Shown: piece after piece, positions 1 to 47,714 of the stretch
Layout of the letters: every line of letters starts with the position of its first letter
Numbering within the stretch: the first letter of the stretch is position 1
IMG/VR virus record: IMGVR_UViG_3300028805_000039
Location: 191,852-239,565 of that record
Direction: 5' to 3' (one strand)
Source: a virus
Taxonomy: Duplodnaviria; Heunggongvirae; Uroviricota; Caudoviricetes
Length of the DNA: 47,714 nt
The notes under the pieces: generated by a model
What the model was told of the DNA's origin: nothing
What the model saw: the letters and a program-made list of their open reading frames with translations, nothing else
Database searches by the model: none
Translations under genes and position numbers: made by a program

Positions 1-2
1 CA

Positions 3-455
3 AATTGGCCGCATAAAACGCATTGTTATATTTTTCAAACTTATATTGTTACTTATGATGATTGTGAAATTAGGATAAGATATAGCGAGCCAGCTTTAGA
101 TCATCAAGGTAAGACAATTTCTCCTTATAAGTTTACTTATAAGAGTGGCGGCGATCTTAGTAGAATTGAAATTGAAAAAGAGTTAAAAGCTCGTGAGTAT
201 GAAGAATTGAAAAAGACAATATCTTATCCTGCAATTATAAAAGATTTTTATACTTTTCAATTTGATGGAAAATCAATAGAAATGTCATGTGTTGATAATG
301 ATTGGTATTATGCAGAAGTAGAATTTAACAATCTATTAGAGGCAGAAGCATATGATTTTCCTTGGCCAGAATTGGTTATTAAAGAAGTTACAGAAGATAA
401 AGAGTATAAGATGAAAAATTATTGGCGTAAGACTAGGCTAAAAGAGGAAATTTGA
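3..455 (+). CDS. CYTH-like (triphosphate tunnel) domain protein, 5'-partial (ORF open from window edge; track shows only TTG-start fragment 207..455)
   Basis: Frame open from nt 3; translation contains RIEIEKE / YAEVEFN EXEXK-like motifs; ends TGA 453-455. Confidence 0.35.
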   Translation, partial: NWPHKTHCYIFQTYIVTYDDCEIRIRYSEPALDHQGKTISPYKFTYKSGGDLSRIEIEKELKAREYEELKKTISYPAIIKDFYTFQFDGKSIEMSCVDNDWYYAEVEFNNLLEAEAYDFPWPELVIKEVTEDKEYKMKNYWRKTRLKEEI

Positions 456-480
456 AAATTTTAAAAAAAATTGGTATAAT
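452..480 (+). promoter_or_regulatory. sigma70-like promoter copy 1 (TTGAAA-17-TATAAT)
   Basis: TTGAAA 452-457, TATAAT 475-480, 17-bp spacer; member of repeated conserved promoter family. Confidence 0.7.
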
Positions 481-510
481 ATTTTTAGAAAAAAATAAGG
501 AGTAAAAAAT

Positions 511-1077
511 ATGCCTGTAAATAAAGGATACTTAACAGCAAAAACAGATAAAGCTAGTGATGAAGTTTATACTCCTTCATATGCAATTTAGCCATTGGTA
601 AAATATATTGAAGACTATATGGCACGAGATAGTTTTGAATATTCAGAAGAATACCCATTGCGAATTTGGTGCCCATTTGATATGGCAAATAGTAAATATG
701 TTGAGGTTTTATCATAGATTCCAAAAGTAAAAGTAATATATAGTCATATTGATACTGGTGAAAATTTCTTTTATTATGAGCCAGAAGATTATGATATTAT
801 TATTTCTAATCCACCTTTTTCATGTAAAGATGATGTATTAAAAAGACTTTGGGAACTTAATAAACCTTATGCTATGTTATTACCAGTACCAACATTACAA
901 GGTCAGGCTCGTTTTCCTTATATGAAAGATATTCAGTATTTAGGATTTGATAAGCGTATTAATTATTATAAAGATATTTCTATGACTAAAACACAAGATG
1001 GAGTATCTTTTGGATCTTGTTATTTATGCCGTAAATTTCTTCCTAAAGATTTAATTATTGAAGAATTAAAGAAATAA
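511..1077 (+). CDS. phage Dam-type DNA N6-adenine methyltransferase; contains 2 in-frame TAG codons (589-591, 715-717)
   Basis: RBS AAGGAG + ATG 511; translation ..IISNPPFSCKDD.. (motif IV NPPF) after read-through of two TAGs; ends TAA 1075-1077; track fragment 874..1077 is in the same frame. Confidence 0.75.
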
Positions 1078-1080
1078 TAT

Positions 1081-1109
1081 TTGAAAATTTTAAAAAAATT
1101 TAGTATAAT
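1081..1109 (+). promoter_or_regulatory. sigma70-like promoter copy 2
   Basis: TTGAAA 1081-1086, 17-bp spacer, TATAAT 1104-1109. Confidence 0.7.
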
Positions 1110-1140
1110 ATTTATAGAAAATAAATAAGGAATTAAATAT

Positions 1141-1344
1141 ATGGAAAATAAACCTTATAAAATTTCAAAAGAAGATGCTATTATCTTACAGCGACATTGT
1201 GAAGAAATAAAATCTATTTTAGATAAATATGCTTGGCATAATCCAGATGCCCTTAATGTAGTAACAAGCATGAGCAGAATAAAAAGTGCCTTTAGTACTT
1301 TTAATGAATGGGTAGATATTGCTTATTTTTTTACTGAGAATTAA
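1141..1344 (+). CDS. hypothetical protein (67 aa)
   Basis: ORF with RBS AAGGA upstream, no TAG. Confidence 0.45.
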   Translation: MENKPYKISKEDAIILQRHCEEIKSILDKYAWHNPDALNVVTSMSRIKSAFSTFNEWVDIAYFFTEN

Positions 1345-1360
1345 TTTAATTCTCTAATAT

Positions 1361-1440
1361 GCGCCGGTAGCATAATGGATAGTGCGCTGGGCTACGGACC
1401 CAGGTTTTCTGTGGGGGTTCGACTCCTCTCCGGCGTACCA
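1361..1440 (+). tRNA. tRNA-Arg (anticodon ACG), CCA encoded
   Basis: Acceptor GCGCCGG/CCGGCGT, anticodon stem CTGGG/CCCAG, loop CTACGGA, T-loop TTCGACT; 9-nt variable region. Confidence 0.65.
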
Positions 1441-1554
1441 GCGAGAAATCGTCACTATACTTACCAAGCACATGGGATAGCCTATACTAGTAGATTTGTG
1501 CACCGCGGCTATGAAAAGTATAGGGTTAGTAAAATAGGAAATGGATCTTCTCGC
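1441..1554 (+). other. structured spacer element between tRNAs (terminal 7-bp helix GCGAGAA/TTCTCGC, internal 8-bp inverted repeat CCTATACT/AGTATAGG)
   Basis: Abuts CCA of the preceding tRNA; no convincing cloverleaf found by hand. Confidence 0.3.
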
Positions 1555-1561
1555 TTTATAT

Positions 1562-1637
1562 GGAGGGATTGGTGTAATAGTTAGCATTAGAGATTGTGGC
1601 TCTCTAGGCGACGGAGCGTAACCGTCATCTCTCCCCA
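1562..1637 (+). tRNA. tRNA-His (anticodon GTG) with encoded G-1 and CCA
   Basis: Anticodon stem AGAGA/TCTCT, loop TTGTGGC; T-arm GACGG-AGCGTAA-CCGTC; G-1 pairs with C73. Confidence 0.6.
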
Positions 1638-1661
1638 TTTAAAATATAAAGGAGTATTAAA

Positions 1662-2768
1662 ATGAATGTAATTAAAACTGGTGGTAATTGGACTATTTAT
1701 GATGATGCTATTGAATCATTTGATAAACTTCCTGCTGGCACCTATATGATTAATTTTAGTAAAATGATGGGTTATTTTCTTACTAATCATAATGACCTTG
1801 AAGTTAAAGAGACTAAAATTTATGGAGATACTGAAAAGAAAGTTGATAAAATTCTTCGTTCTTTTTCTTTGACCGATCGTAATTTTGGTGTTATTTTAAG
1901 TGGCCCAAAGGGTGTTGGTAAATCTTTGTTCGCACGAGTTCTTGCTAATAAAGCCGCAAAGAATAATCTTCCTCTTTTGATTTGTTCTGGTTATACTCCT
2001 GGGATTGCTTCTTTTATTAGTTCTATTGACCAAGAGGTAATTATTCTTTTTGATGAATTTGAAAAGACTTTTAGTGAAAAAGATAAGACTGATCCCCAAG
2101 AGGAAATGTTGAGTTTATTTGATGGAGTTGATAGTGGCAAGAAACTTTTTGTGGTAACTTGTAATGAAGTGCGGCATTTAAATGAATATCTATTAAATAG
2201 ACCTGGACGTTTTCATTATCATTTTATTCTTACTAATCCTACGGCAGTAGAAGTAGAGGAATATATGAAAGATAAACTTGATTTAAAATATCAAAATCTT
2301 ATTCCTCAGATTATTAATTTTTCTCTTGGTGGGAATCTTACTTATGATTGCTTACGAGCTATTGCATTTGAAGTTAATAATGGCTATAGCCTTGAAGAGA
2401 CTGTACAAGATTTGAATATTTCTCGTGATAAAGTGCTTTATTATGATATTCGCATTGAATTTGAGGATGGCCAAATTTGTATTGTCAGAAAAGCCTGTCT
2501 TGATTTTTATAGGGATTATTGTAAAGAATGGTGTCAAGATGGTAATGATGAGATTGGTTTTTCCCTTGTCTTTAAAACTAGTGATATAAAATATGATCCT
2601 GAAAAAACTATTCAGCATCTTGATCCAGATAAAGTAACGATTCAGTATGATAATTCTGATTTAGAAGATATGACAAACGATCAAAAGGTTTTTTATCAAA
2701 CTCGTAAGGTAAAATCTGTTGTACTTCATAGGAGTGTTGATTCTTATATTTATAGGTATGCGATTTAA
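1662..2768 (+). CDS. AAA+ family ATPase
   Basis: Walker A GPKGVGKS, Walker B ILFDEFEK; 368 aa, no TAG. Confidence 0.65.
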   Translation: MNVIKTGGNWTIYDDAIESFDKLPAGTYMINFSKMMGYFLTNHNDLEVKETKIYGDTEKKVDKILRSFSLTDRNFGVILSGPKGVGKSLFARVLANKAAKNNLPLLICSGYTPGIASFISSIDQEVIILFDEFEKTFSEKDKTDPQEEMLSLFDGVDSGKKLFVVTCNEVRHLNEYLLNRPGRFHYHFILTNPTAVEVEEYMKDKLDLKYQNLIPQIINFSLGGNLTYDCLRAIAFEVNNGYSLEETVQDLNISRDKVLYYDIRIEFEDGQICIVRKACLDFYRDYCKEWCQDGNDEIGFSLVFKTSDIKYDPEKTIQHLDPDKVTIQYDNSDLEDMTNDQKVFYQTRKVKSVVLHRSVDSYIYRYAI

Positions 2769-2783
2769 CTAAATCGCATACAT

Positions 2784-2858
2784 ACGTTCGTAGTCTAATG
2801 GATAAAACAATTCTCCCCTAAAGAATAATTGTAGGTTCAATTCCTACCGAACGTACCA
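2784..2858 (+). tRNA. tRNA with anticodon CCT (Arg-AGG) as folded; atypical C33, loop CCCCTAA also contains CTA
   Basis: Acceptor ACGTTCG/CGAACGT+A+CCA, anticodon stem ATTCT/AGAAT, T-arm GTAGG-TTCAATT-CCTAC. Confidence 0.55.
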
Positions 2859-2916
2859 ATACTCTATATAAGATTAGGTATAGAGTAAATTTATATTGTA
2901 AAGTGAGGAATTTACA

Positions 2917-3255
2917 ATGGTTATTTATAGTGAAAAACTTAATAAGAAATTTGAAACTGTCGATGAATGCGTAAAAGCAGAACAGGAATATGAGGCAAAA
3001 GTTGCCGCAGAAAAGGCTGCTAAAGAAAAGGCTATTGCTGAAGCTAAGGCACGACAGGAAGCTCTTGTTAATGACCGCAAGACTCGTGCTACTGAAGTTG
3101 AAGATGCCTATAAAGCAGTTGTTGAAGCACAGAAAGTTTATCGCGAGAAACTGAATGCCTTTATTAAGGATTATGGTAGCTTCCATATGACCCTTAAAAC
3201 TGGTGATGGCAATCCTTTTGATCTTTTTCATAGTTTCTTTGAAAACTGGTTTTAA
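2917..3255 (+). CDS. hypothetical coiled-coil protein (112 aa)
   Basis: RBS GAGGAA, ATG 2917; Ala/Lys/Glu-rich. Confidence 0.5.
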   Translation: MVIYSEKLNKKFETVDECVKAEQEYEAKVAAEKAAKEKAIAEAKARQEALVNDRKTRATEVEDAYKAVVEAQKVYREKLNAFIKDYGSFHMTLKTGDGNPFDLFHSFFENWF

Positions 3256-3291
3256 TCTATAAAAAATTGGGGAAGTCCCCCAATTTTATAT

Positions 3292-3365
3292 AGGAGAGTC
3301 GGTTAATGGTAAACCAGCGGTCTCCAAAACCGCGACTGGGGGTTCAAGTCCCTCCTCCCCTGCCA
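3292..3365 (+). tRNA. tRNA-Trp (anticodon CCA)
   Basis: D-arm GGTT-AATGGTA-AACC, anticodon stem GCGGT/ACCGC, loop CTCCAAA, T-loop TTCAAGT, G73+CCA. Confidence 0.7.
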
Positions 3366-3393
3366 TAAAAAATTAAAAAAGGAGTATTTAAAA

Positions 3394-3834
3394 ATGTTAA
3401 AAAAGATTGTTTCTATTTTCCTGGTATTTGTTTTTGCTGTTTTTCTTATGGGATATATTGTTCCAGTAGCAAATGCTGATTATTTTCCTAGTCCAACAAT
3501 AACAGAACATGATATACGGTTGCGGTATTTCCCTGATGTAGCATCTAATCTTTATCGAATTTGTGATAGTGATGGAAATTTAGTACGCTTCATTGAATTT
3601 GAAGATGTGAATTATTCGCTTTTAGATGATTTAAAAAAGATTCCACCTGATGTAAAATTTGCTTTTAATATTGATATTAATACTGAACTTGGTAATAATG
3701 AATATATGGAACTTATTCTTCTTAATGAAAATGAAATTAATGTATATAATAATGGAGTAAAAGTTCCAGTCGAAAAATTTGGTGAGTATAATATTGCGCA
3801 TATTATTGATTCAGGTTTAGTAACAATTAGTTGA
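3394..3834 (+). CDS. secreted/membrane-anchored hypothetical protein (signal peptide)
   Basis: N-terminus MLKKIVSIFLVFVFAVFLMGYIVPVANA. Confidence 0.55.
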   Translation: MLKKIVSIFLVFVFAVFLMGYIVPVANADYFPSPTITEHDIRLRYFPDVASNLYRICDSDGNLVRFIEFEDVNYSLLDDLKKIPPDVKFAFNIDINTELGNNEYMELILLNENEINVYNNGVKVPVEKFGEYNIAHIIDSGLVTIS

Positions 3835-3859
3835 AAATTTTAAAAAAATATTATATAAT
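3831..3859 (+). promoter_or_regulatory. sigma70-like promoter copy 3 (drives tRNA-Lys and downstream genes)
   Basis: TTGAAA 3831-3836, TATAAT 3854-3859, 17-bp spacer. Confidence 0.7.
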
Positions 3860-3904
3860 ATATATGTAAGATAAAGAAAAAGATATTACATATATATTTT
3901 TTAT

Positions 3905-3980
3905 GCATCCATAGCTCAGCTGGTAGAGCAGCGGACTCTTAATCCGAAGGTCGCGGGTTCGAACCCCTCTGGATGCACCA
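3905..3980 (+). tRNA. tRNA-Lys (anticodon CTT)
   Basis: GCATCCA/TGGATGC acceptor, D-arm GCTC-AGCTGGTA-GAGC, loop CTCTTAA, TTCGAAC T-loop, CCA. Confidence 0.8.
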
Positions 3981-4005
3981 TTTAATTATTTCAAGGAGAA
4001 TAAAA

Positions 4006-5082
4006 ATGAATCTTAAATCTTTTTATAAATCTAATGTAAAAATGCTTTATACTAAAAAAGAATTGGATAATTTTAATAATATTTATGTATATTATTATAA
4101 TAAAGTTAATAGTTTTGATGAATTAATATCAAAATTTCCTACAAATTTACATGATATTATTAAATATGAGTTTCATAAACAATTTGAGATTCAAAAAGGT
4201 ATCCAGGGTGGAGTCCTTGTTGAATTAACAATTCTTACAACTATGGCTAACTTTTTTGGTATTTATGATTTTTCTTATGATAATGGGAAATATATTTATG
4301 AAAATGATAAATATATTTTCATTCTTCAAGGGAATTTCGGTCATGGTGGATTAAAAGATGGCAATGATATTAAAATTTTTGACAAAATAGATAATAGATG
4401 GTATAATTGTGAAGTAAAAGAACCTTTTGCTCGTTTTGATGAAATGGATTGGCTTTATACTGAAGAAGGAAAACTTTGTCCTAGTAAGCGAGCAGATAAG
4501 AATAAATTACCATTGTTTTGGCCGATTGCTAATGCGTATAATGCTCATATGAGTGTATTTGATCATATTGGTCATAATTATCCATTAACAGAAGAAATGG
4601 TTAAAGAAATTGTTTCTAATTATTTTGGAAATGTAGATTATATTTTAACATTTACAGAAAAAGATAATTATTTTTTAATAATTCCAAATAATAAAGAAAT
4701 ATTTAGCTTAATTTATTCTTATAAAGGTTCTGAAATTAGAACTGTTAGTGGGAAAAATTTAAAATGTGTTTTTACACCTGTTTATGCCAAAAACGTACTT
4801 GATAAATATCTTATTAAAGAAGATGATAAATATTATTATTTTAATGTTGATGATTTTATCTATACTATTGGTAGACAGAGTTCTAATAAAGGAAGATATA
4901 AATTAATTGAAGGTTTTGCTATTTTGCAAGAAAATGCTATTATTGAAAATAATATTTTAAAGTGTGAAAAAAAGTATTTTAAACAAAATAGCGCTGTTAT
5001 TAGTCCTAAAATTAAACTTATTTCAGATTATAGTAAAATAAAAGATATTATTATACAGGGAGAAGATAGTCTTGACAAATGA
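4006..5082 (+). CDS. putative PD-(D/E)XK nuclease-domain protein; possibly the N-terminal (endonuclease + helical) part of a Type IIG RM enzyme
   Basis: RBS AAGGAG + ATG 4006; ..IFDKIDNRWYNCEVKEPF.. (D..EVK motif); ends TGA 5080-5082, directly followed in the +1 frame by the MTase-domain ORF. Confidence 0.4.
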   Translation: MNLKSFYKSNVKMLYTKKELDNFNNIYVYYYNKVNSFDELISKFPTNLHDIIKYEFHKQFEIQKGIQGGVLVELTILTTMANFFGIYDFSYDNGKYIYENDKYIFILQGNFGHGGLKDGNDIKIFDKIDNRWYNCEVKEPFARFDEMDWLYTEEGKLCPSKRADKNKLPLFWPIANAYNAHMSVFDHIGHNYPLTEEMVKEIVSNYFGNVDYILTFTEKDNYFLIIPNNKEIFSLIYSYKGSEIRTVSGKNLKCVFTPVYAKNVLDKYLIKEDDKYYYFNVDDFIYTIGRQSSNKGRYKLIEGFAILQENAIIENNILKCEKKYFKQNSAVISPKIKLISDYSKIKDIIIQGEDSLDK

Positions 5083-5200
5083 AAAAGAATATCTCGCTTC
5101 TATTAAATAGCGAGGCTTATATTAGACTTGGGAAGATATTTTAAATAATTATTTTCCAAATGAATATTTTAAAGAAGAAACTTTAGGTGGTCTTTATGAG

Positions 5201-6553
5201 ATGGGGCTAGCTGAAGAAAATAAAATTGAAAAAAAGAGTATGGGAAAATATTATACTCCAGATGATGTAGCTAATATTATGGCTTAGTATTTATTAGAAT
5301 TACCTGGTGATAATATTTGTGATTTATGTTGTGGAACAGGAAATTTAACTTTTGCCGTATTAAATTAGATGACTGATGATGAAGCTAAACAATTTATACT
5401 TAATGGTCATTTATATTTATATGATATTGATAATATAGCTATAAAAATTTGTTTAGCTATACTAAAAAATAGATATGGAGATATCGTAGATAATATCCAT
5501 ATTATAAATACAGATTGTTTAAAATCTGATGTTAATTTTCCTGATAATGTTAAAATTATTTCAAATCCTCCATATGGCAAAAATACTGATTTAGTAAATA
5601 ATATTTATAATTGTGCAAAAACTACAAAAGAATTATATGTTGCTTTTATGGAAAAAGCTCTTTATGCTAAAGTTCCATTTGTATTTATAACTCCTCATAG
5701 TTTTTTAGGTGGGAATACTTTTAAAGAGTTACGTAAAGAATTATATGGTGGAAAAATTTTTGCTTTTGATAATGTTCCTGGAAATATTTTTAAAGGTAAA
5801 AAATTTGGTATTTTCAATTCAAATGAAGCAAACTCAACTAGAGCAGCAATTTCTATTTTAAATCCTAATTCTAAGGATATTTATGTTGCTCCTTTTATTA
5901 GATTTAAAACAGAAGAACGTTCAAAAATTTTAAATAAAGAATTTTTAGATACATTGCTACCTGAAAAAGCACAAAGTAATACTGGAAATATCTATTATAG
6001 AATTTAGGCTGGAACAGAAGAAATTATTACTAAATGGTTAGATTCTAAAAATAAAAAATTTAGTAGTTTATTAGTTTCTACTCCTAATGAATATAAAATT
6101 GATATTCCAAATACTTGTAGATATTTTACTACTGGGGCTAAAAAAACTTTATCTAGAAGTGGTAAATTAACTATTTATTGTAAAGATGAAGATAGTTTTT
6201 ATTTAGCATATGCATTTATTAATTCTTCTTTATGTTATTACTGGCATCGAATGTGTAATGGTGGTATTACATATCCAATTACACTTTTGAAGGATATGCC
6301 TATTTTTGGATCAGCAACACAAGAATTAAAAAATTATTGTAATAAACTAATTGAAAATGAAGAAAAATATATAGTTTTAAAGAAAAATGCTGGAGCATAT
6401 TAGGAAAATATTAAATTTCCTATGGAAATGCGTTTTGAATTAACAGATATTCTTTTAAAACAAATAAATTTATCTAATAATATATCTTTAAAAAAGGTAC
6501 ATAATAATAGTTGTTTAACTACAACAATAGATAATATTATAGATGAAGAATAA
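5201..6553 (+). CDS. gamma-class N6-adenine DNA methyltransferase + TRD (Type IIG/HsdM-like), in-frame TAG codons (5288-5290, 5366-5368, 6005-6007, 6401-6403); conserved sequence extends upstream to ~5087 in the same frame without a start codon
   Basis: Motifs GKYYTPDDVANIM (X), DLCCGTGNL (I), ISNPPYGK (IV); HsdM-like LGGLYE upstream of first ATG; ends TAA 6551-6553. Confidence 0.7.
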
Positions 6554-6560
6554 AAAATTA

Positions 6561-6589
6561 TTGACATTTTAAAAAAAATATTATATAAT
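6561..6589 (+). promoter_or_regulatory. sigma70-like promoter copy 4 (TTGACA-17-TATAAT)
   Basis: TTGACA 6561-6566, TATAAT 6584-6589. Confidence 0.7.
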
Positions 6590-6802
6590 ATTTATAGAAA
6601 ATAAATAAAGGCATATACAGCAACCATTATATTTGTAAATTTTTAGAATTAAAATATATAAAAACAATTTTAGAAGCGTGGTTTCTTCTAACGACGATTA
6701 ATAAACTAGATTATTTCTCTAACAAGAGAAACACCGGAGATTTAGTCTTATTAACAGGTAAGTTTCTTTGTGCCTTGTTTTGGGATATTAATTCCCAATT
6801 AT

Positions 6803-6879
6803 GCGGGGTTAGCTCAGCTGGTTAGAGCACATGCCTTACAAGCATGGGGTCACTGGTTCAAGTCCAGTACTCCGCACCA
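6803..6879 (+). tRNA. tRNA-Val (anticodon TAC)
   Basis: GCGGGGT/ACTCCGC, anticodon stem CATGC/GCATG loop CTTACAA, TTCAAGT T-loop, A73+CCA. Confidence 0.8.
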
Positions 6880-6920
6880 GATCAAATTACAGTATCCTAT
6901 GGAACTGTGATATAAATATA

Positions 6921-6981
6921 AAGACTCAAACAGCAATTTTATTGGAATAGTCTGTTAAACTATAATTCAAAAAGAGTCTTG
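6921..6981 (+). ncRNA. small structured RNA element, AAGAC..CAGCAA family (terminal helix AAGACTC/GAGTCTT)
   Basis: Shares 5' AAGAC(A/T)C...ACAGCAA motif with elements at 7152, 10862, 11245. Confidence 0.3.
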
Positions 6982-7006
6982 TGATTTAAATAAAAAAATC
7001 TTTTAT

Positions 7007-7035
7007 TTGAAAAATTTAAAAAAATTTGATATAAT
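7007..7035 (+). promoter_or_regulatory. sigma70-like promoter copy 5 (upstream of tRNA-Pro)
   Basis: TTGAAA 7007-7012, TATAAT 7030-7035. Confidence 0.7.
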
Positions 7036-7073
7036 ATATATATAAAGTTAAGAAATAAATAAAAAATAAATTT

Positions 7074-7149
7074 CGGGGAGTAATTCAGTTGGTAGAATGC
7101 GTGATTTGGGATCACGATGCCGTGGGTTCGAGTCCCGCCTCTCCGACCA
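7074..7149 (+). tRNA. tRNA-Pro (anticodon TGG)
   Basis: CGGGGAG/CTCTCCG, D-arm ATTC-AGTTGGTA-GAAT, anticodon stem CGTGA/TCACG loop TTTGGGA, CCA. Confidence 0.8.
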
Positions 7150-7151
7150 TA

Positions 7152-7219
7152 AGACACATACAGCAACTTTTAAAGATACAATTTTTATGTTATCGGTTCA
7201 AGTCCGATTATGTCAGCCA
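7152..7219 (+). ncRNA. tRNA-like element (AAGACACATACAGCAAC 5' motif, perfect T-arm ATCGG-TTCAAGT-CCGAT, 3' GCCA) lacking a pairing 5' acceptor strand
   Basis: Directly follows tRNA-Pro; possible Y-RNA-like or degenerate tRNA. Confidence 0.3.
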
Positions 7220-7275
7220 TTAATTTGATGTATTATCCAATGGGTAGGATGAAAGAGTATGATGTGTCTAGATAT

Positions 7276-7432
7276 AGCCCCGTGGTGTAAAGGTAGCACA
7301 CTGGACTTGTCGATATGGTGTAATGGAAGCATAATTGAATGCCTCTTGTAATTGAGAGGAGGCGCTAGTTCGATTCTAGCTATCGGCTCCATGACTCCAA
7401 TGGTGTAGGTTCGAATCCTGCCGGGGCTGCCA
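7276..7432 (+). tRNA. tRNA-Gln (anticodon TTG) interrupted between nt 34 and 35 by an 83-nt insert (7309-7391)
   Basis: 5' half AGCCCCG-TG-GTGTAAAGGTAGCAC-A-CTGGA-CTT (7276-7308) and 3' half TGAC-TCCAA-TGGT-GTAGG-TTCGAAT-CCTGC-CGGGGCT-G-CCA (7392-7432) join to a canonical cloverleaf. Confidence 0.6.
7309..7391 (+). tRNA. tRNA-like gene nested inside the tRNA-Gln anticodon loop (identity unclear; possible 8-nt loop TGTAATTG with GTA)
   Basis: Acceptor GTCGATA/TATCGGC + T + CCA, perfect T-arm GCTAG-TTCGATT-CTAGC, D-arm GTG-TAATGGAAG-CAT. Confidence 0.45.
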
Positions 7433-7702
7433 TCCAAAATTAAGAAAGGTTTAAAAGTATGGAAAGATTATATTAGTTACATCATGGTGATGTTTTTACA
7501 GTTTCTGCTGATTTATTTTTAACCACTAATTGGAATGTTGATAATTTTAAATTTATAAAATATAATTTTTATTCTAAACCTTGGTGGAAATTTTGGGAAA
7601 AAAGAAAATTAAAAAATGTTTAGGTAATGTATGTCGGAAATGACACACAAAATAATTATCTTGTAACAAATGAAAAGAAATGTATTGAGGAGTTTTATAA
7701 AA

Positions 7703-7978
7703 ATGATTAGAACTAAAATTCGTTTGGAAACTAATAAAGAAGTTACTGCGTTTGTTAGTAAGTTAAATACTGATGGCAGTATTGATAAGTATATTGTTGA
7801 AGATGAGGAAGGTCGTCATCGTGTAAATGCTCGTTCTTATCTTGGTATGCTTTATGCTTCTGCTGAATTTGCTGGCAATATGTTCCTTGTAAATGAAACT
7901 GAAGATGGTAAGTTTCCTGCTTTTGTTTATGATTTTATGCCATTGAGCGAAAATGATGGAAATTATATCCATGAGTGA
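7703..7978 (+). CDS. hypothetical protein
   Basis: RBS GAGGAG then ATG 7703 (track ORF 7670..7978 same frame). Confidence 0.5.
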   Translation: MIRTKIRLETNKEVTAFVSKLNTDGSIDKYIVEDEEGRHRVNARSYLGMLYASAEFAGNMFLVNETEDGKFPAFVYDFMPLSENDGNYIHE

Positions 7979-8012
7979 TATTAATAATTTTCGTATTCTT
8001 GTTGAATAGGAA

Positions 8013-8129
8013 ATGTTAAAAATGGGAGCTTCTAATAGTGATTTTAGATTCATCCATGATGAAGCTATTATTAATACTATTAGAAGAAATGGCTCCCCTG
8101 AAGATTTAGCTTGGGCTTTATTACAATAA
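8013..8129 (+). CDS. small hypothetical ORF (38 aa)
   Basis: ATG 8013, TAA 8127-8129; weak. Confidence 0.25.
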   Translation: MLKMGASNSDFRFIHDEAIINTIRRNGSPEDLAWALLQ

Positions 8130-8132
8130 TTT

Positions 8133-8206
8133 ACTCCTATCGTATAATGGTAGTATAACTGGCTCTGAACCAGTGGGCCGAGGATCGAAACCTTGTGGGA
8201 GTGCCA
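8133..8206 (+). tRNA. tRNA-Gln (anticodon CTG)
   Basis: ACTCCTA/TGGGAGT, anticodon stem ACTGG/CCAGT loop CTCTGAA, G73+CCA. Confidence 0.7.
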
Positions 8207-8209
8207 GGA

Positions 8210-9080
8210 GTAGCAGGAATGGAAATCCTGTATAAATCTTCAATATGATGTGTCAGGAAGTAGGGTTAGGAGCTCATCTTTTAAAGAGCGATTTGCGGCA
8301 GCTGGGCAAATCCTTGCGCGCAAGCGACACTGACCGGGTTAGGGATTTACCTTGAAAATCTAACAAGATTTTTTCTTGTTGTGAGCCATAAGGTTTTGGC
8401 TTGATATAAACCTAGTGAGGTTTTTACCTCACTTATAATATATCGTGGAAGGCAAAGTAAACGAGCCGCCGTTATAATATGGGTATTGATAAACACCGCA
8501 ACAGCAATTATTTATTTGCTTGGGGAGCCGGTGATAGTTGGTGTAAGTCCAGCCCACGATGCCAGCCCGATTGGGCGGCGTCAATGATAACTAGACGAAA
8601 AATGTTATCTATATCGTAGGTGGGTTTATTAAACTGGCGATGAAGTTGCTTACTGTGGCAGATACAAGGTAAGCCGTTTCCAAAGACGAAATGATGGTAT
8701 GTTGGATAGAATATATTAAATAATGATTATTATCGCAGCTGTCTCACTGTGCTATGTAAATGAAATTCCCTTCTCTTGGTTCTAACATTAGAACTCCAAC
8801 TAATAATGATGAGAAACACTAAATATTTATTTAGAAGTATGGACTAAGGTTGTGGGCAAAAATGATTTTTTATATGTAATTTATTTTCAGAGGGTTAGGC
8901 TATAAATGCGGGATATGATTTGGTGTAATCGCGGGTGCGCACACTAGATACTCTTTTTAGAGTTAGAAGACTTAGGCAAAAACCACCTAAGAATCATAGG
9001 TTCAAGTAGGGCAACCGGAGCTTGGAAAGTTATGAAAATAATTATAATATAGAAAATCATTTTTGTTTTAATAAAAAAAC
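8210..9080 (+). ncRNA. candidate large structured non-coding RNA (ORF-free, GC-enriched, many hairpins, flanked by tRNAs)
   Basis: No ORF >=60 aa on either strand for ~1.4 kb; local GC far above genome background; hairpins e.g. AGTGAGG/CCTCACT, GATAAC/GTTATC. Confidence 0.4.
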
Positions 9081-9086
9081 TTTTAT

Positions 9087-9115
9087 TTGAATTTTATAAA
9101 AAAATATCATATAAT
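9087..9115 (+). promoter_or_regulatory. sigma70-like promoter copy 6
   Basis: TTGAAT 9087-9092, TATAAT 9110-9115. Confidence 0.65.
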
Positions 9116-9154
9116 ATATATGTAAATTAAATAAAAAAAAGGAAATTTAAAAAA

Positions 9155-9427
9155 ATGATTGATTTTAATAATTTAAAGTCTTATAAAGATTATTCTAAAT
9201 TAACTGGTGATGATATTCTTGAATTTATGCAAGAATAGACTAGAGATGATATTGAAGAATTTAAAGAGTTTTGTAAACCTCATACTGAAACTGATGAAAA
9301 TGGAATAACTCATGAATATTAGCCTAGATTTTTTGAAATTCGTAATTGGGTTTTAGATAAATATTATCCAGGTTTAACTACTCCAAAAAAGAATATAAGT
9401 TTTATAGAGCGTATTATGGATTTATAA
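9155..9427 (+). CDS. hypothetical protein (90 aa) with 2 in-frame TAG (9233-9235, 9323-9325)
   Basis: RBS GGAAA.., ATG 9155, TAA 9425-9427; codon-by-codon check. Confidence 0.5.
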
Positions 9428-9447
9428 AAAATTTGATAATTTTTAAA

Positions 9448-9476
9448 TTGATTTTTTATAAAAAAAATGTTATAAT
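9448..9476 (+). promoter_or_regulatory. sigma70-like promoter copy 7
   Basis: TTGATT 9448-9453, TATAAT 9471-9476. Confidence 0.65.
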
Positions 9477-9527
9477 ATATATGTAAATTAAATAAAAAAT
9501 AATTTTTTAGAAAAGGAATTGAATGAA

Positions 9528-9872
9528 ATGAATTATCCCCTGAGTAAGTACCGTTTTTATGAAGCTGGTAATAAGACTATTGCTGTTAGTACTTATGCTG
9601 GTAGACCTGTTCGTGGTATTTCAATTTGCCATGAAAATGATGATTTTAGTCTTGAAACTGGTAAGCTACTCGCGGCAGCACGTTGTAATGAAAAGATTTC
9701 TGCCAAGCGAGTTGCTCGTGCTAATATGAAAGTACGACAGGCACAGGCTGATCTTGAGAAGGCCCAGAAGCACCTTGAAAATATGAAGGCTTATCTAAAT
9801 GATGCAGTTATTGCATATAATGATGCCGGAATTGAAACTGATAAGATTATTGAGTCTCTAAGGGCTAAGTGA
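9528..9872 (+). CDS. hypothetical protein
   Basis: ATG 9528 in frame with track ORF 9519..9872; RBS AAGGA. Confidence 0.5.
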   Translation: MNYPLSKYRFYEAGNKTIAVSTYAGRPVRGISICHENDDFSLETGKLLAAARCNEKISAKRVARANMKVRQAQADLEKAQKHLENMKAYLNDAVIAYNDAGIETDKIIESLRAK

Positions 9873-9878
9873 AAAAAA

Positions 9879-9907
9879 TGCGGATTGATAAAATTTTTCA
9901 ATCCGCA
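9879..9907 (+). terminator. hairpin (TGCGGATTG...CAATCCGCA) after CDS, no strong T-run
   Basis: 9-bp inverted repeat. Confidence 0.35.
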
Positions 9908-9915
9908 GAAAGTAT

Positions 9916-9990
9916 CCTCCCTTGGTGTAATGGTAGCACGGGTGGCTCTAACCCACCAGGCGTTGGTTCGATTCCGAACAGGGAGTGCCA
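9916..9990 (+). tRNA. suppressor tRNA, anticodon CTA (reads UAG); probably Gln-derived
   Basis: Anticodon stem GGTGG/CCACC with loop CTCTAAC (CTA at 9948-9950); D-arm GTG-TAATGGTAG-CAC; T-loop TTCGATT; 3' AGGGAGT-G-CCA resembles the phage tRNA-Gln(CTG) end; acceptor has a C1/T72 mismatch. Confidence 0.7.
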
Positions 9991-9995
9991 TTGGC

Positions 9996-10024
9996 TTGAC
10001 TTTTATTAAAAAATTTGATATAAT
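9996..10024 (+). promoter_or_regulatory. sigma70-like promoter copy 8 (TTGACT-17-TATAAT)
   Basis: TTGACT 9996-10001, TATAAT 10019-10024. Confidence 0.65.
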
Positions 10025-10039
10025 ATATATGTAAATATT

Positions 10040-10260
10040 GCGGATTGGTGCAAAAGTTAACACGTCGGTCTCTGGGGCTATGGTGTAAAAAACATACTTG
10101 GAAAGCAAGGGCCTTGAGAAGTTGGGGCAGTACCAACTAGCTCCACCAAAAACCGAAGAACAGGGGGCGGTACCCTGATCCGCTGCCAACACGATAACAA
10201 ATAAGTGTATAAACGGATATGTGGCTGACGAACCTACTGTCATCTCCCTTCCTATGGTGA
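10040..10260 (+). ncRNA. GC-rich untranslated leader / candidate small RNA downstream of promoter 8
   Basis: ~220 nt without ORF; contains tRNA-like fragments (GGTGTAAA, ...GCTGCCA). Confidence 0.25.
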
Positions 10261-10366
10261 TAAAAAATGTTAAATTAGAATTTAATTTTTGAATTAATTT
10301 TTGCTTTTCCTGTGGTATTGTTTATTATAATATATATTTTTGGAAGCTTTAAGGAATGATATTCAG

Positions 10367-10465
10367 ATGTTAGAAATATTAGATTGGATTTTAATTTTTG
10401 GATTAACTTTTATACTTCCTATTGGATTATTCGTTATATTTGTTTTTAAAAATTTTAAGGAATGA
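10367..10465 (+). CDS. small hydrophobic peptide (32 aa)
   Basis: RBS AAGGAA, MLEILDWILIFGLTFILPIGLFVIFVFKNFKE. Confidence 0.4.
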   Translation: MLEILDWILIFGLTFILPIGLFVIFVFKNFKE

Positions 10466-10470
10466 TTTTT

Positions 10471-10818
10471 ATGTATAGAAAAAGAGCTTGGAGAAGATAT
10501 AAAAATTATATAAAAGCCAAAAGAAAAAGAGATATTGATTTAAATGATCGAATGTGGTGGGATTATTCAATTTATAATAATCCTATTAAACCTAGTTATT
10601 ATTCTCCAAATAGTAAGCCTAAATTTGGAATGTATGATAATCTTCACCAGTACAGTAAAAATAAAATTCATTGTAGTTGTCCTTGGTGTTCTCCACGCAC
10701 TCGTAATAAGGGGCGGCATAGAAATAAAAAGAATTATGCTCCATCTATTAATTATGGAATAATGGATAAACGAAGACAAATGGCAATGGATGATGATGAA
10801 AAAGAATTTTTTAATTGA
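10471..10818 (+). CDS. basic Cys-containing protein (CSCPWCSPR), hypothetical
   Basis: RBS AAGGAA, ATG 10471, TGA 10816-10818. Confidence 0.5.
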   Translation: MYRKRAWRRYKNYIKAKRKRDIDLNDRMWWDYSIYNNPIKPSYYSPNSKPKFGMYDNLHQYSKNKIHCSCPWCSPRTRNKGRHRNKKNYAPSINYGIMDKRRQMAMDDDEKEFFN

Positions 10819-10843
10819 AAATTTTAAAAAAATATTATATAAT
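10815..10843 (+). promoter_or_regulatory. sigma70-like promoter copy 9
   Basis: TTGAAA 10815-10820, TATAAT 10838-10843. Confidence 0.7.
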
Positions 10844-10861
10844 ATTTATAGAAAATAAAAA

Positions 10862-10950
10862 AAGACACGTTCAGCAAGTTATTTATAAATCGACACTTTT
10901 AATAGAAAATTTGATTTAATAGAAAATTTGATTTGTTTTCAAGTGTCTTG
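10862..10950 (+). ncRNA. structured 5' leader element, AAGACAC..CAGCAA family (terminal helix AAGACAC/GTGTCTT, internal 17-nt direct repeat)
   Basis: Lies between promoter 9 and ATG 10962. Confidence 0.3.
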
Positions 10951-10961
10951 AAAGGATATAT

Positions 10962-11231
10962 ATGAAATATGTACATTTTTCTGGTAGCAATGGTTATTGT
11001 GGAACTGATTATGATGAATATGTAATGTTTGATGACGATTGCCCTGAAAATGAAATTGATAATTATTCTACTGAATTAGCATATCAATGTGCTGAATCTT
11101 ATGAATATTTAGAAACTGGTTGGTATGATGATTTCGAAGATGAAGACGATCGTGAAGCATATTATGAAAATGCTTTAAGTTATTGTAGTTGGAATTATTG
11201 TTCTAAAGAAGAATATTTAAGAGGTTTTTGA
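10962..11231 (+). CDS. acidic hypothetical protein (89 aa)
   Basis: ORF, RBS GAAAGGA. Confidence 0.5.
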   Translation: MKYVHFSGSNGYCGTDYDEYVMFDDDCPENEIDNYSTELAYQCAESYEYLETGWYDDFEDEDDREAYYENALSYCSWNYCSKEEYLRGF

Positions 11232-11244
11232 TAAAATAAAATAT

Positions 11245-11356
11245 AGACAGATACAGCAACTTCTTTTTAAAAAGAATTTTAGCATAATGGTAATGCATTT
11301 GACTTGTTAATCAAAATATACGGTTCAAATCCGTGATAACTCTTTTAATCTGTCTA
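11245..11356 (+). ncRNA. tRNA-like structured RNA (terminal 8-bp helix AGACAGAT/ATCTGTCT, D-arm-like AGCATAATGGTAATGC, T-arm TACGG-TTCAAAT-CCGTG); YrlA/Y-RNA-like candidate
   Basis: Not a canonical tRNA (T-arm not adjacent to terminal helix); shares ACAGCAAC motif. Confidence 0.35.
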
Positions 11357-11365
11357 GTTAATATG

Positions 11366-11827
11366 CGGGCGTGGTGGAATAGGTAGACACCAGGGACTTT
11401 AGAGTATAAAGATACAAAGAGCATTAAGGTAGGAAACTCCTTAGATGAATGTTGGCTAATTCGGTGAAAGTCTTACTGAGACAACGCCGAGCTAAATTAA
11501 ATAATGATTTACTATCAATAAATTGAGTAGAGGTCCATATGATAGTAGTGGATAAATAAACAGCCTTTATTCAAGATCATTATTTATAAATGTGTAGAGA
11601 CTATATACTAACCACCTAAACAGAAATGCATGGTGAAAACATAGTCCAGACTACAACATTAAATAATAATCCTCTATCAGTAAATTGAATAGAGACCCAT
11701 ATGATAGTAGTGGGAATCTGCAAAGACTTTATTCAAGATTATTATTTAATGGCTATGGTGACATAGAGTAGTAGGAAAATCCCTTGGTCGAAAGACCGTG
11801 CGAGTTCAAATCTCGCCGCCCGCACCA
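11366..11827 (+). tRNA. tRNA-Leu (anticodon TAA), class II, with ~375-nt group-I-like intron (11401-11775) between U34 and A35
   Basis: 5' exon GCGGGCG-T-GGTG..CACC-AGGGA-CTT; 3' exon AAAA-TCCCT-long variable arm-GCGAG-TTCAAAT-CTCGC-CGCCCGC-A-CCA; intron follows U and ends in G; intron contains GACUA / UAGUCC P7-like pair. Confidence 0.6.
11401..11775 (+). mobile_element. group I-like intron in tRNA-Leu(UAA) anticodon loop (contains two ~95-nt internally duplicated segments)
   Basis: Insertion site identical to the classic cyanobacterial tRNA-Leu intron. Confidence 0.5.
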
Positions 11828-11953
11828 ATATGTTTCTAAATGGCACAATTTGTTGCCAAATTAGAGCCTTTTATTTCTAGTCCGGTTCTAATAGTTTTAC
11901 TCCTTTCCTTTCTGTTTTCTGTGGTCTTTAAAATATAAAGACCACACTTTTAT

Positions 11954-12030
11954 GCGGGTGTAGCTGAGTTGGTTCAAGCACCTGACTTTTAATCAGGGGA
12001 CCGTGGGTTCAAATCCCGCCACCCGCACCA
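11954..12030 (+). tRNA. tRNA-Lys (anticodon TTT)
   Basis: GCGGGTG/CACCCGC, anticodon stem CCTGA/TCAGG loop CTTTTAA, T-arm GTGGG-TTCAAAT-CCCGC, A73+CCA. Confidence 0.8.
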
Positions 12031-12046
12031 TTATAAAAAATTAAGG

Positions 12047-12526
12047 ATGAATAAAATGAAGTTAAGAGAACCTACAAAAGACGACATAGAAAAAGCAGTT
12101 GAATATTTTAAAGAAGTGCAAAAAATTCATACTGATGATAGTTATCGAGATTGGCTTTTATCTTGGGATTTTTCAAAATCAGGGTATGAATCTATTTATG
12201 ATGATGATATTCAATATAGCAAAATCTTAACAGAAGATGAAATTAATAAATTTCTTTTAATTAGTGAATATGAAGCTGATATAACTTGGAGGAATCCTGA
12301 TTATAAAAGTGAATATACTTATGAAGATAAAGATGCTTATTTCCCAACAGTAGTTAATTTGCTTTGTGCCAATGGAGTTTGGTATGAACTTTCTACTATG
12401 TGGGGACAAGGTGCGAGAACAGAATTTTTCCCTATAAAAGATTTTAAGAATTGGGAATATAGAGATAAAGTAAAATATTATTATAATATGATAAAAAAAG
12501 AATGGTATTGTTTAGTTAGAAAATAA
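12047..12526 (+). CDS. hypothetical protein (159 aa)
   Basis: ORF with RBS AAGGA. Confidence 0.5.
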   Translation: MNKMKLREPTKDDIEKAVEYFKEVQKIHTDDSYRDWLLSWDFSKSGYESIYDDDIQYSKILTEDEINKFLLISEYEADITWRNPDYKSEYTYEDKDAYFPTVVNLLCANGVWYELSTMWGQGARTEFFPIKDFKNWEYRDKVKYYYNMIKKEWYCLVRK

Positions 12527-12532
12527 TATTAT

Positions 12533-12561
12533 TTGATTTTTTTTAAAAAATTTGATATAAT
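12533..12561 (+). promoter_or_regulatory. sigma70-like promoter copy 10
   Basis: TTGATT 12533-12538, TATAAT 12556-12561. Confidence 0.65.
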
Positions 12562-12644
12562 ATATATATAAAGTTAAGAAATAAATAAAAAATAAATTTT
12601 CCTCTTGTCCAAGAGGAAACAATGTGAAAAAGGAGAAATAAAAT

Positions 12645-14144
12645 ATGTCTAATTCTTTTATGAATGGTTTGCAGAATGCCACTAATTATGGCTATACTAC
12701 TAATGGTGCTCTTAGTCATAAGACCACTGGTAATGATTTGCTCGATATGTTCGCTCAGGCTGGCGCTTACCGTAGACGCACTGATAATGATTGCATTCTT
12801 CTTTTTAAGAATGCCTATATCGAGAATTCTAAGTATGCTCTTAAGTGTCTCTTCTATATGAGAGATATTCGTGGCGGTCAGGGAGAGCGTCGTTTCTTCC
12901 GTGTATGCTACAAGTGGCTGATTAGTTATGACAAGGCTGCGGCTAAGCGTAATCTTCAGTATATGAGCGAGTATGGTCGCTGGGATGATTTGCTTTATAT
13001 CTGTCAGGGCACTTCTCTTTGGAATGATGCAATGCAGATTGTTCGTTCTCAGCTTATGCTGGATATGGATAGTTGCAATCACAGCGATAAGACCGGTATT
13101 AGTTTGCTGGCTAAGTGGATGCCTAGTGAGAACACTTCTAGTGCTGTAACTAGAACTTTGGCTCATGAGGTTCGTACTGCTCTTGGTTTTAATCATCGTC
13201 AGTATCGTAAGACTCTTTCTGTGCTTCGTGATCGTTTGAACGTTCTTGAACGTTTAATGAGCGCTGGTCGTTGGGATGAAATCGAGTTCGATAAGATTCC
13301 TTCTAAGGCTGGTATGAAGTATAAGAATGCTTTTGCTCGTAGAGACATGATTGCTCAGAAGTATGAAAAGTTCGCTAAGGACGAAAATACTACTGTTAAT
13401 GCAAAGGCTCTCTATCCTTACGAAGTTGTTGAGCAGGCTCGCGCTTGCCGCGGAGCAGTTGACCGTGCTATGATTAATAAGTATTGGGATAATCTTGAAG
13501 ATTATTTCAATGGGGCTACTTTGGATGCTCTTTGCGTCATTGATACTTCTGGTTCTATGACTTGGGGCAGCAATCGTCCTTATCCTATTGATGTAGCAAT
13601 TTCTCTTGGCCTTTATTGTGCTGAAAGAGCCCGCGGTCCTTTCGCTGGGAATTACGTTTCCTTCTCTTCTCGTCCTCAGTTGATTCGTACTGAAGGTATT
13701 GATTTTGTTGATAAGGTATACCGTATCTATCGTACTAATCTTTGCCAGAATACGAACATTGAAGCTACTTTCGATTTGCTTCTTGATACTGCGATTCGTA
13801 ATCGTTGTAAGCAGGAAGATCTTCCTAAGTCTTTGATTGTTATTTCTGATATGCAGTTCGACCAGGCTCGCGGTGCTTATTACGGTGATCGTAGTTATGG
13901 TGTTAGAACTCTTATGGAAAGAATTGAAGGAAAGTGGAACCAGGCTGGATATAAGATGCCTAATCTTGTATTCTGGAATGTAAATGCTACTGCTAATCCT
14001 AATATGCCAATGGAAATGAAGGATGGCGTGTCTTACGTTTCTGGTTGCTCTCCTGTAATTTTCAAGCAGATTCTTACTGGGAAGACTGCGTTCGACCTTA
14101 TGTATGAAGTGCTTGATGCTGAGCGTTATACCGTTATCGGTTAA
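12645..14144 (+). CDS. vWA-domain protein with Ro60/TROVE-like N-terminal region (Rsr-like; or DUF2828-type)
   Basis: MIDAS DTSGSM, ..YVSFSS.., ..LIVISDMQF..; N-terminus TNGALSHKTTGNDLLDMFAQAG resembles Ro60 'NAGG..vsde.rL.rFl.lG'; no TAG. Confidence 0.5.
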   Translation: MSNSFMNGLQNATNYGYTTNGALSHKTTGNDLLDMFAQAGAYRRRTDNDCILLFKNAYIENSKYALKCLFYMRDIRGGQGERRFFRVCYKWLISYDKAAAKRNLQYMSEYGRWDDLLYICQGTSLWNDAMQIVRSQLMLDMDSCNHSDKTGISLLAKWMPSENTSSAVTRTLAHEVRTALGFNHRQYRKTLSVLRDRLNVLERLMSAGRWDEIEFDKIPSKAGMKYKNAFARRDMIAQKYEKFAKDENTTVNAKALYPYEVVEQARACRGAVDRAMINKYWDNLEDYFNGATLDALCVIDTSGSMTWGSNRPYPIDVAISLGLYCAERARGPFAGNYVSFSSRPQLIRTEGIDFVDKVYRIYRTNLCQNTNIEATFDLLLDTAIRNRCKQEDLPKSLIVISDMQFDQARGAYYGDRSYGVRTLMERIEGKWNQAGYKMPNLVFWNVNATANPNMPMEMKDGVSYVSGCSPVIFKQILTGKTAFDLMYEVLDAERYTVIG

Positions 14145-14149
14145 AAATA

Positions 14150-14190
14150 AAAATACCTGCTACTAAAAATAGCAGGTATTTTTTTTATTT
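14150..14190 (+). terminator. rho-independent terminator
   Basis: ATACCTGCTA...TAGCAGGTAT + T8. Confidence 0.8.
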
Positions 14191-14278
14191 ATGATCGCGT
14201 GGTTTGCCCCGGCCGGAAGCAATAGGCAATACCGCACCCCAAAATAAAAATTGGTTTAGAATTTTTTAGTCAAATATA

Positions 14279-14307
14279 TTGACTTTTCTAAAAAAATATA
14301 TTATAAT
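14279..14307 (+). promoter_or_regulatory. sigma70-like promoter copy 11 (TTGACT-17-TATAAT)
   Basis: TTGACT 14279-14284, TATAAT 14302-14307. Confidence 0.65.
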
Positions 14308-14336
14308 ATAAAAAAGAAATAGAAAGGAGATCCTAA

Positions 14337-14831
14337 ATGTCAATTAGAGGAACTTTTGCTAGTATAGATGATTTAAAAATTATAGATAATCCAACAATAG
14401 ATGATGTTGCTATTGTTGGAAATTAGATGTATCAATATAAAGATGGATGGCAACCAATAGATACAACAGATAAAAAATTTGATATTGGATTAACTGAATA
14501 TTAGTTAAATCAAATGGTAGTTAAACAATTACCTGATTATACTAATTTATATAAAGCAAAAAAAATTATTAGAGATTTTACTCATAAACAAGGGCAAGTA
14601 TTTATGCTACTTTGTCATGAATTACGATATTATACAGTTTTATATTTAGAAAAAGAAGGTTATGATAAAATTGAAGATATTGTAATTGAGTGTTTAAAGG
14701 GTATGGGAACTATTAAAGATATTAGCAAAGAGGATGGAGCAATTGGATGTTGGGTTTTAACTCCAGAAGATGATGAAGCTCATATGTTCTTTTTGTTTAA
14801 TTATGATGGAGGATTTGAAAGATGCGTATAA
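14337..14831 (+). CDS. hypothetical protein (164 aa) with 2 in-frame TAG (14424-14426, 14502-14504)
   Basis: RBS AGGAG, ATG 14337; frame continuous with track ORF 14514..14831. Confidence 0.55.
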
Positions 14832-15091
14832 TGTATTGTTATATTGAACCATGGGTAGTCAATCAAAATATTTATTTAATGAATGATGGAATCGAACCTG
14901 TGGTTACAGATAAAATTAATTTAGAAGATTTACCTATTTATTTAACAAATGCTTATAAAGAAAAAAAATGTGATAAAATTATTCTTCATGGCAGTGTTAA
15001 AGGAATCACAAACCAATGCGCCGAAGATGTTATTAATTATGGACTAACAAATTATGGATTAAATAATATGAATATAGAGGTAATAAAATAA
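14822..15091 (+). CDS. hypothetical protein
   Basis: track ORF, overlapping start. Confidence 0.45.
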   Translation: MRIMYCYIEPWVVNQNIYLMNDGIEPVVTDKINLEDLPIYLTNAYKEKKCDKIILHGSVKGITNQCAEDVINYGLTNYGLNNMNIEVIK

Positions 15092-15336
15092 TGACAAAAT
15101 ATTTACTTAATGCAACAAACACTTATAGAGTTCATACTGTCGCAGAAGTTGAACAACTTCATGACTTACTTAAACATGATACAAATTTTGAACTTACTGC
15201 TTTTAGTTATACTACAAAAGATATTAAAGTTAAAGGTGAAGTTATTGACCAATATCAAGTTGTAAAAGCTAAAATTGTATTTACAAATGAAAAAGAACCA
15301 GAAGTTGAGTTCCAGGAGGAATATCATGAGGTTTGA
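15091..15336 (+). CDS. hypothetical protein
   Basis: track ORF. Confidence 0.45.
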   Translation: MTKYLLNATNTYRVHTVAEVEQLHDLLKHDTNFELTAFSYTTKDIKVKGEVIDQYQVVKAKIVFTNEKEPEVEFQEEYHEV

Positions 15337-15943
15337 AAGAGTATAGGCTTATCCTGATGCTATTCTTCCAACTCGTGGAACTGAAAAAGCTGGGGGTTAT
15401 GATTTATATGCCGCAGAAGATACTGTAATTCTTAGTTATCAAGAAATCATTGATGAACTTAAAATAGCTTATAATTACTCTCTTAGAAATAAGAATACTA
15501 TAGGAATTGATTGGGAATAGAACATTCTTCCACAAATTCTTAAAAATTGTTCCTTCGATTGTCGTCCAACATTAGTTCCTACTGGAGTAAAAATCTATTT
15601 AGATAAAGATAAAACCTTTGATATCCAAGCTCGTTCGTCTCTACCTAGAAAAAATTGGTTAATCGTGGCAAATGCTCCTGGACTTATTGATGCTGATTAT
15701 GTTGATAATCCAGATAATGAAGGACATATTTTTGTTCAATTAATTAATCTTGCTCCTTTCCCATTTACTATTAAAAAAGGTGAAAAATTTGCCCAAGGAG
15801 TTATTCGTCAATATTTTACTGTAGATAATGATAGCCATGGCGGCGAAAGAATGGGTGGCTTTGGGAGCACTGATAAAATTTTTACAAAAGAAGAATTTGC
15901 TCCTAATCTCTTTGGCAATGGGACTAGTTTTTCATATACTTAA
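15326..15943 (+). CDS. dut: dUTP diphosphatase (dUTPase) with 2 in-frame TAG (15344-15346, 15518-15520)
   Basis: RBS CAGGAGGA + ATG 15326; motifs PTRGTEKAGGYDL, RSSL, GLIDADY, RMGGFGSTD; frame continuous with track ORF 15665..15943. Confidence 0.8.
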
Positions 15944-15961
15944 ATAGGATATTGGAGTTTT

Positions 15962-16453
15962 ATGAGATTACTCGCATTAGACTAGGCTTCACGAACTACG
16001 GGTTGGGCAATCTTTGATGATGAAGAATTAGTTAATAGTGGAACTTTTACTTTGAAATCTGATGATATTGGAGAACGACTTGTCGATTATAAAAAGCATG
16101 TAGAAAAATTGATTTGTGATAATGATATAGAAGAAGTTGCTTTTGAAGATATTCAAATGTAGAATCAAATAAATAATGTTTAGACTTTTAAAGTTTTAGC
16201 AGAAATATTTGGGGTTACACAAGAATATTTAGTAGAACAAGGTCATTCATATCATGTAGTGAGTTCTAATACTTGGAAATCACAATTAAATATAAAAGGT
16301 AAGCAAAGAGCAGAATAGAAAAAAAATGCTTAGGCTTATGTGTTAGAACATTATAATAAAAAAGTATCTTAGGATGAATCTGATGCTATTTGTATTGGTT
16401 CATGTGTAGTATTACAAAATAAAAAGAAAAAGGCTGACTTCAATTGGGGTTGA
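15962..16453 (+). CDS. RuvC-family Holliday junction resolvase (phage type) with 6 in-frame TAG
   Basis: MRLLALD*ASRTTGWAIF.., ..EVAFEDIQ.., ..DESDAICIG..; TAG at 15983, 16160, 16181, 16316, 16331, 16370; ends TGA 16451-16453; verified codon by codon. Confidence 0.65.
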
Positions 16454-16531
16454 GGGCAGCCTTTTGTAATATTCTTATTAGTTTTTTCTTTTATTATGAA
16501 AGAAAGCTAAGAAAGGAAGAGAGAACCATAT

Positions 16532-17041
16532 ATGTTAGATTTTATAATTAAATATTGGCTTGAAGTTGCTTTTGGCTTAGTATGTGGGGCTGTCGCTTGG
16601 CTCGCTAAAAAATACATTACTATGTCAAAAACAGAAAAAGAAAATCATGAAACAGCAATTATCACAACCATTTAGGAAAAAATGGATGATTAGTATGATA
16701 AGACACAAGAATAGATGGATGTATGTTATAATCGTCTTAATAATAAAATTAGTGAATTTATCGAAGAATCACGAGAAGCTGATAAATAGACTATTAAAAC
16801 AATTGATAATATGCGAGGGGACGTTCTTATTATTGAAGGAGCATATTTTAGGAATGAATGCCGTAAATTGTTAAAAGAAGATCATATTATTACTAATGCT
16901 GAATTTAATATTATTACAGTATAGCATACAGCTTATAATAATTTAGGCGGAAATCATGAAGGCGATGCCTTGTATGAGATGGTAAAAGCTAAACATTAGA
17001 AACATTTAGTTGAAAAAGGCTCTAACGATGATGACTATTAA
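16532..17041 (+). CDS. membrane protein (N-terminal TM) with 7 in-frame TAG
   Basis: MLDFIIKYWLEVAFGLVCGAVAWLAKK..; ends TAA 17039-17041; verified codon by codon. Confidence 0.5.
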
Positions 17042-17044
17042 ATA

Positions 17045-17095
17045 AAAAAAAGAGGAAAATAAATTATTTATTTTCCTCTTTTTTTTATTTTTTTA
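17045..17095. terminator. bidirectional rho-independent terminator between convergent operons
   Basis: AAGAGGAAAATAAA-TTAT-TTATTTTCCTCTT flanked by A-run and T-run. Confidence 0.8.
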
Positions 17096-17394
17096 AATAC
17101 TCTATTAGTAACAGCTACAATTTCATCTCCATAAGTTGAAAATATATCTGCTAATAATTCTTCTTGGTCTAATGTTAAAATAACATTATAACTAAACATA
17201 GCCGCATGGGTCACTTCATGAGCTAATACTTTTCTGAACTTGACCTCATCTAGCCCATCTGCGATATAAATAGTTTTAGTAAAATTATCACAACAGCCAA
17301 GAGTAAAAGTATTTCTATTTGTTAATAGCATAGGATAAGTTGGCGGCACAATACGCACTCGCCAACTCATTCCATTAATGACAAATATAATCAT
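17068..17394 (-). CDS. putative Zn-metallopeptidase (HExxH)
   Basis: ..VLAHEVTHAAM.. Confidence 0.5.
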   Translation of the reverse strand: MIIFVINGMSWRVRIVPPTYPMLLTNRNTFTLGCCDNFTKTIYIADGLDEVKFRKVLAHEVTHAAMFSYNVILTLDQEELLADIFSTYGDEIVAVTNRVFKKIKKRGK

Positions 17395-18005
17395 TTCACT
17401 ATTTTTGCGGATAATTGCGCAAGCTTAGTTGATAATATTTGTTTTTCTTCTGGAGTTGCTTTTACGATCATTTCAGTTAAATCTTCCCCTAAATCTTTAA
17501 CATAATGATCCAAATCTTTCATTGATTTTTGATCATCGGCTCCAGAATTTTTTCCTTCCATATACATGCGACGAGAATAATAACTACGGCCATTATTAGT
17601 TATTTCACCATCATTATAATTTAAATGATCTTCACGCCAAGCCTTATCTCTCATTATATATGGGGCATATTCCATATAAGGAACATAATTACGCATATTC
17701 CCAGAATTAGTAAATTGCCCATCAGCATTTCTAGACTAACCATCATAATAATGCGTTCCACCTCCATTATTAGGATTTCCACTTTCCATATAATAAGAAA
17801 TATTCATAGGAGCCTAAGAATGTTCTTCTTTTTCTTTTGTTTTATCCATAGCTTCAATAATTGAGCAATAGTACATGGCTTCTTCTAAGTCTTTAATCAT
17901 GTCTATTACTTCTCCCATTTCTTTTGCATTAACCTTTTTTAAATCACCCATTTGGCCTTGAACAGAGCCAATTAAACATTGTTCAATATTTCTAAGTTGT
18001 TCCAT
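17391..18005 (-). CDS. hypothetical protein; track ORFs 17814..18005 and 17391..17696 joined by read-through of 2 TAG (plus-strand CTA at 17814-17816 and 17736-17738)
   Basis: Same frame, no TAA/TGA between; codon-by-codon check. Confidence 0.55.
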
Positions 18006-18006
18006 A

Positions 18007-18429
18007 TTAAGCCACCCTTACTACAATAAGATTTGCATTTTGAACATCTGCTGCGGCAACACCAGAGTTCTCTACACTAATTTGGGCGCAACATCCTTGA
18101 GCAACATCAATAAATAATGAACTACTTACACTATTAAATTCTTCTACTGCGCCAGGAGTAGAAATCATAGTGGAAGTACTAATTGGCTCTCCATTTACAG
18201 CAATAGCAAAAGAAATCGGGTCTGTCGCAGTACCATCTGCGGGAATCGCAACATTACCATTGAAATTCACATAAAATCTCGCACGGCATTGATTAGTGAG
18301 TCCGCGAAGACTCACTAATCCGCTACCTTCTCGATGTAATATTGATGGATTTCCACTTACGGCAGTGCTAGTAAAAACAACTACTCCATTGGGAGCAACA
18401 GTCTATAAAGCATTAGCTGTTATTTCCAT
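18007..18429 (-). CDS. hypothetical (structural?) protein, 1 in-frame TAG
   Basis: RBS AAGGAG-7nt-ATG (minus) at 18429; extends track ORF 18007..18315 upstream through TAG (plus 18403-18405). Confidence 0.5.
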
Positions 18430-18449
18430 ACTACATCTCCTTCCTTTAA

Positions 18450-19280
18450 TTAGCCTACTAAGTTATTTCCGCCACATCCGCAGCCACAGCCATAACCATA
18501 TGTTGGCCAGCCATTACTTACTGGGAATACTTGACCAGTATATGGATTAGCTGTTAAGTAAGCAGGATTTGCTACTGGACGAAGTTGAGAAATAAGATAA
18601 GCATTTTGTTCGGCTTGTGAAGCCTGTGTTTTAAGTGCATTATTCTCATTTTGTAATGCTGTAATTCTATCTTGTACTAAGAAATCAAGAATAGAACGGG
18701 TATTAGCATTATTATTTTCCATAATATCACGGACACCATCCATAACTGCCTGACGGTCAGCGCAGTTTTCAGTTGCGATATTATAGTTGAGTTGTGCTAA
18801 TGCACCAGAAATCATTTGGTCGGTTTGGCAATTAGCAAGTTGCTGTGCTGCCTACATACCTGATAACTGTTGTGTAAGAGCAAAAGTGTTTTGTAATCCA
18901 CCAACAGTTACGCCATTAATTGCATTAGTAATAGTATTAGTGTTCTGACAAGCCTATAAACCTAAATTGCTAATATCACTTTGAATTGCACTAGTACCGT
19001 TAGTTACAGCAGCAGTAGTAGTAGCAAAACCATTAAGGATACCAGTGTTAAGGTCATAGAACTTATCACTATTACTATCCATATTATAGATGTAAGGCAT
19101 AGCAGCATTTCCGCCACCATTATTGCCCCAGCCATTTCCCCATCCGCCAAAAGCGAATAAGAAGAGGAGGATTATCCACCAACCTCCGGCCCCGCCGAAA
19201 AAACCATCATTGCCGTATCCACCATTACCGGTAGCAGCAGCAATGTCCGCTAAAGAGTATCCATTTTCATTGTTAAACAT
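18450..19280 (-). CDS. Gly/Asn-rich membrane protein (TM WWIILLFLFAFGGW; C-term GCGCGCGG), 2 in-frame TAG
   Basis: track ORFs 18954..19280 and 18450..18815 are in one frame, joined through TAG at plus 18954-18956 and 18852-18854; RBS AAAGGAGG. Confidence 0.55.
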
Positions 19281-19311
19281 ATGCGTTTAACCTCCTTTAA
19301 TAATATATTAT

Positions 19312-19554
19312 TTACAGCCCTAAACTTTGTTTAAAAGCAGTAAATTCTTTATCAAAGTCTATCCCACGCTAAGCACAGATATTACGAGCGATTTTTTCTA
19401 TATCTGCGGTATTACCTTGCTGAGCTAGACTAAGGAGGTTCTATCCCATAGGGGAAGACTATGCTTGTTGCTATAAATACTCCATCATCATTTGTTGAGG
19501 GTTCTGTTTATTCCTCACCATCTACATCATCATTTGTATTGGGTTACTATTCAA
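19312..19554 (-). CDS. small Gln-rich protein, 6 in-frame TAG
   Basis: ..MMMEYL*QQA*SSPMG*NLLSLAQQGNTADIEKIARNICA*RGIDFDKEFTAFKQSLGL; TTG/ATG start after RBS GGAGG; TAA stop. Confidence 0.4.
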
Positions 19555-19956
19555 TTAAAAAACCTCCTTAAAACCTTGGGGATTTTCTTGTGCCGGAGAG
19601 GTTTGTGGGACAGTAACCTTATTCTAATTTAATAACTCTGCAACTTTGCCCATTGCCTATTCAAATTCTTGACGAGTGACAAATTCTCCAGATACTGGTT
19701 CTGTTGGCAGAGGTTTCAATTCATACATATTTAATTGGGCTATCCCATCAAGCCCTACGGTCTTTGTATAAATTTTTTTATTTGCAATATCTGGAAAATA
19801 AAAAATTGAACCATCAAAATCAATAGAGGTAGCTTTTACTTCTTCTAATGAAGAAACAGGATGCCCTTTTAATCCACCGAACTATGGAATTGGTGGACTA
19901 ACTATACGCTATTGCGGCATTATAGAGCTAGGCTATTGCTGGTAATAATTATACAT
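19555..19956 (-). CDS. hypothetical protein, 6 in-frame TAG
   Basis: MYNYYQQ*PSSIMPQ*RIVSPPIP*FGGLKGHPVSS...; only frame free of TAA/TGA across 19558-19956; ends TAA (plus 19555-19557). Confidence 0.45.
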
Positions 19957-20165
19957 ATCATCCCTTCTTTTTATAAATTTTTTTGGTATCGCTCTTACCA
20001 ATTTTATGTAAAATTTATGGTAAATAATTTTAAAACTTTTGCCAAAAAAAATTATTAAAAATTTTTTAAGTAAATGCGGCATTGAGGGCAAGAATAAATA
20101 ATATACTTTCCTTTTTTTTCTAAAATAAATAGAGATATAAAAAAGTAAAAAAGGAGATAGAAATA

Positions 20166-20585
20166 ATGAAACCAGAAACACAAGCTTTATTACAACAAAT
20201 TTGGCAATTATGTATAATTCCATTATTAACAGTTCTTACTGGATATATTATTAAATTAATTAATAAACAATCTGATAAAATGTAGAGAGAAACTGATAAT
20301 GAATTATATAAAAAATATATCGCTTTATTAGATGACACAATTGTTAAATGTGTAATTGCTACAAACCAAACTTATGTAGATGCTCTTAAAGATCAAAATG
20401 CTTTTGATGTAAATGCTCAAAAAGAAGCCTTTAAACGTACATATGATTCAGTTATGGCTATTCTTAGTTTAGAAGCAAAGAATTATTTAGAACATGCGGT
20501 TGGTGATTTAAATACTTATATTACAAAAGCTATTGAAACATAGGTAAAAGTTAATAAAATTTCAACAATTACTATTACTGAATAA
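20166..20585 (+). CDS. small membrane protein, holin-like (LL-H-type?), 2 in-frame TAG (20283, 20541)
   Basis: RBS AAAGGAG, N-terminal TM LCIIPLLTVLTGYIIKLI; verified codon by codon. Confidence 0.4.
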
Positions 20586-20739
20586 TAAAAAAGAAGATTT
20601 TAAAAAACTAATATAAAACTTTTTTAAATTATAATTAAATATATTAAAATGGACAATTATATATAATTATTAATTAAAAAAAAATAAAATTATATGTAAT
20701 CATAAAATTTTAGTATACCATTGGAGGAAGTGACATTAT

Positions 20740-21294
20740 ATGGCGAAAAGAGTTAGTGAATTACCGATAACAACACATACTAATTTAACACCTAGTGCTT
20801 GTCTTTTAGTTAATGAACCTACTAATAATGGATTTATTACTAAATAGATGACTATAGCAGAATTAAACAATGAATTAATTGAAAATTATCATTATCTTAC
20901 TTCTAATAATGATAATTCTAATTTAACCAATGAGAGTAAAATTAATACACTTATTGGTAATGATACTAACAAGTCAGTACGTACTATTGCTAATGAAGAA
21001 TTAGTTACTTAGTTAATCCCAGCCAATGCTAGTGCAGCACTTGATACACTTCAAGAAATTGCGGCTTGGATTCAAGCTCATCCTAATGATGTAGCACAAA
21101 TAAATTCTACTATTGCTGCTTTACAGCAAAAATTAACTTTAGGAGTAAATAGTAATAATAATGAATATTCTACTGTTAAGGATTATGTAGAAGCTACTAT
21201 TGCTAATGAAAATAGTAATTTACAACCATTAACAAAAGAAGATATTCATGAAGCATTTTATGGCTTTAAAGAAATTGAGATAAATACTATTTGA
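20740..21294 (+). CDS. tail fiber-like protein (N-terminal conserved region), 2 in-frame TAG
   Basis: RBS GGAGGAAG; ..ITK*MTIAELNNELIENY.., ..DTLQEIAAWIQAHPNDV.. Confidence 0.5.
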
Positions 21295-21331
21295 ACTTAA
21301 ATAAAAAAAATAAAGAAAGGAATTAATAATT

Positions 21332-21955
21332 ATGACTTTTTTAGATTTTTCTGGGGTATAGGCCCTTGCTGAAATGTTAACTAATAGTTTTTTAGTTATG
21401 GAAAAAGAAAATAATAAATATGGAGATTTAAATCTTGTTAAATTTACTCATGACACAAATAGTTAGTAGTATATCGTAAATGTTTATCCTGTTGATGCTG
21501 CAGAACCTAGTAATGTTCCACTCCCAGAAATTATAAGCGAACATGGCAATTGGAGTTCTCCTGGATATTTTACAGATAATGTAACATTAAATAACATACC
21601 AAATACATTATGGGTTATTGATAAAACAGAGTCATCAAGTTTTTCCAATGGTGATAGTGTAATTAGAACATTCCAAAATTGTCATTTAAATGATGATCCA
21701 GAAACTCTTAATACGTTAATTAATAATTTATCAGAAAAGAATTTACACTTAACTATTTATGATTTAACTTTTGCAACTGGTAATAAACTTTTAATATATA
21801 AGAATCTTACAAAAGCATTAGTATTATTTAAAAGAAGTAGTATTGTTGATAGTGGATATAATTCTGCTTATGTGGTTAATGAAATTGATTTAAATACCAA
21901 TTCTATTAATAAATATTATACTAATTATAGTAATGATAGTGGAGGTGGATCGTGA
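21332..21955 (+). CDS. hypothetical tail-associated protein, 3 in-frame TAG (incl. TAG-TAG pair 21467-21472)
   Basis: ATG 21332, TGA 21953-21955. Confidence 0.45.
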
Positions 21956-22038
21956 GAAATTTAATAATAACTTCTTTATTTAAGAATAAAAAAATATTTT
22001 TATTTTAACATATACTTTAAAAGGAATGTGAAATAATT

Positions 22039-22532
22039 ATGGTAAAAAAATTAGTGAATTACCCGTAACTACTCATTCTAGTTTAACACCTAGCGCTTGT
22101 CTTTTAGTTAATGAACCAAGTGGTACTTGATATATTACTAAACAAATGACTATTGCTGAATTAAATAATGAATTAATTGAAAATTATAGTTATATTACTA
22201 CTAATACAATTTCAAATTATGTATTATCATCTAGCTGTGGAAGTAGTAATGATAATGTGGATAATAATTTATTCCATAGTGCAGGTTATTTAGAAACAAT
22301 GGATACAACAGGTGAATGGTGGCAAACAGAATACCCAATCGTATTTTTTGATACAATAACACAAAAACTTTTCTGTGTTGATAAATATAATCATCAAGCT
22401 ATATTAATGGATACTGCAGTAGATGGTATTACTATAGATGGAACAGATTATAGTGGAGCTAAACTTGTTAATCTCTTTAGTTATGAGGATAATAGCACTA
22501 CTTATACTGCTTCAAACGCCTCTAATACTTAA
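22039..22532 (+). pseudogene. degenerate paralog of tail fiber gene 20740 (1-nt deletion near start + in-frame TGA); intact ORF only from ATG 22146
   Basis: Nucleotide-level similarity to 20740-20860 but frame broken; track ORF 22146..22532. Confidence 0.4.
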
Positions 22533-22545
22533 TAATTAATATAAT

Positions 22546-22582
22546 AAAGGATAAAGAGTTTTTTACTCTTTATCCTTTTTAT
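22546..22582 (+). terminator. rho-independent terminator
   Basis: GGATAAAGAG-TTTTT-TACTCTTTATCC + TTTTT. Confidence 0.8.
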
Positions 22583-22670
22583 TTATTTGGCCATTAGTAA
22601 ATAAAGATAAAATTAAAAAATGTATATGTATTAGAAAAGAAAATTTTTATTCAAGAGGTGAATAAAAAAT

Positions 22671-23600
22671 ATGCCAATTACAATTAATTCTTTTTATTAC
22701 AAAAATTCAAGTGGTAGTTATATAAATTGTTTGCCAGGATTTCCTTCTGTCGCAACTAAACCATTAACAGCATATGTAGCTGGCATAAATAATGAAAATG
22801 TGACAATCGCATTTTCTGGAAATGGATACTATAGCTAGAGTATTCAAGTATCAATTCCTTATAATATTTATTCAGGACCTAGTATTATCTATCCATCTCC
22901 TTCGACAGAAAATATTCCTGCTTATACATATTTTCCATATTCTGTTACAATCCCATCAGAACCTAATTTAAAACCTGAAAATATTGCTCCAGGAGTAACA
23001 ATATTAGGAGTAACAGGGGCCGAAGTAGAAGATAGTAGTGATTATGAAAAAAGATTTATAGAATAGGATAAATTAAATAGTACTATTTTTGAAACTTTAG
23101 GTTATTCAAAAGCTGATATAGTAGCTAAGGATGGAATGTAGTATACTACATATTATACTTTATCTTCTTCAATATTAAATGATAGTGATATTACACGAGT
23201 TGGGGCTTATACTTTTTATAGTAATGCTACTATTACATCAATAAATTATCCATAGTGTAATTATATTGGAAATGGGGGCTTCTATAATTGTAAAAATCTT
23301 ACTACAATTAATTTTCCAATGTGCAATATTATTGAAGTTAATGCTTTTGCAAATTGTTCTAATCTTATAACAGTTAGTATTCCATAGTGTCATTATATTC
23401 AAGCGGGAGCCTTTAATAATTGTATAAATTTAACAACTGTTTATTTGAATCAAACATCTTCTGTTTGTAAACTACTAAATTCACAAGTATTTAATAATTG
23501 TAGTAATCTTATATCAATATATGTCCCATTAAGTTTAATAGATAATTATAAATAGGATAATACTTGGCAATATTTTTCTAATAAAATTATAGGAATATAA
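22671..23600 (+). CDS. BspA-type leucine-rich-repeat protein (putative receptor-binding/tail fiber), in-frame TAGs
   Basis: C-terminal 22-aa repeats ..P*CNYIGNGGFYNCKNLTTINFPMCNIIEVNAF..; RBS GAGGTG. Confidence 0.55.
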
Positions 23601-23614
23601 AGGAGATATATCAT

Positions 23615-25096
23615 ATGAATTTAATATTCAATAATTTATTTGTTAAGCAATCTCAAAGTTATAATAGTTTACCAGCTATTGCTGTATTAAAACAATTATC
23701 TTCAATTCCTTCTTCTTATTATTCTTATACAATAAATAATGATATAATTAATATAAATTATATAAATTATTTATCAAATAACATTTCTACTCATACAGTA
23801 TCCTTTCCCTTATTAAATAATAATAATATAAATTTATCTATTGCGTCTTATTATATTAATAGTAATATTTTAATTCAAAATAATATTTCATTAAATCAAT
23901 CAAATTTAATTCCAGAAAATATTAAGAAAAATATTTCTCTTTTTAATATTATCGGGAATTTTATACCTAGTAATTACCGTCAATTTAGATTATTACCATC
24001 TATTTCTACTTATAATAATGAAAATATTTCATCAATTAGAGACATGTGTTTTTTAAGTTGGTTAGATTTATCTATAATTGATTTGCCATAGTGTAGTTAT
24101 ATTGGAAATAGTGCTTTTGCTGGTTGTTATAATCTTACTACAGTAAATTTTCCATAGTGTAGTTATATTGGAAGTTATGCTTTTTATAAATGTAATAGTC
24201 TTACTTCAATAAGTTTTCCATAGTGTAGTTATATTGGAAGTTATGCTTTTTGTAAATGTAATAGTCTTACTTCAATAAGTTTTCCATAGTGTAGTTATAT
24301 TGGAAGTCATGCTTTTTTTGATTGTCTTAGTCTTACTACAGTAAATTTTCCAATATGTAGTTATATTGGAAATGGTGCTTTTGCTGGTTGCTCTAATCTT
24401 ACTTCAATAAGTTTTCCAATATGTAGTTATATTGGAAATTATGCTTTTTAGAGTTGTATTAGACTTACAACAGTAGATTTTCCATTGTGTCCTTATATTG
24501 GAAGTTATGCTTTTTGCCGTTGTTCTAATCTTACTTCTGCAAATTTTCCATATTGTAGTTATATTGAAAGTTATGCTTTTTATAGTTGTATTAGACTTAC
24601 TTCAATAAATTTTCCAGTATGTAGTTATATTGAAAGTTATGCTTTTTATTGGTGTATAAATCTTACTACAGTAGATTTTCCATAGTGTAATTATATTGGA
24701 GATTATGCTTTTGGCCATTGTCCTAGTCTTACTTCAATAAATTTTCCAGTATGTAGTTATATTGGAGAGGGTGCTTTTAATTATTGTCCTAGTCTTACTT
24801 CAATAAGTTTTCCATAGTGTAGTTATATTGGAAGTCATGCTTTTTAGAATTGTCGTAATCTTACTACAGTAGATTTTCCATAGTGTAGTTATATTGGAAG
24901 TAGTGCTTTTTAGAATTGTTCTAGTCTTACTACTATTTATTTAAACTAGACATCACAAATATGTTCATTATATAATAGTGATGTATTTTCTAGTTGTAAT
25001 AAACTTCAATCAATTTATGTCCCACAAAGTTTAGTCGAAGCTTATCAAACCGATGCTCGTTGGAAATCATTATCAACTAAAATTATAGGTGTATAA
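23615..25096 (+). CDS. BspA-type LRR repeat protein, 13 x 66-nt repeats, ~12 in-frame TAG
   Basis: track ORFs 23615..24091 and 24485..24685 in same frame; repeat FP[*IVLY]CSYIGSYAF[*YCF].C.SLTSI.; ends TAA 25094-25096. Confidence 0.6.
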
Positions 25097-25176
25097 AAAA
25101 AATAAAAAAAATAGAATTATTATATTAATTAAATAATATAATAATTCTATTTTTAATTTCAACAAAAAAAATAAAA

Positions 25177-26712
25177 ATGAAGGATGTGAATATATTGAGT
25201 TATCAAATAATAATCCCTTCAGATGTTGCGCCATTGCGCGCCCCAGTTATTCCTACTTTAAGAATTATAGATGAAGATACAGCGGAAATATATGTAAAAT
25301 ATCCTTATTCTACATATGTATCAGGCAATATAAATATAGATTTAGATATTGGTAATACTTCAATAAAAGTAGATAGCGTTAAAATAAATAAATTAATTAG
25401 TTTTTTAGAAGGTAATTCTGAATTTGATTATAGTATAATATAGTAGTATAATAAAATAGGAATAGGATTATATAATAAATTTAATTCAAGAATTGCAAAT
25501 TTTCCATAGTGTACTTGTATTGGAAATAGTACTTTTTAGAATTGTTCTAGTCTTACTTCTGCAAATTTTCCATTATGTAATTATATTGGAAGTTATGCTT
25601 TTTAGAATTGTCTTAGTCTTACTTCAATAAATTTCCCATAGTGTAGTTATATTGGAAGTAGTGCTTTTTAGAATTGTCGTAATCTTACTACAGTAGATTT
25701 TCCATAGTGTAGTTATATTGGAAGTTTGGCTTTTGAGGATTGTGATAATCTTACTTCAATAAATTTCCCATAGTGTAGTCATATTGAAAGTTTGGCTTTT
25801 TATGATTGTGATAGTCTTACTTCAATAAGTTTTCCATAGTGTAGTTATATTGGAAATCGTGCTTTTTATGATTGTCGTAATCTTACTACAGTAGATTTTC
25901 CATAGTGTAGTTATATTGAAAGTAATGCTTTTTGCTATTGTCCTAGTCTTACTTCAATAAGTTTTCCATAGTGTAATTATATTGGAAGTTATACTTTTTA
26001 TAGTTGTATTAGACTTACTTCAATAAATTTTCCATAGTGTAATTATATTGGAGAGAGTGCTTTTTATTATTGTTCTAATCTTACTTCAATAAGTTTTCCA
26101 ATATGTAGTTATATTGGAAGTTATGCTTTTTAGAGTTGCTCTAATCTTACTTCAATAAATTTTCCATAGTGTAGTTATATTGGAGAGAGTGCTTTTTATA
26201 ATTGTCGTAATCTTACTTCAATAAATTTTTCATTATGTAGTTATATCGAGAATAGTGCTTTTTATCGTTGCTCTAATCTTACTTCAATAAATTTTCCAGT
26301 ATGTAGTTATATTGGAAGTTATGCTTTTTAGAGTTGTTATAGTCTTATTTCAGTAGATTTTCCATAGTGTAGTTATATTGGAGAGAGTGCTTTTTAGAGT
26401 TGTTATAGTCTTACTTCAATAAATTTCCCATAGTGTAGTTATATTGGAAGTTATGCTTTTTAGAGTTGCTCTAATCTTACTTCAATAAATTTCCCATAGT
26501 GTAGTTATATTGGAAGTCGTGCTTTTATGTCGTGTTCTCGTCTTACTACTATTTATTTAAACTAGACATCACAAGTATGTTCATTATATAATAGTTATGT
26601 ATTTTCTAGTTGTAATAAACTTCAATCAATTTATGTTCCACAAAGTTTAGTCGAAGCATATAGAAACCATAGCAGATGGCGTTATTTTTCTAATAAAATA
26701 ATAGGGATATAA
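25177..26712 (+). CDS. BspA-type LRR repeat protein with tandem TAG-TAG (25441-25446) and ~16 further in-frame TAG
   Basis: track ORF 25177..25443 continues in frame through the repeats to TAA 26710-26712. Confidence 0.55.
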
Positions 26713-26714
26713 AT

Positions 26715-26825
26715 AAAATAAAATAATAGGGATATAAATAAATAAAATAATTTTTAAATTATTATTTTATTTATTTATATCCCTATTATTTTATTTTATT
26801 TATATCCCTATTATTTTATTAGAAA
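26715..26825. repeat. perfect palindrome / bidirectional terminator between convergent LRR genes; centre of a ~1.4-kb diverged inverted duplication
   Basis: ATAAAATAATAGGGATATAAATAAATAAAATAATTTTTAAATTATTATTTTATTTATTTATATCCCTATTATTTTAT. Confidence 0.7.
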
Positions 26826-28572
26826 AATAACGCCATTGATAATTATTCTTATACATACTTATTAAACTTTGTGGAACATAAATTGATTGAAGTTTATTAC
26901 AACCAGAAAATACATAACTATTATATAATGAACATATTAGTGATGTCTAGTTTAAATAAATAGTAGTAAGATTAGAACAATCATAAAAAGCACCCTGTCC
27001 AATAGAACGACATATTGGAAAACTTACTGTAGTAAGACTAGAACAATTCTAAAAAGCCCAACTTTCAATATAACTACACTATGGAAAATCTACTGTAGTA
27101 AGATTACGACAATTATAAAAAGCACTACTTCCAATATAACTACATACTGGAAAATTTATTGAAGTAAGTCTAATACAACTCTAAAAAGCATAACTTTCAA
27201 TATAACTACACTATGGAAAACTTATTGAAGTAAGATTAGAACAATCCTAAAAAACCCTATTTCCAATATAACTACATCTTGGAAAATTTGCAGAAGTAAG
27301 ACTATTACAATTCAAAAAAGCATAACTTTCAATAGAACGACATATTGGAAAATTTGCAGAAGTAAGACTAGAACAATTCAAAAAAGCATAACTTCCAATA
27401 GAACGACATATTGGAAAATTTGCAGAAGTAAGACTAGAACAATTCAAAAAAGCACTCTCTCCAATATAACTACACTATGGAAAATCTACTGTAGTAAGAT
27501 TACGACAGTACTCAAAAACCCTACTTCCAATATAACTACATCTTGGAAAATTTGCAGAAGTAAGACTAGAACAATAGCCAAAAGCACCACTTCCAATCTA
27601 AGTGCACAATGGAAAATCTACTGTTGTAAGTCTAATACAATCATAAAAAGCAAGATTTCCAATCTCAGTGCACAATGGAAAACTTATTGAAGTAAGACTA
27701 TTACAATTATAAAAAGCCCAATTTCTAATATAACTACACTATGGAAAATCTACTGTTGTAAGTCTAATACAATTCTAAAAAGCATAACTTTCAATATAAC
27801 TACACTATGGGAAATTTATTGAAGTAAGACTAAGACAATCCTCAAAAGCCAAACTTCCAATATAACTACATACTGGAAAATTTATTGAAGTAAGATTACG
27901 ACAATCCTAAAAAGCACTACTTCCAATATAACTACATACTGGAAAATCTACTGTAGTAAGATTACGACAATTCAAAAAAGCATAACTTCCAATAGAACGA
28001 CATATTGGAAAATTTGCAGAAGTAAGACTAGAACAATTCTAAAAAGCACTATTCCCGATATAACTACACTATGGAAAATCTACTGTAGTAAGACTAAGAC
28101 AATTCTAAAAAGCATAACTTCTAATATAACTACACTATGGAAAATTTGCAGAAGTAAGATTACGACAATTATAAAAAGCACTACTTCCAATATAACTACA
28201 TACTGGAAAATTTATTGAAGTAAGTCTAATACAACTATAAAAAGCATTACTCTCAATATAACTACACTATGGAAAACTAATAGTAGTAATATTGCTAAAA
28301 TAAGCAAAGGCGGCAGCACGCACTGAAGTTATTGTTGAACCTATAAGATTTAAATTATCATCATTAAGATTGCCATTAACATAATCATAAAAAACATCAT
28401 ATATTAAACTCATACTTTTACTACTAATACCAGCATTAATAAAAGTAGAAGGGCCATAGTCAACATTAAAATTTATTTTATCTGGAAAAATAGTAATATT
28501 ATTATCCTTAATTTCAGGATTAATTCCAGATATTGTCCCACTAGGAATCTATAACTATATACTCAATATCAA
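26800..28572 (-). CDS. BspA-type LRR repeat protein (inverted paralog of 25177..26712), many in-frame TAG
   Basis: Frame shared with track ORF 27247..27447; TTG start overlapping upstream TGA (TTGA), RBS AGGAGAGG; stop TAA (plus 26800-26802). Confidence 0.5.
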
Positions 28573-29552
28573 TCCTCTCCTAATTTTTCAATATGATTTA
28601 ACCATTCATTAATAGTAATAGTTTCCATACCCATGCCTTCCATAACAGAACGCTATCTAATCTAATTAGAAATATACATTTTATCATTAGTAGGAATAGT
28701 ATTCCATAAACCTTTAAATTCTTTATAATATTTTGAAAAACGAATTTCTGTACTATCACGATACTCTTTATTTTCTTGATTAATCCATTCTGGTTTATTC
28801 ATAGTATAATAAGCATCAAAAATCATCATAACACTATAAAACATCGCCTTATCTTTAAGTCCACGATTTAAAAATTCATGTACTAAACATTCATTAGAAT
28901 CAAGCATATTCTTATAGGTTTTTAAAATATATTTAGGATCATGACGGCAAACACTTTCATCACGCCATTTCCAAAGATAAAATGGTATAGGACAATATTT
29001 TACATTAGTACTTAAATTCTAACATAAAATATTAAAATAACTATCTTCATGAATTGTTAAATTATTATTCCATTTAATATTTTTATCAAGTAAATAATGT
29101 CTACTATGTACTTTACCATGCACAAAAGTACTATCCATTTCATGATTTACATAAACAATTTCTTTGTTTTCAGGATTACGACTTTCTTCAATAAACATTG
29201 ATACAAGACTATCAAATCCACCATTTTTAATTTCCTAAAAAATTATAAAGAATGCACAAACAGTATAAAACATATCATCCGCATCACAAAACATAACATA
29301 ATCTGCTGTTGCATGGTTTAAACAAGCATTTCTAGTAGCACTAACGCCATGATGTTCTTCTTTATAATATTTAACTTCAAATGGATAAGAATTTAATAAA
29401 TCTTCTGATAAAAATACATCTGAACCATCATTACAAATTATTACCCCAACATCTTTAAAATCAACACTTTGCTAAATGGCAATACTATCTAATAAATTTT
29501 TTATAACATCATCAGTTTCTTTATATTGAGGTACTAAAATCTATAATTTCAT
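28569..29552 (-). CDS. family 2 glycosyltransferase (GT-A fold), 6 in-frame TAG
   Basis: ..GVIICNDGSD.., ..MFCDADDMFY..; extends track ORF 28662..28907 both ways; codon-by-codon check; RBS AAAGGAG. Confidence 0.65.
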
Positions 29553-29588
29553 AAAATAAAAACTCCTTTTTCTCTAAAAAATTTTTTA

Positions 29589-30050
29589 TTAAGCTAACAA
29601 TGCTTCCCATTCTGATTTTGTCATTAATACTAAATTACCTTCATTATTAACAACAAGTATTTTTCCAACATTAGCAGCACCCTAATTTTTTTCAACAAAA
29701 TCTGTTGCTGCCCAAGTAACTGGAGCCCCATCTCCATCAATTGAATTAATTTTAATTCCTTGTCCAACTGAAGCTTCAGATATTCCCAAAGCCAAAGCCT
29801 CTTGCATAGTAGGAATTTCAACTGGAACTCCAGCAACTTCATTTACCCATAACTAATTTGATGGAATTGTAGGCTAAGTCTCTGATACCTGGATAATCCC
29901 ATCCGCATATTCTTTTGTAACTAAATCTTTATTATGAGAAATAGTTCCATAATTTCTACCATATATTTTCCATTTTTTTTCTTCAGAGCCAAGATTATAT
30001 TTATCAGTAGAATCTGGTATTAAACCCATTCCTAAAGTTATATCACTCAT
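29589..30050 (-). CDS. hypothetical tail-module protein with in-frame TAGs
   Basis: RBS GGAGAGAG + ATG (plus CAT 30048-30050); TAA stop (plus 29589-29591); translated by eye. Confidence 0.4.
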
Positions 30051-30101
30051 CTAAACTATCTCTCTCCTTTATTCTATAATTTTATTTTATATTTGACAAG
30101 T

Positions 30102-30614
30102 TTAATCAACATTATCAACTCGAATATTACACTCAGAATCTATCGAAACTCTTACAGTAATATAATTATTAATATTCCCATTTGGAAATGTAAAATCAAA
30201 ACTTCTTGAACCAGAGGCCGGTGGAGATAAAGTCACCCCAGAAATATTATATACTGTACGCTAATTATTACTGCCAGAAGGAGCAGGGATTAAAACATCA
30301 TTATTTTGTTTTGAAATAAATCCTTCTATTGGCCCATCACATAAAACAGCACCTGGAGATCCACCAACAGAAATTGAAATACCATTATCTGTATCACTAG
30401 TGGTAATATTTGAAAAAATTGTTGAATTATTATTTGAATCATTAGCATATTTTACAGATAAAGTTGCAGGCTATACATTAAATTTTAATTTTATATCCTA
30501 ATCAATAAATTTATTTTTAGTATATAAAGTTAATGTATTATTCTTTTGTTTAGTAATTAAAAAAGTACCCTAAAATTTATTGTCAGAAGTACCCAAAGTA
30601 AAATCTACTGCCAT
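30102..30614 (-). CDS. hypothetical structural protein with in-frame TAGs
   Basis: RBS AAAGGAGC + ATG (plus 30612-30614); TAA stop (plus 30102-30104). Confidence 0.4.
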
Positions 30615-30634
30615 AAATATTAGCTCCTTTCTTA

Positions 30635-31495
30635 TTACGTATCAAATGCTAATTGTTCATTAGTCAAATCTTCTTCCCCAGTGGTTTCTTCATCATACTA
30701 AAGAACATTACCATCTTCATCAGTAATAACTTCATCATTTTCATCAGTTAAATCTTGTGTACCAGAATCACTACCAGAATCACCAGAACCAGATCCGCTC
30801 CCAGAATCACCAGAACCAGATCCACTACCAGAACCAGATCCACTACCAGAACCAGATCCACTACCTGAGCCAGAGTTACCATCATCAGTAATTGGATTTT
30901 CTTCTTCACCAGTAGAAGGGCTAGTGCCTCCTGACCAAGAACCTGCACCATTATAAACAGGAATAGTAACATCTTCAGTCCCATCAAAAACATAAGTGCC
31001 GTCACCAAATATTAATGAACCTGATAAACCGCCACCTCCGCTAGAACAACTGCTGGTCTATAATCCCAATAAAATCCAGTTTGCACCATCATATATAAAT
31101 TGACCAACTGAACCTGCATAGATTTTTAATGAATTATCTAATGGGACTGAACCATATTTCATTACAGCAATATTTCCAGAATCAGAAATATTTAATTTTA
31201 AAGCATTTGGAGTAACAGTATTTCTATTAATAAATTTAATATAAACAACTACTCCTTTAACAAGAGCAAAACCACTAATAGCAACATTTTTATACATGTC
31301 ATCTTCAGCTGTACTACATTCTCCATAAAAAGTTCCGTTTAATTGACGTAAACCTCCAGCCTAATCATCAATTGTATCAACATAGAACTTATTTGTAGTA
31401 GCATCAAAATAACAATATCCAGCTTTATGATTTGACACATTATCAATTGTTTTAGTCAAATCATTAAAATTATTAAAAATTTTAAAGAGTGCCAA
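30635..31495 (-). CDS. structural protein with Gly-Ser (GSGSGS/GDSGS) linker repeats, 3 in-frame TAG
   Basis: track ORF 31058..31297 in frame; TTG start after RBS GGAGAG; poly-(GS) encoded at plus 30780-30880. Confidence 0.5.
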
Positions 31496-31528
31496 TCTTC
31501 AGCTCTCCTTTCTATAAATTTTATAATA

Positions 31529-31560
31529 AAAAAAAATGGAGATAGTAAGCCCTATCTCCA
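31529..31560. terminator. hairpin GGAGATAG-N7-CTATCTCC flanked by A-run/T-run (terminator in the leftward orientation)
   Basis: A9 + hairpin on plus = hairpin + U9 on minus. Confidence 0.5.
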
Positions 31561-31670
31561 CAATAAAATATTTTTATATTTAAATAAAAATTAAACAGTT
31601 TTGAAAGGTATCTTACTCTTTCTCAATGATTTTAATAAATCTTAAAAACAAATTAAATACAATCGCCCAA

Positions 31671-31699
31671 TTGAAAATCTCTAAAAAATATTATATAAT
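31671..31699 (+). promoter_or_regulatory. sigma70-like promoter copy 12
   Basis: TTGAAA 31671-31676, TATAAT 31694-31699. Confidence 0.7.
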
Positions 31700-31731
31700 A
31701 TATATGTAAAATAAAGAAAGGAATTGATACT

Positions 31732-32265
31732 ATGGCTAAAATGTTTCTTATGTGTGGAAATTGCGGTTCTGGAAAAACTTATTTTGCAAAAGAGTTTGCT
31801 GAAAAAAATGGTTATAAATATGTCTCTATTGATGAGCGTTATAAGGCTCATAATGGAAGTGAAAGTAATAGAGAGAATAAATTTAAGATTTGGCTTGAAT
31901 TTTATGAATTAATTCATTATTATGAACTTACTGATTGTGATGTTGTAGTAGATACTAATGCTCCTACATTTTTTGACCGCACTGAATTTCTTAATTGGTT
32001 TCCTACTTTTGAACATCATTTAATCTGGATTGATGCTCCTATTGACATTTGCCTTGAAAATAATAGAAATAGAGAAAGAGTTATTCCAGAAGATGTAATG
32101 AAAAAATTATTTCTTAATTTTGAAGAACCCACTATGTTTACTTATACAATGTCTTGTCGGGCTCGCAGTCAGTGGAAAAGTGTTTCTATGATTAAAAATA
32201 ATAACAATCATTTTGGAAATAGAATTACTTTATTTGGAAGTTTTCCGAAAGGAGTTAAAATTTGA
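31732..32265 (+). CDS. polynucleotide 5'-kinase (T4 Pnk kinase-domain-like P-loop kinase)
   Basis: GNCGSGKTYFAKEF (cf. T4 Pnk GCPGSGKST), VVVDTN, lid ..NNRNRERVIPEDVMKKL.. Confidence 0.55.
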   Translation: MAKMFLMCGNCGSGKTYFAKEFAEKNGYKYVSIDERYKAHNGSESNRENKFKIWLEFYELIHYYELTDCDVVVDTNAPTFFDRTEFLNWFPTFEHHLIWIDAPIDICLENNRNRERVIPEDVMKKLFLNFEEPTMFTYTMSCRARSQWKSVSMIKNNNNHFGNRITLFGSFPKGVKI

Positions 32266-32471
32266 AAAATAATAATTATTTAGTTTATCTTAGTAAATTT
32301 TTTCTTTATGCAATTTTAAGTGTGTTAAGTACCGGAGTAATTATGGGAATTGTTTATTTTTTAATTTTTTGGTTATTTAATACGAAGGTATTAGCAATTT
32401 TTCTTTCTATAATTGTAGGAATTATTTATAGTATTGGTTTAATCTCAATTCGAGTTAGCGATGAGGAGTGA
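32262..32471 (+). CDS. small membrane protein
   Basis: two predicted TM helices. Confidence 0.4.
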   Translation: MKNNNYLVYLSKFFLYAILSVLSTGVIMGIVYFLIFWLFNTKVLAIFLSIIVGIIYSIGLISIRVSDEE

Positions 32472-32479
32472 GTTAAGTA

Positions 32480-33049
32480 ATGGCACTCGAAGGTCTCTAT
32501 AAATGCTTTTCTCATTGGGGCAAAGATGGCGGTACGTGGGTTATTTCTGATACTCATTTTGGGGAAGATGACTTAAAATGTGCCTATCCTAATCGTCCTG
32601 ATGATGAAACGCTTCTTAAAATAATTAACCAAAAAGTTGGTAAAGCAGGAACGTTGATCCATATTGGTGATGTTGGCGATATTGAATTTGCCAAGAGACT
32701 TAAAGGTTATAAGATTCTTATTTGCGGCAACCACGACAAAGGACCTGAATACTATGAAGGCATCTTTGATGAAGTATATGCCGGTCCACTTCTTATCTCT
32801 CCTAAACTTATGCTTTGTCATGAACCTATTAAATATCCTTATGCTTATGTAATTCACGGACACGACCATTCTGGTTCTCATTTTGAATACGGACATATGA
32901 ATGTTTGTTGTGATGTAATTGGTTATTCTCCTATTAATTTTAATCAATTTCTTAAATCCGGCAAACTTAAAGAATGTGAAAATATTGAACGTGAAACGAT
33001 TGATAAAGCAACAGAACGTGCACATAAAAGAGGAGGTAAACGTAAATAA
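32480..33049 (+). CDS. calcineurin-like metallophosphoesterase (candidate RNA 2',3'-phosphatase)
   Basis: VISDTHFGED, GDVGD, GNHD, GHDH motifs. Confidence 0.6.
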   Translation: MALEGLYKCFSHWGKDGGTWVISDTHFGEDDLKCAYPNRPDDETLLKIINQKVGKAGTLIHIGDVGDIEFAKRLKGYKILICGNHDKGPEYYEGIFDEVYAGPLLISPKLMLCHEPIKYPYAYVIHGHDHSGSHFEYGHMNVCCDVIGYSPINFNQFLKSGKLKECENIERETIDKATERAHKRGGKRK

Positions 33050-33672
33050 TGTCTACTATAATTCTTTCTATTGGAGTAGGAATTAGTGGTTTTTTAATCA
33101 CTTATTTAGTTAAACTTATTTACCCATATCTCAATATTAAAAATGAAAATAATATTCATATTTATTATAAAAATGCTTATAATAATTGGTATGGTGAAGG
33201 CAAAAATCTTCCTACTTTTACATTTGATAATTTTCTTCAATTTTATAATTTAAATCCAAAAGAATGGCAAATAATAGACATAGATGGAAAAGTGGTTTTG
33301 CCGGCCCGTAAAATAGGACAAAAAGCATATTATGGTTGTGCATATGATTATCAACCTATCTTTTTTACAAATATGTTTGAATGTAAAAAATATCGAGATT
33401 GGGCTGCTGAAAGAGTAAATGAAATAAAAAAAGAAAAAGATGGTGAAAATAAAAATAAAGCCACTAAAACTATTCTTAATGCAGTCCAAGAAGATATTAA
33501 CGAAATCCGCAAAGAAAATATAGATATTATTAATCAAACTGAAAATGATTTAGCTACAAATTTAACTGTAACAGAAACACAAAAATTCGTAGGTAATGAT
33601 GGGAAAGTTGCCCAACAAGAAGTATATCGTGGAATCGCAAGTGATGGGCATATTGTCCGGGTAATTCGTTAA
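33049..33672 (+). CDS. membrane-anchored protein, paralog family with 33935..34648
   Basis: N-terminal TM; shared motif TF(D)..L.FYN.NP..W. Confidence 0.4.
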   Translation: MSTIILSIGVGISGFLITYLVKLIYPYLNIKNENNIHIYYKNAYNNWYGEGKNLPTFTFDNFLQFYNLNPKEWQIIDIDGKVVLPARKIGQKAYYGCAYDYQPIFFTNMFECKKYRDWAAERVNEIKKEKDGENKNKATKTILNAVQEDINEIRKENIDIINQTENDLATNLTVTETQKFVGNDGKVAQQEVYRGIASDGHIVRVIR

Positions 33673-33696
33673 TAAAATGGAAGTTTAATAGATTTT

Positions 33697-33933
33697 TTGA
33701 AAGTAGAAAAAAATAAAATGATAAATAAGAAAATAAAAAATATAATTATATGGCTTGTTAATTTTATATTATTGTTTATTTCTATCATTATTGGCATGGC
33801 AATTATTTGTTCTGCTGTTTATTTTCCATTAAAATGGTTAAATTGGAATGGGACATGTTCGATTACAATATGTATAGGTGTATTATATATAATAATTATG
33901 ATAATTAAATTAATAGCGGAGGCAATGGAATAA
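33697..33933 (+). CDS. small membrane protein
   Basis: track ORF, hydrophobic. Confidence 0.4.
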   Translation: MKVEKNKMINKKIKNIIIWLVNFILLFISIIIGMAIICSAVYFPLKWLNWNGTCSITICIGVLYIIIMIIKLIAEAME

Positions 33934-33934
33934 T

Positions 33935-34648
33935 ATGGTTTGGATTTTATTAGGTATTTTTATTGGTATTCCTACTTTAATTATTGGTGGAGCAGCAATA
34001 TCTGTAAAAATTGATGAAATAAAAGAAAAAGAAAATAAGAAAAAAAAGCAAGATAAAGAGAACGAAGATATTTATAATCGCATTTTACAAACTACTTATA
34101 CTGACAAAGTTGCTAACATCAAAGGAGCTGTAAAAGAGCTTCCTCAGATGACTTTTGATCGTTGGTTAACATTTTATAATACTAATCCTGATAATTGGGA
34201 TATGGAAAAATTTACGACACATCTTAATTTAGGATATACAGATTATAATTATCTTATCCCTACTTACTATAAAACTACTACTCATAAAGGAAAAGATAAA
34301 GTAATAGAAAATACCGTAGGTATTCCTATCTTTTGGACGGATTGGCATGAAGCTGTAAAATTTCATAACTGGTATATTAATGAATATAAAAGAGGTAACG
34401 CTGCCGGTTATGAAAGAAAGCGTGACGCTTCTATGGAACAGCTTTCTAAATATCTCCAGGAAGATATTGAGGAGCGTCGTGCTCAGATCTTAAGAGACTA
34501 TGAAAAAGTAGTTGATCAGACTCAACGAGTAAAAGTTGAGGGTAGTGAGATTACTCTAGATTTGAATACTCCTGCTCAGGATAAATCTGGAGAAGAAGAA
34601 ATCGCTGCCATAATGGATAAACTTTTGGCAACTAGTGGCGGACATTAA
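33935..34648 (+). CDS. membrane-anchored protein (paralog of 33049..33672)
   Basis: track ORF. Confidence 0.4.
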   Translation: MVWILLGIFIGIPTLIIGGAAISVKIDEIKEKENKKKKQDKENEDIYNRILQTTYTDKVANIKGAVKELPQMTFDRWLTFYNTNPDNWDMEKFTTHLNLGYTDYNYLIPTYYKTTTHKGKDKVIENTVGIPIFWTDWHEAVKFHNWYINEYKRGNAAGYERKRDASMEQLSKYLQEDIEERRAQILRDYEKVVDQTQRVKVEGSEITLDLNTPAQDKSGEEEIAAIMDKLLATSGGH

Positions 34649-34660
34649 TATATAATTAAA

Positions 34661-34724
34661 AACTGCCGATTACCATTTTTTTACTAGATAATTGTAAGAA
34701 AATTGGTAATCGGCAGTTTCTTTT
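34661..34724 (+). terminator. rho-independent terminator (15-bp stem AACTGCCGATTACCA / TGGTAATCGGCAGTT) + T-run
   Basis: inverted repeat then TTTCTTTT. Confidence 0.75.
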
Positions 34725-34726
34725 AA

Positions 34727-34755
34727 TTGAAAATTTTAAAAAAATATTATATAAT
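34727..34755 (+). promoter_or_regulatory. sigma70-like promoter copy 13
   Basis: TTGAAA 34727-34732, TATAAT 34750-34755. Confidence 0.7.
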
Positions 34756-34809
34756 ATATATGTAAGTTAAAGAAAAAGATAAATAAATTTTTATTGGGAG
34801 CTGATACTT

Positions 34810-35427
34810 ATGTTTAAATTGAAACCTTCTTTTCTTCCTAAACTGCATATTGAAATTGAACGTTGGAAATATCTTGAATCTATGGACGTTTATATTTCTT
34901 CGCATGGTAGATTTAAAGATAAGAATGGTGAATTTCTTTCTGTTGGGGCAAGAAATAATTATCTTGTTTTTCGTGGAGAATCTGTTCATCGGCTCGTTCT
35001 TTCAACTTTTAAACCTGTTCCTGGTTGGGCTGGTTTGACTGTTGATCATCTTAATCATAATACTCGTGATAATAGAGTTAGTAATCTTGAATGGGTAACT
35101 CTTGCTGAAAATACCAGGCGAGCTCGTAAAGATGAGAATGATAATACAAAAACTATGCTCCAGAAGACAGAAGAAAAAATTAAAGCGGCAGAAGAAATTA
35201 AAACAGCCGAAGCACAGGCCACTACTGCTAATGATGGTATTTATGTTGTTCTTAATGGGGTAAAGCTTCCTATTGACTCGGCTTGTCAGCTTATGAAAAG
35301 TGATAAGAGTTTAAGTGCTGATAAAATTAATACTCTTATTAATAATATTAAAGAAAATGCCAAGCGCGACTATGCTTATGGTAATTGGAAAATTAGGGGT
35401 ATGGAAGCTGGAGTCCCTAATAATTAA
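34810..35427 (+). mobile_element. free-standing HNH homing endonuclease (NUMOD4 + HNH_3 type)
   Basis: ..VDHLNHNTRDNRVSNLEWVTLAEN..; SSHGRFKDKNGEF. Confidence 0.6.
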
Positions 35428-35444
35428 TTAAGGAGAAAAAATAA

Positions 35445-35972
35445 ATGAGTAAAATTCTTATTATTATTGATGCGCAGAATGATTTTATTACAGGGGATCT
35501 TGGCTCTGAAGAAGCTGAAAAAGCACGAAATAATATTTGTACTTTTATTAATGAATATGCTGAATCATATGATGAAATTTATTTAACTAGAGATACGCAT
35601 AATGAAGATTATCTTTCTACAAATGAAGGACAACATCTCCCAGTAATTCACTGTATTGAAAATAGTGATGGTTGGCAAATTGATCCTAAAATTCTTTTTT
35701 ACCTTAAAGGATATAAGTATAGCTATATCAATAAAAATACTTTTGGCTATTTAGATTGGAGTAAAGGTGTTCTTGATCAAGCAGATGAAATGACAATTGA
35801 TATTATGGGTTTTTGTACTGATATTTGTGTTATTACTAATGCATTAATCCTTAAAACTGAATTTCCAGAAGCAGATATAACAGTATGGCATAGAGGATGC
35901 GCTGGGACCAGTATTAAAAATCACGAAGCAGCTCTTGATATTATGGAAAGTTGTCAGATTAGGGTGATATAA
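35445..35972 (+). CDS. isochorismatase-family hydrolase (nicotinamidase PncA-like)
   Basis: IIIDAQNDF.., catalytic-Cys context MGFCTDICV. Confidence 0.55.
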   Translation: MSKILIIIDAQNDFITGDLGSEEAEKARNNICTFINEYAESYDEIYLTRDTHNEDYLSTNEGQHLPVIHCIENSDGWQIDPKILFYLKGYKYSYINKNTFGYLDWSKGVLDQADEMTIDIMGFCTDICVITNALILKTEFPEADITVWHRGCAGTSIKNHEAALDIMESCQIRVI

Positions 35973-36199
35973 TGATAAAGAAAAGATTAGACTATGAAAC
36001 AGAGGTATCTGATAAATTCGTAAATGAACCGACAGATGAAGAAATACAACAGCTAATTGAAATAGCTAAACAAAATCCTGATTGTATTGTTAGGATTCAT
36101 TGGTATGTGCGATATAATGGTTGGTTTGATAGAGCTATTAGTACTAATGATACTATTGAAACATTTAAAGAAAGAATGCCGAAAGTTTATGGTTTATAA
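35972..36199 (+). CDS. hypothetical small protein
   Basis: track ORF. Confidence 0.4.
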   Translation: MIKKRLDYETEVSDKFVNEPTDEEIQQLIEIAKQNPDCIVRIHWYVRYNGWFDRAISTNDTIETFKERMPKVYGL

Positions 36200-36438
36200 T
36201 GAATAAATTATTAAAAGATTTGCGAGATTGTAGCGGTTGTGGCTTTAGCGTTTGCCGTGATGCTATTAATTATTGTAAAACTCATAAAGATTGTTCTCCA
36301 TTAGCTTATTTAATGATAATGTATAATGGAGTTAAATATGAAGATATAGATAAAGTAATTAAAGAAGAAACAAAAAGATTGCTTGATAATCCTCCATATT
36401 GGGCAAAAAATACTCAAATTTGTGAAGTAATTAAATAA
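36199..36438 (+). CDS. Cys-rich small protein
   Basis: track ORF, CSGCGFSVC. Confidence 0.4.
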   Translation: MNKLLKDLRDCSGCGFSVCRDAINYCKTHKDCSPLAYLMIMYNGVKYEDIDKVIKEETKRLLDNPPYWAKNTQICEVIK

Positions 36439-36632
36439 TGAAATATTATAAAATTCCTGAAAAGACTTTATGTTTACTTATAAAAAATATTTTATTTGTA
36501 AAAGCCCATGAAGAGTATTTTAATTCAATGGAAGTTTTAACTTCTGAAATAAATTATTTTGAAGAACATGGTGGAATGGAGTCTCTTGTAAATGAATATT
36601 TAGATAAATTTAAAGAATGCGAAATGGAGTGA
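36438..36632 (+). CDS. hypothetical small protein
   Basis: track ORF. Confidence 0.4.
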   Translation: MKYYKIPEKTLCLLIKNILFVKAHEEYFNSMEVLTSEINYFEEHGGMESLVNEYLDKFKECEME

Positions 36633-36638
36633 TAAAAT

Positions 36639-37907
36639 ATGCTAAATAAAGATGGAGTTCGTGAACTTGCTTATGTTGTCCTTGTTGATGGGATTGAACC
36701 TATTCCTGGATATGATAGAGTAGAACATGCTCTTATTGGTGGTTGGCGAGTAATTGTGCAGAAGGACCAGTTTAAAGTTGGTGACCCAGCTATTTATTTT
36801 GAAATTGATAGTAAGGTGCCAAAGGATAGAGAATGTTTTTCCTTCCTTGAAAAGCGTAATTATAAGGTAAAGACCTTAAAGATGTGTAAAACTATTTCAC
36901 AGGGGCTTCTTATGCACGCAAGTGATTTCGGTTGGAAAGCTTATCGGGGTATGGATCCACCTTTTGATGAACCTGCTTGTATTATTGACGATAAAAATCA
37001 TTGTTATTATGTCGATGATGAATCTCGTTTCTTGACTTCTATTCTTGGCGTAACCTATGCCGATGATGAAGATAATGCTCGTAAGGCTCCTTCTGTTGAT
37101 AAGTATAAAAAGATGGCCCAGCGTCATCCTAATATCTTTAAGAAGTCTTGGGCACGCTGGATGATGAAGCGTGAGTGGGGTCGTAAGCTCATGTTTATGT
37201 TCTTCGGTAAGAAGAAAGATAAGAAAAATGGGTGGCCTTCTTGGGTTTCAAAGACCGATGAGGAGCGTGTACAGAATATGCCTTGGATTCTTAATGATAC
37301 TGGTAGTTGGGTTATTACTGAAAAAATTGATGGTAGTTCTACTACCTTTACTATGAAACGTGGTAAGCGTGGTAAAAATGAGTTTTATGTCTGTTCTCGT
37401 AATGTATGTTTTGATAGTGTAGATAAACCTTGCTATTATGACACTAATATTTACTGGGAAATGGCACAAAAGTATGATATGTATAATGTTCTTTCAAAAT
37501 TTCTTGAAGAGCATCCCGATATTGAATGGGTAACTATTCAAGGCGAGACCTTCGGTAATGGTATCCAAAAGAGAGATTACTCTATGACAGAGCATGATTT
37601 CCGAGCCTTCAATCTTATTACTCCTAATAAAGGTCGTTGGGGCACTATGGAAATGTATAATACATTATTCACAGCAAAATATCGTATTCCTTGTGTGCCA
37701 GTCATTAACAAAGATTTTCACTTTGATTCTCTTGATATGTTGAAGGACGATGACGATAGTAATAGAGTAGATACTCTTCTTAACTTAGCTACTGGTAATT
37801 CTCAAATTGATGGACTTCCTCGTGAAGGATTTGTTCTCCGTTCTGCGGATGGCACTAAATCTTTTAAAGCAGTAAGTAATAGTTTCCTTCTTAAATATCA
37901 TAGTTAA
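36639..37907 (+). CDS. ATP-dependent RNA ligase (Rnl-type nucleotidyltransferase)
   Basis: motif I EKIDGSS (KxDG), motif IV EGFVLR, motif V KSFKAV. Confidence 0.55.
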   Translation: MLNKDGVRELAYVVLVDGIEPIPGYDRVEHALIGGWRVIVQKDQFKVGDPAIYFEIDSKVPKDRECFSFLEKRNYKVKTLKMCKTISQGLLMHASDFGWKAYRGMDPPFDEPACIIDDKNHCYYVDDESRFLTSILGVTYADDEDNARKAPSVDKYKKMAQRHPNIFKKSWARWMMKREWGRKLMFMFFGKKKDKKNGWPSWVSKTDEERVQNMPWILNDTGSWVITEKIDGSSTTFTMKRGKRGKNEFYVCSRNVCFDSVDKPCYYDTNIYWEMAQKYDMYNVLSKFLEEHPDIEWVTIQGETFGNGIQKRDYSMTEHDFRAFNLITPNKGRWGTMEMYNTLFTAKYRIPCVPVINKDFHFDSLDMLKDDDDSNRVDTLLNLATGNSQIDGLPREGFVLRSADGTKSFKAVSNSFLLKYHS

Positions 37908-37917
37908 GGAGGAAACT

Positions 37918-38103
37918 ATGACTAATAGAAATTATGACGCATCTAAATTAACGAATGAAGAATTAATTAATAGATTAAAATCTCATTCAATGTATTATGA
38001 TGAATATTGGGATTTGGAAAAATTAGAACTTGTAAAAGAAGATACAGCAGCAATTCTTTTTGAAGCAGCTAATAGGTTAGAACAGTTCTGGAAAGGAAAA
38101 TAA
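37918..38103 (+). CDS. small protein (paralog of 39203..39526 N-terminus)
   Basis: TNEELINRLK..YWDLEKLEL shared. Confidence 0.4.
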   Translation: MTNRNYDASKLTNEELINRLKSHSMYYDEYWDLEKLELVKEDTAAILFEAANRLEQFWKGK

Positions 38104-38117
38104 ATAAAAAGGAAACT

Positions 38118-38315
38118 ATGACTTAGTTTGTTCAAAATTTTATAGGTAAATCTTTAGACGACATAACTAAAGATATAAATGATTATATTAAATTGACAGG
38201 CTATAAAATAATTACTATGACAATGATAATTGAAGATAAATATATTTCTACTCCAAGAGTATTAAATAATTATATTCCTACTTATAAAGTATTAGTTTGT
38301 TTTGAAAAGGAATAA
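38118..38315 (+). CDS. small protein, paralog family of 3 (38118, 38318, 38732), 1 in-frame TAG as 3rd codon
   Basis: MT*FVQNFIGK...VLVCFEKE. Confidence 0.4.
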
Positions 38316-38317
38316 AT

Positions 38318-38500
38318 ATGAAAAAACAATTTATTAAAATTTTTGCTGAAACAACTATGAGCGCTTTAGAATCTAAAATCAATAATTATTTAGAAAATAA
38401 TCCAGTTAAAATAATCTCTATTTCATATAATTATATTAATAATGCTGTATTTAAAGAAAGAGCATTTATATATTTTGAGGAGGAACAAAACAATGAGTAA
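38318..38500 (+). CDS. small protein, same paralog family
   Basis: track ORF. Confidence 0.4.
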   Translation: MKKQFIKIFAETTMSALESKINNYLENNPVKIISISYNYINNAVFKERAFIYFEEEQNNE

Positions 38501-38729
38501 ACTTGATATTGCTAAAGATATTATTAAAGGGTTCTATTTCTTAGCTGATTGCGGCATCTATAATACTCGTAATATTATGGGAGATCCAATGACAACAATT
38601 TATGAAAATAATGGACTTATAATTGATATTTGTTATGAATGGAGTTATTTTGAAGTTTTTGGACTTTCCAAAACTGATTTTAATGAATTAGAAAAGTTTT
38701 ATAACACATTAGAAAAAGAGGAAGTATAA
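38494..38729 (+). CDS. hypothetical protein
   Basis: RBS GGAGG + ATG 38494 within track ORF 38442..38729. Confidence 0.4.
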
Positions 38730-38731
38730 AA

Positions 38732-38902
38732 ATGAAATAGTATATTAAATTATTTGGTAGTACTGGCAATGATACATTAACCAGTGAAATTAATACTTAT
38801 TTAGAAGAAAATAATTGTAAAATTGTTTCTGCACAATTAGCAATGAGTTCTGACTTTCCAAATTATAAAACTATATTAATTATTTTTGAGGAGATTGAAT
38901 AA
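38732..38902 (+). CDS. small protein, same paralog family, TAG as 3rd codon
   Basis: MK*YIKLFGSTG...ILIIFEEIE; TAA 38900-38902. Confidence 0.4.
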
Positions 38903-39210
38903 TGTTAAATCGCACTTAGTATAGAGCTTATTTACGAAAAAATAAAAAAAATAAAAATCTTTCTATTTGCCCTAAGTGTAATCATAAATCACTTTTCTAT
39001 TCAACAGCAAGAGGTGAAAATGATACGGTTATTAAATGCGATATTTGCAAAGATATAGTTTTTGAAGGCCCTGATGTTACTCGTATGGTGCCGCCTGGAA
39101 TTTATCTTCCATTGCCTTTGGATATTTTTGAAATTGTTCTTAAAACCCCTCCAAAAGAAGAAGATAAAGTTCAAGAAGCAGAATATGTAGAAGTAAAAGA
39201 AAATGATTGA
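38902..39210 (+). CDS. zinc-ribbon protein, 1 in-frame TAG
   Basis: CPKC...CDIC; ATG overlaps previous TAA (TAATG). Confidence 0.45.
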
Positions 39211-39526
39211 TTGTAATTTTAATGTATCTAATTTTACTAATGAAGAATTAATTAATAGATTAAAATATCTTGCTGATTTCTATTGGGAATATTGGGATTT
39301 AGAAAAATTAGAATTACTTGAAGCTGATACAGCTGCTGTTTTATATGAAGCAGCTAAACGATTAGAAAAATTTTATTCTTTAAATACCAATGAAATGTGT
39401 GATTGCTATCGTCCAAATATGTATAGAGATAATATAGCAAGATGTTTTGGTACAAAAGAAATTGATCCATGTAATTGTAATGGAAATAAAAATAAATGTG
39501 ATTTTTATAATAAAGGAGAAAAATAA
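39203..39526 (+). CDS. hypothetical Cys-rich protein
   Basis: track ORF. Confidence 0.45.
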   Translation: MIDCNFNVSNFTNEELINRLKYLADFYWEYWDLEKLELLEADTAAVLYEAAKRLEKFYSLNTNEMCDCYRPNMYRDNIARCFGTKEIDPCNCNGNKNKCDFYNKGEK

Positions 39527-39529
39527 ATA

Positions 39530-40420
39530 ATGAAAATTGGTCGCATGATTGGAATTAGTGTAGTTGTATTGCTTTTAGTTTTTGTTTTGCTTAATTCATT
39601 TACAATTGTTCAATCTGGTTTTACAGGAGTCCCTGTAACTTTTGGTAAAGTAGCAAATTATACAGTTGGCGAAGGTCCGCATTTCCATTCTCCATTTACT
39701 GATATTATCAAAATGGATAATCATGTCCAGAAACATACTATTACAATGAGTGCTTTTTCTAAGGACATTCAGGAAACTGCCGTTACTTATACTATTAACT
39801 ATAAAATTAGCGAAAATGATGCTATGACAATTTATCGTACAATTGGCAAAAATTACTTTGAAACAGTTATTTCCCCTAATATTAGTGAAGCGGTAAAAAC
39901 TGCCACAGCACATTATACAGCTGAAAGTTTGGTTAATAATCGTGATAAGTTGAGCCAGGAGATTGAAGTAATTTTAACTGATTTGCTCGAAAAGTATAAA
40001 ATTATTATCGTTGGTACTTCCATTGAAGATCTGGACTTCACTGATGCTTTCACAAATGCAGTTGAAGCAAAGCAGGTCGCAGCACAGAATAAATTGAAAG
40101 CACAGACCGAGCAGGAACAGCAAACAATGGAAGAGGAAGCAAAGGCAAAACGTGCTGTTATTCAAGCTAACGCAGAAGCAGAGCAGGCTAAAATCGCAGC
40201 AAATGCAGACCTTGAAGTAGTAAAAATTCAAGCTGAAGCAAGTCTTTATGCTGGCCAGCGAGAAGCTGAAATGAATCAGCGTATCGCAGAAGCTTTAACT
40301 CCACAGTTGATTAGTTATTATTGGATTAAACAATGGGATGGTGAGTTGCCTGATACTATGTTGGGTGATGGCACTGATATAATGCTCGCATTAGATACTG
40401 CTACTGGTGTTACAAAGTAA
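39530..40420 (+). CDS. SPFH/band-7 (prohibitin/stomatin-like) membrane protein
   Basis: N-terminal TM + ..IVQSGFTGVPVTFGKV..EGPHFHSPF.. + coiled-coil. Confidence 0.6.
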   Translation: MKIGRMIGISVVVLLLVFVLLNSFTIVQSGFTGVPVTFGKVANYTVGEGPHFHSPFTDIIKMDNHVQKHTITMSAFSKDIQETAVTYTINYKISENDAMTIYRTIGKNYFETVISPNISEAVKTATAHYTAESLVNNRDKLSQEIEVILTDLLEKYKIIIVGTSIEDLDFTDAFTNAVEAKQVAAQNKLKAQTEQEQQTMEEEAKAKRAVIQANAEAEQAKIAANADLEVVKIQAEASLYAGQREAEMNQRIAEALTPQLISYYWIKQWDGELPDTMLGDGTDIMLALDTATGVTK

Positions 40421-40431
40421 ATCTATATTTA

Positions 40432-40468
40432 TAAGAGAGGGGCGACCCTCTCTTATTTGATTTTTTAA
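40432..40468 (+). terminator. rho-independent terminator
   Basis: AGAGAGGGG-CGA-CCCTCTCT + T-rich. Confidence 0.7.
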
Positions 40469-40485
40469 AAAAAATATTATATAAT
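40457..40485 (+). promoter_or_regulatory. sigma70-like promoter copy 14
   Basis: TTGATT 40457-40462, TATAAT 40480-40485. Confidence 0.6.
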
Positions 40486-40647
40486 ATTTATAAGGGAAAG
40501 GGGACAAATATTATATAAATATTTTTAATACACCAGAAATTTAGTTATACATTTCAACATGGGCTTTTGGTACTATATGTGGATTAATATTTGCTTGGAC
40601 TATGGAAATAGAGAATCAAAAATATTTAAAAAATAAGGAAGAAAATA

Positions 40648-40914
40648 ATGATTGATATAATCCGATATCCTGATAAACCAATTTTAAAATATACTTGCTT
40701 ATGTTCTTTATGCGGCACTCAATGGATGTGTGATAAAGCCGACATAAAATGGAAAGATGATTTTTTTATTGGAACATGTCCTCTTTGTGGATTTCATAAT
40801 TATTGTTATAATTATGAAAAAGAAAAAAGATGGACTGATTTTCAATATTATAATGGCTCTTATGAAATTCCTATATTAAATAGAGAGAGGACTGAAAATA
40901 GTGACTATTGCTGA
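40648..40914 (+). CDS. Cys-rich hypothetical protein
   Basis: track ORF. Confidence 0.4.
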   Translation: MIDIIRYPDKPILKYTCLCSLCGTQWMCDKADIKWKDDFFIGTCPLCGFHNYCYNYEKEKRWTDFQYYNGSYEIPILNRERTENSDYC

Positions 40915-41365
40915 ATGTCAAGTTGAGACACAAAAGCATATTGAAAAAGTAAGAAAATATATTCGTTTTCTTACTGATAAATTAACTACTCGTGGAGTAA
41001 ATCATGATGCAGCAAAATTAAAATCACCAGAAGTGGAATTATTTGCTGAACATACTGAAAAATTAAAAAATCTTGAATATAATAGTGAAGAGTATAAAGC
41101 AAGTTTAGCAGCGTTAAAACCAGCATTAGATCATCATTATGCTGCATATCGTCATCATCCAGAGCATTTCTCCAATGGAATTAATGATATGAATCTTGTT
41201 GATTTATGCGAAATGATTGCTGATTGGAAGGCTGCTAGTGAAAGACAGAATAGTGGAAATTTAATTAAAAGTATTGAAATAAATGCCGATAGATTTCATA
41301 TTGATGCTCAATTAAAACAAATCTTATTAAATACAGCAAAATTATATGATGAAGAGGAAAAATAA
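40901..41365 (+). CDS. His-rich hypothetical protein (possible metal-dependent hydrolase)
   Basis: NHDAAKL, HHYAAYRHHPEHF. Confidence 0.3.
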   Translation: MTIAECQVETQKHIEKVRKYIRFLTDKLTTRGVNHDAAKLKSPEVELFAEHTEKLKNLEYNSEEYKASLAALKPALDHHYAAYRHHPEHFSNGINDMNLVDLCEMIADWKAASERQNSGNLIKSIEINADRFHIDAQLKQILLNTAKLYDEEEK

Positions 41366-41483
41366 ATGAATATTATTAGTATGGTTTTTATTGGACTTAT
41401 GATAATTTTAATTATTGGAGCAAGTATTAATAATAGTGATTAAAAAAATATTGTAACTTAAATAAGTTACAATATTTTTTTAA

Positions 41484-41512
41484 TTGAAATTTATAAAAAA
41501 ATATTATATAAT
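41484..41512 (+). promoter_or_regulatory. sigma70-like promoter copy 15
   Basis: TTGAAA 41484-41489, TATAAT 41507-41512. Confidence 0.7.
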
Positions 41513-41544
41513 ATTTATAGAAAATAAAAAGGATTGGTTTAATT

Positions 41545-41754
41545 ATGTTTAATTTTATTAAAAAATTATATCTATTTATTGCTAAAATATTTGCAGGAAT
41601 GTTAGGTGGTATAGGAGTAATACTTGGCCTTTATTATCCTTTATTTTTATTTATGGGGCCTGATTCTGTTTTCCCATATTTAATGGGAGGTATCGGCGGA
41701 GTAGTTTATGCTATTGGATTTTTAGACAAACTTTTAAATGGAGATTTTAAATGA
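41545..41754 (+). CDS. small membrane protein
   Basis: track ORF. Confidence 0.4.
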   Translation: MFNFIKKLYLFIAKIFAGMLGGIGVILGLYYPLFLFMGPDSVFPYLMGGIGGVVYAIGFLDKLLNGDFK

Positions 41755-41927
41755 ATAGTAATATTTGGTTTATTATTTGTGATATTTGGCTTATTATTTT
41801 CAATACTTATTTTGTAATTAATAAGACAGGCCATTGGCAATTTAATCTTGCTGCTGCTATCTGTTTAACTATTTCTGCTAGTATTTTAGCAGTCCAAGAA
41901 ATAAAAAGAAGAAAGGATAAAAGATAA
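41751..41927 (+). CDS. small membrane protein (58 aa)
   Basis: ATG 41751, TAA 41925-41927, overlaps next start (TAATG). Confidence 0.35.
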   Translation: MNSNIWFIICDIWLIIFNTYFVINKTGHWQFNLAAAICLTISASILAVQEIKRRKDKR

Positions 41928-42718
41928 TGCCAGTTCATGATGAATTAGGAAAAAGAATGAAAAGATATGAAGCAATTTCTCAAATTAGTTTAATGCGGCG
42001 AACTCCTGTTGCTATTCGTATTGATGGAAAAGCTTTCCATACTTTTACTAAACATTTACGGAAACCTTATGATAAACTTTTCCATGAAGCAATGGAAAAT
42101 ACTATGAAATATCTTTGTGAGAATATCCAAAACTGTGTATTTGGATATACACAATCTGATGAAATTACTCTTATTCTTACCGATTATGAAACTTTAAATA
42201 CAGACGCTTGGTTTGGTTATGAAGTTCAAAAACTTTGTTCTATTAGTGCAAGTATGGCAACTATGAAATTTAATCAAGAATTTCAAAGACTAGCTGAAGA
42301 TTATATTTGGGAATGGAGCCATGATATGGTTCCACAATCTGTTGGACTATGGGAAAAAGAAAAAACATATCATACTCATTTAAAAGATTGCATCGCACGA
42401 GGGGCAATGTTTGATGCTCGTTGTTTTAACATTCCAAAAGAAGAAGTAGTAAATCTTGTTCTTTGGCGGCAATTTGATGCGGAACGCAATTCTATTAACT
42501 CTATGGGGCAAAGTTATTTTTCTCATAAGGAACTTCAAAATAAGAATTGCGGCGAAATTATTAAAATGCTCGAAGATAAAGGTGTCTTTTGGAATAATCA
42601 TTCTAATGCTTTTAAGCATGGGGTTGCTTGTATAAATAATGGCGATGGTTGGGAATTAGATTATAATATGCCAATGCTTAAAGGAGAAGACAGATATTAT
42701 TTAGAGAGGTTTGTATGA
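41927..42718 (+). CDS. Thg1-like 3'-5' RNA polymerase (tRNA-His guanylyltransferase family)
   Basis: ..VAIRIDGKAFHTFTKHLRKPYD...VFGYTQSDEITLIL.. matches Thg1 ..VRLDGRNFHRF...AYGQSDEYSFVF.. Confidence 0.7.
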   Translation: MPVHDELGKRMKRYEAISQISLMRRTPVAIRIDGKAFHTFTKHLRKPYDKLFHEAMENTMKYLCENIQNCVFGYTQSDEITLILTDYETLNTDAWFGYEVQKLCSISASMATMKFNQEFQRLAEDYIWEWSHDMVPQSVGLWEKEKTYHTHLKDCIARGAMFDARCFNIPKEEVVNLVLWRQFDAERNSINSMGQSYFSHKELQNKNCGEIIKMLEDKGVFWNNHSNAFKHGVACINNGDGWELDYNMPMLKGEDRYYLERFV

Positions 42719-43188
42719 GTGAAAAGCATAAGGTAATATATGATAGAGAAAGTGATCAGTATTATCAGCGTAGACGAGTGGGAAATCAAACTATTGAATT
42801 AGGAATGAATTGTACTGATTGGATTGAAGAGAATAAAGAATCTTGGTGGAATATCTTTCTAACAATCTATAATAAACGTAAAGATGCCTTTACAAATATG
42901 GATAAAAAGGTTATAACAGGTCAAAATCCATTTGCTACTTTTGCGACTGCACGCGATATGTTCTATGATGTAGAGGCTGAAGTTTTAAAGAGAGAATTAG
43001 AGTACGGTCATAGCAATAAAGTAGTAATTTTCTGCACTTGGGTAGACAATAGAAGACGTGATGCTTATTATCGTGTACTTAATAAACATGGATATGACTG
43101 GGGAAAGTGTAGTGGTGGAAAATGTATCATGAAAACTTTTACTAGAGATAATTTAGCTAAAGAAATAATTGAAGAGGACTCAAAATAA
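42715..43188 (+). CDS. hypothetical protein
   Basis: track ORF. Confidence 0.4.
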   Translation: MSEKHKVIYDRESDQYYQRRRVGNQTIELGMNCTDWIEENKESWWNIFLTIYNKRKDAFTNMDKKVITGQNPFATFATARDMFYDVEAEVLKRELEYGHSNKVVIFCTWVDNRRRDAYYRVLNKHGYDWGKCSGGKCIMKTFTRDNLAKEIIEEDSK

Positions 43189-44057
43189 TGAAATATCAAG
43201 AAATTTCTAATTGTTTTACTTATAAATATGCTTATTGTCAAACTGAAAAAGATAATTTAATTCTTCATAAAGTAGAAGAGCATTTAGCAGAAGTAATTGA
43301 TAATGGTTATTTTGATCTAAAAAGTATTTTTTTTATCGCACTTGAGGGTAGCCAAAATTATGAATTAGATTTGCCGAATAGTGATATTGATACTAAATTA
43401 ATTGTTCTTCCTAATTTTGAAGATTTTGTACTAAATAATAAACCAGTTAGTACAACACATATCCGAAAAAATGGAGAGCATATTAGTTTTACCGATGTTA
43501 GAAATTATTTTTCCTCTTTGAGAAAACAGAATATTAATTTTGTTGAGACACTATTTTCTCCTTGGATTATTGTAAATAAAATATATGAAGAAGAATTTAA
43601 AGCTCTTTACAAAAATCGAGAATTAATAGCACGATATAATCCTGTCAAAGCTGTTAAAACTATTGGCGGAATTGCGACTGATAGATATAAAGCAATTTAT
43701 AATCTCAATTCTAAAAGAGTTGATGTCATTAAACAGTATGGCTATGATGGAAAGGCAATTAGTCATCTTTGCCGTCTTACTCAATTTTTATATGATTATA
43801 CAAGTGAGTGCAAATATAGAGTATGTATGGTTCCTCTCTATAAACAATTAATTCTTGATTTAAAACAAAATAAAATTAACCCAGCTAGAGCAAAAAATAT
43901 TGCAGAAGCAGAATATGAGACAATTCAAAGAATTGTTGATAATTATACAAAACAACATGAAGAAACTATAAATGAAGAAGCTGAAAATCTTCTTACTTAT
44001 TTACAATTTAGTCTCGTGCAAGCATCTTTTTTGGCTGACTGTGCGGCACAGGGTTGA
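43188..44057 (+). CDS. Pol-beta-superfamily nucleotidyltransferase
   Basis: ..LEGSQNYELDLPNSDIDTKLIV.. (GS..SD.D). Confidence 0.5.
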   Translation: MKYQEISNCFTYKYAYCQTEKDNLILHKVEEHLAEVIDNGYFDLKSIFFIALEGSQNYELDLPNSDIDTKLIVLPNFEDFVLNNKPVSTTHIRKNGEHISFTDVRNYFSSLRKQNINFVETLFSPWIIVNKIYEEEFKALYKNRELIARYNPVKAVKTIGGIATDRYKAIYNLNSKRVDVIKQYGYDGKAISHLCRLTQFLYDYTSECKYRVCMVPLYKQLILDLKQNKINPARAKNIAEAEYETIQRIVDNYTKQHEETINEEAENLLTYLQFSLVQASFLADCAAQG

Positions 44058-44076
44058 TACATCCGCATCTCAAATT

Positions 44077-44116
44077 AAAAAGTCGTTTGGAATTTTTCAA
44101 ACGACTTTTTTTCTTT
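44077..44116 (+). terminator. rho-independent terminator
   Basis: AAAAGTCGTTTG / CAAACGACTTTT + T-run. Confidence 0.75.
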
Positions 44117-44119
44117 TAG

Positions 44120-44148
44120 TTGAAAATATTAAAAAAATATTATATAAT
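44120..44148 (+). promoter_or_regulatory. sigma70-like promoter copy 16
   Basis: TTGAAA 44120-44125, TATAAT 44143-44148. Confidence 0.7.
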
Positions 44149-44181
44149 ATATATGTAAAAAATAAAAAAGGAATGAAATAA

Positions 44182-44541
44182 ATGATATTTAATAAAAATC
44201 ATCCAGACTTTGAATTTAATGATGTATATTTTCTTTATCTTATTGATAATCATTACGATTTTGATGAAGAAGATATTAAAATGTTTATTGAATGTTGCGA
44301 AATTGATCGTATTCCACGAGAACTTCGCCGTTGGACAAGGCAGATTGATAGTATTTGCGAAGTTAAAGATAGATATTTTATCGTAAGTTGGGACGAGGGG
44401 CTTACTGAATATCAAGAAAATATATATGATGATAGTACTATTACAGAAGTAACTCCTATTGAAACAACAAAACGAATTATTGTCACTCAATGGCGAGATA
44501 AAGAAAATAATATAGTTTGCGAGACGATAAATGATGAATAA
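44182..44541 (+). CDS. hypothetical protein
   Basis: track ORF. Confidence 0.45.
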   Translation: MIFNKNHPDFEFNDVYFLYLIDNHYDFDEEDIKMFIECCEIDRIPRELRRWTRQIDSICEVKDRYFIVSWDEGLTEYQENIYDDSTITEVTPIETTKRIIVTQWRDKENNIVCETINDE

Positions 44542-44734
44542 TTTAGATAGACTTATAGCGGCAATTCAATGTCCTGAATGGAAATAGAGCGTATGTAAGG
44601 CTTGCCCTTATGATTATTAGATTGAATTAACTGATGAAGAAGATAGACCTCGACATAGTTATTATGATTGTAATAGAGTTAAAATGTTAGATGATGCTCT
44701 ATTCTATTTAGAAGAATTAAAAAGGAGAATCTAA
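44531..44734 (+). CDS. small Cys-rich protein (paralog of 44735..44950), 2 in-frame TAG
   Basis: MMNNLDRLIAAIQCPEWK*SVCKACPYDY*IELTDEED...; TAA 44732-44734. Confidence 0.4.
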
Positions 44735-44950
44735 ATGAATAATTTAGATAATGTAATTACAGCATATGAATGTTGGAATGGTCCATATGAAAAAGATAAA
44801 TGTGACCATTGCCCTTATGGTTATTCATATCTTGATGATAGTGGAGATGGCCGTCCTTTTTATACTTGCAAAGAAGAAAGATTAACAGATGATATGTATT
44901 TTTGGTTAAAAATATATCAACATCTTGTTCAGCAAGGAGACACTAGATGA
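44735..44950 (+). CDS. small Cys-rich protein
   Basis: track ORF. Confidence 0.45.
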   Translation: MNNLDNVITAYECWNGPYEKDKCDHCPYGYSYLDDSGDGRPFYTCKEERLTDDMYFWLKIYQHLVQQGDTR

Positions 44951-45339
44951 AATATATAATTGCTGGTGGCCGTGATTTTAATAATCGTAATATTTTATAT
45001 GCTGTGATGAACACTGTTAAAAAATATGGCCCATCCGTAAATAAACCCATTACAGAAATTATAACAGGTGATGCCAGAGGGGCAGACACATTAGGAGCCG
45101 AATGGGCTAATATAAATGGAATTAAACTTACTCACTTTCCAGCAAAATGGGAAATATATGGGAAATCTGCCGGTTTTATTCGTAATGCTGATATGGGGAC
45201 ATATGCTGATGCTGCCATCATTTTTTGGGATGGGGAAAGTAAAGGCACTAAGCATATGATCCAAACAATGAAAAAACTTGGAAAACCATATAGTGTATTT
45301 AATTATAAAGGAGAATTAATTGAATCTAATGGAATTTGA
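44947..45339 (+). CDS. SLOG-family (DUF2493/YspA-like) Rossmann-fold protein
   Basis: ..IAGGRDF..GDARGADTLGAEWA.. Confidence 0.45.
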   Translation: MKYIIAGGRDFNNRNILYAVMNTVKKYGPSVNKPITEIITGDARGADTLGAEWANINGIKLTHFPAKWEIYGKSAGFIRNADMGTYADAAIIFWDGESKGTKHMIQTMKKLGKPYSVFNYKGELIESNGI

Positions 45340-45349
45340 AGTTTTTATT

Positions 45350-45481
45350 ATGCCTTGCGGTTTTGCTTTTTTTGCTGGTTTTTGTTTTGGAAGTTGTTTT
45401 CGTAAAGATGATTATAGTTTTACTATGTTTTACCCAGGGATGTTTGCTTTATTTGGAATGATTATGGAAATAATAAAATGA
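45350..45481 (+). CDS. small membrane peptide (43 aa)
   Basis: MPCGFAFFAGFCFGSCF.. Confidence 0.3.
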   Translation: MPCGFAFFAGFCFGSCFRKDDYSFTMFYPGMFALFGMIMEIIK

Positions 45482-45645
45482 ATAAATATGTAGAAGAAAT
45501 TTTAAAATATGAAGCAGCAAATAAAAATAAACCATTTGATTTAGCATTAATTCCAGAAGATGTTCGTGAATATGTCATTTGGATGTTAAGAAAAGAGTAC
45601 ATAAAACAAATATATAAAAGGGATGATACTAATGATAACGGCTAA
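45478..45645 (+). CDS. small hypothetical protein (55 aa)
   Basis: ATGA overlap with previous. Confidence 0.3.
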   Translation: MNKYVEEILKYEAANKNKPFDLALIPEDVREYVIWMLRKEYIKQIYKRDDTNDNG

Positions 45646-45922
45646 AGAAGCAAAAAAAATAACAGAGACTCGTCAAATAAAAATTATTAAAGAAAAATTA
45701 AAATCTAATGAAAAACTTTTAAAAGCCATTGAAGATAGAATTAAAATTGCTGCTAGTATTGATGGTTGGAATTCAATATATTTTTATTTCGCAGAAAAAT
45801 ATCATTCAACTATAGGCGATATGGTATTTATTGAACACTATTTAAAAGAATATTGTGGATTTAAAACTAAATTATTTAAAGATGAAAGAAACGCTTGGTA
45901 TCTTGAAATATCTTGGAGGTGA
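45623..45922 (+). CDS. hypothetical protein
   Basis: track ORF. Confidence 0.45.
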   Translation: MILMITAKEAKKITETRQIKIIKEKLKSNEKLLKAIEDRIKIAASIDGWNSIYFYFAEKYHSTIGDMVFIEHYLKEYCGFKTKLFKDERNAWYLEISWR

Positions 45923-46800
45923 TTAATAAAATGGGCATGATTCGTAATCAAAATTTTAAAAATTGGTTGGTGCATGGAGATTGCCATGGCCAGTTTAATT
46001 GGATGACCAATGGTAGTTTAAATGATTATATTCCTCATGAAACTGCGATTATTATTCTAGGTGATGCTGGATTTAACTTCTACCTTAATAAAACCGAAGC
46101 TAAACATAATAAGGAAATTAACGACCGTGGTTATACTTTTTATGTAGTTCGTGGGAATCATGAGGCACGTCCACAAGATTTACCAGAAATGAGTAAAGTA
46201 TATGATTGTAATGTTCATGGATTTATTTATTATAATCCTAATCTTCCCAATATTCGTTATTTCAAAGATTATGGAGATTATGTAATTGGACTTTATTATT
46301 GTTATGTAATTGGCGGAGCGTACTCTGTTGATAAATGGTATCGTCTTGGTAGATTAAATATGACAGAAGAAACTAATATTCCTACTAAATCTGGTTGGTT
46401 TGCAGATGAACAGTTAACTAAAGACGAAATGGCAGAAGCAGAACGAGAAATTGATATAATATTGACAAAAGGGCTTCCAAAGAAATTTGATTTTATCCTT
46501 TCTCATACCTGTCCTTATTCTTTACAGCCGACAGATATGTTCTTGTCTGGAATAGACCAGTCAAAAGTAGATAATAGTATGGAACTTTGGATGGATAAAA
46601 TTTATCAAAAAAATCGTGGTAAAACTATTTGGCTTTGGGGACATTTTCACCGTGATAGTATTGAAGCACCACGATGTGAAATGTTTTATAATGATTTAAA
46701 TAGCTTTAAAGAGATTAAAGAACGTTGGAATAGATATGATGAAACTGGTGAATTAGATTGGTATCTTGTAAAAAGTCCATTTTTTGAGGAGCGTGCGTAA
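45913..46800 (+). CDS. calcineurin-like metallophosphoesterase (second copy; lambda-phosphatase-like)
   Basis: HGDCHGQF, ILGDAGFN, VRGNHEA, GHFH motifs. Confidence 0.6.
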   Translation: MEVINKMGMIRNQNFKNWLVHGDCHGQFNWMTNGSLNDYIPHETAIIILGDAGFNFYLNKTEAKHNKEINDRGYTFYVVRGNHEARPQDLPEMSKVYDCNVHGFIYYNPNLPNIRYFKDYGDYVIGLYYCYVIGGAYSVDKWYRLGRLNMTEETNIPTKSGWFADEQLTKDEMAEAEREIDIILTKGLPKKFDFILSHTCPYSLQPTDMFLSGIDQSKVDNSMELWMDKIYQKNRGKTIWLWGHFHRDSIEAPRCEMFYNDLNSFKEIKERWNRYDETGELDWYLVKSPFFEERA

Positions 46801-46802
46801 TT

Positions 46803-46973
46803 ATGTTTGGAATGATTTTATCTATTTTTATAGCTTTCTTTTTAATCTATGTTACTTTTTCTATCTTTTTTGACAAACGAATTAGTGATTATCCAAGACT
46901 TGGTATTTTTTTATGTTCTTTAGGCTTCACAATTTTTTATATTATAAAATGGATGCCAACTTTTTGGGGGTAA
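46803..46973 (+). CDS. small membrane protein
   Basis: hydrophobic 56 aa. Confidence 0.35.
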   Translation: MFGMILSIFIAFFLIYVTFSIFFDKRISDYPRLGIFLCSLGFTIFYIIKWMPTFWG

Positions 46974-46976
46974 AAA

Positions 46977-47351
46977 ATGACAATTTTAAATACTTTTCCT
47001 ACTGAAATTACAACTGGGACAGCATATTATTTTACTTGGTCAATTGCTTGTTGGATTGGAGTTATAACAGTAGCAATTATTATTGGTTTAGCGGTTATAG
47101 CCATAAAAGAAGGTTTTGAATATAGTGAAGGATTAGTAATTTTATTAGGTATTACTCTTATTACTTTAGCAGCAGTTATTTTATTTGCATTAATTCTACC
47201 TCATGAGGTTACAACTACTGTTAATACATATGAAGTTGTAATGGATGAAACAGTAAGTTTTAATGAAATTATAGATAAATATAATTTTATTGAAAAACGT
47301 GGAGATATTTATGTATTACAAGATAAACTTCCAGAAGGAGAAAAAGAATAA
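46977..47351 (+). CDS. membrane protein (paralog of next)
   Basis: track ORF. Confidence 0.45.
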   Translation: MTILNTFPTEITTGTAYYFTWSIACWIGVITVAIIIGLAVIAIKEGFEYSEGLVILLGITLITLAAVILFALILPHEVTTTVNTYEVVMDETVSFNEIIDKYNFIEKRGDIYVLQDKLPEGEKE

Positions 47352-47714
47352 ATGGATGGTATAACAATTCTTAGTACAGGAACAAAAGTTATGGATATGG
47401 GTGAAGAATTTTATTTTTCTCCTAATTTCTCAAGTTTTTTTGGCTTAGCTGTTATTATTGCATTGGTAGTAGGATGTTGTTTATTTATTGTATATGGAAT
47501 AAAAGAAAAAGATGAAATTATTTTTATTGGAGTAGGGTTCTGTCTTATACTTATTTTAATAGTTACAGACTTAACTTTTGATCACCAAATAACAAAAACA
47601 ATTCCTGAATATAAAGTAACAATAGATAAAAATGTTAGTCTTGTTGAATTTTATGATAAATATACAGTTTTAGAACAAGATGGTTTGATTTTCACTATCA
47701 TAGATAAAGATTGG
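47352..47714 (+). CDS. membrane protein, 3'-partial (paralog of 46977..47351)
   Basis: ATG 47352, runs off window. Confidence 0.4.
   Translation, partial: MDGITILSTGTKVMDMGEEFYFSPNFSSFFGLAVIIALVVGCCLFIVYGIKEKDEIIFIGVGFCLILILIVTDLTFDHQITKTIPEYKVTIDKNVSLVEFYDKYTVLEQDGLIFTIIDKDW

What the first reader, a model, noticed from the sequence alone, without database searches (positions are those of the whole stretch)
6921..11356. Family of small tRNA-like/hairpin elements sharing 5' AAGACAC..ACAGCAA, near a Ro60/TROVE-vWA-like gene
Elements at 6603, 6921-6981, 7152-7219, 8497, 10862-10950 and 11245-11356 share the motif A(A)GAC(A/T)C-N2-4-CAGCAA(C/T)T. Three of them close with a terminal helix (AAGACTC/GAGTCTT, AAGACAC/GTGTCTT, AGACAGAT/ATCTGTCT). 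The 11245 element adds D-arm-like and T-arm-like hairpins. The 7152 element has a perfect T-arm plus GCCA. The protein at 12645-14144 has a vWA MIDAS (DTSGSM) and a Ro60-like N-terminus. Bacterial and phage Rsr (Ro60) genes are known to be accompanied by tRNA-like Y RNAs (YrlA). An alternative reading is that this is a conserved leader/processing motif of the phage early transcripts.
Basis: inference. Interest (0 to 1): 0.55.

Follow-up and report, generated by a model that had tools for sequence, protein, structure and literature searches.

The report
Phage Y-RNA-like family with CAGCAA handle
The six elements are real members of a large, apparently undescribed family of small structured phage RNAs, many of them rearranged tRNA look-alikes, that carry a fixed "handle" and always sit beside a distant relative of the RNA-binding protein Ro60, so they are most likely that protein's partner RNAs.

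Summary
All six elements, not three, are closed by a terminal helix (P1). The 5' strand of P1 (consensus WAAGRYNNNN) is followed directly by an invariant CAGCAA.

The same handle recurs about 170 times in related metagenomic phages. P1 covaries extensively: CAGCAA has an adjacent helix of 8 bp or more in 131 of 319 cases, against 19-26 in controls.

Element 7152-7269 is a circularly permuted tRNA mimic: P1, V hairpin, T arm, a 7-bp closed acceptor hairpin carrying GCCA, then D arm. This is the published YrlA module order, and 21 of 24 pairs show compensatory changes. The other elements carry an anticodon-arm mimic, a normal-order tRNA-like domain, or unrelated folds.

Handle-bearing elements abut this gene in Bacillus, Listeria, Mycobacterium, Salmonella and Vibrio phages. 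In phage LeBron no tRNA gene is nearby.

Best reading: these are Y-RNA-like partners of a divergent phage Ro60. It is a new variant of a known kind, and binding itself is untested.

The parts
6561..6589 (+). Sigma-70-type promoter (TTGACA-17-TATAAT, 12/12). The predicted start lies about 10-15 nt before element 1.
6608..6776 (+). Element 1 (169 nt). P1 is 6608-6615 / 6769-6776 (AAGGCATA/TGTGCCTT) and CAGCAACC is at 6618-6625. The interior is AT-rich hairpins and is not tRNA-like.
6921..6980 (+). Element 2 (60 nt). P1 is 6921-6927 / 6974-6980 and CAGCAATT is at 6931-6938. It has a single hairpin, 6947-6963, with a 7-nt anticodon-like loop CUGUUAA (GUU, Asn-like). It starts 42 nt after tRNA-Val.
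   Evidence: (31.0 bits, E 2e-4)
7152..7269 (+). Element 3 (118 nt), a YrlA-like circularly permuted tRNA mimic. P1 is 7152-7159 / 7262-7269 and CAGCAACT is at 7161-7168. V hairpin 7172-7186; T arm 7192-7208. The acceptor 3' strand plus GCCA is at 7209-7219, the loop follows, and the acceptor 5' strand is at 7226-7232 (7 bp). D arm 7235-7250. It begins 3 nt after tRNA-Pro.
   Evidence: (91.6 bits)
8486..8632 (+). Element 4 (147 nt). P1 carries one bulged A: 8486-8494 + 8496-8499 / 8620-8632. CAGCAATT is at 8502-8509. The interior is G+C-rich with several hairpins (z -3.9). The element lies inside the roughly 830-nt non-coding stretch 8207-9040. Homologs are in L023, L080 and L059.
10815..10843 (+). 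Sigma-70-type promoter (11/12) just upstream of element 5.
10862..10949 (+). Element 5 (88 nt). P1 is 10862-10868 / 10943-10949 and CAGCAAGT is at 10872-10879. The interior holds a 17-nt tandem duplication. The ORF at 10962-11231 starts 13 nt downstream.
   Evidence: z -3.14; 26.2 bits
11244..11356 (+). Element 6 (113 nt). P1 is 11244-11252 / 11348-11356 and CAGCAACT is at 11254-11261. The hairpin at 11262-11275 can alternatively act as an acceptor strand pairing with 11340-11346. D arm 11282-11296; anticodon-like arm 11299-11314 with an 8-nt loop; T arm 11320-11334. This is a normal-order tRNA-like domain enclosed by P1.
   Evidence: tRNA 39.9 bits; 31.4 bits
12533..12561 (+). Promoter-like site (10/12, with TG extension) ahead of the Ro-like gene.
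12645..14144 (+). Ro60-like protein, 499 aa. It has a helical-repeat N-terminal part (about residues 31-288; Pfam DUF2828) and a vWA domain (295-499; Pfam DUF7788) with MIDAS DTSGSM at 300-305. PHROG 850 is annotated 'RNA-binding protein'.

Best explanation
The six elements are small non-coding RNAs of one modular family. Each has a constant handle: a 7-10 bp terminal helix P1 formed by the RNA's two ends, with a conserved base (5'-WAAGRY / RYCUU-3'), followed directly by single-stranded (A)CAGCAA(W)U on the 5' strand. The handle encloses a variable cargo module.

I propose the handle is the docking site for the phage's divergent Ro60-like ring protein (12645-14144). This parallels the way the conserved 5' strand of the terminal stem of Y RNAs and YrlA docks on Ro60/Rsr.

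Cargo modules are mostly tRNA parts:
- a closed-acceptor cloverleaf in circularly permuted order (7152-7269);
- a normal-order tRNA-like domain (11244-11356);
- a lone anticodon-arm mimic (6921-6980);
- other folds.

The RNAs are transcribed from sigma-70-type promoters within the tRNA array. They are probably released by the enzymes that trim the neighbouring tRNAs. Those with a 7-bp acceptor hairpin and an encoded NCCA are probably nicked by RNase P, as M. smegmatis YrlA is.

By analogy with Rsr-YrlA-PNPase and the rsr-yrlBA-rtcBA operon, the RNP would tether the Ro-like ring to tRNA-recognising enzymes or to damaged tRNAs. That would place it in the phage's tRNA repair and counter-defence programme.

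Shown here: the family, the structures, the covariation, the fold similarity of the protein, and the cross-phylum gene-RNA linkage. Inferred: expression as discrete RNAs in this phage, protein binding, and the downstream function.
For: 1. Structure is real.
- CAGCAA on the gene strand has an adjacent P1 of 7 bp or more in 345/657 cases, against 105/521 on the other strand and about 20-25% for control words.
- Among 319 non-redundant CAGCAAHY sites, P1 is 8 bp or longer in 131, against 19 (upstream control) and 26 (shuffled). P1 is 9 bp or longer in 73, against 7 and 8.
- P1 sequences differ while staying complementary.

2. YrlA-like architecture.
- RNAalifold on 23 class-A elements finds P1, T arm, a 7-bp acceptor hairpin and D arm on its own. 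21 of 24 pairs carry compensatory changes.
- 95.8% of cells are paired, against 68.8% in shuffles and 28-44% when the partner is slid. The covariation score is 0.773 against 0.226, with 0 of 500 shuffles reaching it.
- The module order equals that of YrlA (PMC4201824).

3. The protein is Ro60-like. Homologs are annotated 'Ro-like RNA binding protein' in mycobacteriophages. HHpred gives Rsr as the top match for Listeria phage CKA15_055 (PMC12282133).

4. Linkage.
- 49 of 55 DUF2828-anchored loci of 15 kb or more carry at least one strict element on the gene strand. The totals are 211 elements on that strand and 25 on the opposite strand.
- An unbiased IMG/VR scan for AAGACNNNNACAGCAATT gave 27 loci with P1. 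All have tRNAs and/or a DUF2828 gene in the short locus. Of the 53 hits without P1, 45 have neither.

5. Cross-phylum conservation next to the gene.
- PBC2 has 7 or more copies.
- LP-125 and CKA15 have 3 tandem copies between a sigA-type promoter and the gene.
- LeBron has 3 copies in the 360-nt gap after gp53, with no tRNA nearby.
- UAB_Phi87 has 4 copies and KVP40 has 4-5.
- A covariance model built only from metagenomic copies finds PBC2 (89.4 and 60.5 bits), UAB_Phi87 (59.7), LeBron (54.2) and KVP40 (33.4).

6. Context. The window also encodes an RNA ligase, a Thg1-like enzyme, a P-loop kinase, phosphoesterases and a weak RlaP-like match. LP-125 has RtcB and an RNA ligase just downstream.
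Against: - No experiment shows binding or expression for this phage.
- The protein has no sequence-level similarity to Ro60. Pfam TROVE is absent, and phmmer and a profile hmmsearch against PDB sequences find no Ro60.
- The model is only moderate (pLDDT 75). TM-scores to Ro60 are 0.36-0.41, and ring closure was not verified.
- The RNA motif differs from the Ro60-contact motif GNCGAA, and no Rfam Y-RNA model matches.
- Most elements sit inside tRNA arrays, so linkage to tRNAs and linkage to the gene are confounded everywhere except LeBron and, partly, Listeria phages.
- My P1 detection selects for complementarity, so P1 covariation counts are inflated. The controls are the fair measure.
Confidence: 0.62

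Rival explanations
1. The handle is a punctuation, processing or stabilising cassette of polycistronic tRNA transcripts. It would be recognised by a host or phage RNase or repair enzyme and be functionally independent of the Ro-like protein.
For: - 43 of 170 elements start within 9 nt of an upstream CCA.
- Window element 3 starts 3 nt after tRNA-Pro, and many elements are followed about 8 nt later by the next tRNA.
- 24 of 27 unbiased P1-positive loci contain tRNAs.
Against: - LeBron has three elements beside gp53 and no tRNA within 8 kb.
- Listeria phages have three tandem copies with their own promoter directly before the gene.
- CAGCAA is invariant in phages of hosts that use different RNA-processing enzymes. 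That the hosts differ in this way (RNase E versus RNase Y/J) is established knowledge, not tested here.
- A processing signal would not need a tRNA-like cargo with conserved T- and D-loop nucleotides.
Confidence: 0.13
2. The elements are permuted or split tRNA genes. After RNase P and 3' processing in the acceptor loop, possibly with ligation by the phage RNA ligase, they would yield chargeable tRNAs or spare tRNA parts, with P1 acting as a clamp or intron-like helix.
For: - Discriminator plus CCA is encoded directly after the acceptor 3' strand in many copies. The window has GCCA at 7216-7219, and others have ACCA or GCCA.
- The acceptor hairpins are 7 bp, which is the RNase P determinant noted for M. 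smegmatis YrlA.
- Classes B and C keep 5-bp/7-nt anticodon arms (GUU, GAU, UAA, GUA).
- The window encodes an RNA ligase and a Thg1-like enzyme.
Against: - Class A, including 7152-7269, has no anticodon arm.
- The short elements lack T and D arms and an acceptor.
- The same handle encloses modules that are not tRNA-like (6608, 8486, 10862).
- The phage already encodes ordinary tRNAs.
- No bulge-helix-bulge or other splice signal is evident.
Confidence: 0.08
3. The handle is a cis-acting leader, for example an antitermination or translational control element of early transcripts.
For: - Elements 1 and 5 lie about 10-15 nt after strong promoters.
- Element 5 ends 13 nt before an ORF, with AAAGGA in between.
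Against: - Only 2 of the 6 window copies follow a promoter and only 1 precedes an ORF.
- Most family members lie between tRNAs.
- tRNA-mimic cargo is not expected in a leader.
Confidence: 0.05
4. The element acts at the DNA level, as a miniature mobile element or a recombination or replication hairpin with inverted ends.
For: It has inverted termini and is present in many copies with a variable interior.
Against: - The termini covary rather than being conserved.
- The elements are strictly on the transcribed strand: 211 against 25.
- The interiors keep RNA-specific tRNA features (GGTTCRAnYC T loop, GG in the D loop), with compensatory changes in four helices.
Confidence: 0.02

Closest known systems
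YrlA / YrlB, bacterial and mycobacteriophage Y RNAs bound by Rsr (Chen et al. 2014, PMC4201824; Wang et al. 2018, bioRxiv 10.1101/312249)
   Same: - They are encoded within a few kb of a Ro60-type gene, on the same strand.
- The 5' and 3' ends pair, and a short conserved motif lies on the 5' strand.
- At least one RNA per genome carries a tRNA-like domain in the order V, T, closed acceptor hairpin, D. Shorter companions lack it, as YrlB does.
- A 7-bp acceptor hairpin suits RNase P, as in M. smegmatis YrlA.
   Different: - The motif is (A)CAGCAA(W)U, not GNCGAAN0-1G, and no Rfam model matches.
- The partner protein is DUF2828, not Pfam TROVE.
- There are 3 to more than 7 copies per genome, interleaved with tRNA genes.
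- The cargo is more varied: at least four circular permutations of the cloverleaf, lone anticodon-arm mimics and unrelated folds.
- NCCA is often encoded in the acceptor loop rather than added.
Thermus phage phiLo Ro60 with Yrl1/Yrl2 (Hu et al. 2025, PMC12135203)
   Different: phiLo Ro60 is a canonical TROVE protein. Its RNAs were picked by the CGAA motif and have a stem-bulge-stem shape. No tRNA array or CAGCAA handle is described.
Metazoan Y RNAs
   Same: Modular design: a terminal stem that binds Ro60, mainly through its 5' strand, plus a variable module that recruits other factors.
   Different: Their helix motif is different (GGUCCGA with a bulged helix). They have no tRNA-like domain and are Pol III transcripts.
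Phage T4 stable RNAs 'species 1 and 2' (rnaC/rnaD) in the tRNA cluster (from memory, not checked here)
   Same: Small stable RNAs of unknown function, co-transcribed and co-processed with phage tRNAs.
   Different: I know of no handle motif or Ro-like partner for them.
Circularly permuted tRNA genes of Cyanidioschyzon merolae and two-piece permuted tmRNA (from memory; the reviews PMC4090602 and PMC3400036 were listed but not read)
   Same: The 3' tRNA half is encoded before the 5' half, with the acceptor ends joined by a short linker.
   Different: Those mature into functional tRNA or tmRNA through defined splicing or processing. Here many members lack an anticodon arm, and the termini form a conserved protein-handle-like helix.

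Membership tests
YrlA / Y RNA (Chen 2014; Rfam Y-RNA families) | Encoded within about 4 kb of the Ro60-type gene, on the same strand | tested here: met
   The window elements lie 1.3-6 kb upstream, on the same strand. They sit directly beside the gene in LeBron, LP-125/CKA15 and UAB_Phi87.
YrlA / Y RNA (Chen 2014; Rfam Y-RNA families) | The 5' and 3' ends pair to form a terminal stem | tested here: met
   P1 is present in all six elements. Family-wide enrichment is shown against controls.
YrlA / Y RNA (Chen 2014; Rfam Y-RNA families) | Conserved GNCGAAN0-1G (CGAA) Ro60-contact motif near the 5' end | tested here: not met
   The invariant motif is CAGCAA, followed by A/U then U. No GNCGAA occurs at that position.
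YrlA / Y RNA (Chen 2014; Rfam Y-RNA families) | tRNA-like domain in the order V, T, acceptor-like hairpin, D | tested here: met
   Met for 7152-7269 and 22 homologs, with covariation. Not met by elements 1, 2, 4 and 5, which would be YrlB-like.
YrlA / Y RNA (Chen 2014; Rfam Y-RNA families) | Match to an Rfam covariance model of a Y-RNA family | tested here: not met
   No Y_RNA or YrlA hit at gathering score, or at E up to 10, even on a 141-nt slice.
YrlA / Y RNA (Chen 2014; Rfam Y-RNA families) | Physical association with the Ro60-type protein; tRNA-type modifications; RNase P cleavage | not testable with these tools
   Needs RIP, EMSA, primer extension or end mapping.
Ro60 / Rsr (TROVE) proteins | Pfam TROVE domain (PF05731) or sequence similarity to Ro60 | tested here: not met
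   Pfam gives DUF7788 (7e-41) and DUF2828 (1.8e-28), with no TROVE at E up to 1. PDB sequence searches find no Ro60.
Ro60 / Rsr (TROVE) proteins | Helical-repeat domain followed by a vWA domain with a MIDAS motif | tested here: met
   DSSP on the AF2 model shows helices at 31-288 and an alpha/beta domain at 295-499. DTSGSM is invariant.
Ro60 / Rsr (TROVE) proteins | Overall fold closest to solved Ro60 structures; closed ring | tested here: inconclusive
Canonical tRNA | Cloverleaf with free paired 5'/3' acceptor ends and a 7-nt anticodon loop | tested here: not met
   In 7152-7269 the acceptor is closed by a loop, the order is permuted and there is no anticodon arm. 11273-11342 passes the Rfam tRNA score (39.9 against 29) but has an 8-nt loop, a 6-bp acceptor, no CCA, and is enclosed by P1.
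Promoter-proximal cis-regulatory leader (nut/put-like) | Located between a promoter and the regulated genes in most copies | tested here: not met
   Only 2 of the 6 window copies follow a promoter. Most family members lie between tRNAs.

The most novel reading that the evidence does not exclude
The P1-CAGCAA handle is a universal adaptor. It loads a genome-encoded library of tRNA-part mimics onto a Ro-like ring. The mimics include anticodon arms of Lys, Asn, Ile, Leu and Tyr type and closed-acceptor cloverleaves opened at four different junctions. In a Listeria phage the Ro-like protein is present in virions. The result would be an RNA-programmed decoy or sensor array against host defences that cut or deplete tRNAs. 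Some members would be nicked by RNase P into CCA-ended two-piece tRNAs that stay clamped by P1.
Probability: 0.2. Interest if true: 0.9.

Novelty: new variant of a known kind. Interest (0 to 1): 0.72.

Why it matters
The Ro-like DUF2828 protein (PHROG 850) is found in 711 GenBank phage records, including Felix O1-like, P100/A511-like, KVP40-like and cluster L mycobacteriophages. The metagenomic protein search returned 8000 homologs, which is that search's candidate cap.

Two recent studies could only guess at its RNA partners:
- very abundant unassigned RNAs near the gene in Listeria phage CKA15 (PMC12282133);
- 'some tRNA genes may be Y RNAs' for Bas63 gp130, which counters the ppl defence (PMC11482910).

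A defined handle (P1 plus CAGCAA) and a covariance model now say exactly which sequences to test. They can be tested in culturable phages of E. coli, Salmonella, Listeria, Bacillus, Vibrio and Mycobacterium.

The finding would also:
- show that Ro60-Y RNA partnerships extend to a second, sequence-unrelated-looking protein clade with its own RNA code;
- explain many 'pseudo-tRNA' or unannotated gaps in phage tRNA arrays;
- link Ro-type RNPs to phage tRNA repair and counter-defence.

Tried and rejected
**Searches that gave nothing**
- Rfam at gathering score and at E up to 10 gave only tRNAs and noise. There was no YrlA, Y_RNA, GOLLD, ROOL, ribozyme or riboswitch hit.
- A DNA similarity search of GenBank phages with 6400-12700 matched only tRNA genes.
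- phmmer and a profile hmmsearch of the protein against PDB sequences found no Ro60. NCBIfam gave no hit.
- A literature search for 'DUF2828' found only unrelated plant and tardigrade papers. Searches for Ro-like/phage/Y RNA, permuted tRNA/phage, and Ro60/anticodon nuclease found no description of the CAGCAA handle. Subscription-only papers are not covered.

**Readings considered from memory and dropped**
- Retron msr with a1/a2 repeats and a branching G in an AGC context: I looked for no reverse transcriptase, but the many copies per genome and the tRNA-like cargo argue against it.
- Integron attC-like hairpins: the elements are strand-specific and have RNA-type covariation.
- A promoter for a phage RNA polymerase, or an RNase E site: neither would require a covarying 3' partner.
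- Small self-cleaving ribozymes: no Rfam hit.
- A cobalamin-riboswitch or RNase P-like reading of the 8486 interior: no Rfam support.

**Attempts that did not resolve**
- I tried to map the CKA15 'highly transcribed unannotated regions' onto the three tandem elements (OR088597 about 25279-25553, minus strand). The text and the small supplement give no coordinates. CKA15_059-061 is a separate RNA of about 570 nt.
- One collection scan failed for too few specified bases.
- Two fold calls failed on length.

Full report
**1. What is in the window**

The window is about 30% G+C phage DNA. Positions 1361-12030 carry 11 ARAGORN tRNA genes, all on the + strand, including a CUA suppressor tRNA. In-frame TAG codons are confined to the genes at about 15962-31297. 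Strong sigma-70-type promoters punctuate the region.

- The 17-mer AGACACATACAGCAACT with up to 3 mismatches finds five sites, against 0.11 expected.
- The sixth copy, at 8497, is more diverged.

All six elements, not three, are closed by a helix whose 5' strand ends 1-4 nt before CAGCAA. The six are 6608-6776, 6921-6980, 7152-7269, 8486-8632, 10862-10949 and 11244-11356. Unconstrained MFE folds recover this helix in every case.

**2. The family**

The 499-aa protein at 12645-14144 was used as a probe and returned 80 related loci from IMG/VR phages of 45-400 kb. In these loci the handle recurs about 170 times in non-redundant form.
- The 5' consensus is WAAGRYNNNN-(A)CAGCAA-(A/U)U.
- The 3' consensus is an A-rich run, then NNNNRYCUU, followed by G-UU.
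- P1 sequences differ freely but stay complementary.

Fair controls for the closing helix:
- CAGCAA on the gene strand has an adjacent helix of 7 bp or more in 345/657 cases. The figure is 105/521 on the other strand and about 20-25% for scrambled control words.
- Of 319 non-redundant CAGCAAHY sites, 131 have a helix of 8 bp or more. The same 5' strands tested against upstream sequence give 19, and against shuffled downstream sequence 26.
- For helices of 9 bp or more the counts are 73, against 7 and 8.

**3. Cargo modules**

- *Short elements (50-80 nt).* These hold one hairpin. It is often a 5-bp stem with a 7-nt loop that reads like an anticodon loop. CUUUUAA is common, and window element 2 has CUGUUAA.
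- *The largest class (105-135 nt).* This is a tRNA cloverleaf whose acceptor stem is closed by a small loop. The chain is opened elsewhere, and that is where P1 sits.
  - Class A has V hairpin, T arm, acceptor hairpin and D arm, and no anticodon arm. Window 7152-7269 belongs here.
  - Class B adds an anticodon arm after the D arm (GUU, GAU, UAA).
  - Class C opens between the D and anticodon arms. It is Tyr-like, with a GUA anticodon and a long variable arm.
  - A fourth arrangement keeps the normal order D, anticodon, T inside P1. Window 11244-11356 is of this kind.
- *Encoded CCA.* Many acceptor loops begin with discriminator plus CCA directly after the 3' strand. In the window this reads TATGTCA-GCCA-TTAATT-TGATGTA, at 7209-7232.

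For 23 class-A sequences, RNAalifold on a MAFFT alignment independently returns P1 (8 bp), T arm (5 bp with a 7-nt loop), acceptor hairpin (7 bp) and D arm (4 bp). 21 of 24 pairs show compensatory changes.

Pair counting gives:
- 95.8% of cells paired, against 68.8% in shuffles and 28-44% when partners are slid;
- a covariation score of 0.773 against 0.226, reached by 0 of 500 shuffles.

**4. Comparison with YrlA**

Chen et al. 2014 (PMC4201824) describe YrlA as follows:
- a short conserved motif (GNCGAAN0-1G) near the 5' end, the presumed Ro60 contact;
- then V, T, an acceptor-like stem-loop and D;
- the two ends of the RNA paired.

The same paper reports that YrlA is encoded within 4 kb of rsr on the same strand. 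Ro60 mainly contacts the 5' strand. Shorter YrlB RNAs share the motif but lack the tRNA-like domain. M. smegmatis YrlA, the only one with a 7-bp acceptor stem, is cut by RNase P and receives CCA.

Window element 3 and its class reproduce this architecture point by point. The difference is the motif, CAGCAA rather than GNCGAA. No Rfam Y-RNA model matches.

**5. The protein**

- Pfam assigns DUF7788 (vWA-type, 7e-41) and DUF2828 (1.8e-28), not TROVE. PHROG 850 is annotated 'RNA-binding protein'.
- An AF2 model built from 30 homologs (pLDDT 75) has a helical-repeat N-terminal part and a vWA domain. The MIDAS motif DTSGSM is invariant.
- Foldseek against the PDB lists seven Ro60/Rsr entries first, aligned over the full length (E 9e-7 to 4e-4, TM 0.36-0.41).
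- Sequence-level searches do not see Ro60.

The protein is therefore a distant, fold-level relative of Ro60. Ring closure was not checked.

**6. Linkage of RNA and gene**

- Among 55 DUF2828-anchored loci of 15 kb or more, 49 carry at least one strict element (P1 of 8 bp or more) on the gene strand. The totals are 211 elements on that strand and 25 on the opposite strand.
- An unbiased scan of IMG/VR for AAGACNNNNACAGCAATT returned 80 loci.
  - 27 have a P1. All 27 contain tRNA genes (24) and/or a DUF2828 homolog (9) within the short stretch held.
  - 53 have no P1 call. Of these, 45 have neither.
- tblastn finds the protein in 711 GenBank phage records at 30-41% identity.

In every lineage I opened, handle elements lie next to the gene on its strand:

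| Phage | Finding |
|---|---|
| Bacillus phage PBC2 | 7 or more copies in the tRNA array just upstream |
| Listeria phages LP-125 and CKA15 | three tandem copies between a TTGACA-17-TATCAT promoter and the gene; RtcB and an RNA ligase downstream |
| Mycobacteriophage LeBron | three copies fill the 360-nt gap after gp53 ('Ro-like RNA binding protein'); no tRNA gene within 8 kb |
| Salmonella phage UAB_Phi87 (Felixounavirus) | four copies |
| Vibrio phage KVP40 | four to five copies |

A covariance model built only from the metagenomic class-A copies finds full-length matches in PBC2 (89.4 and 60.5 bits), UAB_Phi87 (59.7 bits, E 3e-11), LeBron (54.2 bits, E 7e-10) and KVP40 (33.4 bits). It also finds the other window elements at lower scores.

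CAGCAA stays invariant across hosts that range from AT-rich Firmicutes to mycobacteria. This points to a conserved ligand, and the one constant neighbour is the Ro-like gene.

**7. Mechanism proposed**

*Shown here:* a modular RNA family with a constant handle and tRNA-mimic cargo; a Ro60-fold protein; tight gene-RNA linkage across phyla.

*Inferred:*
- The handle docks on the Ro-like protein, as Y-RNA stems dock on Ro60.
- The RNAs are released from tRNA-array transcripts by tRNA-end processing.
- Members with a 7-bp acceptor hairpin and an encoded NCCA are nicked by RNase P.
- The cargo tethers the ring to tRNA-recognising factors or competes with tRNAs for them.

*Context that fits:*
- The window also encodes an RNA ligase (36639-37907), a Thg1-like enzyme (41927-42718), a P-loop kinase (31732-32265), phosphoesterases and a weak RlaP-like match.
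- In Salmonella, rsr-yrlBA sits with rtcBA.
- LeBron encodes an RNA ligase and a polynucleotide kinase.
- Bas63 gp130, a Felixounavirus homolog by family placement, is reported to counter the ppl defence (PMC11482910).
- CKA15_055 is found in virions (PMC12282133).

**8. Rival readings**

- *tRNA-operon punctuation signal.* It explains the placement but not LeBron or the Listeria arrangement.
- *Functional permuted tRNA genes.* It explains the encoded CCA and the anticodon arms. It does not explain class A, the short elements, or the cargo that is not tRNA-like.
- *Leader element.* It fits only 2 of the 6 window copies.
- *DNA-level element.* It is contradicted by the strand bias and by RNA-type covariation.

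**9. Novelty**

Already in the literature:
- Y RNAs beside Ro60 genes, including in some phages.
- The Ro60-likeness of this phage protein, noted in annotations and by HHpred or structure comparison.
- Two papers speculating that nearby RNAs or 'tRNAs' might be Y RNAs.

I found no description of the CAGCAA handle, of the permuted-cloverleaf repertoire, or of the family's breadth in the searchable library. Subscription-only papers are not covered.

I therefore rate this a new variant of a known kind. It is not a member of the Rfam YrlA family: two defining features were tested and not met. It very probably works like that family.

Noticed in passing
window 7276-7429: A tRNA appears to be nested in the anticodon loop of another tRNA. 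Rfam tRNA scores 48.6 bits, spanning 154 nt end to end. The insert (about 7307-7389) itself has a 7-bp acceptor, a T arm and ..TCCA.
   Followed up: partly
window 10040-10190: A second composite. The outer tRNA-like ends (..GATCCGCTGCCA) enclose an inner tRNA-like unit ending ..CTCCACCA. There are weak sub-threshold tmRNA-type hits at 10121-10173.
   Followed up: no
window 8207-9040: A non-coding stretch of about 830 nt, richer in G+C than its surroundings, lies after tRNA-Gln and contains handle element 4. It has no Rfam hit and only patchy similarity to L023, L080 and L059. Listeria phage CKA15 has a hyper-abundant RNA of about 570 nt (CKA15_059-061; up to 67% of phage reads per PMC12282133) at a comparable place (L204 2310-2900).
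   Followed up: partly
window 11366-11827: tRNA-Leu is interrupted in its anticodon loop by an insert of about 375 nt. The 5' half is 11366-11401 and the 3' half about 11778-11827. The insert carries an internal direct repeat of about 70 nt (11511-11580 and 11676-11745). Rfam does not recognise it as a group I intron.
   Followed up: no
window 9917-9986 and 15962-31297: A suppressor tRNA with a CUA anticodon is present. In-frame TAG codons are frequent (up to 22 per gene) in one block of genes and absent from the tRNA-array genes. This is stop-codon recoding restricted to that block; the block's genes were not annotated here.
   Followed up: partly
window 31732-32265, 32480-33049, 36639-37907, 39530-40420, 41927-42718, 43188-44057, 45931-46800: An RNA-repair-type gene set: P-loop kinase (AAA_33), two metallophosphoesterases, RNA ligase with a PHA02142 OB-fold domain, Band 7/SPFH, Thg1-like tRNA 5'-end enzyme, and a weak RlaP-like nucleotidyltransferase match.
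   Followed up: partly
L081 7611-7732 (Bacillus phage PBC2): The best cross-lineage covariance-model hit (89.4 bits) carries CAGCUA instead of CAGCAA. The motif therefore tolerates at least this change, and my regex-based counts miss such copies.
   Followed up: no
L084 9720-10520 (Salmonella phage UAB_Phi87): All four Felixounavirus elements share an extended prefix cAGAAGACC before the spacer and CAGCAA, and end ..GGTCTGG. This is a lineage-specific version of the handle base.
   Followed up: no
window 1662-2768 and 5201-6553: An AAA+/STAND-like ATPase and an N6-adenine methyltransferase (with 4 in-frame TAG codons) are interspersed with the tRNA genes.
   Followed up: no

What the first reader, a model, noticed from the sequence alone, without database searches (positions are those of the whole stretch)
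7276..7432. tRNA-Gln(UUG) split exactly in its anticodon by an insert that is itself a tRNA gene
Nt 7276-7308 and 7392-7432 join into a canonical tRNA-Gln(TTG) (acceptor AGCCCCG/CGGGGCT, D-arm, anticodon loop CTT|TGAC, T-arm GTAGG-TTCGAAT-CCTGC, G73, CCA). The 83-nt insert 7309-7391 has its own perfect acceptor (GTCGATA/TATCGGC), T-arm, D-arm and CCA. RNase P and RNase Z excision of the inner tRNA would leave halves with 3'-OH and 5'-P. Those halves could be joined by the RNA ligase encoded at 36639-37907 (hypothesis). Alternatively the outer gene is a disrupted pseudogene.
Basis: seen in the sequence. Interest (0 to 1): 0.8.

Follow-up and report, generated by a model that had tools for sequence, protein, structure and literature searches.

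The report
tRNA-shaped intron inside phage tRNA-Gln
A phage glutamine-tRNA gene is interrupted, in the middle of its anticodon, by an 83-base insert that is folded like a tRNA; many related cases suggest that ordinary tRNA-trimming enzymes plus an RNA ligase cut it out, which would be a new kind of splicing in bacteria and their viruses.

Summary
Joining 7276-7308 to 7392-7432 gives a 74-nt tRNA-Gln(UUG). A related rumen-metagenome contig carries the same 74 nt uninterrupted at the same genomic position, and that allele scores 65.7 bits on the Rfam tRNA model. The 83-nt insert sits between anticodon nt 34 and 35. It has a 7-bp acceptor stem, D and T arms and N73-CCA (36.1 bits) but no canonical anticodon arm. 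It is tRNA-like, probably not a decoding tRNA.

It is not a one-off. Related TAG-recoded phage contigs hold 11 host-tRNA/insert combinations. The hosts are Gln, amber suppressor, Ile, Lys, Trp and Glu tRNAs; one suppressor case lies in this window at 10039-10188. Removing the insert from its +1 base to its CCA always restores a 7-nt anticodon loop. The base before the insert is U in 10 of 11. Interrupted alleles keep 20 of 21 stem pairs.

Best reading (about 0.5; mechanism inferred, not shown): a protein-processed intron. RNase P cuts at its 5' end, an unknown endonuclease cuts after its CCA, and the phage Rnl5-type ligase seals the exons.

Devoto et al. (2019) reported tRNA-containing introns in Lak megaphage tRNAs, so this is a new variant, cleaner in architecture.

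The parts
7276..7308 (+). 5' exon of tRNA-Gln(UUG): acceptor 5' strand, D arm, anticodon stem 5' strand, loop nt C32 U33 U34
   Evidence: Rfam tRNA alignment. Identical to L007:4783-4815.
7309..7391 (+). 83-nt tRNA-shaped intervening sequence ('A-type'). Acceptor 7309-7315 with 7381-7387; D stem 7318-7321 with 7329-7332; extra stem 7342-7346 with 7355-7359 closing an 8-nt loop; T stem 7364-7368 with 7376-7380; U73 at 7388; CCA at 7389-7391.
   Evidence: tRNA model 36.1 bits with the anticodon arm unaligned; fold. Its homologue L010:1364-1446 differs at 14 positions, none of which breaks a pair, and one pair is fully compensated (U-A to C-G). Absent from L007 as an exact indel.
7392..7432 (+). 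3' exon of tRNA-Gln(UUG): U35 G36 A37 C38, anticodon stem 3' strand, variable loop, T arm, acceptor 3' strand, G73, CCA
   Evidence: Rfam alignment. Identical to L007:4816-4856.
7007..7035 (+). Promoter-like site (TTGAAA, 17 nt, TG-TATAAT) upstream of tRNA-Pro, the Y-RNA-like element and the interrupted tRNA-Gln; probable start of their common transcript
   Evidence: Consensus scan, 11 of 12 matches with an extended -10. No terminator-like site was found between 6700 and 8300. The same motif recurs before other RNA genes. A consensus match only.
10039..10188 (+). Second interrupted tRNA in the window: an amber suppressor tRNA(CUA), loop CUCU|AAA, holding a 75-nt 'B-type' tRNA-like insert at 10074-10148 (GGGGCUA...UAGCUCC-A-CCA)
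   Evidence: Custom scan with ARAGORN run on the spliced sequence. The B-type family alignment shows covariation.
36639..37907 (+). ATP-dependent RNA ligase, Rnl5 (NgrRnl/DraRnl)-like, with an N-terminal OB domain; candidate exon-sealing enzyme (inferred)
   Evidence: Pfam PF09414 and PF21189; PDB 5cot at E = 4e-26. Homologues lie on 44 IMG/VR contigs, including three that carry interrupted tRNAs (L069, L062, L076).
31732..33049 (+). Polynucleotide-kinase-like ORF (31732-32265) and metallophosphoesterase ORF (32480-33049): possible RNA end-healing pair
   Evidence: Pfam AAA_33 and PHROG 505 'polynucleotide kinase'; Metallophos_2 and PHROG 547 'phosphoesterase'. Family-level assignment only.

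Best explanation
The locus is a functional phage tRNA-Gln(UUG) gene that carries a protein-processed, tRNA-shaped intron.

Proposed pathway:
1. The gene is transcribed with tRNA-Pro and a Y-RNA-like RNA from the promoter-like site at about 7007-7035.
2. The precursor folds as a cloverleaf within a cloverleaf. The exons form the outer acceptor, D, T and anticodon stems. The insert projects from the anticodon loop as a tRNA 'top half' with its elbow: a 7-bp acceptor stem, a T arm, a D arm and U73-CCA.
3. Host RNase P cuts between U7308 and G7309, as at the 5' end of any tRNA, leaving a 3'-OH on the 5' exon.
4. A second endonuclease cuts exactly after the insert's CCA (7391|7392). It could be an RNase Z/BN-type enzyme able to cut after CCA, or an unidentified phage enzyme.
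5. The two exon halves stay base-paired. The phage RNA ligase (36639-37907) seals them, after end-healing by the phage kinase and phosphoesterase if the 3' cut leaves 2',3'-cyclic-P and 5'-OH ends. The product is the 74-nt tRNA that reads CAA.

What is shown: the anatomy, the exact presence/absence polymorphism, the recurrence of the architecture, and the intact exons.

What is inferred: every enzymatic step, the ligation, and that mature tRNA is made.
For: 1. The exons are an intact tRNA-Gln(UUG), identical to an uninterrupted syntenic allele (L007) that scores 65.7 bits.

2. The architecture recurs. The combinations are:
- Gln(UUG) with the A-type insert (window, L010);
- Gln with the B-type insert (L013, L014);
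- Gln with a 66-nt insert (L022);
- Gln with a canonical tRNA-Trp (L027);
- suppressor(CUA) with B-type (window 10074-10148, L018, L003);
- suppressor with a 49-nt minihelix (L008, L021);
- Ile(UAU) with a 71-nt insert (L003);
- Ile with B-type (L040);
- Lys(UUU) with B-type (L036);
- Trp(CCA) with B-type (L035, L045);
- Glu(UUC) with a 44-nt insert (L041).
In each, the insert runs from +1 of a 7-bp acceptor stem to N73-CCA (CTA once), and its removal restores a 7-nt loop with U33 and a sensible anticodon.

3. The B-type elements were collected by an internal motif, blind to context. All 9 distinct nested copies, in 5 host tRNA species, are flush in this way.

4. What the inserts share is what RNase P and RNase Z recognise (my knowledge): acceptor stem, T arm, elbow and NCCA. 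The anticodon arm is variable, aberrant or absent.

5. The base at -1 is U in 10 of 11 combinations. The chance value is P = 0.0017 if junctions were placed at random within each loop. U also precedes 7 of 7 free-standing B-type genes and 192 of 250 ordinary tRNA genes of these phages.

6. Exon quality:
- Interrupted alleles keep 20 of 21 stem pairs, as uninterrupted ones do (20-21 of 21).
- One exon background, L013/L014 (acceptor AGGGCCG/CGGCCCT), was seen only in interrupted form and is fully compensated.
- The L035 and L045 exons differ widely yet keep their T and acceptor stems.

7. No second tRNA-Gln(UUG) is present in the 47.7-kb window or in the 16-kb loci L013 and L014. In L027 the nested tRNA-Trp (60.8 bits) is the only Trp gene in the locus; the free-standing one of sister contigs is missing.

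8. In the TAG-recoded late ORFs, CAA (80) and TAG (94) dominate over CAG (8). The two interrupted tRNAs of this window read exactly these codons.

9. The window encodes a ligase, a kinase, phosphoesterases, a Thg1-like protein and an RlaP-like nucleotidyltransferase.
Against: - There is no RNA evidence of any kind.
- No known enzyme of the unidentified host is established to cut after an encoded CCA. In many bacteria CCA blocks RNase Z (my knowledge). No RNase Z or RNase P gene is in the window.
- The ligase is Rnl5-like, a family characterised on nicked duplexes, not Rnl1-like (plus my knowledge). General tRNA repair explains it and its partners equally well (PMC7824862).
- The ligase is widespread in this phage group whether or not interrupted tRNAs were seen. 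A homologue was detected on only 3 of the 5 contigs over 100 kb that carry them.
- Flush boundaries could reflect how the inserts arose rather than selection for excision.
- In two cases a CCA reads CTA: the insert of L010 and the outer gene of L027.
- The predicted double cloverleaf is 8.6 kcal/mol above the computed minimum free energy structure.
Confidence: 0.5

Rival explanations
1. Gene within a dead gene. A tRNA-like RNA gene became inserted into the anticodon loop of tRNA-Gln. RNase P and 3' processing release only the inner RNA, which is the functional product. The outer halves are discarded and never ligated, so the outer gene is a recently inactivated pseudogene or merely a transcription and processing carrier.
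For: - B-type inserts also exist as conserved free-standing genes, so the inner RNAs have a life of their own.
- Close relatives carry the uninterrupted allele, so the insertion may be recent and its exons simply not yet decayed.
- The host presumably supplies tRNA-Gln.
- In L027 the outer CCA is mutated to CTA and the D loop is altered.
Against: - Flush, loop-restoring boundaries occur in all 11 combinations and in all context-blind B-type cases. They would be unnecessary if the outer tRNA were dispensable.
- The A-type intron and its exons have diverged to a similar extent between the window and L010: the intron is 83% identical over 83 nt (85.7% in the 77-nt BLAST alignment), and the exons differ at roughly 15% of positions by my count. 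The exon changes are compensatory.
- The L013/L014 and L035/L045 exon backgrounds keep full pairing.
- The interrupted genes are the only copies seen in their loci.
Confidence: 0.27
2. The 157-nt chimera is itself the stable product. The outer tRNA body acts as a natural 'tRNA scaffold' that displays or stabilises the inner module, or the double-tRNA acts as a decoy for host anticodon nucleases or for tRNA-binding proteins. It is not cut.
For: - Engineered RNAs inserted into tRNA anticodon stems are stable in bacteria (tRNA-scaffold method; my knowledge).
- The neighbourhood holds other non-decoding tRNA mimics: the Y-RNA-like element at 7150-7272 and the B-type RNA.
- The window carries anti-nuclease repair genes.
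Against: - The insert keeps every RNase P determinant: 7-bp acceptor, T arm, elbow, NCCA and U at -1. Escape from cleavage would be surprising.
- It does not explain why removal always restores a 7-nt loop, nor why a canonical tRNA-Trp is nested in L027.
Confidence: 0.1
3. A self-splicing or self-cleaving RNA: a miniature group I-like intron, or a small ribozyme such as the HDV-like theta ribozymes that follow tRNAs in recoded gut phages.
For: - Bacterial tRNA introns known so far are self-splicing group I introns in the anticodon loop.
- This window has one candidate: 11390-11655 matches RF00028 at 27 bits, below the gathering score.
- Theta ribozymes are tRNA-associated in similar phages (PMC10879173).
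Against: - 83 nt is too short for a group I core.
- No Rfam ribozyme or intron family matches 7140-7480 or 7305-7395 even at E up to 10.
- The shortest inserts (44-49 nt) are bare minihelices.
- The conserved features are those of tRNA ends, not of a catalytic core.
Confidence: 0.03

Closest known systems
'Enigmatic' tRNA introns of Lak megaphages (Devoto et al. 2019, Nat Microbiol; PMC6784885, Fig. 4 and Table S6)
   Same: - Inserts in the anticodon loops of phage-encoded tRNAs in TAG-recoded gut phages.
- One (Thr-TGT) was noted by the authors to 'itself encode a tRNA'.
- By my reading of Table S6, all listed introns end in a tRNA-like module whose acceptor 3' strand abuts the 3' exon.
- Precise presence/absence among close relatives.
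- No Rfam match.
   Different: - Lak introns have a hairpin spacer of about 27 nt between the 5' exon and the tRNA-like module, so an RNase P cut would not be flush.
- They end acceptor-N73 plus 1-2 nt, without CCA.
- Here the insert is flush on both sides and ends in CCA.
- The phage lineage differs: rumen-type metagenome contigs of about 120-240 kb.
- No mechanism was proposed for Lak.
tRNA punctuation processing (mitochondrial polycistrons; MALAT1 mascRNA): RNase P and RNase Z excise tRNA-shaped elements and so define the ends of the flanking RNAs
   Same: The proposed cuts fall at the 5' and 3' ends of a tRNA-shaped module embedded in a longer transcript. Only the acceptor/T-arm/elbow features are conserved.
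   Different: In punctuation the flanks are separate RNAs and are never rejoined. Here the flanks are two halves of one tRNA and would need ligation. The 3' cut must fall after CCA rather than after N73. This comparison rests on my knowledge, not on a test.
Phage T4 anticodon-loop repair (PrrC nuclease countered by Pnkp and Rnl1) and the wider phage RNA-repair toolkits (Iyer et al. 2021, PMC7824862)
   Same: A tRNA broken in its anticodon loop and held together by its stems is resealed by a phage ATP-dependent ligase after kinase/phosphatase healing. The window encodes a ligase, a PNK-like kinase, phosphoesterases, a Thg1-like protein and an RlaP-like nucleotidyltransferase.
   Different: - In T4 the break is damage inflicted by the host and nothing is removed.
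- Here the break would be programmed by the gene's own structure and an 83-nt piece is removed.
- The ligase is Rnl5-like, not Rnl1.
Group I introns in bacterial tRNA anticodon loops (e.g. cyanobacterial tRNA-Leu(UAA), inserted between nt 34 and 35)
   Same: Same host site, the anticodon loop and here the same 34|35 position. They are also polymorphic among relatives.
   Different: Those are self-splicing ribozymes of more than 200 nt. This insert is 83 nt, tRNA-shaped, and has no group I match.
Archaeal and eukaryal tRNA introns removed by splicing endonuclease and ligase
   Same: Protein-dependent cut-and-ligate logic; the intron lies in or beside the anticodon loop.
   Different: There is no bulge-helix-bulge motif and the insert is not at position 37/38. 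No splicing endonuclease is known in bacteria. Here recognition would go through tRNA end-processing enzymes.

Membership tests
tRNA (Rfam RF00005): outer gene 7276-7308 + 7392-7432 | Covariance-model score at or above the gathering score of 29 over the full model | tested here: met
   48.6 bits with the insert treated as an insertion. 65.7 bits for the identical uninterrupted allele in L007.
tRNA (Rfam RF00005): outer gene 7276-7308 + 7392-7432 | 7-nt anticodon loop with U33 closed by a 5-bp stem, and a defined anticodon | tested here: met
   The loop is CUU|UGAC, anticodon UUG. The stem is CUGGA/UCCAA, 4 of 5 pairs, as in the uninterrupted alleles. G73 fits Gln identity (my knowledge).
tRNA (decoding): inner element 7309-7391 | Acceptor stem, D arm, T arm and NCCA, with a model score above the gathering score | tested here: met
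   36.1 bits; acceptor, D and T arms aligned; cloverleaf-like fold.
tRNA (decoding): inner element 7309-7391 | Canonical anticodon arm (5-bp stem, 7-nt loop, U33) | tested here: not met
   - 26 nt stand in place of the 17-nt arm and are left unaligned by the model.
- The supported stem CCUCU/AGAGG closes an 8-nt loop and is preceded by 8-9 extra nt.
- ARAGORN finds no tRNA in the insert.
Group I intron | Conserved catalytic core (RF00028), typically more than 200 nt | tested here: not met
   No RF00028 match at E up to 10 in 7140-7480 or 7305-7395. The insert is 83 nt. The same search does give a weak group I match for the long insert at 11390-11655.
Archaeal/eukaryal splicing-endonuclease intron | Bulge-helix-bulge motif at the exon-intron junctions; usual position 37/38 | tested here: not met
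   By inspection of the sequence and fold, the 5' junction lies at the base of the insert's acceptor helix and the 3' junction 4 nt beyond it. There are no two 3-nt bulges separated by 4 bp. The position is 34/35.
Lak-megaphage-type phage tRNA intron (Devoto 2019) | Insert in the anticodon loop of a phage tRNA, with a tRNA-like module whose acceptor 3' end abuts the 3' exon, and precise presence/absence among relatives | tested here: met
   for this locus. for the Lak sequences.
Lak-megaphage-type phage tRNA intron (Devoto 2019) | Hairpin spacer of about 27 nt between the 5' exon and the tRNA-like module; no CCA | tested here: not met
   Here the acceptor stem starts at the first intron base and the intron ends in CCA. 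The Lak Table S6 sequences show the spacer and end in N73 plus 1-2 nt.
Heal-and-seal tRNA repair/splicing system (T4 Pnkp + Rnl type) | ATP-dependent RNA ligase plus 5'-kinase and 3'-phosphoesterase encoded by the phage | tested here: met
   Family-level assignment only. The hits are Pfam RNA_ligase, AAA_33 and Metallophos, PHROG 'polynucleotide kinase' and 'phosphoesterase', and PDB 5cot.
Heal-and-seal tRNA repair/splicing system (T4 Pnkp + Rnl type) | Ligase activity on a nick in the anticodon loop of this tRNA | not testable with these tools
   Needs biochemistry. The closest solved homologue is a duplex-nick sealer (my knowledge).

The most novel reading that the evidence does not exclude
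Bacteriophages have a protein-only tRNA splicing pathway built from ordinary tRNA end-processing. A tRNA-shaped 'punctuation intron' is cut out by RNase P and by an endonuclease that cuts after CCA, and a phage RNA ligase rejoins the exons.

- The interrupted tRNAs of this phage read CAA and UAG, the two dominant 'Gln' codons of its TAG-recoded late genes. Dependence on a phage-made ligase could therefore time the switch to late, recoded translation.
- The inserts may arise when the phage repair ligase places a whole tRNA between nuclease-cut tRNA halves and the product is copied back into DNA.
- One locus can thus yield two RNAs, as in L027 (tRNA-Trp inside tRNA-Gln).
Probability: 0.3. Interest if true: 0.9.

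Novelty: new variant of a known kind. Interest (0 to 1): 0.72.

Why it matters
As far as I know, all bacterial and phage tRNA introns with a known mechanism are self-splicing ribozymes. Protein-dependent tRNA splicing is regarded as an archaeal and eukaryal trait.

A class of introns defined only by looking like a tRNA to RNase P and a 3' endonuclease, and needing a ligase, would be a third route to tRNA splicing. It would give a physiological substrate to the phage Rnl5-type ligases that are strikingly enriched in recoded gut phages. It would also explain the 'enigmatic' Lak introns.

The architecture here is flush on both sides, so the model makes exact, cheap predictions: two cleavage sites and one ligation product. 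The interrupted amber suppressor in the same window offers a simple genetic read-out.

The work also exposes an undescribed 75-nt tRNA-like RNA family (B-type) that occurs both free-standing and nested.

Tried and rejected
- **Known RNA families.** No family other than tRNA matches the locus at E up to 10. This rejects a group I intron and the known small ribozymes.
- **Bulge-helix-bulge intron.** Rejected by inspection of the junctions.
- **Assembly artefact.** Rejected. The same architecture is present in independent assemblies (L010, L013, L014, L022, L027, L035, L036, L040, L041, L045).
- **Alternative splice registers.** Removing 81 nt would give a CAU anticodon. Rejected because the uninterrupted orthologues fix the product as CUUUGAC.
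- **GenBank phages.** Only tRNA-Pro matched the region and nothing matched the B-type RNA.
- **More A-type inserts.** Exact or degenerate pattern scans of IMG/VR and of GTDB genomes found none. The A-type alignment therefore has only two sequences.
- **A wasted scan.** One IMG/VR scan failed because my pattern had one N too many; it was repeated correctly.
- **Free-standing copies of the A-type and the other non-B inserts.** None found in the loci held.
- **Co-occurrence of the ligase with interrupted tRNAs.** Uninformative, because the ligase is widespread in the group.
- **Minimum-free-energy folding of the 157-nt precursor.** It does not return the double cloverleaf (-51.4 versus -42.8 kcal/mol). 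I do not count this as evidence either way, since tRNA folds depend on tertiary contacts.
- **Literature.** Full-text searches found no paper proposing RNase P plus ligase splicing of phage tRNAs. The library is incomplete.
- **Ro60 homology of ORF 12645-14144.** A sequence search of the PDB gave nothing.
Full report
**1. What is in the sequence**

The Rfam tRNA covariance model matches 7276-7429 over its full length at 48.6 bits (gathering score 29; E = 1.9e-7 for the whole window). It places an 86-nt insertion in the anticodon loop.

Scanned alone, 7309-7388 scores 36.1 bits. The acceptor, D and T arms align, but 26 nt stand in place of the 17-nt anticodon arm. The 83-nt insert folds with a 7-bp acceptor stem, a D arm, a T arm with loop UUCGAUU, and a further stem closing an 8-nt loop. 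Default ARAGORN sees neither gene. With introns allowed it sees the outer gene but mis-assigns the anticodon.

**2. Genomic setting**

- The window is AT-rich phage DNA.
- Total ORF length nearly doubles if TAG is read as sense, and the gain lies at about 14.3-31.5 kb.
- tRNA genes cluster at 1.3-12 kb, among them a suppressor tRNA(CUA) at 9917-9986.
- A promoter-like site, TTGAAA-17-TGTATAAT, lies at 7007-7035. It precedes tRNA-Pro, a structured 120-nt RNA and the interrupted gene. No terminator-like site lies between them.
- GenBank phages have nothing similar apart from tRNA-Pro.

**3. Relatives decide the reading**

I used the conserved ORF just downstream (7670-7978) as an anchor. It retrieved 5 IMG/VR loci and 27 metagenome loci. 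Most carry an uninterrupted tRNA-Gln(UUG) directly upstream of the orthologous ORF.

- **Window versus L007.** L007:4783-4856 is 74/74 identical to the joined window exons and scores 65.7 bits. The flanks are about 97% identical on both sides of an exact 83-nt indel.
- **Position of the insert.** It therefore lies between U34 and U35 (CUU|UGAC).
- **A second A-type allele.** L010:1331-1487 has a homologous insert at the same site. Its exon background is identical to the uninterrupted L019 allele.
- **Divergence of the two A-type inserts.** They differ at 14 of 83 positions. Five of these fall in paired positions and none breaks a pair. One pair is fully compensated (U-A to C-G) in the stem CCUCU/AGAGG.

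**4. The locus belongs to a class**

A structural scan, with ARAGORN run on each spliced product, and a context-blind motif search gave 11 host-tRNA/insert combinations.

| Host tRNA | Insert | Where |
|---|---|---|
| Gln(UUG) | A-type, 83 nt | window, L010 |
| Gln(UUG) | B-type, 75 nt | L013, L014 |
| Gln(UUG) | 66 nt | L022 |
| Gln(UUG) | canonical tRNA-Trp(CCA), 74 nt, 60.8 bits | L027 |
| Suppressor (CUA) | B-type | window 10074-10148, L018, L003 |
| Suppressor (CUA) | 49-nt minihelix | L008, L021 |
| Ile(UAU) | 71 nt | L003 |
| Ile(UAU) | B-type | L040 |
| Lys(UUU) | B-type | L036 |
| Trp(CCA) | B-type | L035, L045 |
| Glu(UUC) | 44 nt | L041 |

Common features:
- Every insert begins with the first base of a 7-bp acceptor stem.
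- Every insert ends with N73-CCA (CTA in L010).
- Removing exactly that unit restores a 7-nt loop with U33.
- The junction lies at 34|35, 35|36 or 36|37.
- Acceptor stem, T arm and an elbow-forming segment are always kept. The anticodon arm is canonical once (L027), aberrant (A-type, B-type) or absent (44-66-nt inserts).

My structural scan required a 7-nt loop, so on its own it is circular on that point. The B-type elements were collected only by an internal motif. All nine distinct nested copies, in five host tRNA species, are flush in this way. That sample is not circular.

**5. The B-type element is a conserved RNA**

- Sixteen distinct 75-nt sequences align without gaps.
- On a cloverleaf, 87.5% of cells are paired and 11 pairs have changes on both sides. 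No shuffle out of 500 reaches the observed covariation score. Slid controls drop to 33-52% paired.
- The family has G3:U70 in 13 of 16 sequences, an A or G discriminator, and an invariant core in a 10-nt loop (AAAGCAAGG).
- Seven copies are free-standing genes.
- Neither Rfam nor GenBank phages hold it.
- The inserts therefore include RNAs with functions of their own.

**6. Evidence bearing on processing**

- The base before the insert is U in 10 of 11 combinations. Five are expected if junctions fell at random within each loop (P = 0.0017).
- U also precedes 7 of 7 free B-type genes and 192 of 250 ordinary tRNA genes of these phages. Of those 250, 195 encode CCA.
- U at -1, a 7-bp acceptor stem stacked on the T arm, the elbow and 3'-NCCA are the known determinants of bacterial RNase P (my knowledge). 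The inserts thus present the 5' context of an ordinary tRNA of these phages.
- The 3' cut is the weak point. It must fall after the CCA. Exonucleases cannot make it, because the 3' exon is locked into the outer acceptor stem. CCA blocks RNase Z in many bacteria, although enzymes that cut after CCA are described for Thermotoga and for E. coli RNase BN (my knowledge; not checked here).

**7. Evidence on whether the outer gene is alive**

- Six interrupted Gln alleles, with five exon backgrounds, keep 20 of 21 stem pairs. Thirteen uninterrupted alleles keep 20-21 of 21.
- The L013/L014 background (acceptor AGGGCCG/CGGCCCT, T stem GAAGG/CCUUC) was seen only in interrupted form and is fully compensated.
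- The L035 and L045 Trp exons differ widely, yet their T and acceptor stems stay paired through compensatory changes.
- No other tRNA-Gln(UUG) lies in the window or in L013/L014.
- L027 lacks the free-standing tRNA-Trp that its sister contigs have between Leu(AAG) and Arg(UCU). The nested one is the only Trp gene in that locus.
- In the recoded late ORFs, Gln-type codons are CAA 80, CAG 8 and TAG 94. The window's two interrupted tRNAs read the two dominant ones.

None of this proves ligation. Exon identity with uninterrupted alleles also fits recent insertion.

**8. Enzymes encoded in the window**

| ORF | Assignment |
|---|---|
| 36639-37907 | RNA ligase with N-terminal OB domain; closest solved relative is Naegleria gruberi RNA ligase (Rnl5) |
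| 31732-32265 | Polynucleotide-kinase-like |
| 32480-33049 | Phosphoesterase |
| 45913-46800 | Metallophosphoesterase |
| 41927-42718 | Thg1-like |
| 43188-44057 | RlaP-like nucleotidyltransferase |

This is the phage RNA-repair toolkit described by Iyer et al. 2021 (PMC7824862). It can seal 3'-OH/5'-P ends directly, or other end chemistries after healing. Its default explanation is defence against anticodon nucleases.

Kienbeck et al. 2024 (PMC10879173) report that DRB0094-family ligases are 140-fold enriched in phages with tRNA-linked ribozymes. Ligase homologues occur on 44 IMG/VR contigs, including three that carry interrupted tRNAs. This is consistent with the model but does not discriminate. 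No RNase P or RNase Z gene was found among the ORFs scanned.

**9. Prior knowledge**

Devoto et al. 2019 (PMC6784885) reported introns in Lak megaphage tRNAs. They noted that one 'itself may encode a tRNA', that introns are present or absent between close relatives, and that Rfam does not match them.

Their Table S6 sequences show a different build. A hairpin spacer of about 27 nt comes first. A tRNA-like module follows, whose acceptor stem plus N73 plus 1-2 nt abuts the 3' exon. There is no CCA.

I found no paper that proposes a mechanism, though the library is incomplete. The present class is flush on both sides and ends in CCA. It lies in another phage lineage, with many host tRNAs and insert types. 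I therefore rate it a new variant of a known, unexplained kind.

**10. Verdict**

- **Observation:** confirmed.
- **First-reader interpretation:** partly supported.
- **Best explanation (0.5):** a protein-processed, tRNA-shaped intron. RNase P cuts at 7308|7309, an unknown endonuclease cuts at 7391|7392, and the phage ligase seals the exons.
- **Main rival (0.27):** only the inner RNA matters and the outer gene is dead or a carrier.
- **Minor rivals:** an uncut chimera (0.1) and self-splicing (0.03).

The model makes exact predictions that a few in-vitro reactions and an amber-suppression assay would settle.

Noticed in passing
window 10039-10188 (+), insert 10074-10148: A second interrupted tRNA: an amber suppressor tRNA(CUA), loop CUCU|AAA, holding a 75-nt B-type tRNA-like insert. 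An uninterrupted suppressor tRNA(CUA) lies just upstream at 9917-9986. At the same genomic position the relative L008 has a different suppressor gene with a 49-nt minihelix insert.
   Followed up: yes
L034:10072-10146, L037:3395-3469(-), L038:8792-8866(-), L039:4328-4402, L041:170-244, L042:4090-4164(-), L046:1375-1449(-); nested copies in L003, L013, L014, L018, L035, L036, L040, L045 and the window: 'B-type' RNA: a 75-nt tRNA-like family, free-standing or nested.
- Sequence frame GGGGC...GCUCC-A/G-CCA, with G3:U70 in 13 of 16 sequences, as in tRNA-Ala and tmRNA.
- An invariant AAAGCAAGG core in a 10-nt loop.
- Covariation in three of its four helices; the D stem shows only one-sided changes.
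- No match in Rfam 15 or in GenBank phages. Function unknown.
   Followed up: partly
window 7150-7272 (+); similar build at 11244-11356, and possibly 6913-6990 and 10865-10950: A structured RNA closed by an 8-bp stem (AGACACAU...AUGUGUCU), with the motif ACAGCAACUU.
- It contains a T-arm hairpin, an acceptor-like hairpin closed by a loop, and a D-arm hairpin: a circularly permuted tRNA mimic like bacterial YrlA Y RNAs.
- The fold has z = -2.5.
- Compensatory changes against L005 are visible by eye.
- Rfam YrlA does not match it.
- ARAGORN's 'tRNA-??? (tgtt)' at 11273-11344 lies inside the second such element.
   Followed up: partly
window 12645-14144 (+): A 499-aa protein with DUF2828, DUF7788 and a weak vWA domain. 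It may be a Ro60/TROVE-like partner for the Y-RNA-like elements. A sequence search of the PDB gave nothing.
   Followed up: partly
window 11365-11827 (+); related L008:11956-12417 and L025:7446-7765: A class II tRNA, probably Leu(UAA) with loop CUU|AAAA, carrying an insert of about 370 nt.
- The insert gives a sub-threshold group I intron match (RF00028, 27 bits, 11390-11655).
- It contains two direct repeats of about 90 nt.
- Other long inserts (230-510 nt) sit in tRNAs of L003, L004, L013, L028 and L033.
   Followed up: partly
window 14300-31600, both strands: TAG is read as sense in the structural/late block. Total ORF length nearly doubles with TAG as sense. There, Gln-type codons are CAA 80, CAG 8 and TAG 94; the other ORFs have CAA 72, CAG 62 and TAG 2.
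   Followed up: yes
L027:8260-8410, compared with L028:8259-8333: A canonical tRNA-Trp(CCA) (60.8 bits) is nested in tRNA-Gln(UUG) at CUUU|GAC. The sister contig has the uninterrupted Gln gene and a free-standing Trp gene that L027 lacks. In L027 the outer gene ends CTA instead of CCA.
   Followed up: yes
window 8207-9030 (+): About 800 nt after tRNA-Gln(CUG) with no long ORF and higher G+C. It is rich in apparent helices and conserved in L008 and L009 at 78-98%. It could be a large structured RNA. No Rfam family reached the reporting thresholds there.
   Followed up: no
window 31732-33049, 36639-37907, 41927-44057, 45913-46800: A full RNA-repair gene set: a PNK-like kinase, two metallophosphoesterases, an Rnl5-like ligase, a Thg1-like 3'-5' polymerase and an RlaP-like nucleotidyltransferase. 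An HNH endonuclease lies nearby at 34810-35427.
   Followed up: partly
window 22671-28587, both strands: Four large paralogous proteins made of BspA-type leucine-rich repeats (FPxCSYIGxxAFxxCxxLTSI), all with in-frame TAG codons. They are probably tail-fibre or host-binding proteins.
   Followed up: no
window ~7007-7035, 9075-9125, 9440-9490, 10000-10030: A repeated AT-rich promoter-like block (TTGA..., then TG-TATAATATATAT) directly upstream of RNA genes and small ORFs.
   Followed up: partly

What the first reader, a model, noticed from the sequence alone, without database searches (positions are those of the whole stretch)
8210..9080. ~870-nt ORF-free, GC-enriched, hairpin-rich region flanked by tRNAs: candidate large structured ncRNA
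No ORF of 60 aa or more exists on either strand from 8054 to 9154, which stands out in a genome otherwise packed with genes. Local GC is far above background, with many stable hairpins (AGTGAGG/CCTCACT, GATAAC/GTTATC, CGCGGGTGCGCAC). It starts right after tRNA-Gln(CUG). Large ornate RNAs (ROOL/GOLLD-like) are often found next to phage tRNA arrays. A standalone group I/II intron fragment or RNase P-like RNA is also possible; none could be confirmed by hand.
Basis: inference. Interest (0 to 1): 0.6.

Follow-up and report, generated by a model that had tools for sequence, protein, structure and literature searches.

The report
New large structured phage RNA family
The gene-free stretch after tRNA-Gln encodes an 860-nt, multi-domain folded RNA with a built-in tRNA look-alike; it belongs to a conserved phage RNA family that matches no catalogued RNA family and most resembles the enigmatic giant GOLLD and ROOL RNAs.

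Summary
Window 8207-9066 (+) has no conserved ORF, even with TAG or TGA read through, and is GC-enriched (0.38 against 0.30). It starts at the CCA of tRNA-Gln(CUG). It ends in a ~34-bp terminal helix followed by a U-tract.

It is a real structured RNA. I found at least 35 distinct relatives in phage and metagenome contigs, in compact (~300-360 nt) and long (~730-860 nt) forms. Compensatory base changes support the helices:
- 3' domain: 88% of cells paired, 70% in shuffles.
- Compact core, including a kissing-loop pseudoknot: 90% against 76%.
- tRNA-like module embedded in long forms (window 8442-8564; 7-bp acceptor stem, T arm, encoded CCA): 90% against 73%.

All members share a 3' domain: a closing helix, an invariant G-rich junction and a GNRA-capped hairpin.

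No Rfam family matches at E<=10, including ROOL, GOLLD, RNase P, tmRNA and group I/II introns. The same tool finds a genuine ROOL (306 bits) in a related contig that also carries this RNA.

A Ro60-fold protein lies nearby. However, only 3 of 80 Ro60-like phage loci carry the RNA, and the Y-RNA motif is absent.

Best reading: a new class of large, modular phage tRNA-island RNA with GOLLD-like architecture. Its function is unknown.

The parts
7538..7566 (+). Promoter-like site (TTGATA-17-TATAAT). It probably starts the transcript that carries ORF 7670-7978, a 38-aa ORF, tRNA-Gln and the RNA.
   Evidence: Consensus scan, 11 of 12 matches. No comparable site lies between it and 8207. Its role is inferred.
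8133..8206 (+). tRNA-Gln(CUG) with encoded CCA. The RNA begins at the next base.
   Evidence: ARAGORN and Rfam tRNA at 53 bits. tRNA-Gln is the nearest upstream tRNA in 17 of 27 family members with enough upstream sequence, and usually abuts the RNA.
8207..9066 (+). The whole structured RNA, long form, 860 nt.
   Evidence: Boundaries come from the tRNA CCA and the terminal helix plus U-tract. The family was defined. Strand: invariant G.U pairs and GNRA loops exist only on the + strand.
8207..8441 (+). 5' domain. It contains the P1 hairpin (GGAG 8207-8210 with CUUC 8238-8241; inner CAGGA/UCCUG 8214-8218/8226-8230), a GCAA-capped hairpin, a 7-bp GAUUUGC/GCAAAUC helix and a small pseudoknot.
   Evidence: RNAalifold on 10 long forms gives 39 pairs, 16 with compensatory changes. 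P1 covaries in compact forms too (helix 1).
8360..8435 (+). Expansion specific to this window: three hairpins, including AGUGAGG/CCUCACU. It is absent from the 97%-identical relative L073. Other relatives carry different inserts at the same site.
   Evidence: blastn gap and alignments.
8442..8564 (+). Embedded tRNA-like module. Acceptor stem AUCGUGG/CCACGAU (8442-8448 with 8554-8560), then G and CCA (8561-8564). D-like arm GGC[AAAGUAAACGA]GCC. T arm 8537-8553 (GUUGG-UGUAAGU-CCAGC). The anticodon arm is replaced by a three-way junction with a GAUA (GNRA) hairpin.
   Evidence: Four different fully complementary acceptor stems occur in relatives. Pair counts: 90% paired against 73% in shuffles, 14 pairs with changes on both sides. 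Model R2, built from these modules, scores 133 bits here and aligns end to end with five genuine tRNAs of the window. ARAGORN and the Rfam tRNA model do not call it.
8565..8855 (+). Central domain. It holds hairpin GAUAAC/GUUAUC followed by the conserved AGGUG and CUGGCG-AUGAAG strands shared with compact forms, helix GCUUAC/GUAAGC (8648-8653 with 8669-8674), helix GCAG/CUGU, a UCUC..UUGG..CCAA..GAGA junction, and hairpin CUAAAU/AUUUAG.
   Evidence: RNAalifold on 10 long forms gives 49 pairs, 20 with compensatory changes.
8856..8889 (+). P10 5' strand. It pairs with 9033-9066 to make a ~34-bp A/U-rich helix, with one internal loop, that closes the 3' domain.
   Evidence: Read from the sequence and seen by chance in a cmscan alignment. 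In relatives the inner 10 bp take at least 7 different complementary sequences, and all 10 pairs change on both sides.
8890..9000 (+). G-rich junction: GAGGGU (8890-8895), then GG, GGG and GG strands. In this window variable hairpins are inserted at about 8915-8995.
   Evidence: GA(G/A/U)GG..GG..GG(G)..GG is present in all 35 unique members. The junction is 26-64% G and 0-19% C, so the Gs cannot be paired locally with Cs. The strands do not vary. A non-Watson-Crick role, possibly a two-tier G-quadruplex, is inferred.
9001..9026 (+). P13, the most conserved element: a hairpin UUCAAG-U / A / GG[GCAA]CC / GGA / G-CUUGGA with a GNRA loop and an asymmetric purine-rich internal loop. It is followed by the conserved AAGU.
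   Evidence: The motif AAGTAGSGCAASCGGAGCTT retrieved the family. The S-S pair flips between G-C and C-G (10 and 8 sequences) and the outer pairs covary. R1 hit at 48 bits.
9033..9070 (+). P10 3' strand, ending in UUUUUGUUUU. This is the likely transcript end; a new promoter-like site follows at 9087-9115.
   Evidence: Sequence. The same ...UUUUUGUUUU end occurs in long-form relatives. Promoter scan. Termination is inferred.
12645..14144 (+). Context gene: a Ro60-like (TROVE plus vWA) RNA-binding protein, 3.6 kb downstream. In most compact-form loci it lies 87-440 nt from the RNA.
   Evidence: Pfam DUF2828 and DUF7788. PHROG 850 'RNA-binding protein'. AlphaFold model with pLDDT 76; its 10 best PDB matches are all Ro60, Rsr or the phage phiLo Ro60. 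Distances.

Best explanation
Window 8207-9066 (+) is a member of an uncatalogued family of large, modular, structured non-coding RNAs. They are encoded in the tRNA islands of big (contigs of about 120-200 kb), A/T-rich phages; this window and several relatives read TAG as sense.

Shown:
- The RNA follows a tRNA, usually tRNA-Gln, directly after its CCA.
- It folds into many helices that keep pairing through compensatory changes.
- All members share a 3' domain: a long closing helix, an invariant G-rich multi-strand junction and a GNRA-capped hairpin.
- The 5' and central part is variable. Compact forms have a kissing-loop pseudoknot. Long forms, including this one, lack it and instead carry an embedded tRNA-like module with a 7-bp acceptor stem, a T arm and an encoded CCA.

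Inferred:
- It is made as the tail of a transcript that starts at the promoter near 7538.
- tRNA-processing enzymes free its 5' end when they mature tRNA-Gln.
- It ends at the U-tract after the terminal helix.
- It acts in trans as a stable folded RNA particle, as GOLLD and ROOL do. It may self-assemble or act as a scaffold, and it may present its tRNA-like module to tRNA-handling or RNA-repair factors of the infected cell.

The biochemical function is unknown.
For: Family and distribution:
- The 3' motif plus blastn and nhmmer give at least 35 distinct members in IMG/VR and metagenome contigs. They fall into compact and long forms ranging from 99% to under 70% identity to the window.
- None of 19 motif hits in 185,579 species genomes shows a convincing 3' domain; the best is 26.6 bits.

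Covariation:
- 3' domain: 88.3% paired against 70.3% in shuffles (0 of 500 reach it), 63 against 24 cells changed on both sides, slid controls 26-50%.
- Compact core, 56 pairs including the pseudoknot: 90.3% against 76.2%, 34 pairs changed on both sides, slid controls 33-46%.
- tRNA-like module: 90.0% against 72.7%.
- Long-form 5' and central domains: 16 of 39 and 20 of 49 predicted pairs carry compensatory changes.

tRNA likeness: model R2 aligns the module and genuine tRNAs end to end.

Not coding.

Not a known family, in the same biological setting: no Rfam match at E<=10. A true ROOL (306 bits) sits in the tRNA island of related contig L002, which also holds a member of this family at 6714-6793 and upstream.

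Parallel with GOLLD: conserved 3' region, variable 5' region, tRNAs in the linker, position downstream of a tRNA (PMC12286853).
Against: - There is no expression data. The transcript ends, processing and stability are all inferred.
- I found no helix that ties the 5' domain, the tRNA-like module and the 3' domain of the long form into one fold. RNase P or RNase Z cutting at the module could turn it into several RNAs.
- Compact and long forms share firmly only the 3' domain, P1, a hairpin-loop motif (CAAAGUNAAC) and the AGGUG / CUGGNG strands.
- Alignments were anchored by hand and all sequences come from related phages, so the shuffle controls overstate significance. The slid controls are the safer guide.
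- GOLLD-like or ROOL-like behaviour (oligomeric cages) is analogy only.
Confidence: 0.75

Rival explanations
1. The stretch is a composite locus rather than one RNA. It would be cut into several independent small RNAs: a 5' structured piece, a 123-nt tRNA-like RNA released by RNase P and 3' processing, and a ~500-nt 3' piece. Only the 3' domain would be the conserved functional RNA.
For: - The tRNA-like module has everything RNase P needs: a 7-bp acceptor stem, a T arm and NCCA.
- Compact forms do without the module.
- P10 closes only the 3' domain.
- No long-range helix linking the domains was found.
- The neighbourhood is full of separately processed odd tRNA-like units.
Against: - Order and co-inheritance of the domains are constant in all long forms.
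- There is one terminator-like end and no internal promoter of good score.
- GOLLD is thought to keep its linker tRNAs covalently attached (PMC12286853).
Confidence: 0.2
2. It is the Y-RNA-like partner of the phage Ro60-like protein. It would tether that protein to a nuclease or to substrates, as bacterial YrlA and the phage phiLo Yrl RNAs do.
For: - The DUF2828/DUF7788 protein has the Ro60 fold; its 10 best PDB matches have E 6e-7 to 3e-4.
- In 11 unique family loci it lies 87 nt to 3.6 kb from the RNA, usually immediately downstream. No locus with enough flanking sequence lacks it.
- Known bacterial and phage Y RNAs are encoded next to Ro60 and contain a tRNA-like domain. M. smegmatis YrlA has a 7-bp acceptor stem, is cut by RNase P and receives CCA (PMC4201824; PMC12135203).
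Against: - Only 3 of 80 phage loci with a Ro60-like gene contain the RNA's 3' domain.
- 64 of those 80 loci hold tRNAs, so shared residence in tRNA islands explains the proximity.
- The median non-coding gap upstream of the Ro60-like gene is 95 nt.
- The GNCGAAN0-1G / CGAA motif is absent from the window and from 30 of 35 members, and is never at a homologous place.
- There is no stem joining the 5' and 3' ends.
- It is 3 to 8 times the size of Y RNAs, and compact forms lack the tRNA-like module.
- A better Y-RNA candidate exists nearby: window 7152-7272, ~120 nt, with a tRNA-like domain whose acceptor stem is capped and whose ends pair.
Confidence: 0.15
3. It is a ribozyme. One option is a self-processing element that frees itself from the tRNA transcript. 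Another is a phage RNA enzyme acting on the unusual (permuted or nested) tRNA precursors of this island.
For: - It has a complex fold held by a pseudoknot, invariant unpaired nucleotides and size variation through peripheral expansions, as large ribozymes do.
- It sits among odd tRNA genes that need unusual processing.
Against: - No match to any ribozyme family in Rfam at E<=10.
- No exons, no cleavage-site signature and no conserved core resembling P4 of RNase P or P7 of group I introns.
- The kissing loop of compact forms is dispensable in long forms.
Confidence: 0.07
4. It is a cis-acting leader, a riboswitch or other 5' UTR structure, that controls the downstream gene.
For: In compact-form loci the RNA ends 87-103 nt before the Ro60-like start codon, with no obvious terminator between them.
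Against: - In the window and other long forms the RNA ends in a helix plus U-tract, and a fresh promoter-like site precedes the next gene.
- The downstream gene differs between loci: Ro60-like, a 114-aa protein, a 90-aa protein, or small inserted ORFs.
- In L086 the Ro60-like gene is upstream.
- 300-860 nt is far beyond known riboswitches.
Confidence: 0.04
5. It is a decayed protein gene or the remnant of a mobile element, and the apparent structure is incidental.
For: Size varies through insertions at fixed sites, including a 76-nt insert specific to this window. Single-sequence folding z-scores are modest and similar on both strands.
Against: - No ORF under any tested code.
- No protein-level or DNA-level match in phage records.
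- Dozens of base pairs are kept through double substitutions.
- Sequence motifs stay invariant across members that are otherwise under 70% identical.
Confidence: 0.02

Closest known systems
GOLLD RNA (Rfam RF01998)
   Same: - A large (up to over 800 nt) phage or prophage RNA in tRNA islands, often directly downstream of a tRNA.
- A universally conserved 3' region with a variable 5' region.
- tRNAs sometimes lie inside its linker (PMC12286853). Here a tRNA-like module lies inside the variable part.
   Different: - No match to the GOLLD covariance model even at E<=10.
- The compact forms are only ~300 nt.
- The embedded element is a tRNA mimic without an anticodon arm, not a tRNA.
- Cage formation is untested.
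ROOL RNA (Rfam RF03087)
   Same: A ~580-nt ornate RNA of phages and prophages near tRNA islands. A genuine ROOL lies in the same tRNA island of related contig L002.
   Different: - Different sequence and structure: no model match in the window or in L003.
- The two RNAs co-occur in one phage contig, so they are distinct genes and not variants of one another.
Bacterial and phage Y RNAs (YrlA; phiLo Yrl1 and Yrl2)
   Same: - Encoded close to a Ro60-fold protein.
- Contain a tRNA-like domain.
- M. smegmatis YrlA has a 7-bp acceptor stem, is cut by RNase P and receives CCA (PMC4201824; PMC12135203).
   Different: - 3 to 8 times larger.
- No CGAA motif and no stem between the 5' and 3' ends.
- The tRNA-like module is missing from the compact forms that sit closest to the Ro60-like gene.
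- The RNA is absent from 77 of 80 Ro60-like phage loci.
tmRNA and other tRNA mimics
   Same: An acceptor stem, T arm and CCA, with the anticodon arm replaced by other structure.
   Different: - The replacement is only ~57 nt (two hairpins) and holds no tag reading frame.
- No G3.U70 pair.
- ARAGORN and the Rfam tmRNA models find nothing.

Membership tests
ROOL (RF03087) | Scores at or above the Rfam gathering threshold (99.1 bits) against the ROOL covariance model | tested here: not met
   No ROOL match in the window at the gathering threshold. None at E<=1 over 7000-10500, at E<=10 over 8195-9090, or in relative L003. Positive control: ROOL at 306 bits in L002.
GOLLD (RF01998) | Match to the GOLLD covariance model (conserved 3' half) | tested here: not met
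   No match at E<=10.
GOLLD (RF01998) | Architecture: conserved 3' region, variable 5' region, next to or containing tRNAs, phage context | tested here: met
   The 3' domain is shared by all 35 members and the 5' and central parts vary. tRNA-Gln abuts the RNA. A tRNA-like module is embedded. This is a resemblance in design, not evidence of homology.
GOLLD / ROOL | Forms homo-oligomeric RNA nanocages | not testable with these tools
   Needs in vitro transcription with size-exclusion chromatography, native gels or cryo-EM.
Y RNA / YrlA | Encoded adjacent to a Ro60 orthologue | tested here: inconclusive
   A Ro60-fold protein lies within 87 nt to 3.6 kb in 11 loci. But only 3 of 80 Ro60-like loci have the RNA, and both features live in tRNA islands.
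Y RNA / YrlA | Conserved GNCGAAN0-1G (CGAA) motif in a bulged stem formed by the 5' and 3' ends | tested here: not met
   The motif is absent from the window. It occurs in 5 of 35 members at non-homologous positions. No terminal 5'/3' stem was found; P1 and P10 are local.
Y RNA / YrlA | tRNA-like domain | tested here: inconclusive
   Present in long forms and absent from compact forms.
Y RNA / YrlA | Bound by the Ro60 protein | not testable with these tools
   Needs gel-shift assays or immunoprecipitation.
tRNA (RF00005) | Cloverleaf with an anticodon arm, recognised by tRNA finders | tested here: not met
   The module at 8442-8564 is not called by ARAGORN or by Rfam tRNA at E<=10. The anticodon arm is replaced by a three-way junction. 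The acceptor, D-like and T arms do align with real tRNAs under R2.
tmRNA | tRNA-like domain plus a tag reading frame and pseudoknots | tested here: not met
   ARAGORN finds no tmRNA. No Rfam tmRNA hit in the region.
RNase P RNA, group I intron, group II intron | Match to the Rfam models (conserved catalytic cores) | tested here: not met
   No matches at E<=10. There are no flanking exons, since the tRNA-Gln is complete.
Protein-coding gene | A conserved open reading frame | tested here: not met
   No ORF of 60 aa or more. No spanning frame with TAG or TGA recoded. Frame-breaking indels between relatives. No gene called in an independent assembly.

The most novel reading that the evidence does not exclude
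This would be a third, previously undescribed class of 'ornate' large phage RNA alongside GOLLD and ROOL. Its distinctive features are an invariant G-rich junction, possibly a two-tier G-quadruplex, and, in long forms, a covalently attached tRNA mimic carrying CCA. It could assemble into a higher-order particle or act as a decoy or scaffold for tRNA-directed host defence or repair factors during infection by stop-codon-recoded phages.
Probability: 0.45. Interest if true: 0.85.

Novelty: new variant of a known kind. Interest (0 to 1): 0.72.

Why it matters
Very few large, intricately folded non-coding RNAs are known in bacteria and phages. The functions of GOLLD and ROOL are still unknown, even though their cage-like structures have been solved.

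A further class would help in three ways:
- It lives in the same tRNA islands and co-occurs with ROOL in one phage.
- It comes in a natural series from 300 to 860 nt.
- It carries a separable tRNA mimic.

Together these give a comparative handle on what such RNAs do in infection. The compact forms are small enough for structural work. The modular gains and losses (kissing loop against tRNA-like module) suggest which parts are core.

The locus also ties three things into one testable module: stop-codon recoding, exotic tRNA genes and a Ro60-like RNA quality-control protein.

Tried and rejected
- **DNA similarity to deposited phages.** No match for the region or for 25 kb of the window.
- **First DNA pattern, from the T arm (GGTGTAAGTCCAGCCCACGA).** No match in viral contigs.
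- **RNAalifold on a raw MAFFT alignment of compact forms.** It recovered only P1, P5 and P13. The helices had to be found by hand and then tested by pair counts.
- **RNase P idea.** ACAGCAGGCUUAGCA and GCGCAAGCGG resemble P4 and P12 strings. I dropped it because the polarity of the pairing differs and Rfam finds nothing.
- **Group I idea.** It rested on AAGGUG...CAGAACUAGCG. I dropped it because there are no exons, there is no Rfam hit, and the supposed P7 partner turned out to be the 5' strand of P10.
- **A kissing loop in the window (GCCAG/CUGGC).** Withdrawn. CUGGCG aligns with the conserved CUGGAG strand of compact forms, not with their pseudoknot strand. Long forms lack both partners.
- **Hammerhead-like GAUGAGAAAC in the central domain.** No Rfam support.
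- **Species-genome scan with the 3' motif.** It gave 19 hits. I estimate about that many by chance, and none has a convincing 3' domain.
- **Obligate Ro60 partnership.** Tested and weakened.
- **Literature searches for DUF2828 and for new large phage RNAs.** Neither turned up a description of this family.
- **Habitat of the source.** It could not be established with the tools.
Full report
**1. The observation**

The window is A/T-rich (GC 0.298) and phage-like.
- It reads TAG as sense. Many long frames carry 2-22 in-frame TAGs, and there is a suppressor tRNA(CUA) at 9917-9986.
- It holds at least 12 tRNA genes.

Between 8054 and 9154 there is no start-to-stop ORF of 60 aa or more under table 11. 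Because of the recoding I repeated the scan with TAG and/or TGA read through. No frame spans the region. The longest is 104 codons on the minus strand (8429-8743) when TAG alone is read through, and 163 codons (8339-8830, minus strand) when only TAA stops. It is broken by indels in relatives.

GC is 0.384, the 95th percentile of 860-nt windows, and is highest in the first two thirds. tRNA-Gln(CUG) ends at 8206 and the element begins at 8207. Folding energy of the single sequence is only about 2.8 sd below shuffles on either strand. Thermodynamics alone would therefore not have settled the question.

**2. Known families**

Rfam 15 gives no match in the region. This holds at gathering thresholds, at E<=1 over 7000-10500 and at E<=10 over 8195-9090. 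A compact relative also gives nothing credible. ARAGORN finds no tmRNA. Deposited phage genomes contain nothing similar.

**3. Relatives**

I used two routes.
- The 102-aa protein upstream (7670-7978) led to five IMG/VR contigs of 22-166 kb. In two of them the protein is followed by a ~330-nt non-coding stretch whose 3' end matches window 8997-9030.
- That 3' motif (AAGTAGSGCAASCGGAGCTT) retrieved more viral contigs and 81 metagenome stretches.

blastn, nhmmer and a junction filter leave at least 35 distinct members. The rest are chance hits in G+C-rich DNA. This was confirmed with a covariance model, which matches only the 20-nt motif there.

Members form two groups:
- Compact, ~300-360 nt: L001, L003, L007, L009, L010, L011, L046, L057, L061, L067, L086 and others.
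- Long, ~730-860 nt: the window, L073, L028, L063, L029, L025, L089, L034, L040, L087. L002 carries a variant loop.

A scan of one genome per bacterial and archaeal species gave only chance-level motif hits. On present evidence the family is confined to phage-like contigs.

**4. Anatomy**

*3' domain, shared by all members.*
- A closing helix, P10. Its inner 10 bp take at least seven unrelated complementary sequences.
- An invariant G-rich junction, GA(G/A/U)GG..GG..GG(G)..GG. It is 26-64% G and almost without C.
- Optional variable hairpins.
- The P13 hairpin, with a GCAA loop and a purine-rich internal loop, followed by AAGUA.
- On an 18-sequence alignment, 88.3% of cells pair against 70.3% in shuffles (0 of 500 reach it) and 26-50% when the partner is slid. 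All 10 P10 pairs change on both sides, and the pair closing the GNRA loop flips between G-C and C-G.
- In the window P10 is ~34 bp (8856-8889 with 9033-9066) and runs into UUUUUGUUUU. A new promoter-like site follows at 9087-9115. The same ending occurs in other long forms.

*Compact core.*
- P1 right after the tRNA.
- P2, with a conserved loop ACAAAGUNAACAAA.
- P3, whose loop (UGCUAG or UGCUAAG) pairs with a downstream CUAGCG or CUUAGCA. The G-C to A-U switch is compensated.
- P5, then P10 and P13.
- Over 56 pairs: 90.3% paired against 76.2% in shuffles, slid controls 33-46%, 34 pairs with changes on both sides.

*Long forms.*
- They lack both strands of the kissing loop. This joint loss fits the two strands being partners.
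- They carry instead a larger 5' domain: 39 predicted pairs, 16 compensated.
- They have a central domain: 49 pairs, 20 compensated.
- They have an embedded tRNA-like module.

*The tRNA-like module in the window (8442-8564).*
- Acceptor stem AUCGUGG/CCACGAU, then G-CCA.
- A D-like arm whose loop is the same CAAAGUAAAC motif.
- T arm GUUGG-UGUAAGU-CCAGC.
- In place of the anticodon arm, a three-way junction with a GNRA hairpin.
- Relatives have UAGGGAU/AUCCCUA, GGGAGAU/GUCUCUC, GGGGAAU/AUUCCUC and GCGGGAA/UUCCCGC.
- Pair counts: 90.0% against 72.7%, slid controls 38-50%.
- A covariance model built from these modules aligns end to end with five genuine tRNAs of the window.
- Neither ARAGORN nor the Rfam tRNA model calls the module.

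*Strand.* Invariant G.U pairs, such as the U.G in P13 in 18 of 18 sequences, and the GNRA loops exist only on the + strand. The same is true of the tRNA orientation.

*Window-specific expansion.* The window has a private 76-nt expansion (8360-8435) that is missing from the 97%-identical L073.

**5. Context**

- tRNA-Gln is the nearest upstream tRNA in 17 of 27 informative members and usually touches the RNA. Elsewhere a small ORF, another tRNA or a promoter with a leader hairpin precedes it.
- The protein at 12645-14144 (Pfam DUF2828 and DUF7788; PHROG 'RNA-binding protein') models with the Ro60 fold. Its ten best PDB matches are Ro60, Rsr and the Ro60 of Thermus phage phiLo.
- That protein lies 87-440 nt from most compact forms and 3.6 kb from the window RNA.
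- Among 80 other phage loci with this protein, only three have the RNA's 3' domain. 64 contain tRNAs. The usual upstream gap is ~95 nt.
- The YrlA/Yrl hallmark motif (PMC4201824; PMC12135203) is not conserved in the family.
- A separate ~120-nt unit at 7152-7272 has the YrlA-like layout: a tRNA-like domain, a capped acceptor stem and paired ends. It is a better Y-RNA candidate.
- Related contig L002 has a full ROOL (306 bits) in its tRNA island and also a member of this family.

**6. Interpretation**

The region is a bona fide large structured RNA of a family absent from Rfam 15. I found no description of it in the searchable literature.

Its design is closest to GOLLD as described in PMC12286853:
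- a conserved 3' domain;
- a variable, expandable 5' part;
- a position just after a tRNA;
- a tRNA-like insert;
- residence in a phage tRNA island.

It is not a member of GOLLD or ROOL by the model test.

I commit to a trans-acting, stable, folded RNA that tRNA processing releases from a tRNA-Gln transcript. Its function is unknown. The likeliest arena is tRNA and RNA-repair biology of the infected cell. The main rivals, in order, are:
- a composite locus processed into several RNAs;
- a Y-RNA-like partner of the Ro60-like protein;
- a ribozyme;
- a cis-acting leader;
- a decayed gene.

**7. Caveats**

- All relatives come from one phage lineage, so the number of independent changes is smaller than the cell counts suggest.
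- Alignments were anchored by hand.
- Model-size limits prevented a full-length covariance model.
- Nothing is known about expression.

**8. Verdict**

I rate novelty as a new variant (new class) of a known kind, and interest at 0.72.

Noticed in passing
window 7152-7272 (+); same unit type in L001 ~5740-5850, L003, L010, L011: A ~120-nt unit in which a T arm, the acceptor 3' strand and GCCA come before the acceptor 5' strand and D arm. The outer ends pair as AGACACAU/AUGUGUCU. After swapping the halves, ARAGORN calls a tRNA. It is either a circularly permuted tRNA gene or a YrlA-type Y RNA with a capped acceptor stem. The second reading would make it the likely partner of the Ro60-like protein.
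   Followed up: partly
window 7276-7429 (+): A tRNA (Rfam 48.6 bits) with an 86-nt insertion in its anticodon loop. The insert itself looks like a tRNA, with D arm, T arm and its own CCA, so this may be a tRNA nested inside a tRNA. ARAGORN missed it.
   Followed up: partly
window 10040-10187 (+), promoter-like site at 9996-10024: A second GC-rich non-coding element with paired ends GCGGAUU...GAUCCGC followed by UGCCA. It has a D-like GGUGCAAAAGUUAACACG, the same CAAAGUNAAC motif as in the target, and a T-like hairpin. It is conserved in relatives, which showed up as spurious tblastn hits of the antisense ORF 9791-10243. It gives a weak alpha_tmRNA hit (17.5 bits) and is not found by model R2.
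   Followed up: partly
window, whole; tRNAs at 9917-9986 and 11273-11344: TAG is read as sense in many genes, up to 22 in-frame TAGs in 25177-26712. A suppressor tRNA(CUA) is present. A further tRNA-like gene has an 8-nt anticodon loop; ARAGORN reports the anticodon as 'tgtt'.
   Followed up: partly
L002 1868-2458 (+): A full-length ROOL RNA (306 bits) in the tRNA island of a related phage contig. That contig also carries a member of the new family at about 6280-6800.
   Followed up: yes
L025 and L089 (tRNA-like module); L080: The acceptor-stem halves are mismatched within each contig but perfectly complementary between contigs. L025 has 5' GCUGCAU and 3' AUCCUCA; L089 has 5' UGAGGAU and 3' AUGCAGC. 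This points to two co-existing variants that were recombined or chimerically assembled.
   Followed up: partly
window 12645-14144 (+) and 36639-37907 (+): A Ro60-fold (TROVE plus vWA) protein annotated only as DUF2828/DUF7788, and an RNA ligase (Pfam RNA_ligase, PHROG 968). Together with the tRNA array these form a phage RNA-repair and quality-control set.
   Followed up: yes
L001 6700-7101 and 7804-8889: The Ro60-like gene of this relative is split by a ~700-nt insert. This could be an intron or a homing-endonuclease insertion.
   Followed up: no
window 6561-6589, 7007-7035, 7538-7566, 9087-9140, 9448-9500, 9996-10024: A repeated promoter-like cassette (TTGAnn-17-TATAAT, followed by ATATATGTAAATTAAATAAAAAA) stands in front of most small transcription units of the island. 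In relatives, tRNAs are preceded by leader hairpins GAGAGACACAnnCAGCAAAU...GUGUCUCG.
   Followed up: no
window 23615-25096, 25177-26712 (+) and 26800-28413 (-): Three paralogous proteins built from ~23-aa FPxCSYIGxxAFxxCxxLTS repeats. They have the heaviest TAG use in the window (11-22 per gene).
   Followed up: no

What the first reader, a model, noticed from the sequence alone, without database searches (positions are those of the whole stretch)
9916..9990. TAG is a sense codon, and a CUA-anticodon suppressor tRNA is encoded
In-frame TAGs sit inside conserved enzymes (Dam MTase NPPF gene at 589 and 715; gamma-MTase 15 codons upstream of DLCCGTGNL; dUTPase; RuvC x6; GT2 x6) and in dozens of structural genes. 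Those genes still end at TAA/TGA. A tRNA with anticodon-loop CTCTAAC (CTA) on a perfect GGTGG/CCACC stem lies at 9916-9990, downstream of a terminator-like hairpin. Its D-loop and 3' end resemble the phage's own tRNA-Gln(CUG). Sequence context (YYQQ*P, L*QQA*, tandem TAG-TAG) favours Gln, i.e. a code-15-like recoding, but the amino acid is inference. TAG is dense in late/structural genes (LRR genes >10 each). It is also present in some early genes: both DNA methyltransferases, dUTPase, the RuvC-like resolvase, 9155..9427 and 14337..14831. It is absent from others: the AAA+ ATPase, Ro60-like/vWA protein, Pnk-like kinase, metallophosphoesterases, RNA ligase and Thg1-like polymerase. This pattern is compatible with suppressor-dependent control of late expression, though that link is not demonstrated here.
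Basis: partly seen in the sequence, partly recalled or inferred. Interest (0 to 1): 0.9.

Follow-up and report, generated by a model that had tools for sequence, protein, structure and literature searches.

The report
Phage reads TAG as glutamine

Summary
ARAGORN and Rfam both find a tRNA with anticodon CUA at 9916-9990. Its cloverleaf is backed by compensatory changes in four orthologues.

In-frame TAGs lie inside Pfam or PHROG matches for RuvC, dUTPase, two DNA methyltransferases, a GT2 glycosyltransferase and a holin. All 55 complete genes modelled end in TAA or TGA.

The amino acid is no longer only inferred. At the DNA level, window TAGs align with CAA or CAG in relatives: 35 of 37 non-TAG codons in close relatives, and 41 of 41 at the conserved RuvC D-Q-[AS]-S-R site. 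A cultured standard-code Enterococcus phage has Gln at 5 of the 6 RuvC positions. The tRNA is most similar to the phage's own tRNA-Gln genes.

TAG makes up 48% of Gln-class codons in 14337-31297 and 0 of 98 in 31732-47714. Relatives keep the same partition.

This matches published "code 15" phages (crAss-like, Lak, the Borges et al. gem clades), so it is a new member of a known kind. Late-gene control remains an inference.

The most unusual thing seen in passing: the tRNA-Gln(UUG) gene at 7276-7432 is split in its anticodon loop by an 83-nt tRNA-like insert. The insert is precisely absent from near-identical genomes.

The parts
9916..9990 (+). Amber-suppressor tRNA, anticodon CUA (loop CUCUAAC). 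It has a C1.U72 mismatch, G73, encoded CCA and a bulged A in the T stem.
   Evidence: Covariation across 4 orthologues: 10 of 21 pairs have compensatory changes, and 1.72 is never paired. The sequence is 100% identical in independent assemblies L090, L091 and L080.
8133..8206 (+). Phage tRNA-Gln(CUG), with A1-U72, G73 and CCA. It shares its D arm and 3' end with the suppressor.
7276..7432 (+). tRNA-Gln(UUG) gene. The exons are 7276-7308 and 7392-7432. An 83-nt tRNA-like insert (7309-7391) interrupts it between U34 and U35.
9448..9476 (+). Sigma-70-like promoter (TTGATT-17-TATAAT with an upstream TG). It lies ahead of the TAG-free gene 9528-9872, which is followed by the suppressor tRNA.
   Evidence: consensus match only.
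9528..9872 (+). TAG-free gene immediately upstream of the suppressor tRNA; probably co-transcribed with it.
   Evidence: Orthologues have 0 TAG in 657 aligned codons.
9879..9907 (.). Hairpin TGCGGATTG / CAATCCGCA between that gene and the tRNA.
   Evidence: Not called as an intrinsic terminator.
14337..31297 (.). TAG-rich gene block on both strands: 104 in-frame TAGs against 114 CAA+CAG. It includes dUTPase, RuvC, a holin, four LRR-repeat genes (22671-23600, 23615-25096, 25177-26712, 26800-28413) and GT2.
15962..16453 (+). RuvC-like resolvase with 6 in-frame TAGs. This is the main test gene for the meaning of TAG.
20166..20585 (+). Holin (phrog_13712, E 2e-29) with 2 in-frame TAGs.
511..1077 (+). 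Small DNA methyltransferase (NPPF motif; phrog_799) with 2 in-frame TAGs.
5201..6553 (+). N6 adenine DNA methyltransferase (PF02384/PF07669) with 4 in-frame TAGs.
28569..29552 (-). GT2 glycosyltransferase with 6 in-frame TAGs.
31732..47714 (+). TAG-free block: 0 TAG against 98 CAA+CAG. It holds an AAA_33 kinase, metallophosphoesterases, HNH, an isochorismatase-like gene, RNA ligase, Band_7, Thg1-like and RlaP.

Best explanation
The window comes from a large (relatives' contigs 130-240 kb), AT-rich (29.8% GC), uncultivated phage, probably of Clostridia/Firmicutes. The phage uses genetic code 15, in which TAG encodes glutamine and only TAA and TGA terminate.

Shown:
- TAG is a sense codon inside conserved genes.
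- TAG is interchangeable with CAA/CAG in relatives.
- The phage encodes a structurally sound tRNA(CUA) of the tRNA-Gln family, inside a tRNA array.
- TAG codons are concentrated in one gene block, which includes the holin, and are absent from another. Relatives keep this partition.

Inferred:
- The tRNA is transcribed by host RNA polymerase together with a TAG-free upstream gene.
- It is charged with Gln by the host's Gln-charging pathway. Features that favour this are U35, G73, G10 and an unpaired 1.72.
- It competes with host RF1 at UAG.
- Because TAG-bearing genes cannot be translated in full until the suppressor has accumulated, recoding delays or insulates the expression of late, lysis and host-interaction genes. 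This is the model of Borges et al.
For: The tRNA is real and under structural selection.

It is closest to tRNA-Gln. Identity is 0.72 to Gln(UUG), 0.65 to Gln(CUG) and at most 0.59 to every other tRNA in the window.

Pfam and PHROG matches run across the TAGs.

DNA-level tests of the meaning of TAG:
- Relatives L001-L003 have CAA at 5 of the 6 RuvC TAG sites.
- At the D-Q-[AS]-S-R column, 41 of 41 sense codons are CAA/CAG and 7 relatives have TAG.
- The cultured standard-code Enterococcus phage VRE9_3 has Q at 5 of 6 sites.
- Across 9 genes, in HSPs of at least 70% identity, window TAG aligns with TAG 58 times, CAA 34, CAG 1 and other codons 2. In the other direction, relatives' TAGs align with window Q at 24 of 36 sites.

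ORF coverage of 14.3-31.5 kb rises from 0.37 to 0.91 when TAG is read as sense. No modelled gene ends in TAG.

Partition of TAG among Gln-class codons: 104/218 in 14337-31297 against 0/98 in 31732-47714, Fisher p = 5e-22. Orthologues of the TAG-free genes in 9528-14144 have 0 TAG in about 5,500 aligned codons.

A holin is recoded. A promoter-like site lies upstream of the TAG-free gene plus tRNA.

All eight close relatives examined carry CUA tRNAs: L001, L004, L078, L080, L081, L083, L086, L087.

The phenomenon and the model are published.
Against: No expression, aminoacylation or peptide data exist for this phage.

The host is unknown. If it lacks GlnRS, as many Firmicutes do, charging would have to go through non-discriminating GluRS plus GatCAB, for which a CUA anticodon is not an obvious substrate.

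The acceptor stem has C2-G71 and U3-A70, not the G2-C71/G3-C70 of the E. coli GlnRS identity set. The phage's own tRNA-Gln(CUG) has the same pairs.

TAG also occurs in genes usually counted as early or middle (two MTases, dUTPase). The early/late split is therefore not clean, and most TAG-rich genes have no known function.

No RF2 or aaRS gene lies in the window.

The protein database used had translated TAG as Q already ('translates_to_query: no'). Those alignments alone would be circular, so only the DNA-level counts are relied on.
Confidence: 0.9

Rival explanations
1. The recoding and the suppressor are real, but the uneven distribution of TAG has no regulatory role. It would reflect history: C-to-T drift turned CAG into TAG in genes that could tolerate it once the suppressor existed. 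The TAG-free block would be a more recently acquired, or more strongly expressed, module with different codon usage.
For: TAG-bearing genes have almost lost CAG: the CAG share of CAA+CAG is 0.10, against 0.45 in TAG-free genes. They also have lower GC (0.287 against 0.316) and fewer G-ending Lys and Leu codons. TAG also occurs in the MTases and the dUTPase.
Against: The partition is conserved gene by gene in relatives at 45-95% identity. The tRNA array and its neighbouring genes are TAG-free. The holin is recoded, as in other recoded clades. The absence of TAG among 98 Gln-class codons is very unlikely under a uniform process.
Confidence: 0.3
2. TAG is decoded as an amino acid other than glutamine, for example pyrrolysine (ARAGORN's label), Tyr, Lys or Glu.
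For: ARAGORN prints 'tRNA-Pyl'. In distant homologues (below 45% identity) E and K are also common opposite TAG. In the LRR repeats TAG alternates with V/I/L/Y/R, and no CAA/CAG is seen at those two repeat positions.
Against: In close relatives, 35 of 37 non-TAG codons opposite window TAGs are CAA/CAG. At the invariant RuvC site it is 41 of 41. The cloverleaf is canonical, with a 5-bp anticodon stem, G18G19 and a UUCGAUU T loop, which is unlike tRNA-Pyl. The tRNA clusters with tRNA-Gln. The paralogue 22671-23600 has LNQTS where three LRR paralogues have LN-TAG-TS.
Confidence: 0.03
3. TAG is still a stop codon. On this view the TAG-bearing genes are pseudogenes, assembly errors or genes made by low-level readthrough, and the CUA tRNA is incidental.
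For: None specific. The only point is that no protein data exist.
Against: 115 in-frame TAGs fall in 27 genes that keep their reading frame and their domain matches. Relatives carry TAGs at the same and at other Gln positions. Independent assemblies give the identical sequence. No gene needs TAG as its terminator.
Confidence: 0.01
4. The host itself reads TAG as sense, so the phage merely matches its host and the tRNA only supplements it.
For: The host is unknown. Borges et al. describe code-25 phages that match code-25 hosts.
Against: A 16-kb block and the tRNA-region genes avoid TAG completely, which is expected only if they must be translated in a standard-code cell. [quoted passage not shown] From recall, no bacterial lineage with TAG = Gln is known.
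Confidence: 0.02

Closest known systems
Alternatively coded (code 15, TAG to Gln) gut phages: crAss-like, Lak, and the Jade/Sapphire/Agate-type large Firmicutes phage clades of Borges et al. (bioRxiv 10.1101/2021.08.26.457843); proteomic validation in Peters et al. 2022 (PMC9523058)
   Same: Low GC. In-frame TAG aligning to Gln. A phage-encoded tRNA(CUA). TAG concentrated in structural, lysis and late modules, with variable use in DNA-metabolism genes. Standard-code-compatible genes around the code-change machinery. Sister lineages that use TGA to Trp or the standard code.
   Different: Clade membership could not be tested, because no terminase lies in the window and no reference genomes were available. 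No RF2 or aaRS is in the window. The window has no match in the INPHARED phage collection at the nucleotide level. The best protein hits are 38-41% identical, to Bacillus and Enterococcus phages.
Phassvirus group (phAss-1, 136 kb; Babkin et al. 2023, PMC10607447)
   Same: A human-gut phage of more than 130 kb with TAG in many ORFs and several suppressor tRNA genes.
   Different: Relationship not tested. The phAss-1 sequence was not compared, and nothing in the GenBank phage set matches the window at the nucleotide level.
E. coli supE (glnV44) and phage T4 tRNA-Gln-derived nonsense suppressors (from recall)
   Same: A tRNA-Gln-family body carrying a CUA anticodon. It is expected to be charged by the Gln pathway because U35, G73, G10 and a weak or open 1-72 pair remain.
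   Different: Here the suppressor is a fixed, conserved wild-type gene serving a whole recoded gene set, not a laboratory mutation. It has a pyrimidine.U72 mismatch at 1.72 and a bulged A in the T stem, both conserved in orthologues.
tRNA-Pyl (ARAGORN's label)
   Same: Only the CUA anticodon.
   Different: The cloverleaf is canonical, and no Pyl synthesis or charging genes are seen. See the membership test.

Membership tests
Code-15 (TAG to Gln) alternatively coded phage | In-frame TAG inside conserved protein-coding genes that keep frame and domain architecture | tested here: met
Code-15 (TAG to Gln) alternatively coded phage | TAG positions align with Gln (CAA/CAG) in homologues, checked on DNA rather than on pre-translated proteins | tested here: met
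Code-15 (TAG to Gln) alternatively coded phage | TAG not used as a terminator; genes end in TAA or TGA | tested here: met
   38 TAA, 17 TGA and 0 TAG among 55 complete modelled genes. This follows partly from how the ORFs were called, but no TAG-free gene has a TAG before its TAA/TGA.
Code-15 (TAG to Gln) alternatively coded phage | Phage-encoded suppressor tRNA with anticodon CUA | tested here: met
   Orthologues occur in all eight close relatives examined.
Code-15 (TAG to Gln) alternatively coded phage | Recoded codons enriched in late, structural and lysis genes; code-change machinery and early genes compatible with the standard code | tested here: inconclusive
   The holin, the LRR/fibre-like genes and GT2 are recoded. 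The tRNA region and the RNA-repair block are TAG-free. However, the temporal class of the genes is not known, and the MTases and dUTPase also carry TAG.
Code-15 (TAG to Gln) alternatively coded phage | Gln actually incorporated at UAG (peptide evidence) | not testable with these tools
   Needs proteomics. This has been done for crAss-like phages in PMC9523058.
tRNA-Gln-derived amber suppressor | Greatest sequence similarity to tRNA-Gln isoacceptors of the same genome | tested here: met
   0.72 to UUG, 0.65 to CUG, at most 0.59 to the others. Alignments.
tRNA-Gln-derived amber suppressor | GlnRS identity elements as defined in E. coli (recalled): weak or open 1-72, G73, G10, U35, A37, G2-C71, G3-C70 | tested here: inconclusive
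   Present: open 1.72 (C.U), G73, G10, U35 and A37. Absent: G2-C71 and G3-C70; the tRNA has C2-G71 and U3-A70, as does the phage tRNA-Gln(CUG). The host enzyme is unknown.
tRNA-Gln-derived amber suppressor | Aminoacylation with Gln | not testable with these tools
   Inferred only from the codon equivalence.
tRNA-Pyl | Non-canonical fold (recalled): 6-bp anticodon stem, 3-nt variable loop, small D loop without G18G19, no T-psi-C motif, 1 nt between the acceptor and D stems | tested here: not met
   5-bp anticodon stem, AAUGGUA D loop with GG, UUCGAUU T loop, U8-G9 linker, 4-nt variable loop.
tRNA-Pyl | Accompanying pylS/pylBCD genes | tested here: not met
   None among the Pfam-scanned ORFs of the window. 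The rest of the genome was not seen.

The most novel reading that the evidence does not exclude
The switch to reading TAG as Gln might be gated by RNA processing rather than only by transcription of the tRNA.

Two observations prompt this. First, the suppressor and its orthologues always have an unpaired pyrimidine opposite U72, whereas the phage's two ordinary tRNA-Gln have A1-U72. Second, in this genome the tRNA-Gln(UUG) gene is split in its anticodon loop by a mobile 83-nt tRNA-like insert.

The same phage carries, in its TAG-free block, a Thg1-like 3'-5' polymerase, an RNA ligase, a kinase, phosphoesterases and RlaP. These enzymes might rebuild the suppressor's 5' end (to A1-U72) and re-join the tRNA-Gln(UUG) halves. 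Gln decoding, including UAG, would then depend on phage RNA-repair enzymes.

Nothing here tests this. The mismatch may simply favour GlnRS, and the split gene may be dead.
Probability: 0.05. Interest if true: 0.85.

Novelty: new member of a known kind. Interest (0 to 1): 0.3.

Why it matters
For annotation, the practical point is immediate. Under table 11, more than half of the 14-31 kb block is lost (ORF coverage 0.37 against 0.91), and the holin, resolvase, LRR host-interaction proteins and glycosyltransferase are all truncated. The genome has to be called with table 15.

Biologically, it adds a well-documented member of a large, probably Clostridia-infecting lineage to the phages that change the genetic code of their host cell. 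Three details are useful for anyone working on the mechanism:
- The suppressor is a tRNA-Gln derivative with a conserved open 1.72 pair and a T-stem bulge.
- TAG has replaced CAG, rather than CAA, as the second Gln codon in recoded genes.
- The TAG-free/TAG-rich gene partition is conserved across relatives.

None of this changes the current picture of phage stop-codon recoding.

Tried and rejected
- Megablast of 20 kb against GenBank phages found no match.
- PDB sequence search with RuvC found nothing useful. PDB dUTPase alignments cover the TAG sites only in variable N-terminal or insert regions, so they say nothing about the residue.
- The big-database RuvC alignment shows Q at all six sites. 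I rejected it as evidence on its own once one search showed that those proteins had been translated with TAG = Q. It was replaced by DNA-level counts.
- ARAGORN's 'tRNA-Pyl' label was rejected on structure.
- The ARAGORN model with U73 and a U7.C66 mismatch was rejected in favour of the Rfam register (position 1 = C9916, G73-CCA). The reasons are the identical GGGAGUGCCA 3' end in tRNA-Gln(CUG) and the 49-65 G-C/C-G covariation.
- The minimum-free-energy fold of the tRNA alone is not better than shuffles (z = 0.04). This is uninformative for tRNAs.
- An exact-pattern scan of IMG/VR for the suppressor found only 4 hits.
- Exact-pattern scans found nothing for the 83-nt insert (IMG/VR; JGI metagenomes) or for the tRNA-like minihelix at 10074-10148.
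- Rfam gives only sub-threshold tmRNA hits for 9997-10250.
- DUF2828 against PDB shows no Ro60 match by sequence, so 'Ro60-like' is unverified.
- The insert is not homologous to the relatives' tRNA-Leu(UAA).
- The genome-contig scan gave a single Clostridiales MAG contig, which is only a weak host hint.

Full report
**The tRNA**

ARAGORN finds 11 tRNA genes on the + strand between 1361 and 12030. One of them has anticodon CUA, at 9917-9986. Rfam's tRNA model matches 9917-9985 at 43 bits against a gathering score of 29.

The cmscan alignment places 9917 at tRNA position 2. Read this way:
- C1 lies opposite U72 (unpaired), followed by G73 and an encoded CCA.
- The D arm is GUGU-AAUGGUA-GCAC.
- The anticodon stem is GGUGG/CCACC and the loop is CUCUAAC.
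- The T loop is UUCGAUU, with one bulged A in the T stem.

ARAGORN's own register (U73, with a U7.C66 mismatch) is less likely, for two reasons. The 3' end GGGAGUGCCA is identical to that of the phage tRNA-Gln(CUG) at 8133-8206. And pair 49-65 switches from G-C to C-G in an orthologue under the Rfam register.

On four distinct orthologues (window, L004, L081, L078), 92.9% of cells form standard pairs. Ten of 21 pairs show changes on both sides, and no shuffle or slid control comes close. Position 1.72 is unpaired in all four. So this is a tRNA under structural selection, not a chance hit.

The same 75 nt occur at 100% identity in independent assemblies (L080, L090, L091). 'tRNA-Pyl' is only ARAGORN's default name for CUA. 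The canonical cloverleaf does not fit tRNA-Pyl.

**TAG as a sense codon**

With only TAA and TGA as stops, the window resolves into a compact gene map. ORFs of at least 100 codons cover 14300-31500 as follows:
- standard code: 37%
- TAG read as sense: 91%
- TGA read as sense: 54%

In 31600-47714 the three figures are 71%, 74% and 76%.

Family matches run across the TAGs:
- RuvC (profile positions 2-145 of 148, six TAGs), N6_Mtase, GT2 and dUTPase
- a holin, phrog_13712
- the small NPPF methyltransferase, phrog_799

All 55 complete modelled genes end in TAA (38) or TGA (17).

**Which amino acid**

A search of the large protein database with RuvC, TAG written as X, returned more than 1,200 homologues with Q at all six positions. 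But the encoding contigs do not translate to those proteins under table 11. The database had therefore already read TAG as Q, which makes that result circular. I went to the DNA instead.

- In L001-L003 (75% identical), five of the six sites are CAA and one is TAG.
- Across 50 relatives, the D-Q-[AS]-S-R column holds CAA 33 times, CAG 8 and TAG 7, with no other sense codon. Gln codons are the plurality at four of the other five sites.
- Enterococcus phage VRE9_3 is cultured and annotated under the standard code. It is only 38% identical, yet it has Q at five of the six sites.
- Over nine genes, in HSPs of at least 70% identity, window TAGs face TAG 58 times, CAA 34, CAG 1 and anything else twice.
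- At 45-70% identity, 308 of 420 non-TAG codons are CAA/CAG.
- In the other direction, relatives' TAGs face window Q at 24 of 36 sites.
- Within the window, the LRR paralogue 22671-23600 has LNQTS where three paralogues have LN-TAG-TS.

The tRNA itself is most similar to tRNA-Gln(UUG) (0.72) and tRNA-Gln(CUG) (0.65). Its similarity to every other tRNA in the window is at most 0.59. TAG = Gln is therefore well supported without proteomics.

**Distribution of TAG**

| Region | TAG | CAA+CAG |
|---|---|---|
| 511-14144 | 11 | 58 |
| 14337-31297 | 104 | 114 |
| 31732-47714 | 0 | 98 |

The second region against the third gives Fisher p = 5e-22.

The TAG-free set includes:
- the AAA+ ATPase
- DUF2828/DUF7788
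- an AAA_33 kinase
- two metallophosphoesterases
- HNH
- an isochorismatase-like gene
- RNA ligase
- Band_7
- Thg1-like
- RlaP

The genes next to the tRNAs are TAG-free as well.

The partition is inherited. Orthologues of the TAG-free genes in 9528-14144 have no TAG in about 5,500 aligned codons. Orthologues of the TAG-bearing genes carry 2-27 TAG per 1,000 codons.

A near-consensus sigma-70-like promoter at 9448-9476 precedes the TAG-free gene 9528-9872. The tRNA follows that gene after a hairpin that the scan does not score as a terminator. This fits early, host-polymerase-driven production of the suppressor.

In TAG-bearing genes CAG has almost vanished: 12 CAG against 106 CAA, compared with 69 against 83 in TAG-free genes, p = 1e-10. 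TAG seems to have taken over the place of CAG.

**What it is**

The phenomenon is published:
- TAG-to-Gln recoding with phage suppressor tRNAs.
- Clades of 150-210-kb Firmicutes phages that mix codes 11, 15 and 4.
- The proposal that recoding times late and lysis gene expression (Borges et al.).

Proteomic proof exists for crAss-like phages (PMC9523058), and there is a further 136-kb group (PMC10607447).

The relatives found here fit that picture:
- Contigs run from 130 to 240 kb.
- All eight close relatives examined have CUA tRNAs, two of them a tandem pair of different types.
- Some more distant relatives carry UCA tRNAs, with in-frame stops opposite Trp.

The best cultured matches are Bacillus and Enterococcus phages at 38-41% protein identity. 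One relative sits in a Clostridiales MAG. The host is therefore probably a Firmicute. The window has no nucleotide match in the GenBank phage set.

My verdict is a new member of a known kind.

**Open points**

Charging by a host GlnRS is inferred. The favourable features are an open 1.72 pair, G73, G10 and U35, taken from the E. coli identity rules as I recall them. The tRNA lacks G2-C71 and G3-C70. Many Firmicutes lack GlnRS altogether.

The regulatory reading is plausible but unproven. The MTases and the dUTPase also contain TAG.

**Seen in passing**

The tRNA-Gln(UUG) gene at 7276-7432 is interrupted between U34 and U35 by an 83-nt element (7309-7391). The element has its own acceptor stem, D arm, T arm and CCA, but a non-canonical anticodon region. 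Removing it restores the loop CUUUGAC.

- The same arrangement is in an independent contig, L093, at 99.9% identity.
- The insert is precisely absent from L094 (98-99% identity) and L097, and from the more distant L078, L080, L081 and L086.
- L095 carries a derivative with a 33-nt deletion and a compensatory change in the insert's hairpin.

I could not find the element anywhere else. Whether it is removed at the RNA level, perhaps by the phage's RNA ligase and repair enzymes, or has killed the gene, is unknown.

Directly downstream of the suppressor, a strong promoter-like site (9996-10024) precedes a GC-rich, apparently non-coding stretch at 10031-10290. That stretch contains a tRNA-Ala/tmRNA-like acceptor-T minihelix (GGGGCUA...UAGCUCCACCA, with G3.U70). 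Rfam gives only sub-threshold tmRNA hits for it.

Noticed in passing
window 7276-7432 (insert 7309-7391); L093:3574-3730; L094:1486-1559; L095:93-216; L097:116-189: The tRNA-Gln(UUG) gene is split between U34 and U35 by an 83-nt tRNA-like element. The element has acceptor stem GUCGAUA/UAUCGGC, U73 and CCA, D and T arms, and an odd hairpin CCUCU-UGUAAUUG-AGAGG in place of an anticodon arm. It is a precise presence/absence polymorphism among 98-99.9% identical genomes. One relative (L095) has a 33-nt-deleted derivative with a compensatory stem change. The element was not found elsewhere.
   Followed up: partly
window 9996-10290: A near-consensus sigma-70-like promoter (TTGACT-17-TATAAT, 9996-10024) lies just after the suppressor tRNA. 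It is followed by a GC-rich stretch with a tRNA-Ala/tmRNA-like minihelix at 10074-10148 (GGGGCUA...UAGCUCCACCA, G3.U70, A73, CCA). Only weak tmRNA hits were found (E 0.1-0.4). The first half is present only in L080, L090 and L091. The part at 10182-10255 is also in L078, L083, L086 and L087.
   Followed up: partly
window 11273-11344; L078:4557-4628; L080:5066-5137; L086:6184-6255: A tRNA-like gene with an 8-nt anticodon loop (CUUGUUAA; ARAGORN reports the 4-base anticodon 'tgtt') and three non-standard pairs in the acceptor stem. It is nevertheless 96-100% conserved in relatives.
   Followed up: partly
window 7150-7219: A 70-nt tRNA-like remnant directly after tRNA-Pro, with T arm AUCGG-UUCAAGU-CCGAU and ending in GCCA. 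No tool calls it as a tRNA. It is conserved in L078, L080, L086, L093 and L094.
   Followed up: no
window 12645-14144 and 31732-47714: A TAG-free RNA-repair-type gene set: DUF2828/DUF7788, AAA_33 kinase, two metallophosphoesterases, RNA ligase (PF09414 + PF21189), Band_7, Thg1-like and RlaP. The same genes lie next to RuvC in a relative's contig. 'Ro60-like' for DUF2828 could not be confirmed by sequence against PDB.
   Followed up: partly
window 1562-1637: tRNA-His has G-1 encoded (G1562 opposite C73), as in bacteria. The Thg1-like enzyme is therefore not needed for G-1 addition if RNase P leaves it in place. The gene was called by ARAGORN but did not reach Rfam's gathering score.
   Followed up: yes
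whole window, gene sets: In TAG-bearing genes CAG is nearly gone: the CAG share of CAA+CAG is 0.10, against 0.45 in TAG-free genes. TAG thus appears to have replaced CAG specifically. The DUF2828 gene uses 17 CAG and 0 CAA.
   Followed up: partly
L028, L036, L040, L041 (UCA tRNAs); RuvC homologues in many loci: More distant relatives carry tRNA(UCA). They have 85 in-frame TGA in RuvC alignments, and in-frame stops face window Trp 47 times. This indicates TGA-to-Trp recoding in sister lineages.
   Followed up: partly
L004:1230-1379; L081:1254-1401: Two different CUA suppressor tRNAs sit in tandem, 4 nt apart. The second type has G2-C71, G3-C70, an unpaired 1.72 (U.C in L004, U.U in L081) and G73. 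The window has only the first type.
   Followed up: partly
window 23615-28413: Three LRR-repeat paralogues carry TAG at two fixed positions of the 22-residue repeat (FP-TAG-C and AF-TAG-NC). No CAA/CAG occurs at these positions in any repeat.
   Followed up: no
window 9879-9907 and 10039-10047: The motif TGCGGATTG occurs exactly three times, all around the suppressor tRNA: the two arms of the hairpin, and once at the start of the GC-rich stretch. Read on the minus strand, the hairpin is followed by a T-run.
   Followed up: partly
L083:7988-9565; L084:829-2406: In two close relatives the dUTPase gene is called as a 121-aa fragment, followed by a 372-aa HTH-domain gene before RuvC. This suggests an insertion into or next to dUTPase. 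The window's dUTPase also has an extra segment of about 45 residues (50-94) compared with PDB dUTPases.
   Followed up: no

Follow-up and report, generated by a model that had tools for sequence, protein, structure and literature searches.

The window, by which we mean the whole analysed stretch of 47,714 nucleotides, contains on its + strand a tRNA-Leu(UAA) gene that is divided into a 5′ exon at 11365–11399 (tRNA positions 1–34, the last base being U34) and a 3′ exon at 11776–11827 (from A35 to the encoded CCA). The intervening ORF-less intron (11400–11775) is 376 nt long, is preceded by U11399, ends in G11775 and lies between U34 and A35. The exons were delimited with ARAGORN on the joined sequence and, for the 5′ exon, with intron-less homologues; the intron was delimited with the RF00028 match, the family alignment and its covariation, and the ORF list. 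When joined, 11365–11399 and 11776–11827 form an 87-nt class-II tRNA-Leu(UAA) with a long variable arm, the anticodon loop CUUAAAA and an encoded CCA (ARAGORN), and the predicted spliced junction reads ...GGGACUU|AAAAUCCC.... Three intron-less phage tRNA-Leu(UAA) genes (L001–L003) with the same D and anticodon arms read ...GGGACTTAAAATCCC..., so the uninterrupted state is known and the junction is confirmed. The 3′ exon, beginning AAAATCC..., is common to 88 viral and 51 bacterial homologues. An initial annotation of this DNA had already recognised a class-II tRNA-Leu with the loop CTT|AAAA (anticodon UAA), an insert that follows a U and ends in G, and the classic insertion point of tRNA-Leu(UAA) introns, all of which hold. 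Its coordinates required correction: the tRNA begins at G11365 and not at 11366, the insert has 376 nt and not 375, and the junction is 11399|11776 and not 11400|11776, since the latter leaves an 8-nt loop (ARAGORN). ARAGORN does not call the interrupted gene in the window, and a tRNA scan of the window found no second tRNA-Leu(UAA).

The window has a low GC content (about 30%). When TAG is read as a sense codon across 15–31.5 kb, the stop-to-stop open frames that reach 150 aa or more number 48 rather than 29, an amber-suppressor tRNA(CUA) is present at 9917–9986, and 15 ORFs contain 11 TAA versus 59 TAG codons. The BspA-type repeat proteins encoded in the window are full of TAG codons, with 11–22 in frame in each of the leucine-rich-repeat genes at 23585–28587; the genes near the tRNA array have no in-frame TAG. 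In 15 sampled genes TTA and TTG make up 44% of the leucine codons, which suggests that a tRNA-Leu(UAA) is useful to the phage. The window also encodes an RNA ligase (PF09414), a Thg1-like tRNA-His guanylyltransferase, a nucleotidyltransferase, a metallophosphoesterase, a Ro60/TROVE-like RNA-binding protein (phrog_850) and an HNH endonuclease. The RNA-handling genes, which are found at 12645–14144 and 36639–46800, look like a toolkit for tRNA repair and maturation and might bear on the processing of a second interrupted tRNA gene.

This second gene, at 7276–7429, scores 48.6 bits as a tRNA in Rfam and has its anticodon loop interrupted by 83 nt (7309–7391); without this insert the gene reads as a tRNA-Gln(UUG) joined after U34. 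The insert in turn resembles a tRNA, having an acceptor stem of 7 bp, a T arm and CCA, and it is not a group I intron because 83 nt is too short. Only one intact homologue of the nested tRNA-Gln (L294) was found by pattern search, and tRNAs within tRNAs of the same kind have been reported in Lak phages (PMC6784885) and in jumbo phages (PMC13037316). A further tRNA-like sequence (11273–11344), 20 nt upstream of the tRNA-Leu, has an anticodon loop of 8 nt (ARAGORN anticodon 'tgtt') and mismatches at three pairs of the acceptor stem, and is conserved in L289 (Rfam 39.9 bits).

At Rfam gathering thresholds no family is reported over the tRNA-Leu intron. In a permissive search of 701 nt the group I model RF00028 aligns with 11390–11655 over its whole length (1–253) at 27 bits (E 8.6e-5), below the gathering threshold of 50 bits. 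The check proposed in the initial annotation therefore yields a full-length match with a score under threshold, and taken alone this match is only suggestive. In the alignment U11399 occupies the splice-site U and is paired with G11419; a 91-nt repeat described below is handled as a 60-nt insertion in P6, and both 91-nt insertions are absorbed as gaps. No other ribozyme family in Rfam matched at E up to 10 in 11250–11950. One compact homologue (L144, 208 nt) reaches 54.3 bits against RF00028, and none of the remaining homologous introns in that scan appears at the gathering threshold, which shows why the family to which the intron belongs escapes annotation. It is the homologues, and not the Rfam score, that settle the group I identity.

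A search with a pattern from the P7 region revealed a related, ORF-bearing intron in a viral contig (L011), where it splits a class-II suppressor tRNA(CUA). At least 119 viral contigs contain the 17-nt P7′–P9 motif common to the window and L011, ATAGTCCAGACTACAAC, as do at least 120 bacterial genomes, most occurrences belonging to tRNA-Leu(UAA) genes split at this site; a P9b pattern gave 46 viral matches. To map splice sites, every upstream U that might end the 5′ exon was spliced to the 3′ exon, and the products that ARAGORN accepts as a tRNA were kept, so the U at the end of every mapped 5′ exon is a constraint of the search and not an independent result. Mapping of 158 viral loci gave a tRNA from 113, of which 101 were assigned: 88 are tRNA-Leu(UAA) genes split at U34|A35, and the rest are a few tRNA(CUA), Lys(UUU), Arg(UCU), Leu(UAG), Ser(UGA) and Ile(UAU) genes. 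The last intron base is G in 100 of the 101. Viral intron lengths are bimodal (205–500 nt without an ORF and about 600–930 nt with one), and the ORFs of the longer relatives match HNH endonuclease models weakly but consistently, as in L044, L078 and L036 (proteins of 148–203 aa). In bacteria, 51 tRNA-Leu(UAA) genes are split at U34|A35, mostly in Bacteroidales and Clostridia; outside these groups, phyla such as Acidobacteriota and Omnitrophota have family members in Lys(CUU), Arg(UCU) and Lys(UUU) genes, and introns with the ATAGTCCAGACTACAAC motif and the same architecture are present in bacterial Ile tRNAs too. This bacterial distribution agrees with a 2026 survey of group I introns in bacterial tRNA genes (PMC13011429).

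Altogether the family is present in more than 150 IMG/VR viral contigs, and the nearest relatives of the window intron are all viral or phage-like: L289 (96% identical), then L044, L078 and L055 (about 75–84%). L044 is the closest relative to bear an ORF, which is of HNH type and lies at the P6 position. Among GenBank phages no close homologue of the window intron was found, the BLAST search with 11000–12200 having matched the neighbouring tRNA-Lys only. A look-up of the protein encoded next to the gene retrieved nothing but the same phage, differing at 1 position in 7.5 kb. The published but unannotated records of Lak megaphages do contain members of the family. In Lak-C1 (L291, MK250029.1) a tRNA-Leu(UAA) at 591–1330 is split twice by group I-like introns, one of 308 nt in the D loop (after GGU, ending in G) and one of 340 nt at U34|A35, and removal of both gives a clean tRNA-Leu. 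The D-loop site is not among the insertion sites listed in the accessible portion of the bacterial survey (PMC13011429). In Lak-B1 (L292, MK250020.1) a tRNA(CUA) carries a 245-nt family intron (1081–1325).

The tRNA(CUA) genes of Lak-B1, L011, L040, L084, L088 and L123 are split between U35 and A36 by family introns. The phages concerned probably recode TAG, and the tRNA that executes the recoding would then itself need splicing. In some other members (L026, L018, L034, L030 and L162) P9a, P8 or P6 is enlarged by an insertion of unrelated sequence, and the P9 insertion of L026 holds a tRNA-like sequence with a GGTTCGAATCC T loop. Two intron-carrying viral contigs have a further structured RNA beside the tRNA array, namely a ROOL RNA in L012 (3472–4037, 277.9 bits) and a tmRNA in L031 (6451–6796, 81.6 bits).

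For the analysis of the fold, 24 ORF-less tRNA-Leu introns, the window intron included, were aligned (alignment A1); the window aligns along the whole core. RNAalifold without hints recovers from this alignment the anticodon stem across the intron together with P2, P3, P4, P6, P8, P9, P9a and P9b, with compensatory changes in 41 of 49 pairs. P1, P5 and the P7 pseudoknot were added to this structure by hand before pairs were counted. In the full model 92.5% of cells pair, versus 30–39% in controls in which the 3′ partners were slid by 1–3 columns, compensatory changes are seen in 45 of 61 pairs, and none of 500 shuffles reaches the observed pairing values. The initial annotation had allowed that a group I core might not be modelled; the core is modelled here and is backed by covariation across the homologues.

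P1 (11397–11421) is formed by C11397, U11398 and U11399 of the exon and intron U11400, which pair with A11418, G11419, A11420 and G11421, and a small extension hairpin (11404–11407/11412–11415) was drawn by inspection. The U·G wobble of P1 is present in 21 of the 24 aligned rows, with the first-exon bases visibly misaligned in five rows. The helix pairs but is almost invariant across the alignment, and has only 4 bp in the window; no convincing P10 helix could be drawn for the window intron. The P2 hairpin (11426–11442) has a GAAA tetraloop at 11433–11436 and comes from RNAalifold with compensatory changes in all 10 pairs. P3 is a long-range helix between GUUGG (11451–11455) and CUAAC (11608–11612), seen by RNAalifold and in the pair counts, with 5 of 5 pairs compensatory and 95% paired. 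P4 (11461–11466/11485–11490; 5 of 6 pairs compensatory) encloses P5 (11470–11473/11479–11482) through A-rich J4/5 and J5/4; P5 lies in a poorly aligned stretch and is weakly supported (69% paired). P6 (11498–11502/11582–11586) is compensatory in 5 of 5 pairs and forms the base of the first of the 91-nt repeats.

P7, which was tested explicitly as a pseudoknot, joins GACUA (11599–11603) to UAGUC (11642–11646), with 99.2% pairing in the pair counts and 2 compensatory pairs over the 24 rows. The initial annotation had pointed to a P7-like GACUA/UAGUCC pair, and these are indeed the strands of P7, UAGUC being followed by a C. G11599–C11646 stands at the place of the guanosine-binding pair and this G–C is invariant in all 24 rows. 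P8 (11613–11635; 11613–16/11632–35 and 11621–22/11627–28, with a GAAA loop at 11623–11626) has 5 of 6 pairs compensatory and contains CCUAAA...CAUGG, which by inspection resembles the 11-nt tetraloop receptor. The P9 domain (11650–11772) consists of an almost invariant closing helix (ACUAC 11650–54/GUAGU 11768–72) and two hairpins that covary, P9a (11657–11671/11737–11751, within the second repeat) and P9b (11753–57/11762–66), the latter with a GUGA tetraloop. The intron ends at the terminal guanosine (omega-G), G11775, which marks the 3′ splice site.

The two repeats are direct repeats of 91 nt each, at 11496–11586 and 11658–11748, and are 81% identical; the initial annotation was right about the duplication and had put its length at about 95 nt. 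A 17-mer shared by the copies occurs in the window at these two places only, versus 0.15 occurrences expected even at 3 mismatches. Copy 1 replaces the P6 hairpin, of which it forms the stem and an extension, and copy 2 replaces P9a, such that the bases of the stems are the P6 and P9a helices of the family. The evidence for both copies is the repeat itself, the folds and the structure counts, to which the covariation of P6 adds in copy 1. Each copy is predicted to fold into a long AU-rich hairpin (folding z-scores −2.3 to −5.9) composed of an outer stem, a 13-nt 5′ internal loop, an 11-bp helix UUGAGUAGAG/CUUUAUUCAA and an apical hairpin NCCA-UAUGAUAGUAG-UGGN′, and a predicted pseudoknot joins CUAUCA, which lies in the internal loop, to UGAUAG in the loop of the apical hairpin.

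A metagenome scan found the module in three contigs only. L289 (a 241-kb contig) and L288 belong to close relatives of the window phage with the same intron, and all other homologous introns are free of these insertions. The third contig, L290, has a lone copy (10078–10170, 85% identical to copy 2 of the window) in the spacer that separates a tRNA-like sequence from a tRNA-Leu gene with an HNH-bearing intron, so the module is not confined to introns. Across six copies 98.5% of cells pair, versus 38–56% in slid controls, and both partners vary in seven pairs, with every one of the four helices represented; with six sequences only, this covariation is suggestive and not conclusive. No Rfam family matches the module. 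Seven viral matches to its 17-mer core were set aside as chance matches in coding sequence (peptide PYDSSG). An HDV-like (theta) ribozyme was rejected on the same absence of an Rfam match and on the topology, which is wrong, there being no P3/L3 element between the helices. A MITE with a target-site duplication was likewise rejected, the TAAA flanks being the conserved P6 flanks of all family members. The most economical reading is that the module is a peripheral, possibly selfish, structured element tolerated by the ribozyme.

Several features identify the insert as a group I intron. The 5′ exon ends in a U that forms a U·G wobble with an internal guide (U11399·G11419), and the intron ends in omega-G (G11775). 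The P4–P6 and P3–P8 domains are present, the latter with its long-range P3, and the P7 pseudoknot carries a G–C pair at the guanosine-binding position, binding itself being predicted. The anticodon stem is built by the two exons around the U34|A35 site and covaries across the intron, and the sequence is homologous to other tRNA-Leu(UAA) introns, with an end-to-end alignment to 23 viral homologues. An ORF for a homing endonuclease is absent, the largest ORF in the window intron having 35 aa. The tRNA-Leu insert is therefore a genuine ORF-less group I intron, and one that would be expected to splice itself. By inspection, and by comparison with the Azoarcus intron, it looks like a member of subgroup IC3: P5abc is absent, P2 is present, L2 is GAAA, L9b is GUGA, and CCUAA/CAUGG-type sequences (CCUAAA/CAUGG) occur in P8.

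The reading that we favour, with a probability of roughly 0.88, is that, within the tRNA array of a TAG-recoding phage, a tRNA-Leu(UAA) gene is split at U34|A35 by an ORF-less intron of this group I family, which would be removed as follows. The precursor would fold such that the anticodon stem and P1, with its U11399·G11419 pair, present the 5′ splice site. A free guanosine, bound in P7 at G11599–C11646, would attack after U11399; G11775 would then take the guanosine site and the freed 3′-OH of U34 would attack at G11775|A11776. Joining of the exons would give a mature tRNA reading UUA and UUG. These steps are the standard chemistry of group I introns. The HNH ORFs of the relatives would explain a spread of the family by homing, a history that we infer; the copy in the window may have lost such an ORF or may never have had one. 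The two 91-nt pseudoknotted hairpins extend P6 and P9a, which are insertion-tolerant positions, and might slow or impair folding of the intron.

The score of only 27 bits, the short P1 and the confinement of the insertions at 11496–11586 and 11658–11748 to the window, L288 and L289 could also be taken to mean that the intron has decayed, that its fold is still recognisable but that it ceased to splice owing to loss of the ORF and acquisition of the two insertions, leaving the tRNA-Leu as a pseudogene. We consider this improbable. All core helices are intact and the invariant positions of the family are retained in the window, and the insertions coincide precisely with loops L6 and L9a, which in relatives are occupied by ORFs or other extensions. 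Moreover, L289 and L288, at 4–10% divergence, retain the intron and both modules with compensatory changes, which argues for selection on structure, and the window has no other tRNA-Leu(UAA).

A different placement of the junction is a still weaker proposition. U11399 and U11400 are both U, and a cut after U11400 would leave 8 nt in the anticodon loop or, if the 3′ site shifted to 11777, produce an ochre suppressor with a UUA anticodon; the loops expected are CUUUAAA or CUUUAAAA, against CUUAAAA for 11399|11776. ARAGORN accepts alternative products, and an ochre suppressor might suit a phage that recodes TAG with a tRNA(CUA). However, Rfam puts U11399, and not its neighbour, on the splice-site U opposite G11419, and homologous introns whose first base is A, G or C leave no ambiguity about a junction after U34. 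With a 3′ site at 11777 the last intron base would be A, in a family that ends almost without exception in G, and TAA still behaves as a stop codon, as its scarcity relative to TAG in the 15 ORFs indicates. Such a junction is very improbable.

Equally little weight can be given to the idea that the insert is no ribozyme but a DNA insertion (MITE-like, for instance) or an intron removed by proteins, like the tRNA-like inserts of Lak phages: the 91-nt blocks do have MITE-like inverted-repeat ends, the tRNA-Gln of the same window does hold an insert that is not group I and phage tRNA introns have been called enigmatic (PMC6784885), but the sequence outside the repeats aligns over its full length with group I introns and all core helices covary, no bulge-helix-bulge motif is evident, the position is 34/35 and not 37/38, the length is 376 nt, and the flanks of the modules are the conserved flanks of P6 and P9a and not target-site duplications.

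The mechanism has been known in principle since group I introns at U34|A35 were described in 1990, and what stands out is the setting in phage tRNA genes. The window, the more than 150 viral contigs and the two Lak genomes indicate that ribozyme-type introns are common there, and the tRNAs concerned include the suppressors that perform stop-codon recoding. Because ARAGORN makes no call and Rfam scores fall under threshold, inventories of phage tRNAs, and arguments from codon usage that build on them, are likely to be incomplete. The viral nearest relatives and the occurrence of the same family in tRNA-Leu genes of Bacteroidales make an exchange of tRNA introns between phage and host testable. 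The 91-nt module offers a small, well-defined structured RNA with a predicted fold. A bolder and rather unlikely extension is that tRNA group I introns are not purely selfish but gate tRNA maturation in TAG-recoding jumbo phages and that the module is an autonomous RNA. If this were true, gating of tRNA-Leu(UAA) and of tRNA(CUA) (L011 and Lak-B1) could influence the translation of late, TAG-rich genes, and the module would be a coloniser of intron loops that could be released or act after excision of the intron.

Among known introns a close counterpart is that of the cyanobacterial and plastid tRNA-Leu(UAA), known since 1990 (Xu et al. 1990, cited in PMC3984707). It occupies the same gene at the same U34|A35 site, is likewise ORF-less, has an anticodon stem across the intron and a P2 and lacks P5abc, and in both introns the closing helix of P9 runs directly into the terminal G; the likeness is one of gene, site and architecture. 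The window intron differs in its phage host, in the two hairpins of P9 and in the duplicated module in P6 and P9a. [quoted passage not shown] The survey covers bacterial genomes and not phages, whereas the nearest relatives of the window intron are all in viral contigs and the window intron has no ORF.

Phage group I introns of the classical kind (T4 td, nrdB and sunY, Twort, SPO1 and Bastille) are, like the one described here, phage-borne; they splice themselves, and many are made mobile by an HNH or GIY-YIG endonuclease. They are of IA-type subgroups. They split protein-coding genes, whereas the window intron splits a tRNA gene. The Azoarcus intron is, like that of the window, a compact anticodon-loop intron with GAAA in L2 and a GNRA loop in P9, and the two share a tetraloop-receptor-like motif in P8, CCUAA(G/A)...(U/C)AUGG, identified by inspection. 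The Azoarcus intron differs in the tRNA that it interrupts and in its insertion position, and the two modules make the intron of the window longer by about 170 nt. The Azoarcus intron, an IC3 intron in pre-tRNA-Ile, serves as a structural model system (PMC13168695).

The initial annotation had called an intron of this type unusual in a phage. The literature searched agrees: a 2014 review placed all phage group I introns to date in protein-coding genes despite the many phage tRNA genes (PMC3984707), and Devoto et al. 2019 described the "enigmatic" introns in Lak phage tRNAs, some of them encoding a tRNA, as previously unreported, with no mention of group I (PMC6784885). The number of viral contigs and the Lak genomes that carry the family argue otherwise. 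Our literature search, which had partial coverage, found no paper on group I introns in phage tRNA genes. A 2026 survey of jumbo phages with alternative codes repeats the Lak account (PMC13037316), and the introns of both studies were found with tRNAscan in eukaryotic mode and none was classified as group I (PMC6784885, PMC13037316). These introns and those of the window are alike in being intervening sequences in tRNA genes of TAG-recoding gut phages, and the window has a Lak-type insert of its own in the tRNA-Gln at 7276–7429; the insert in its tRNA-Leu is, by contrast, of the ribozyme type.
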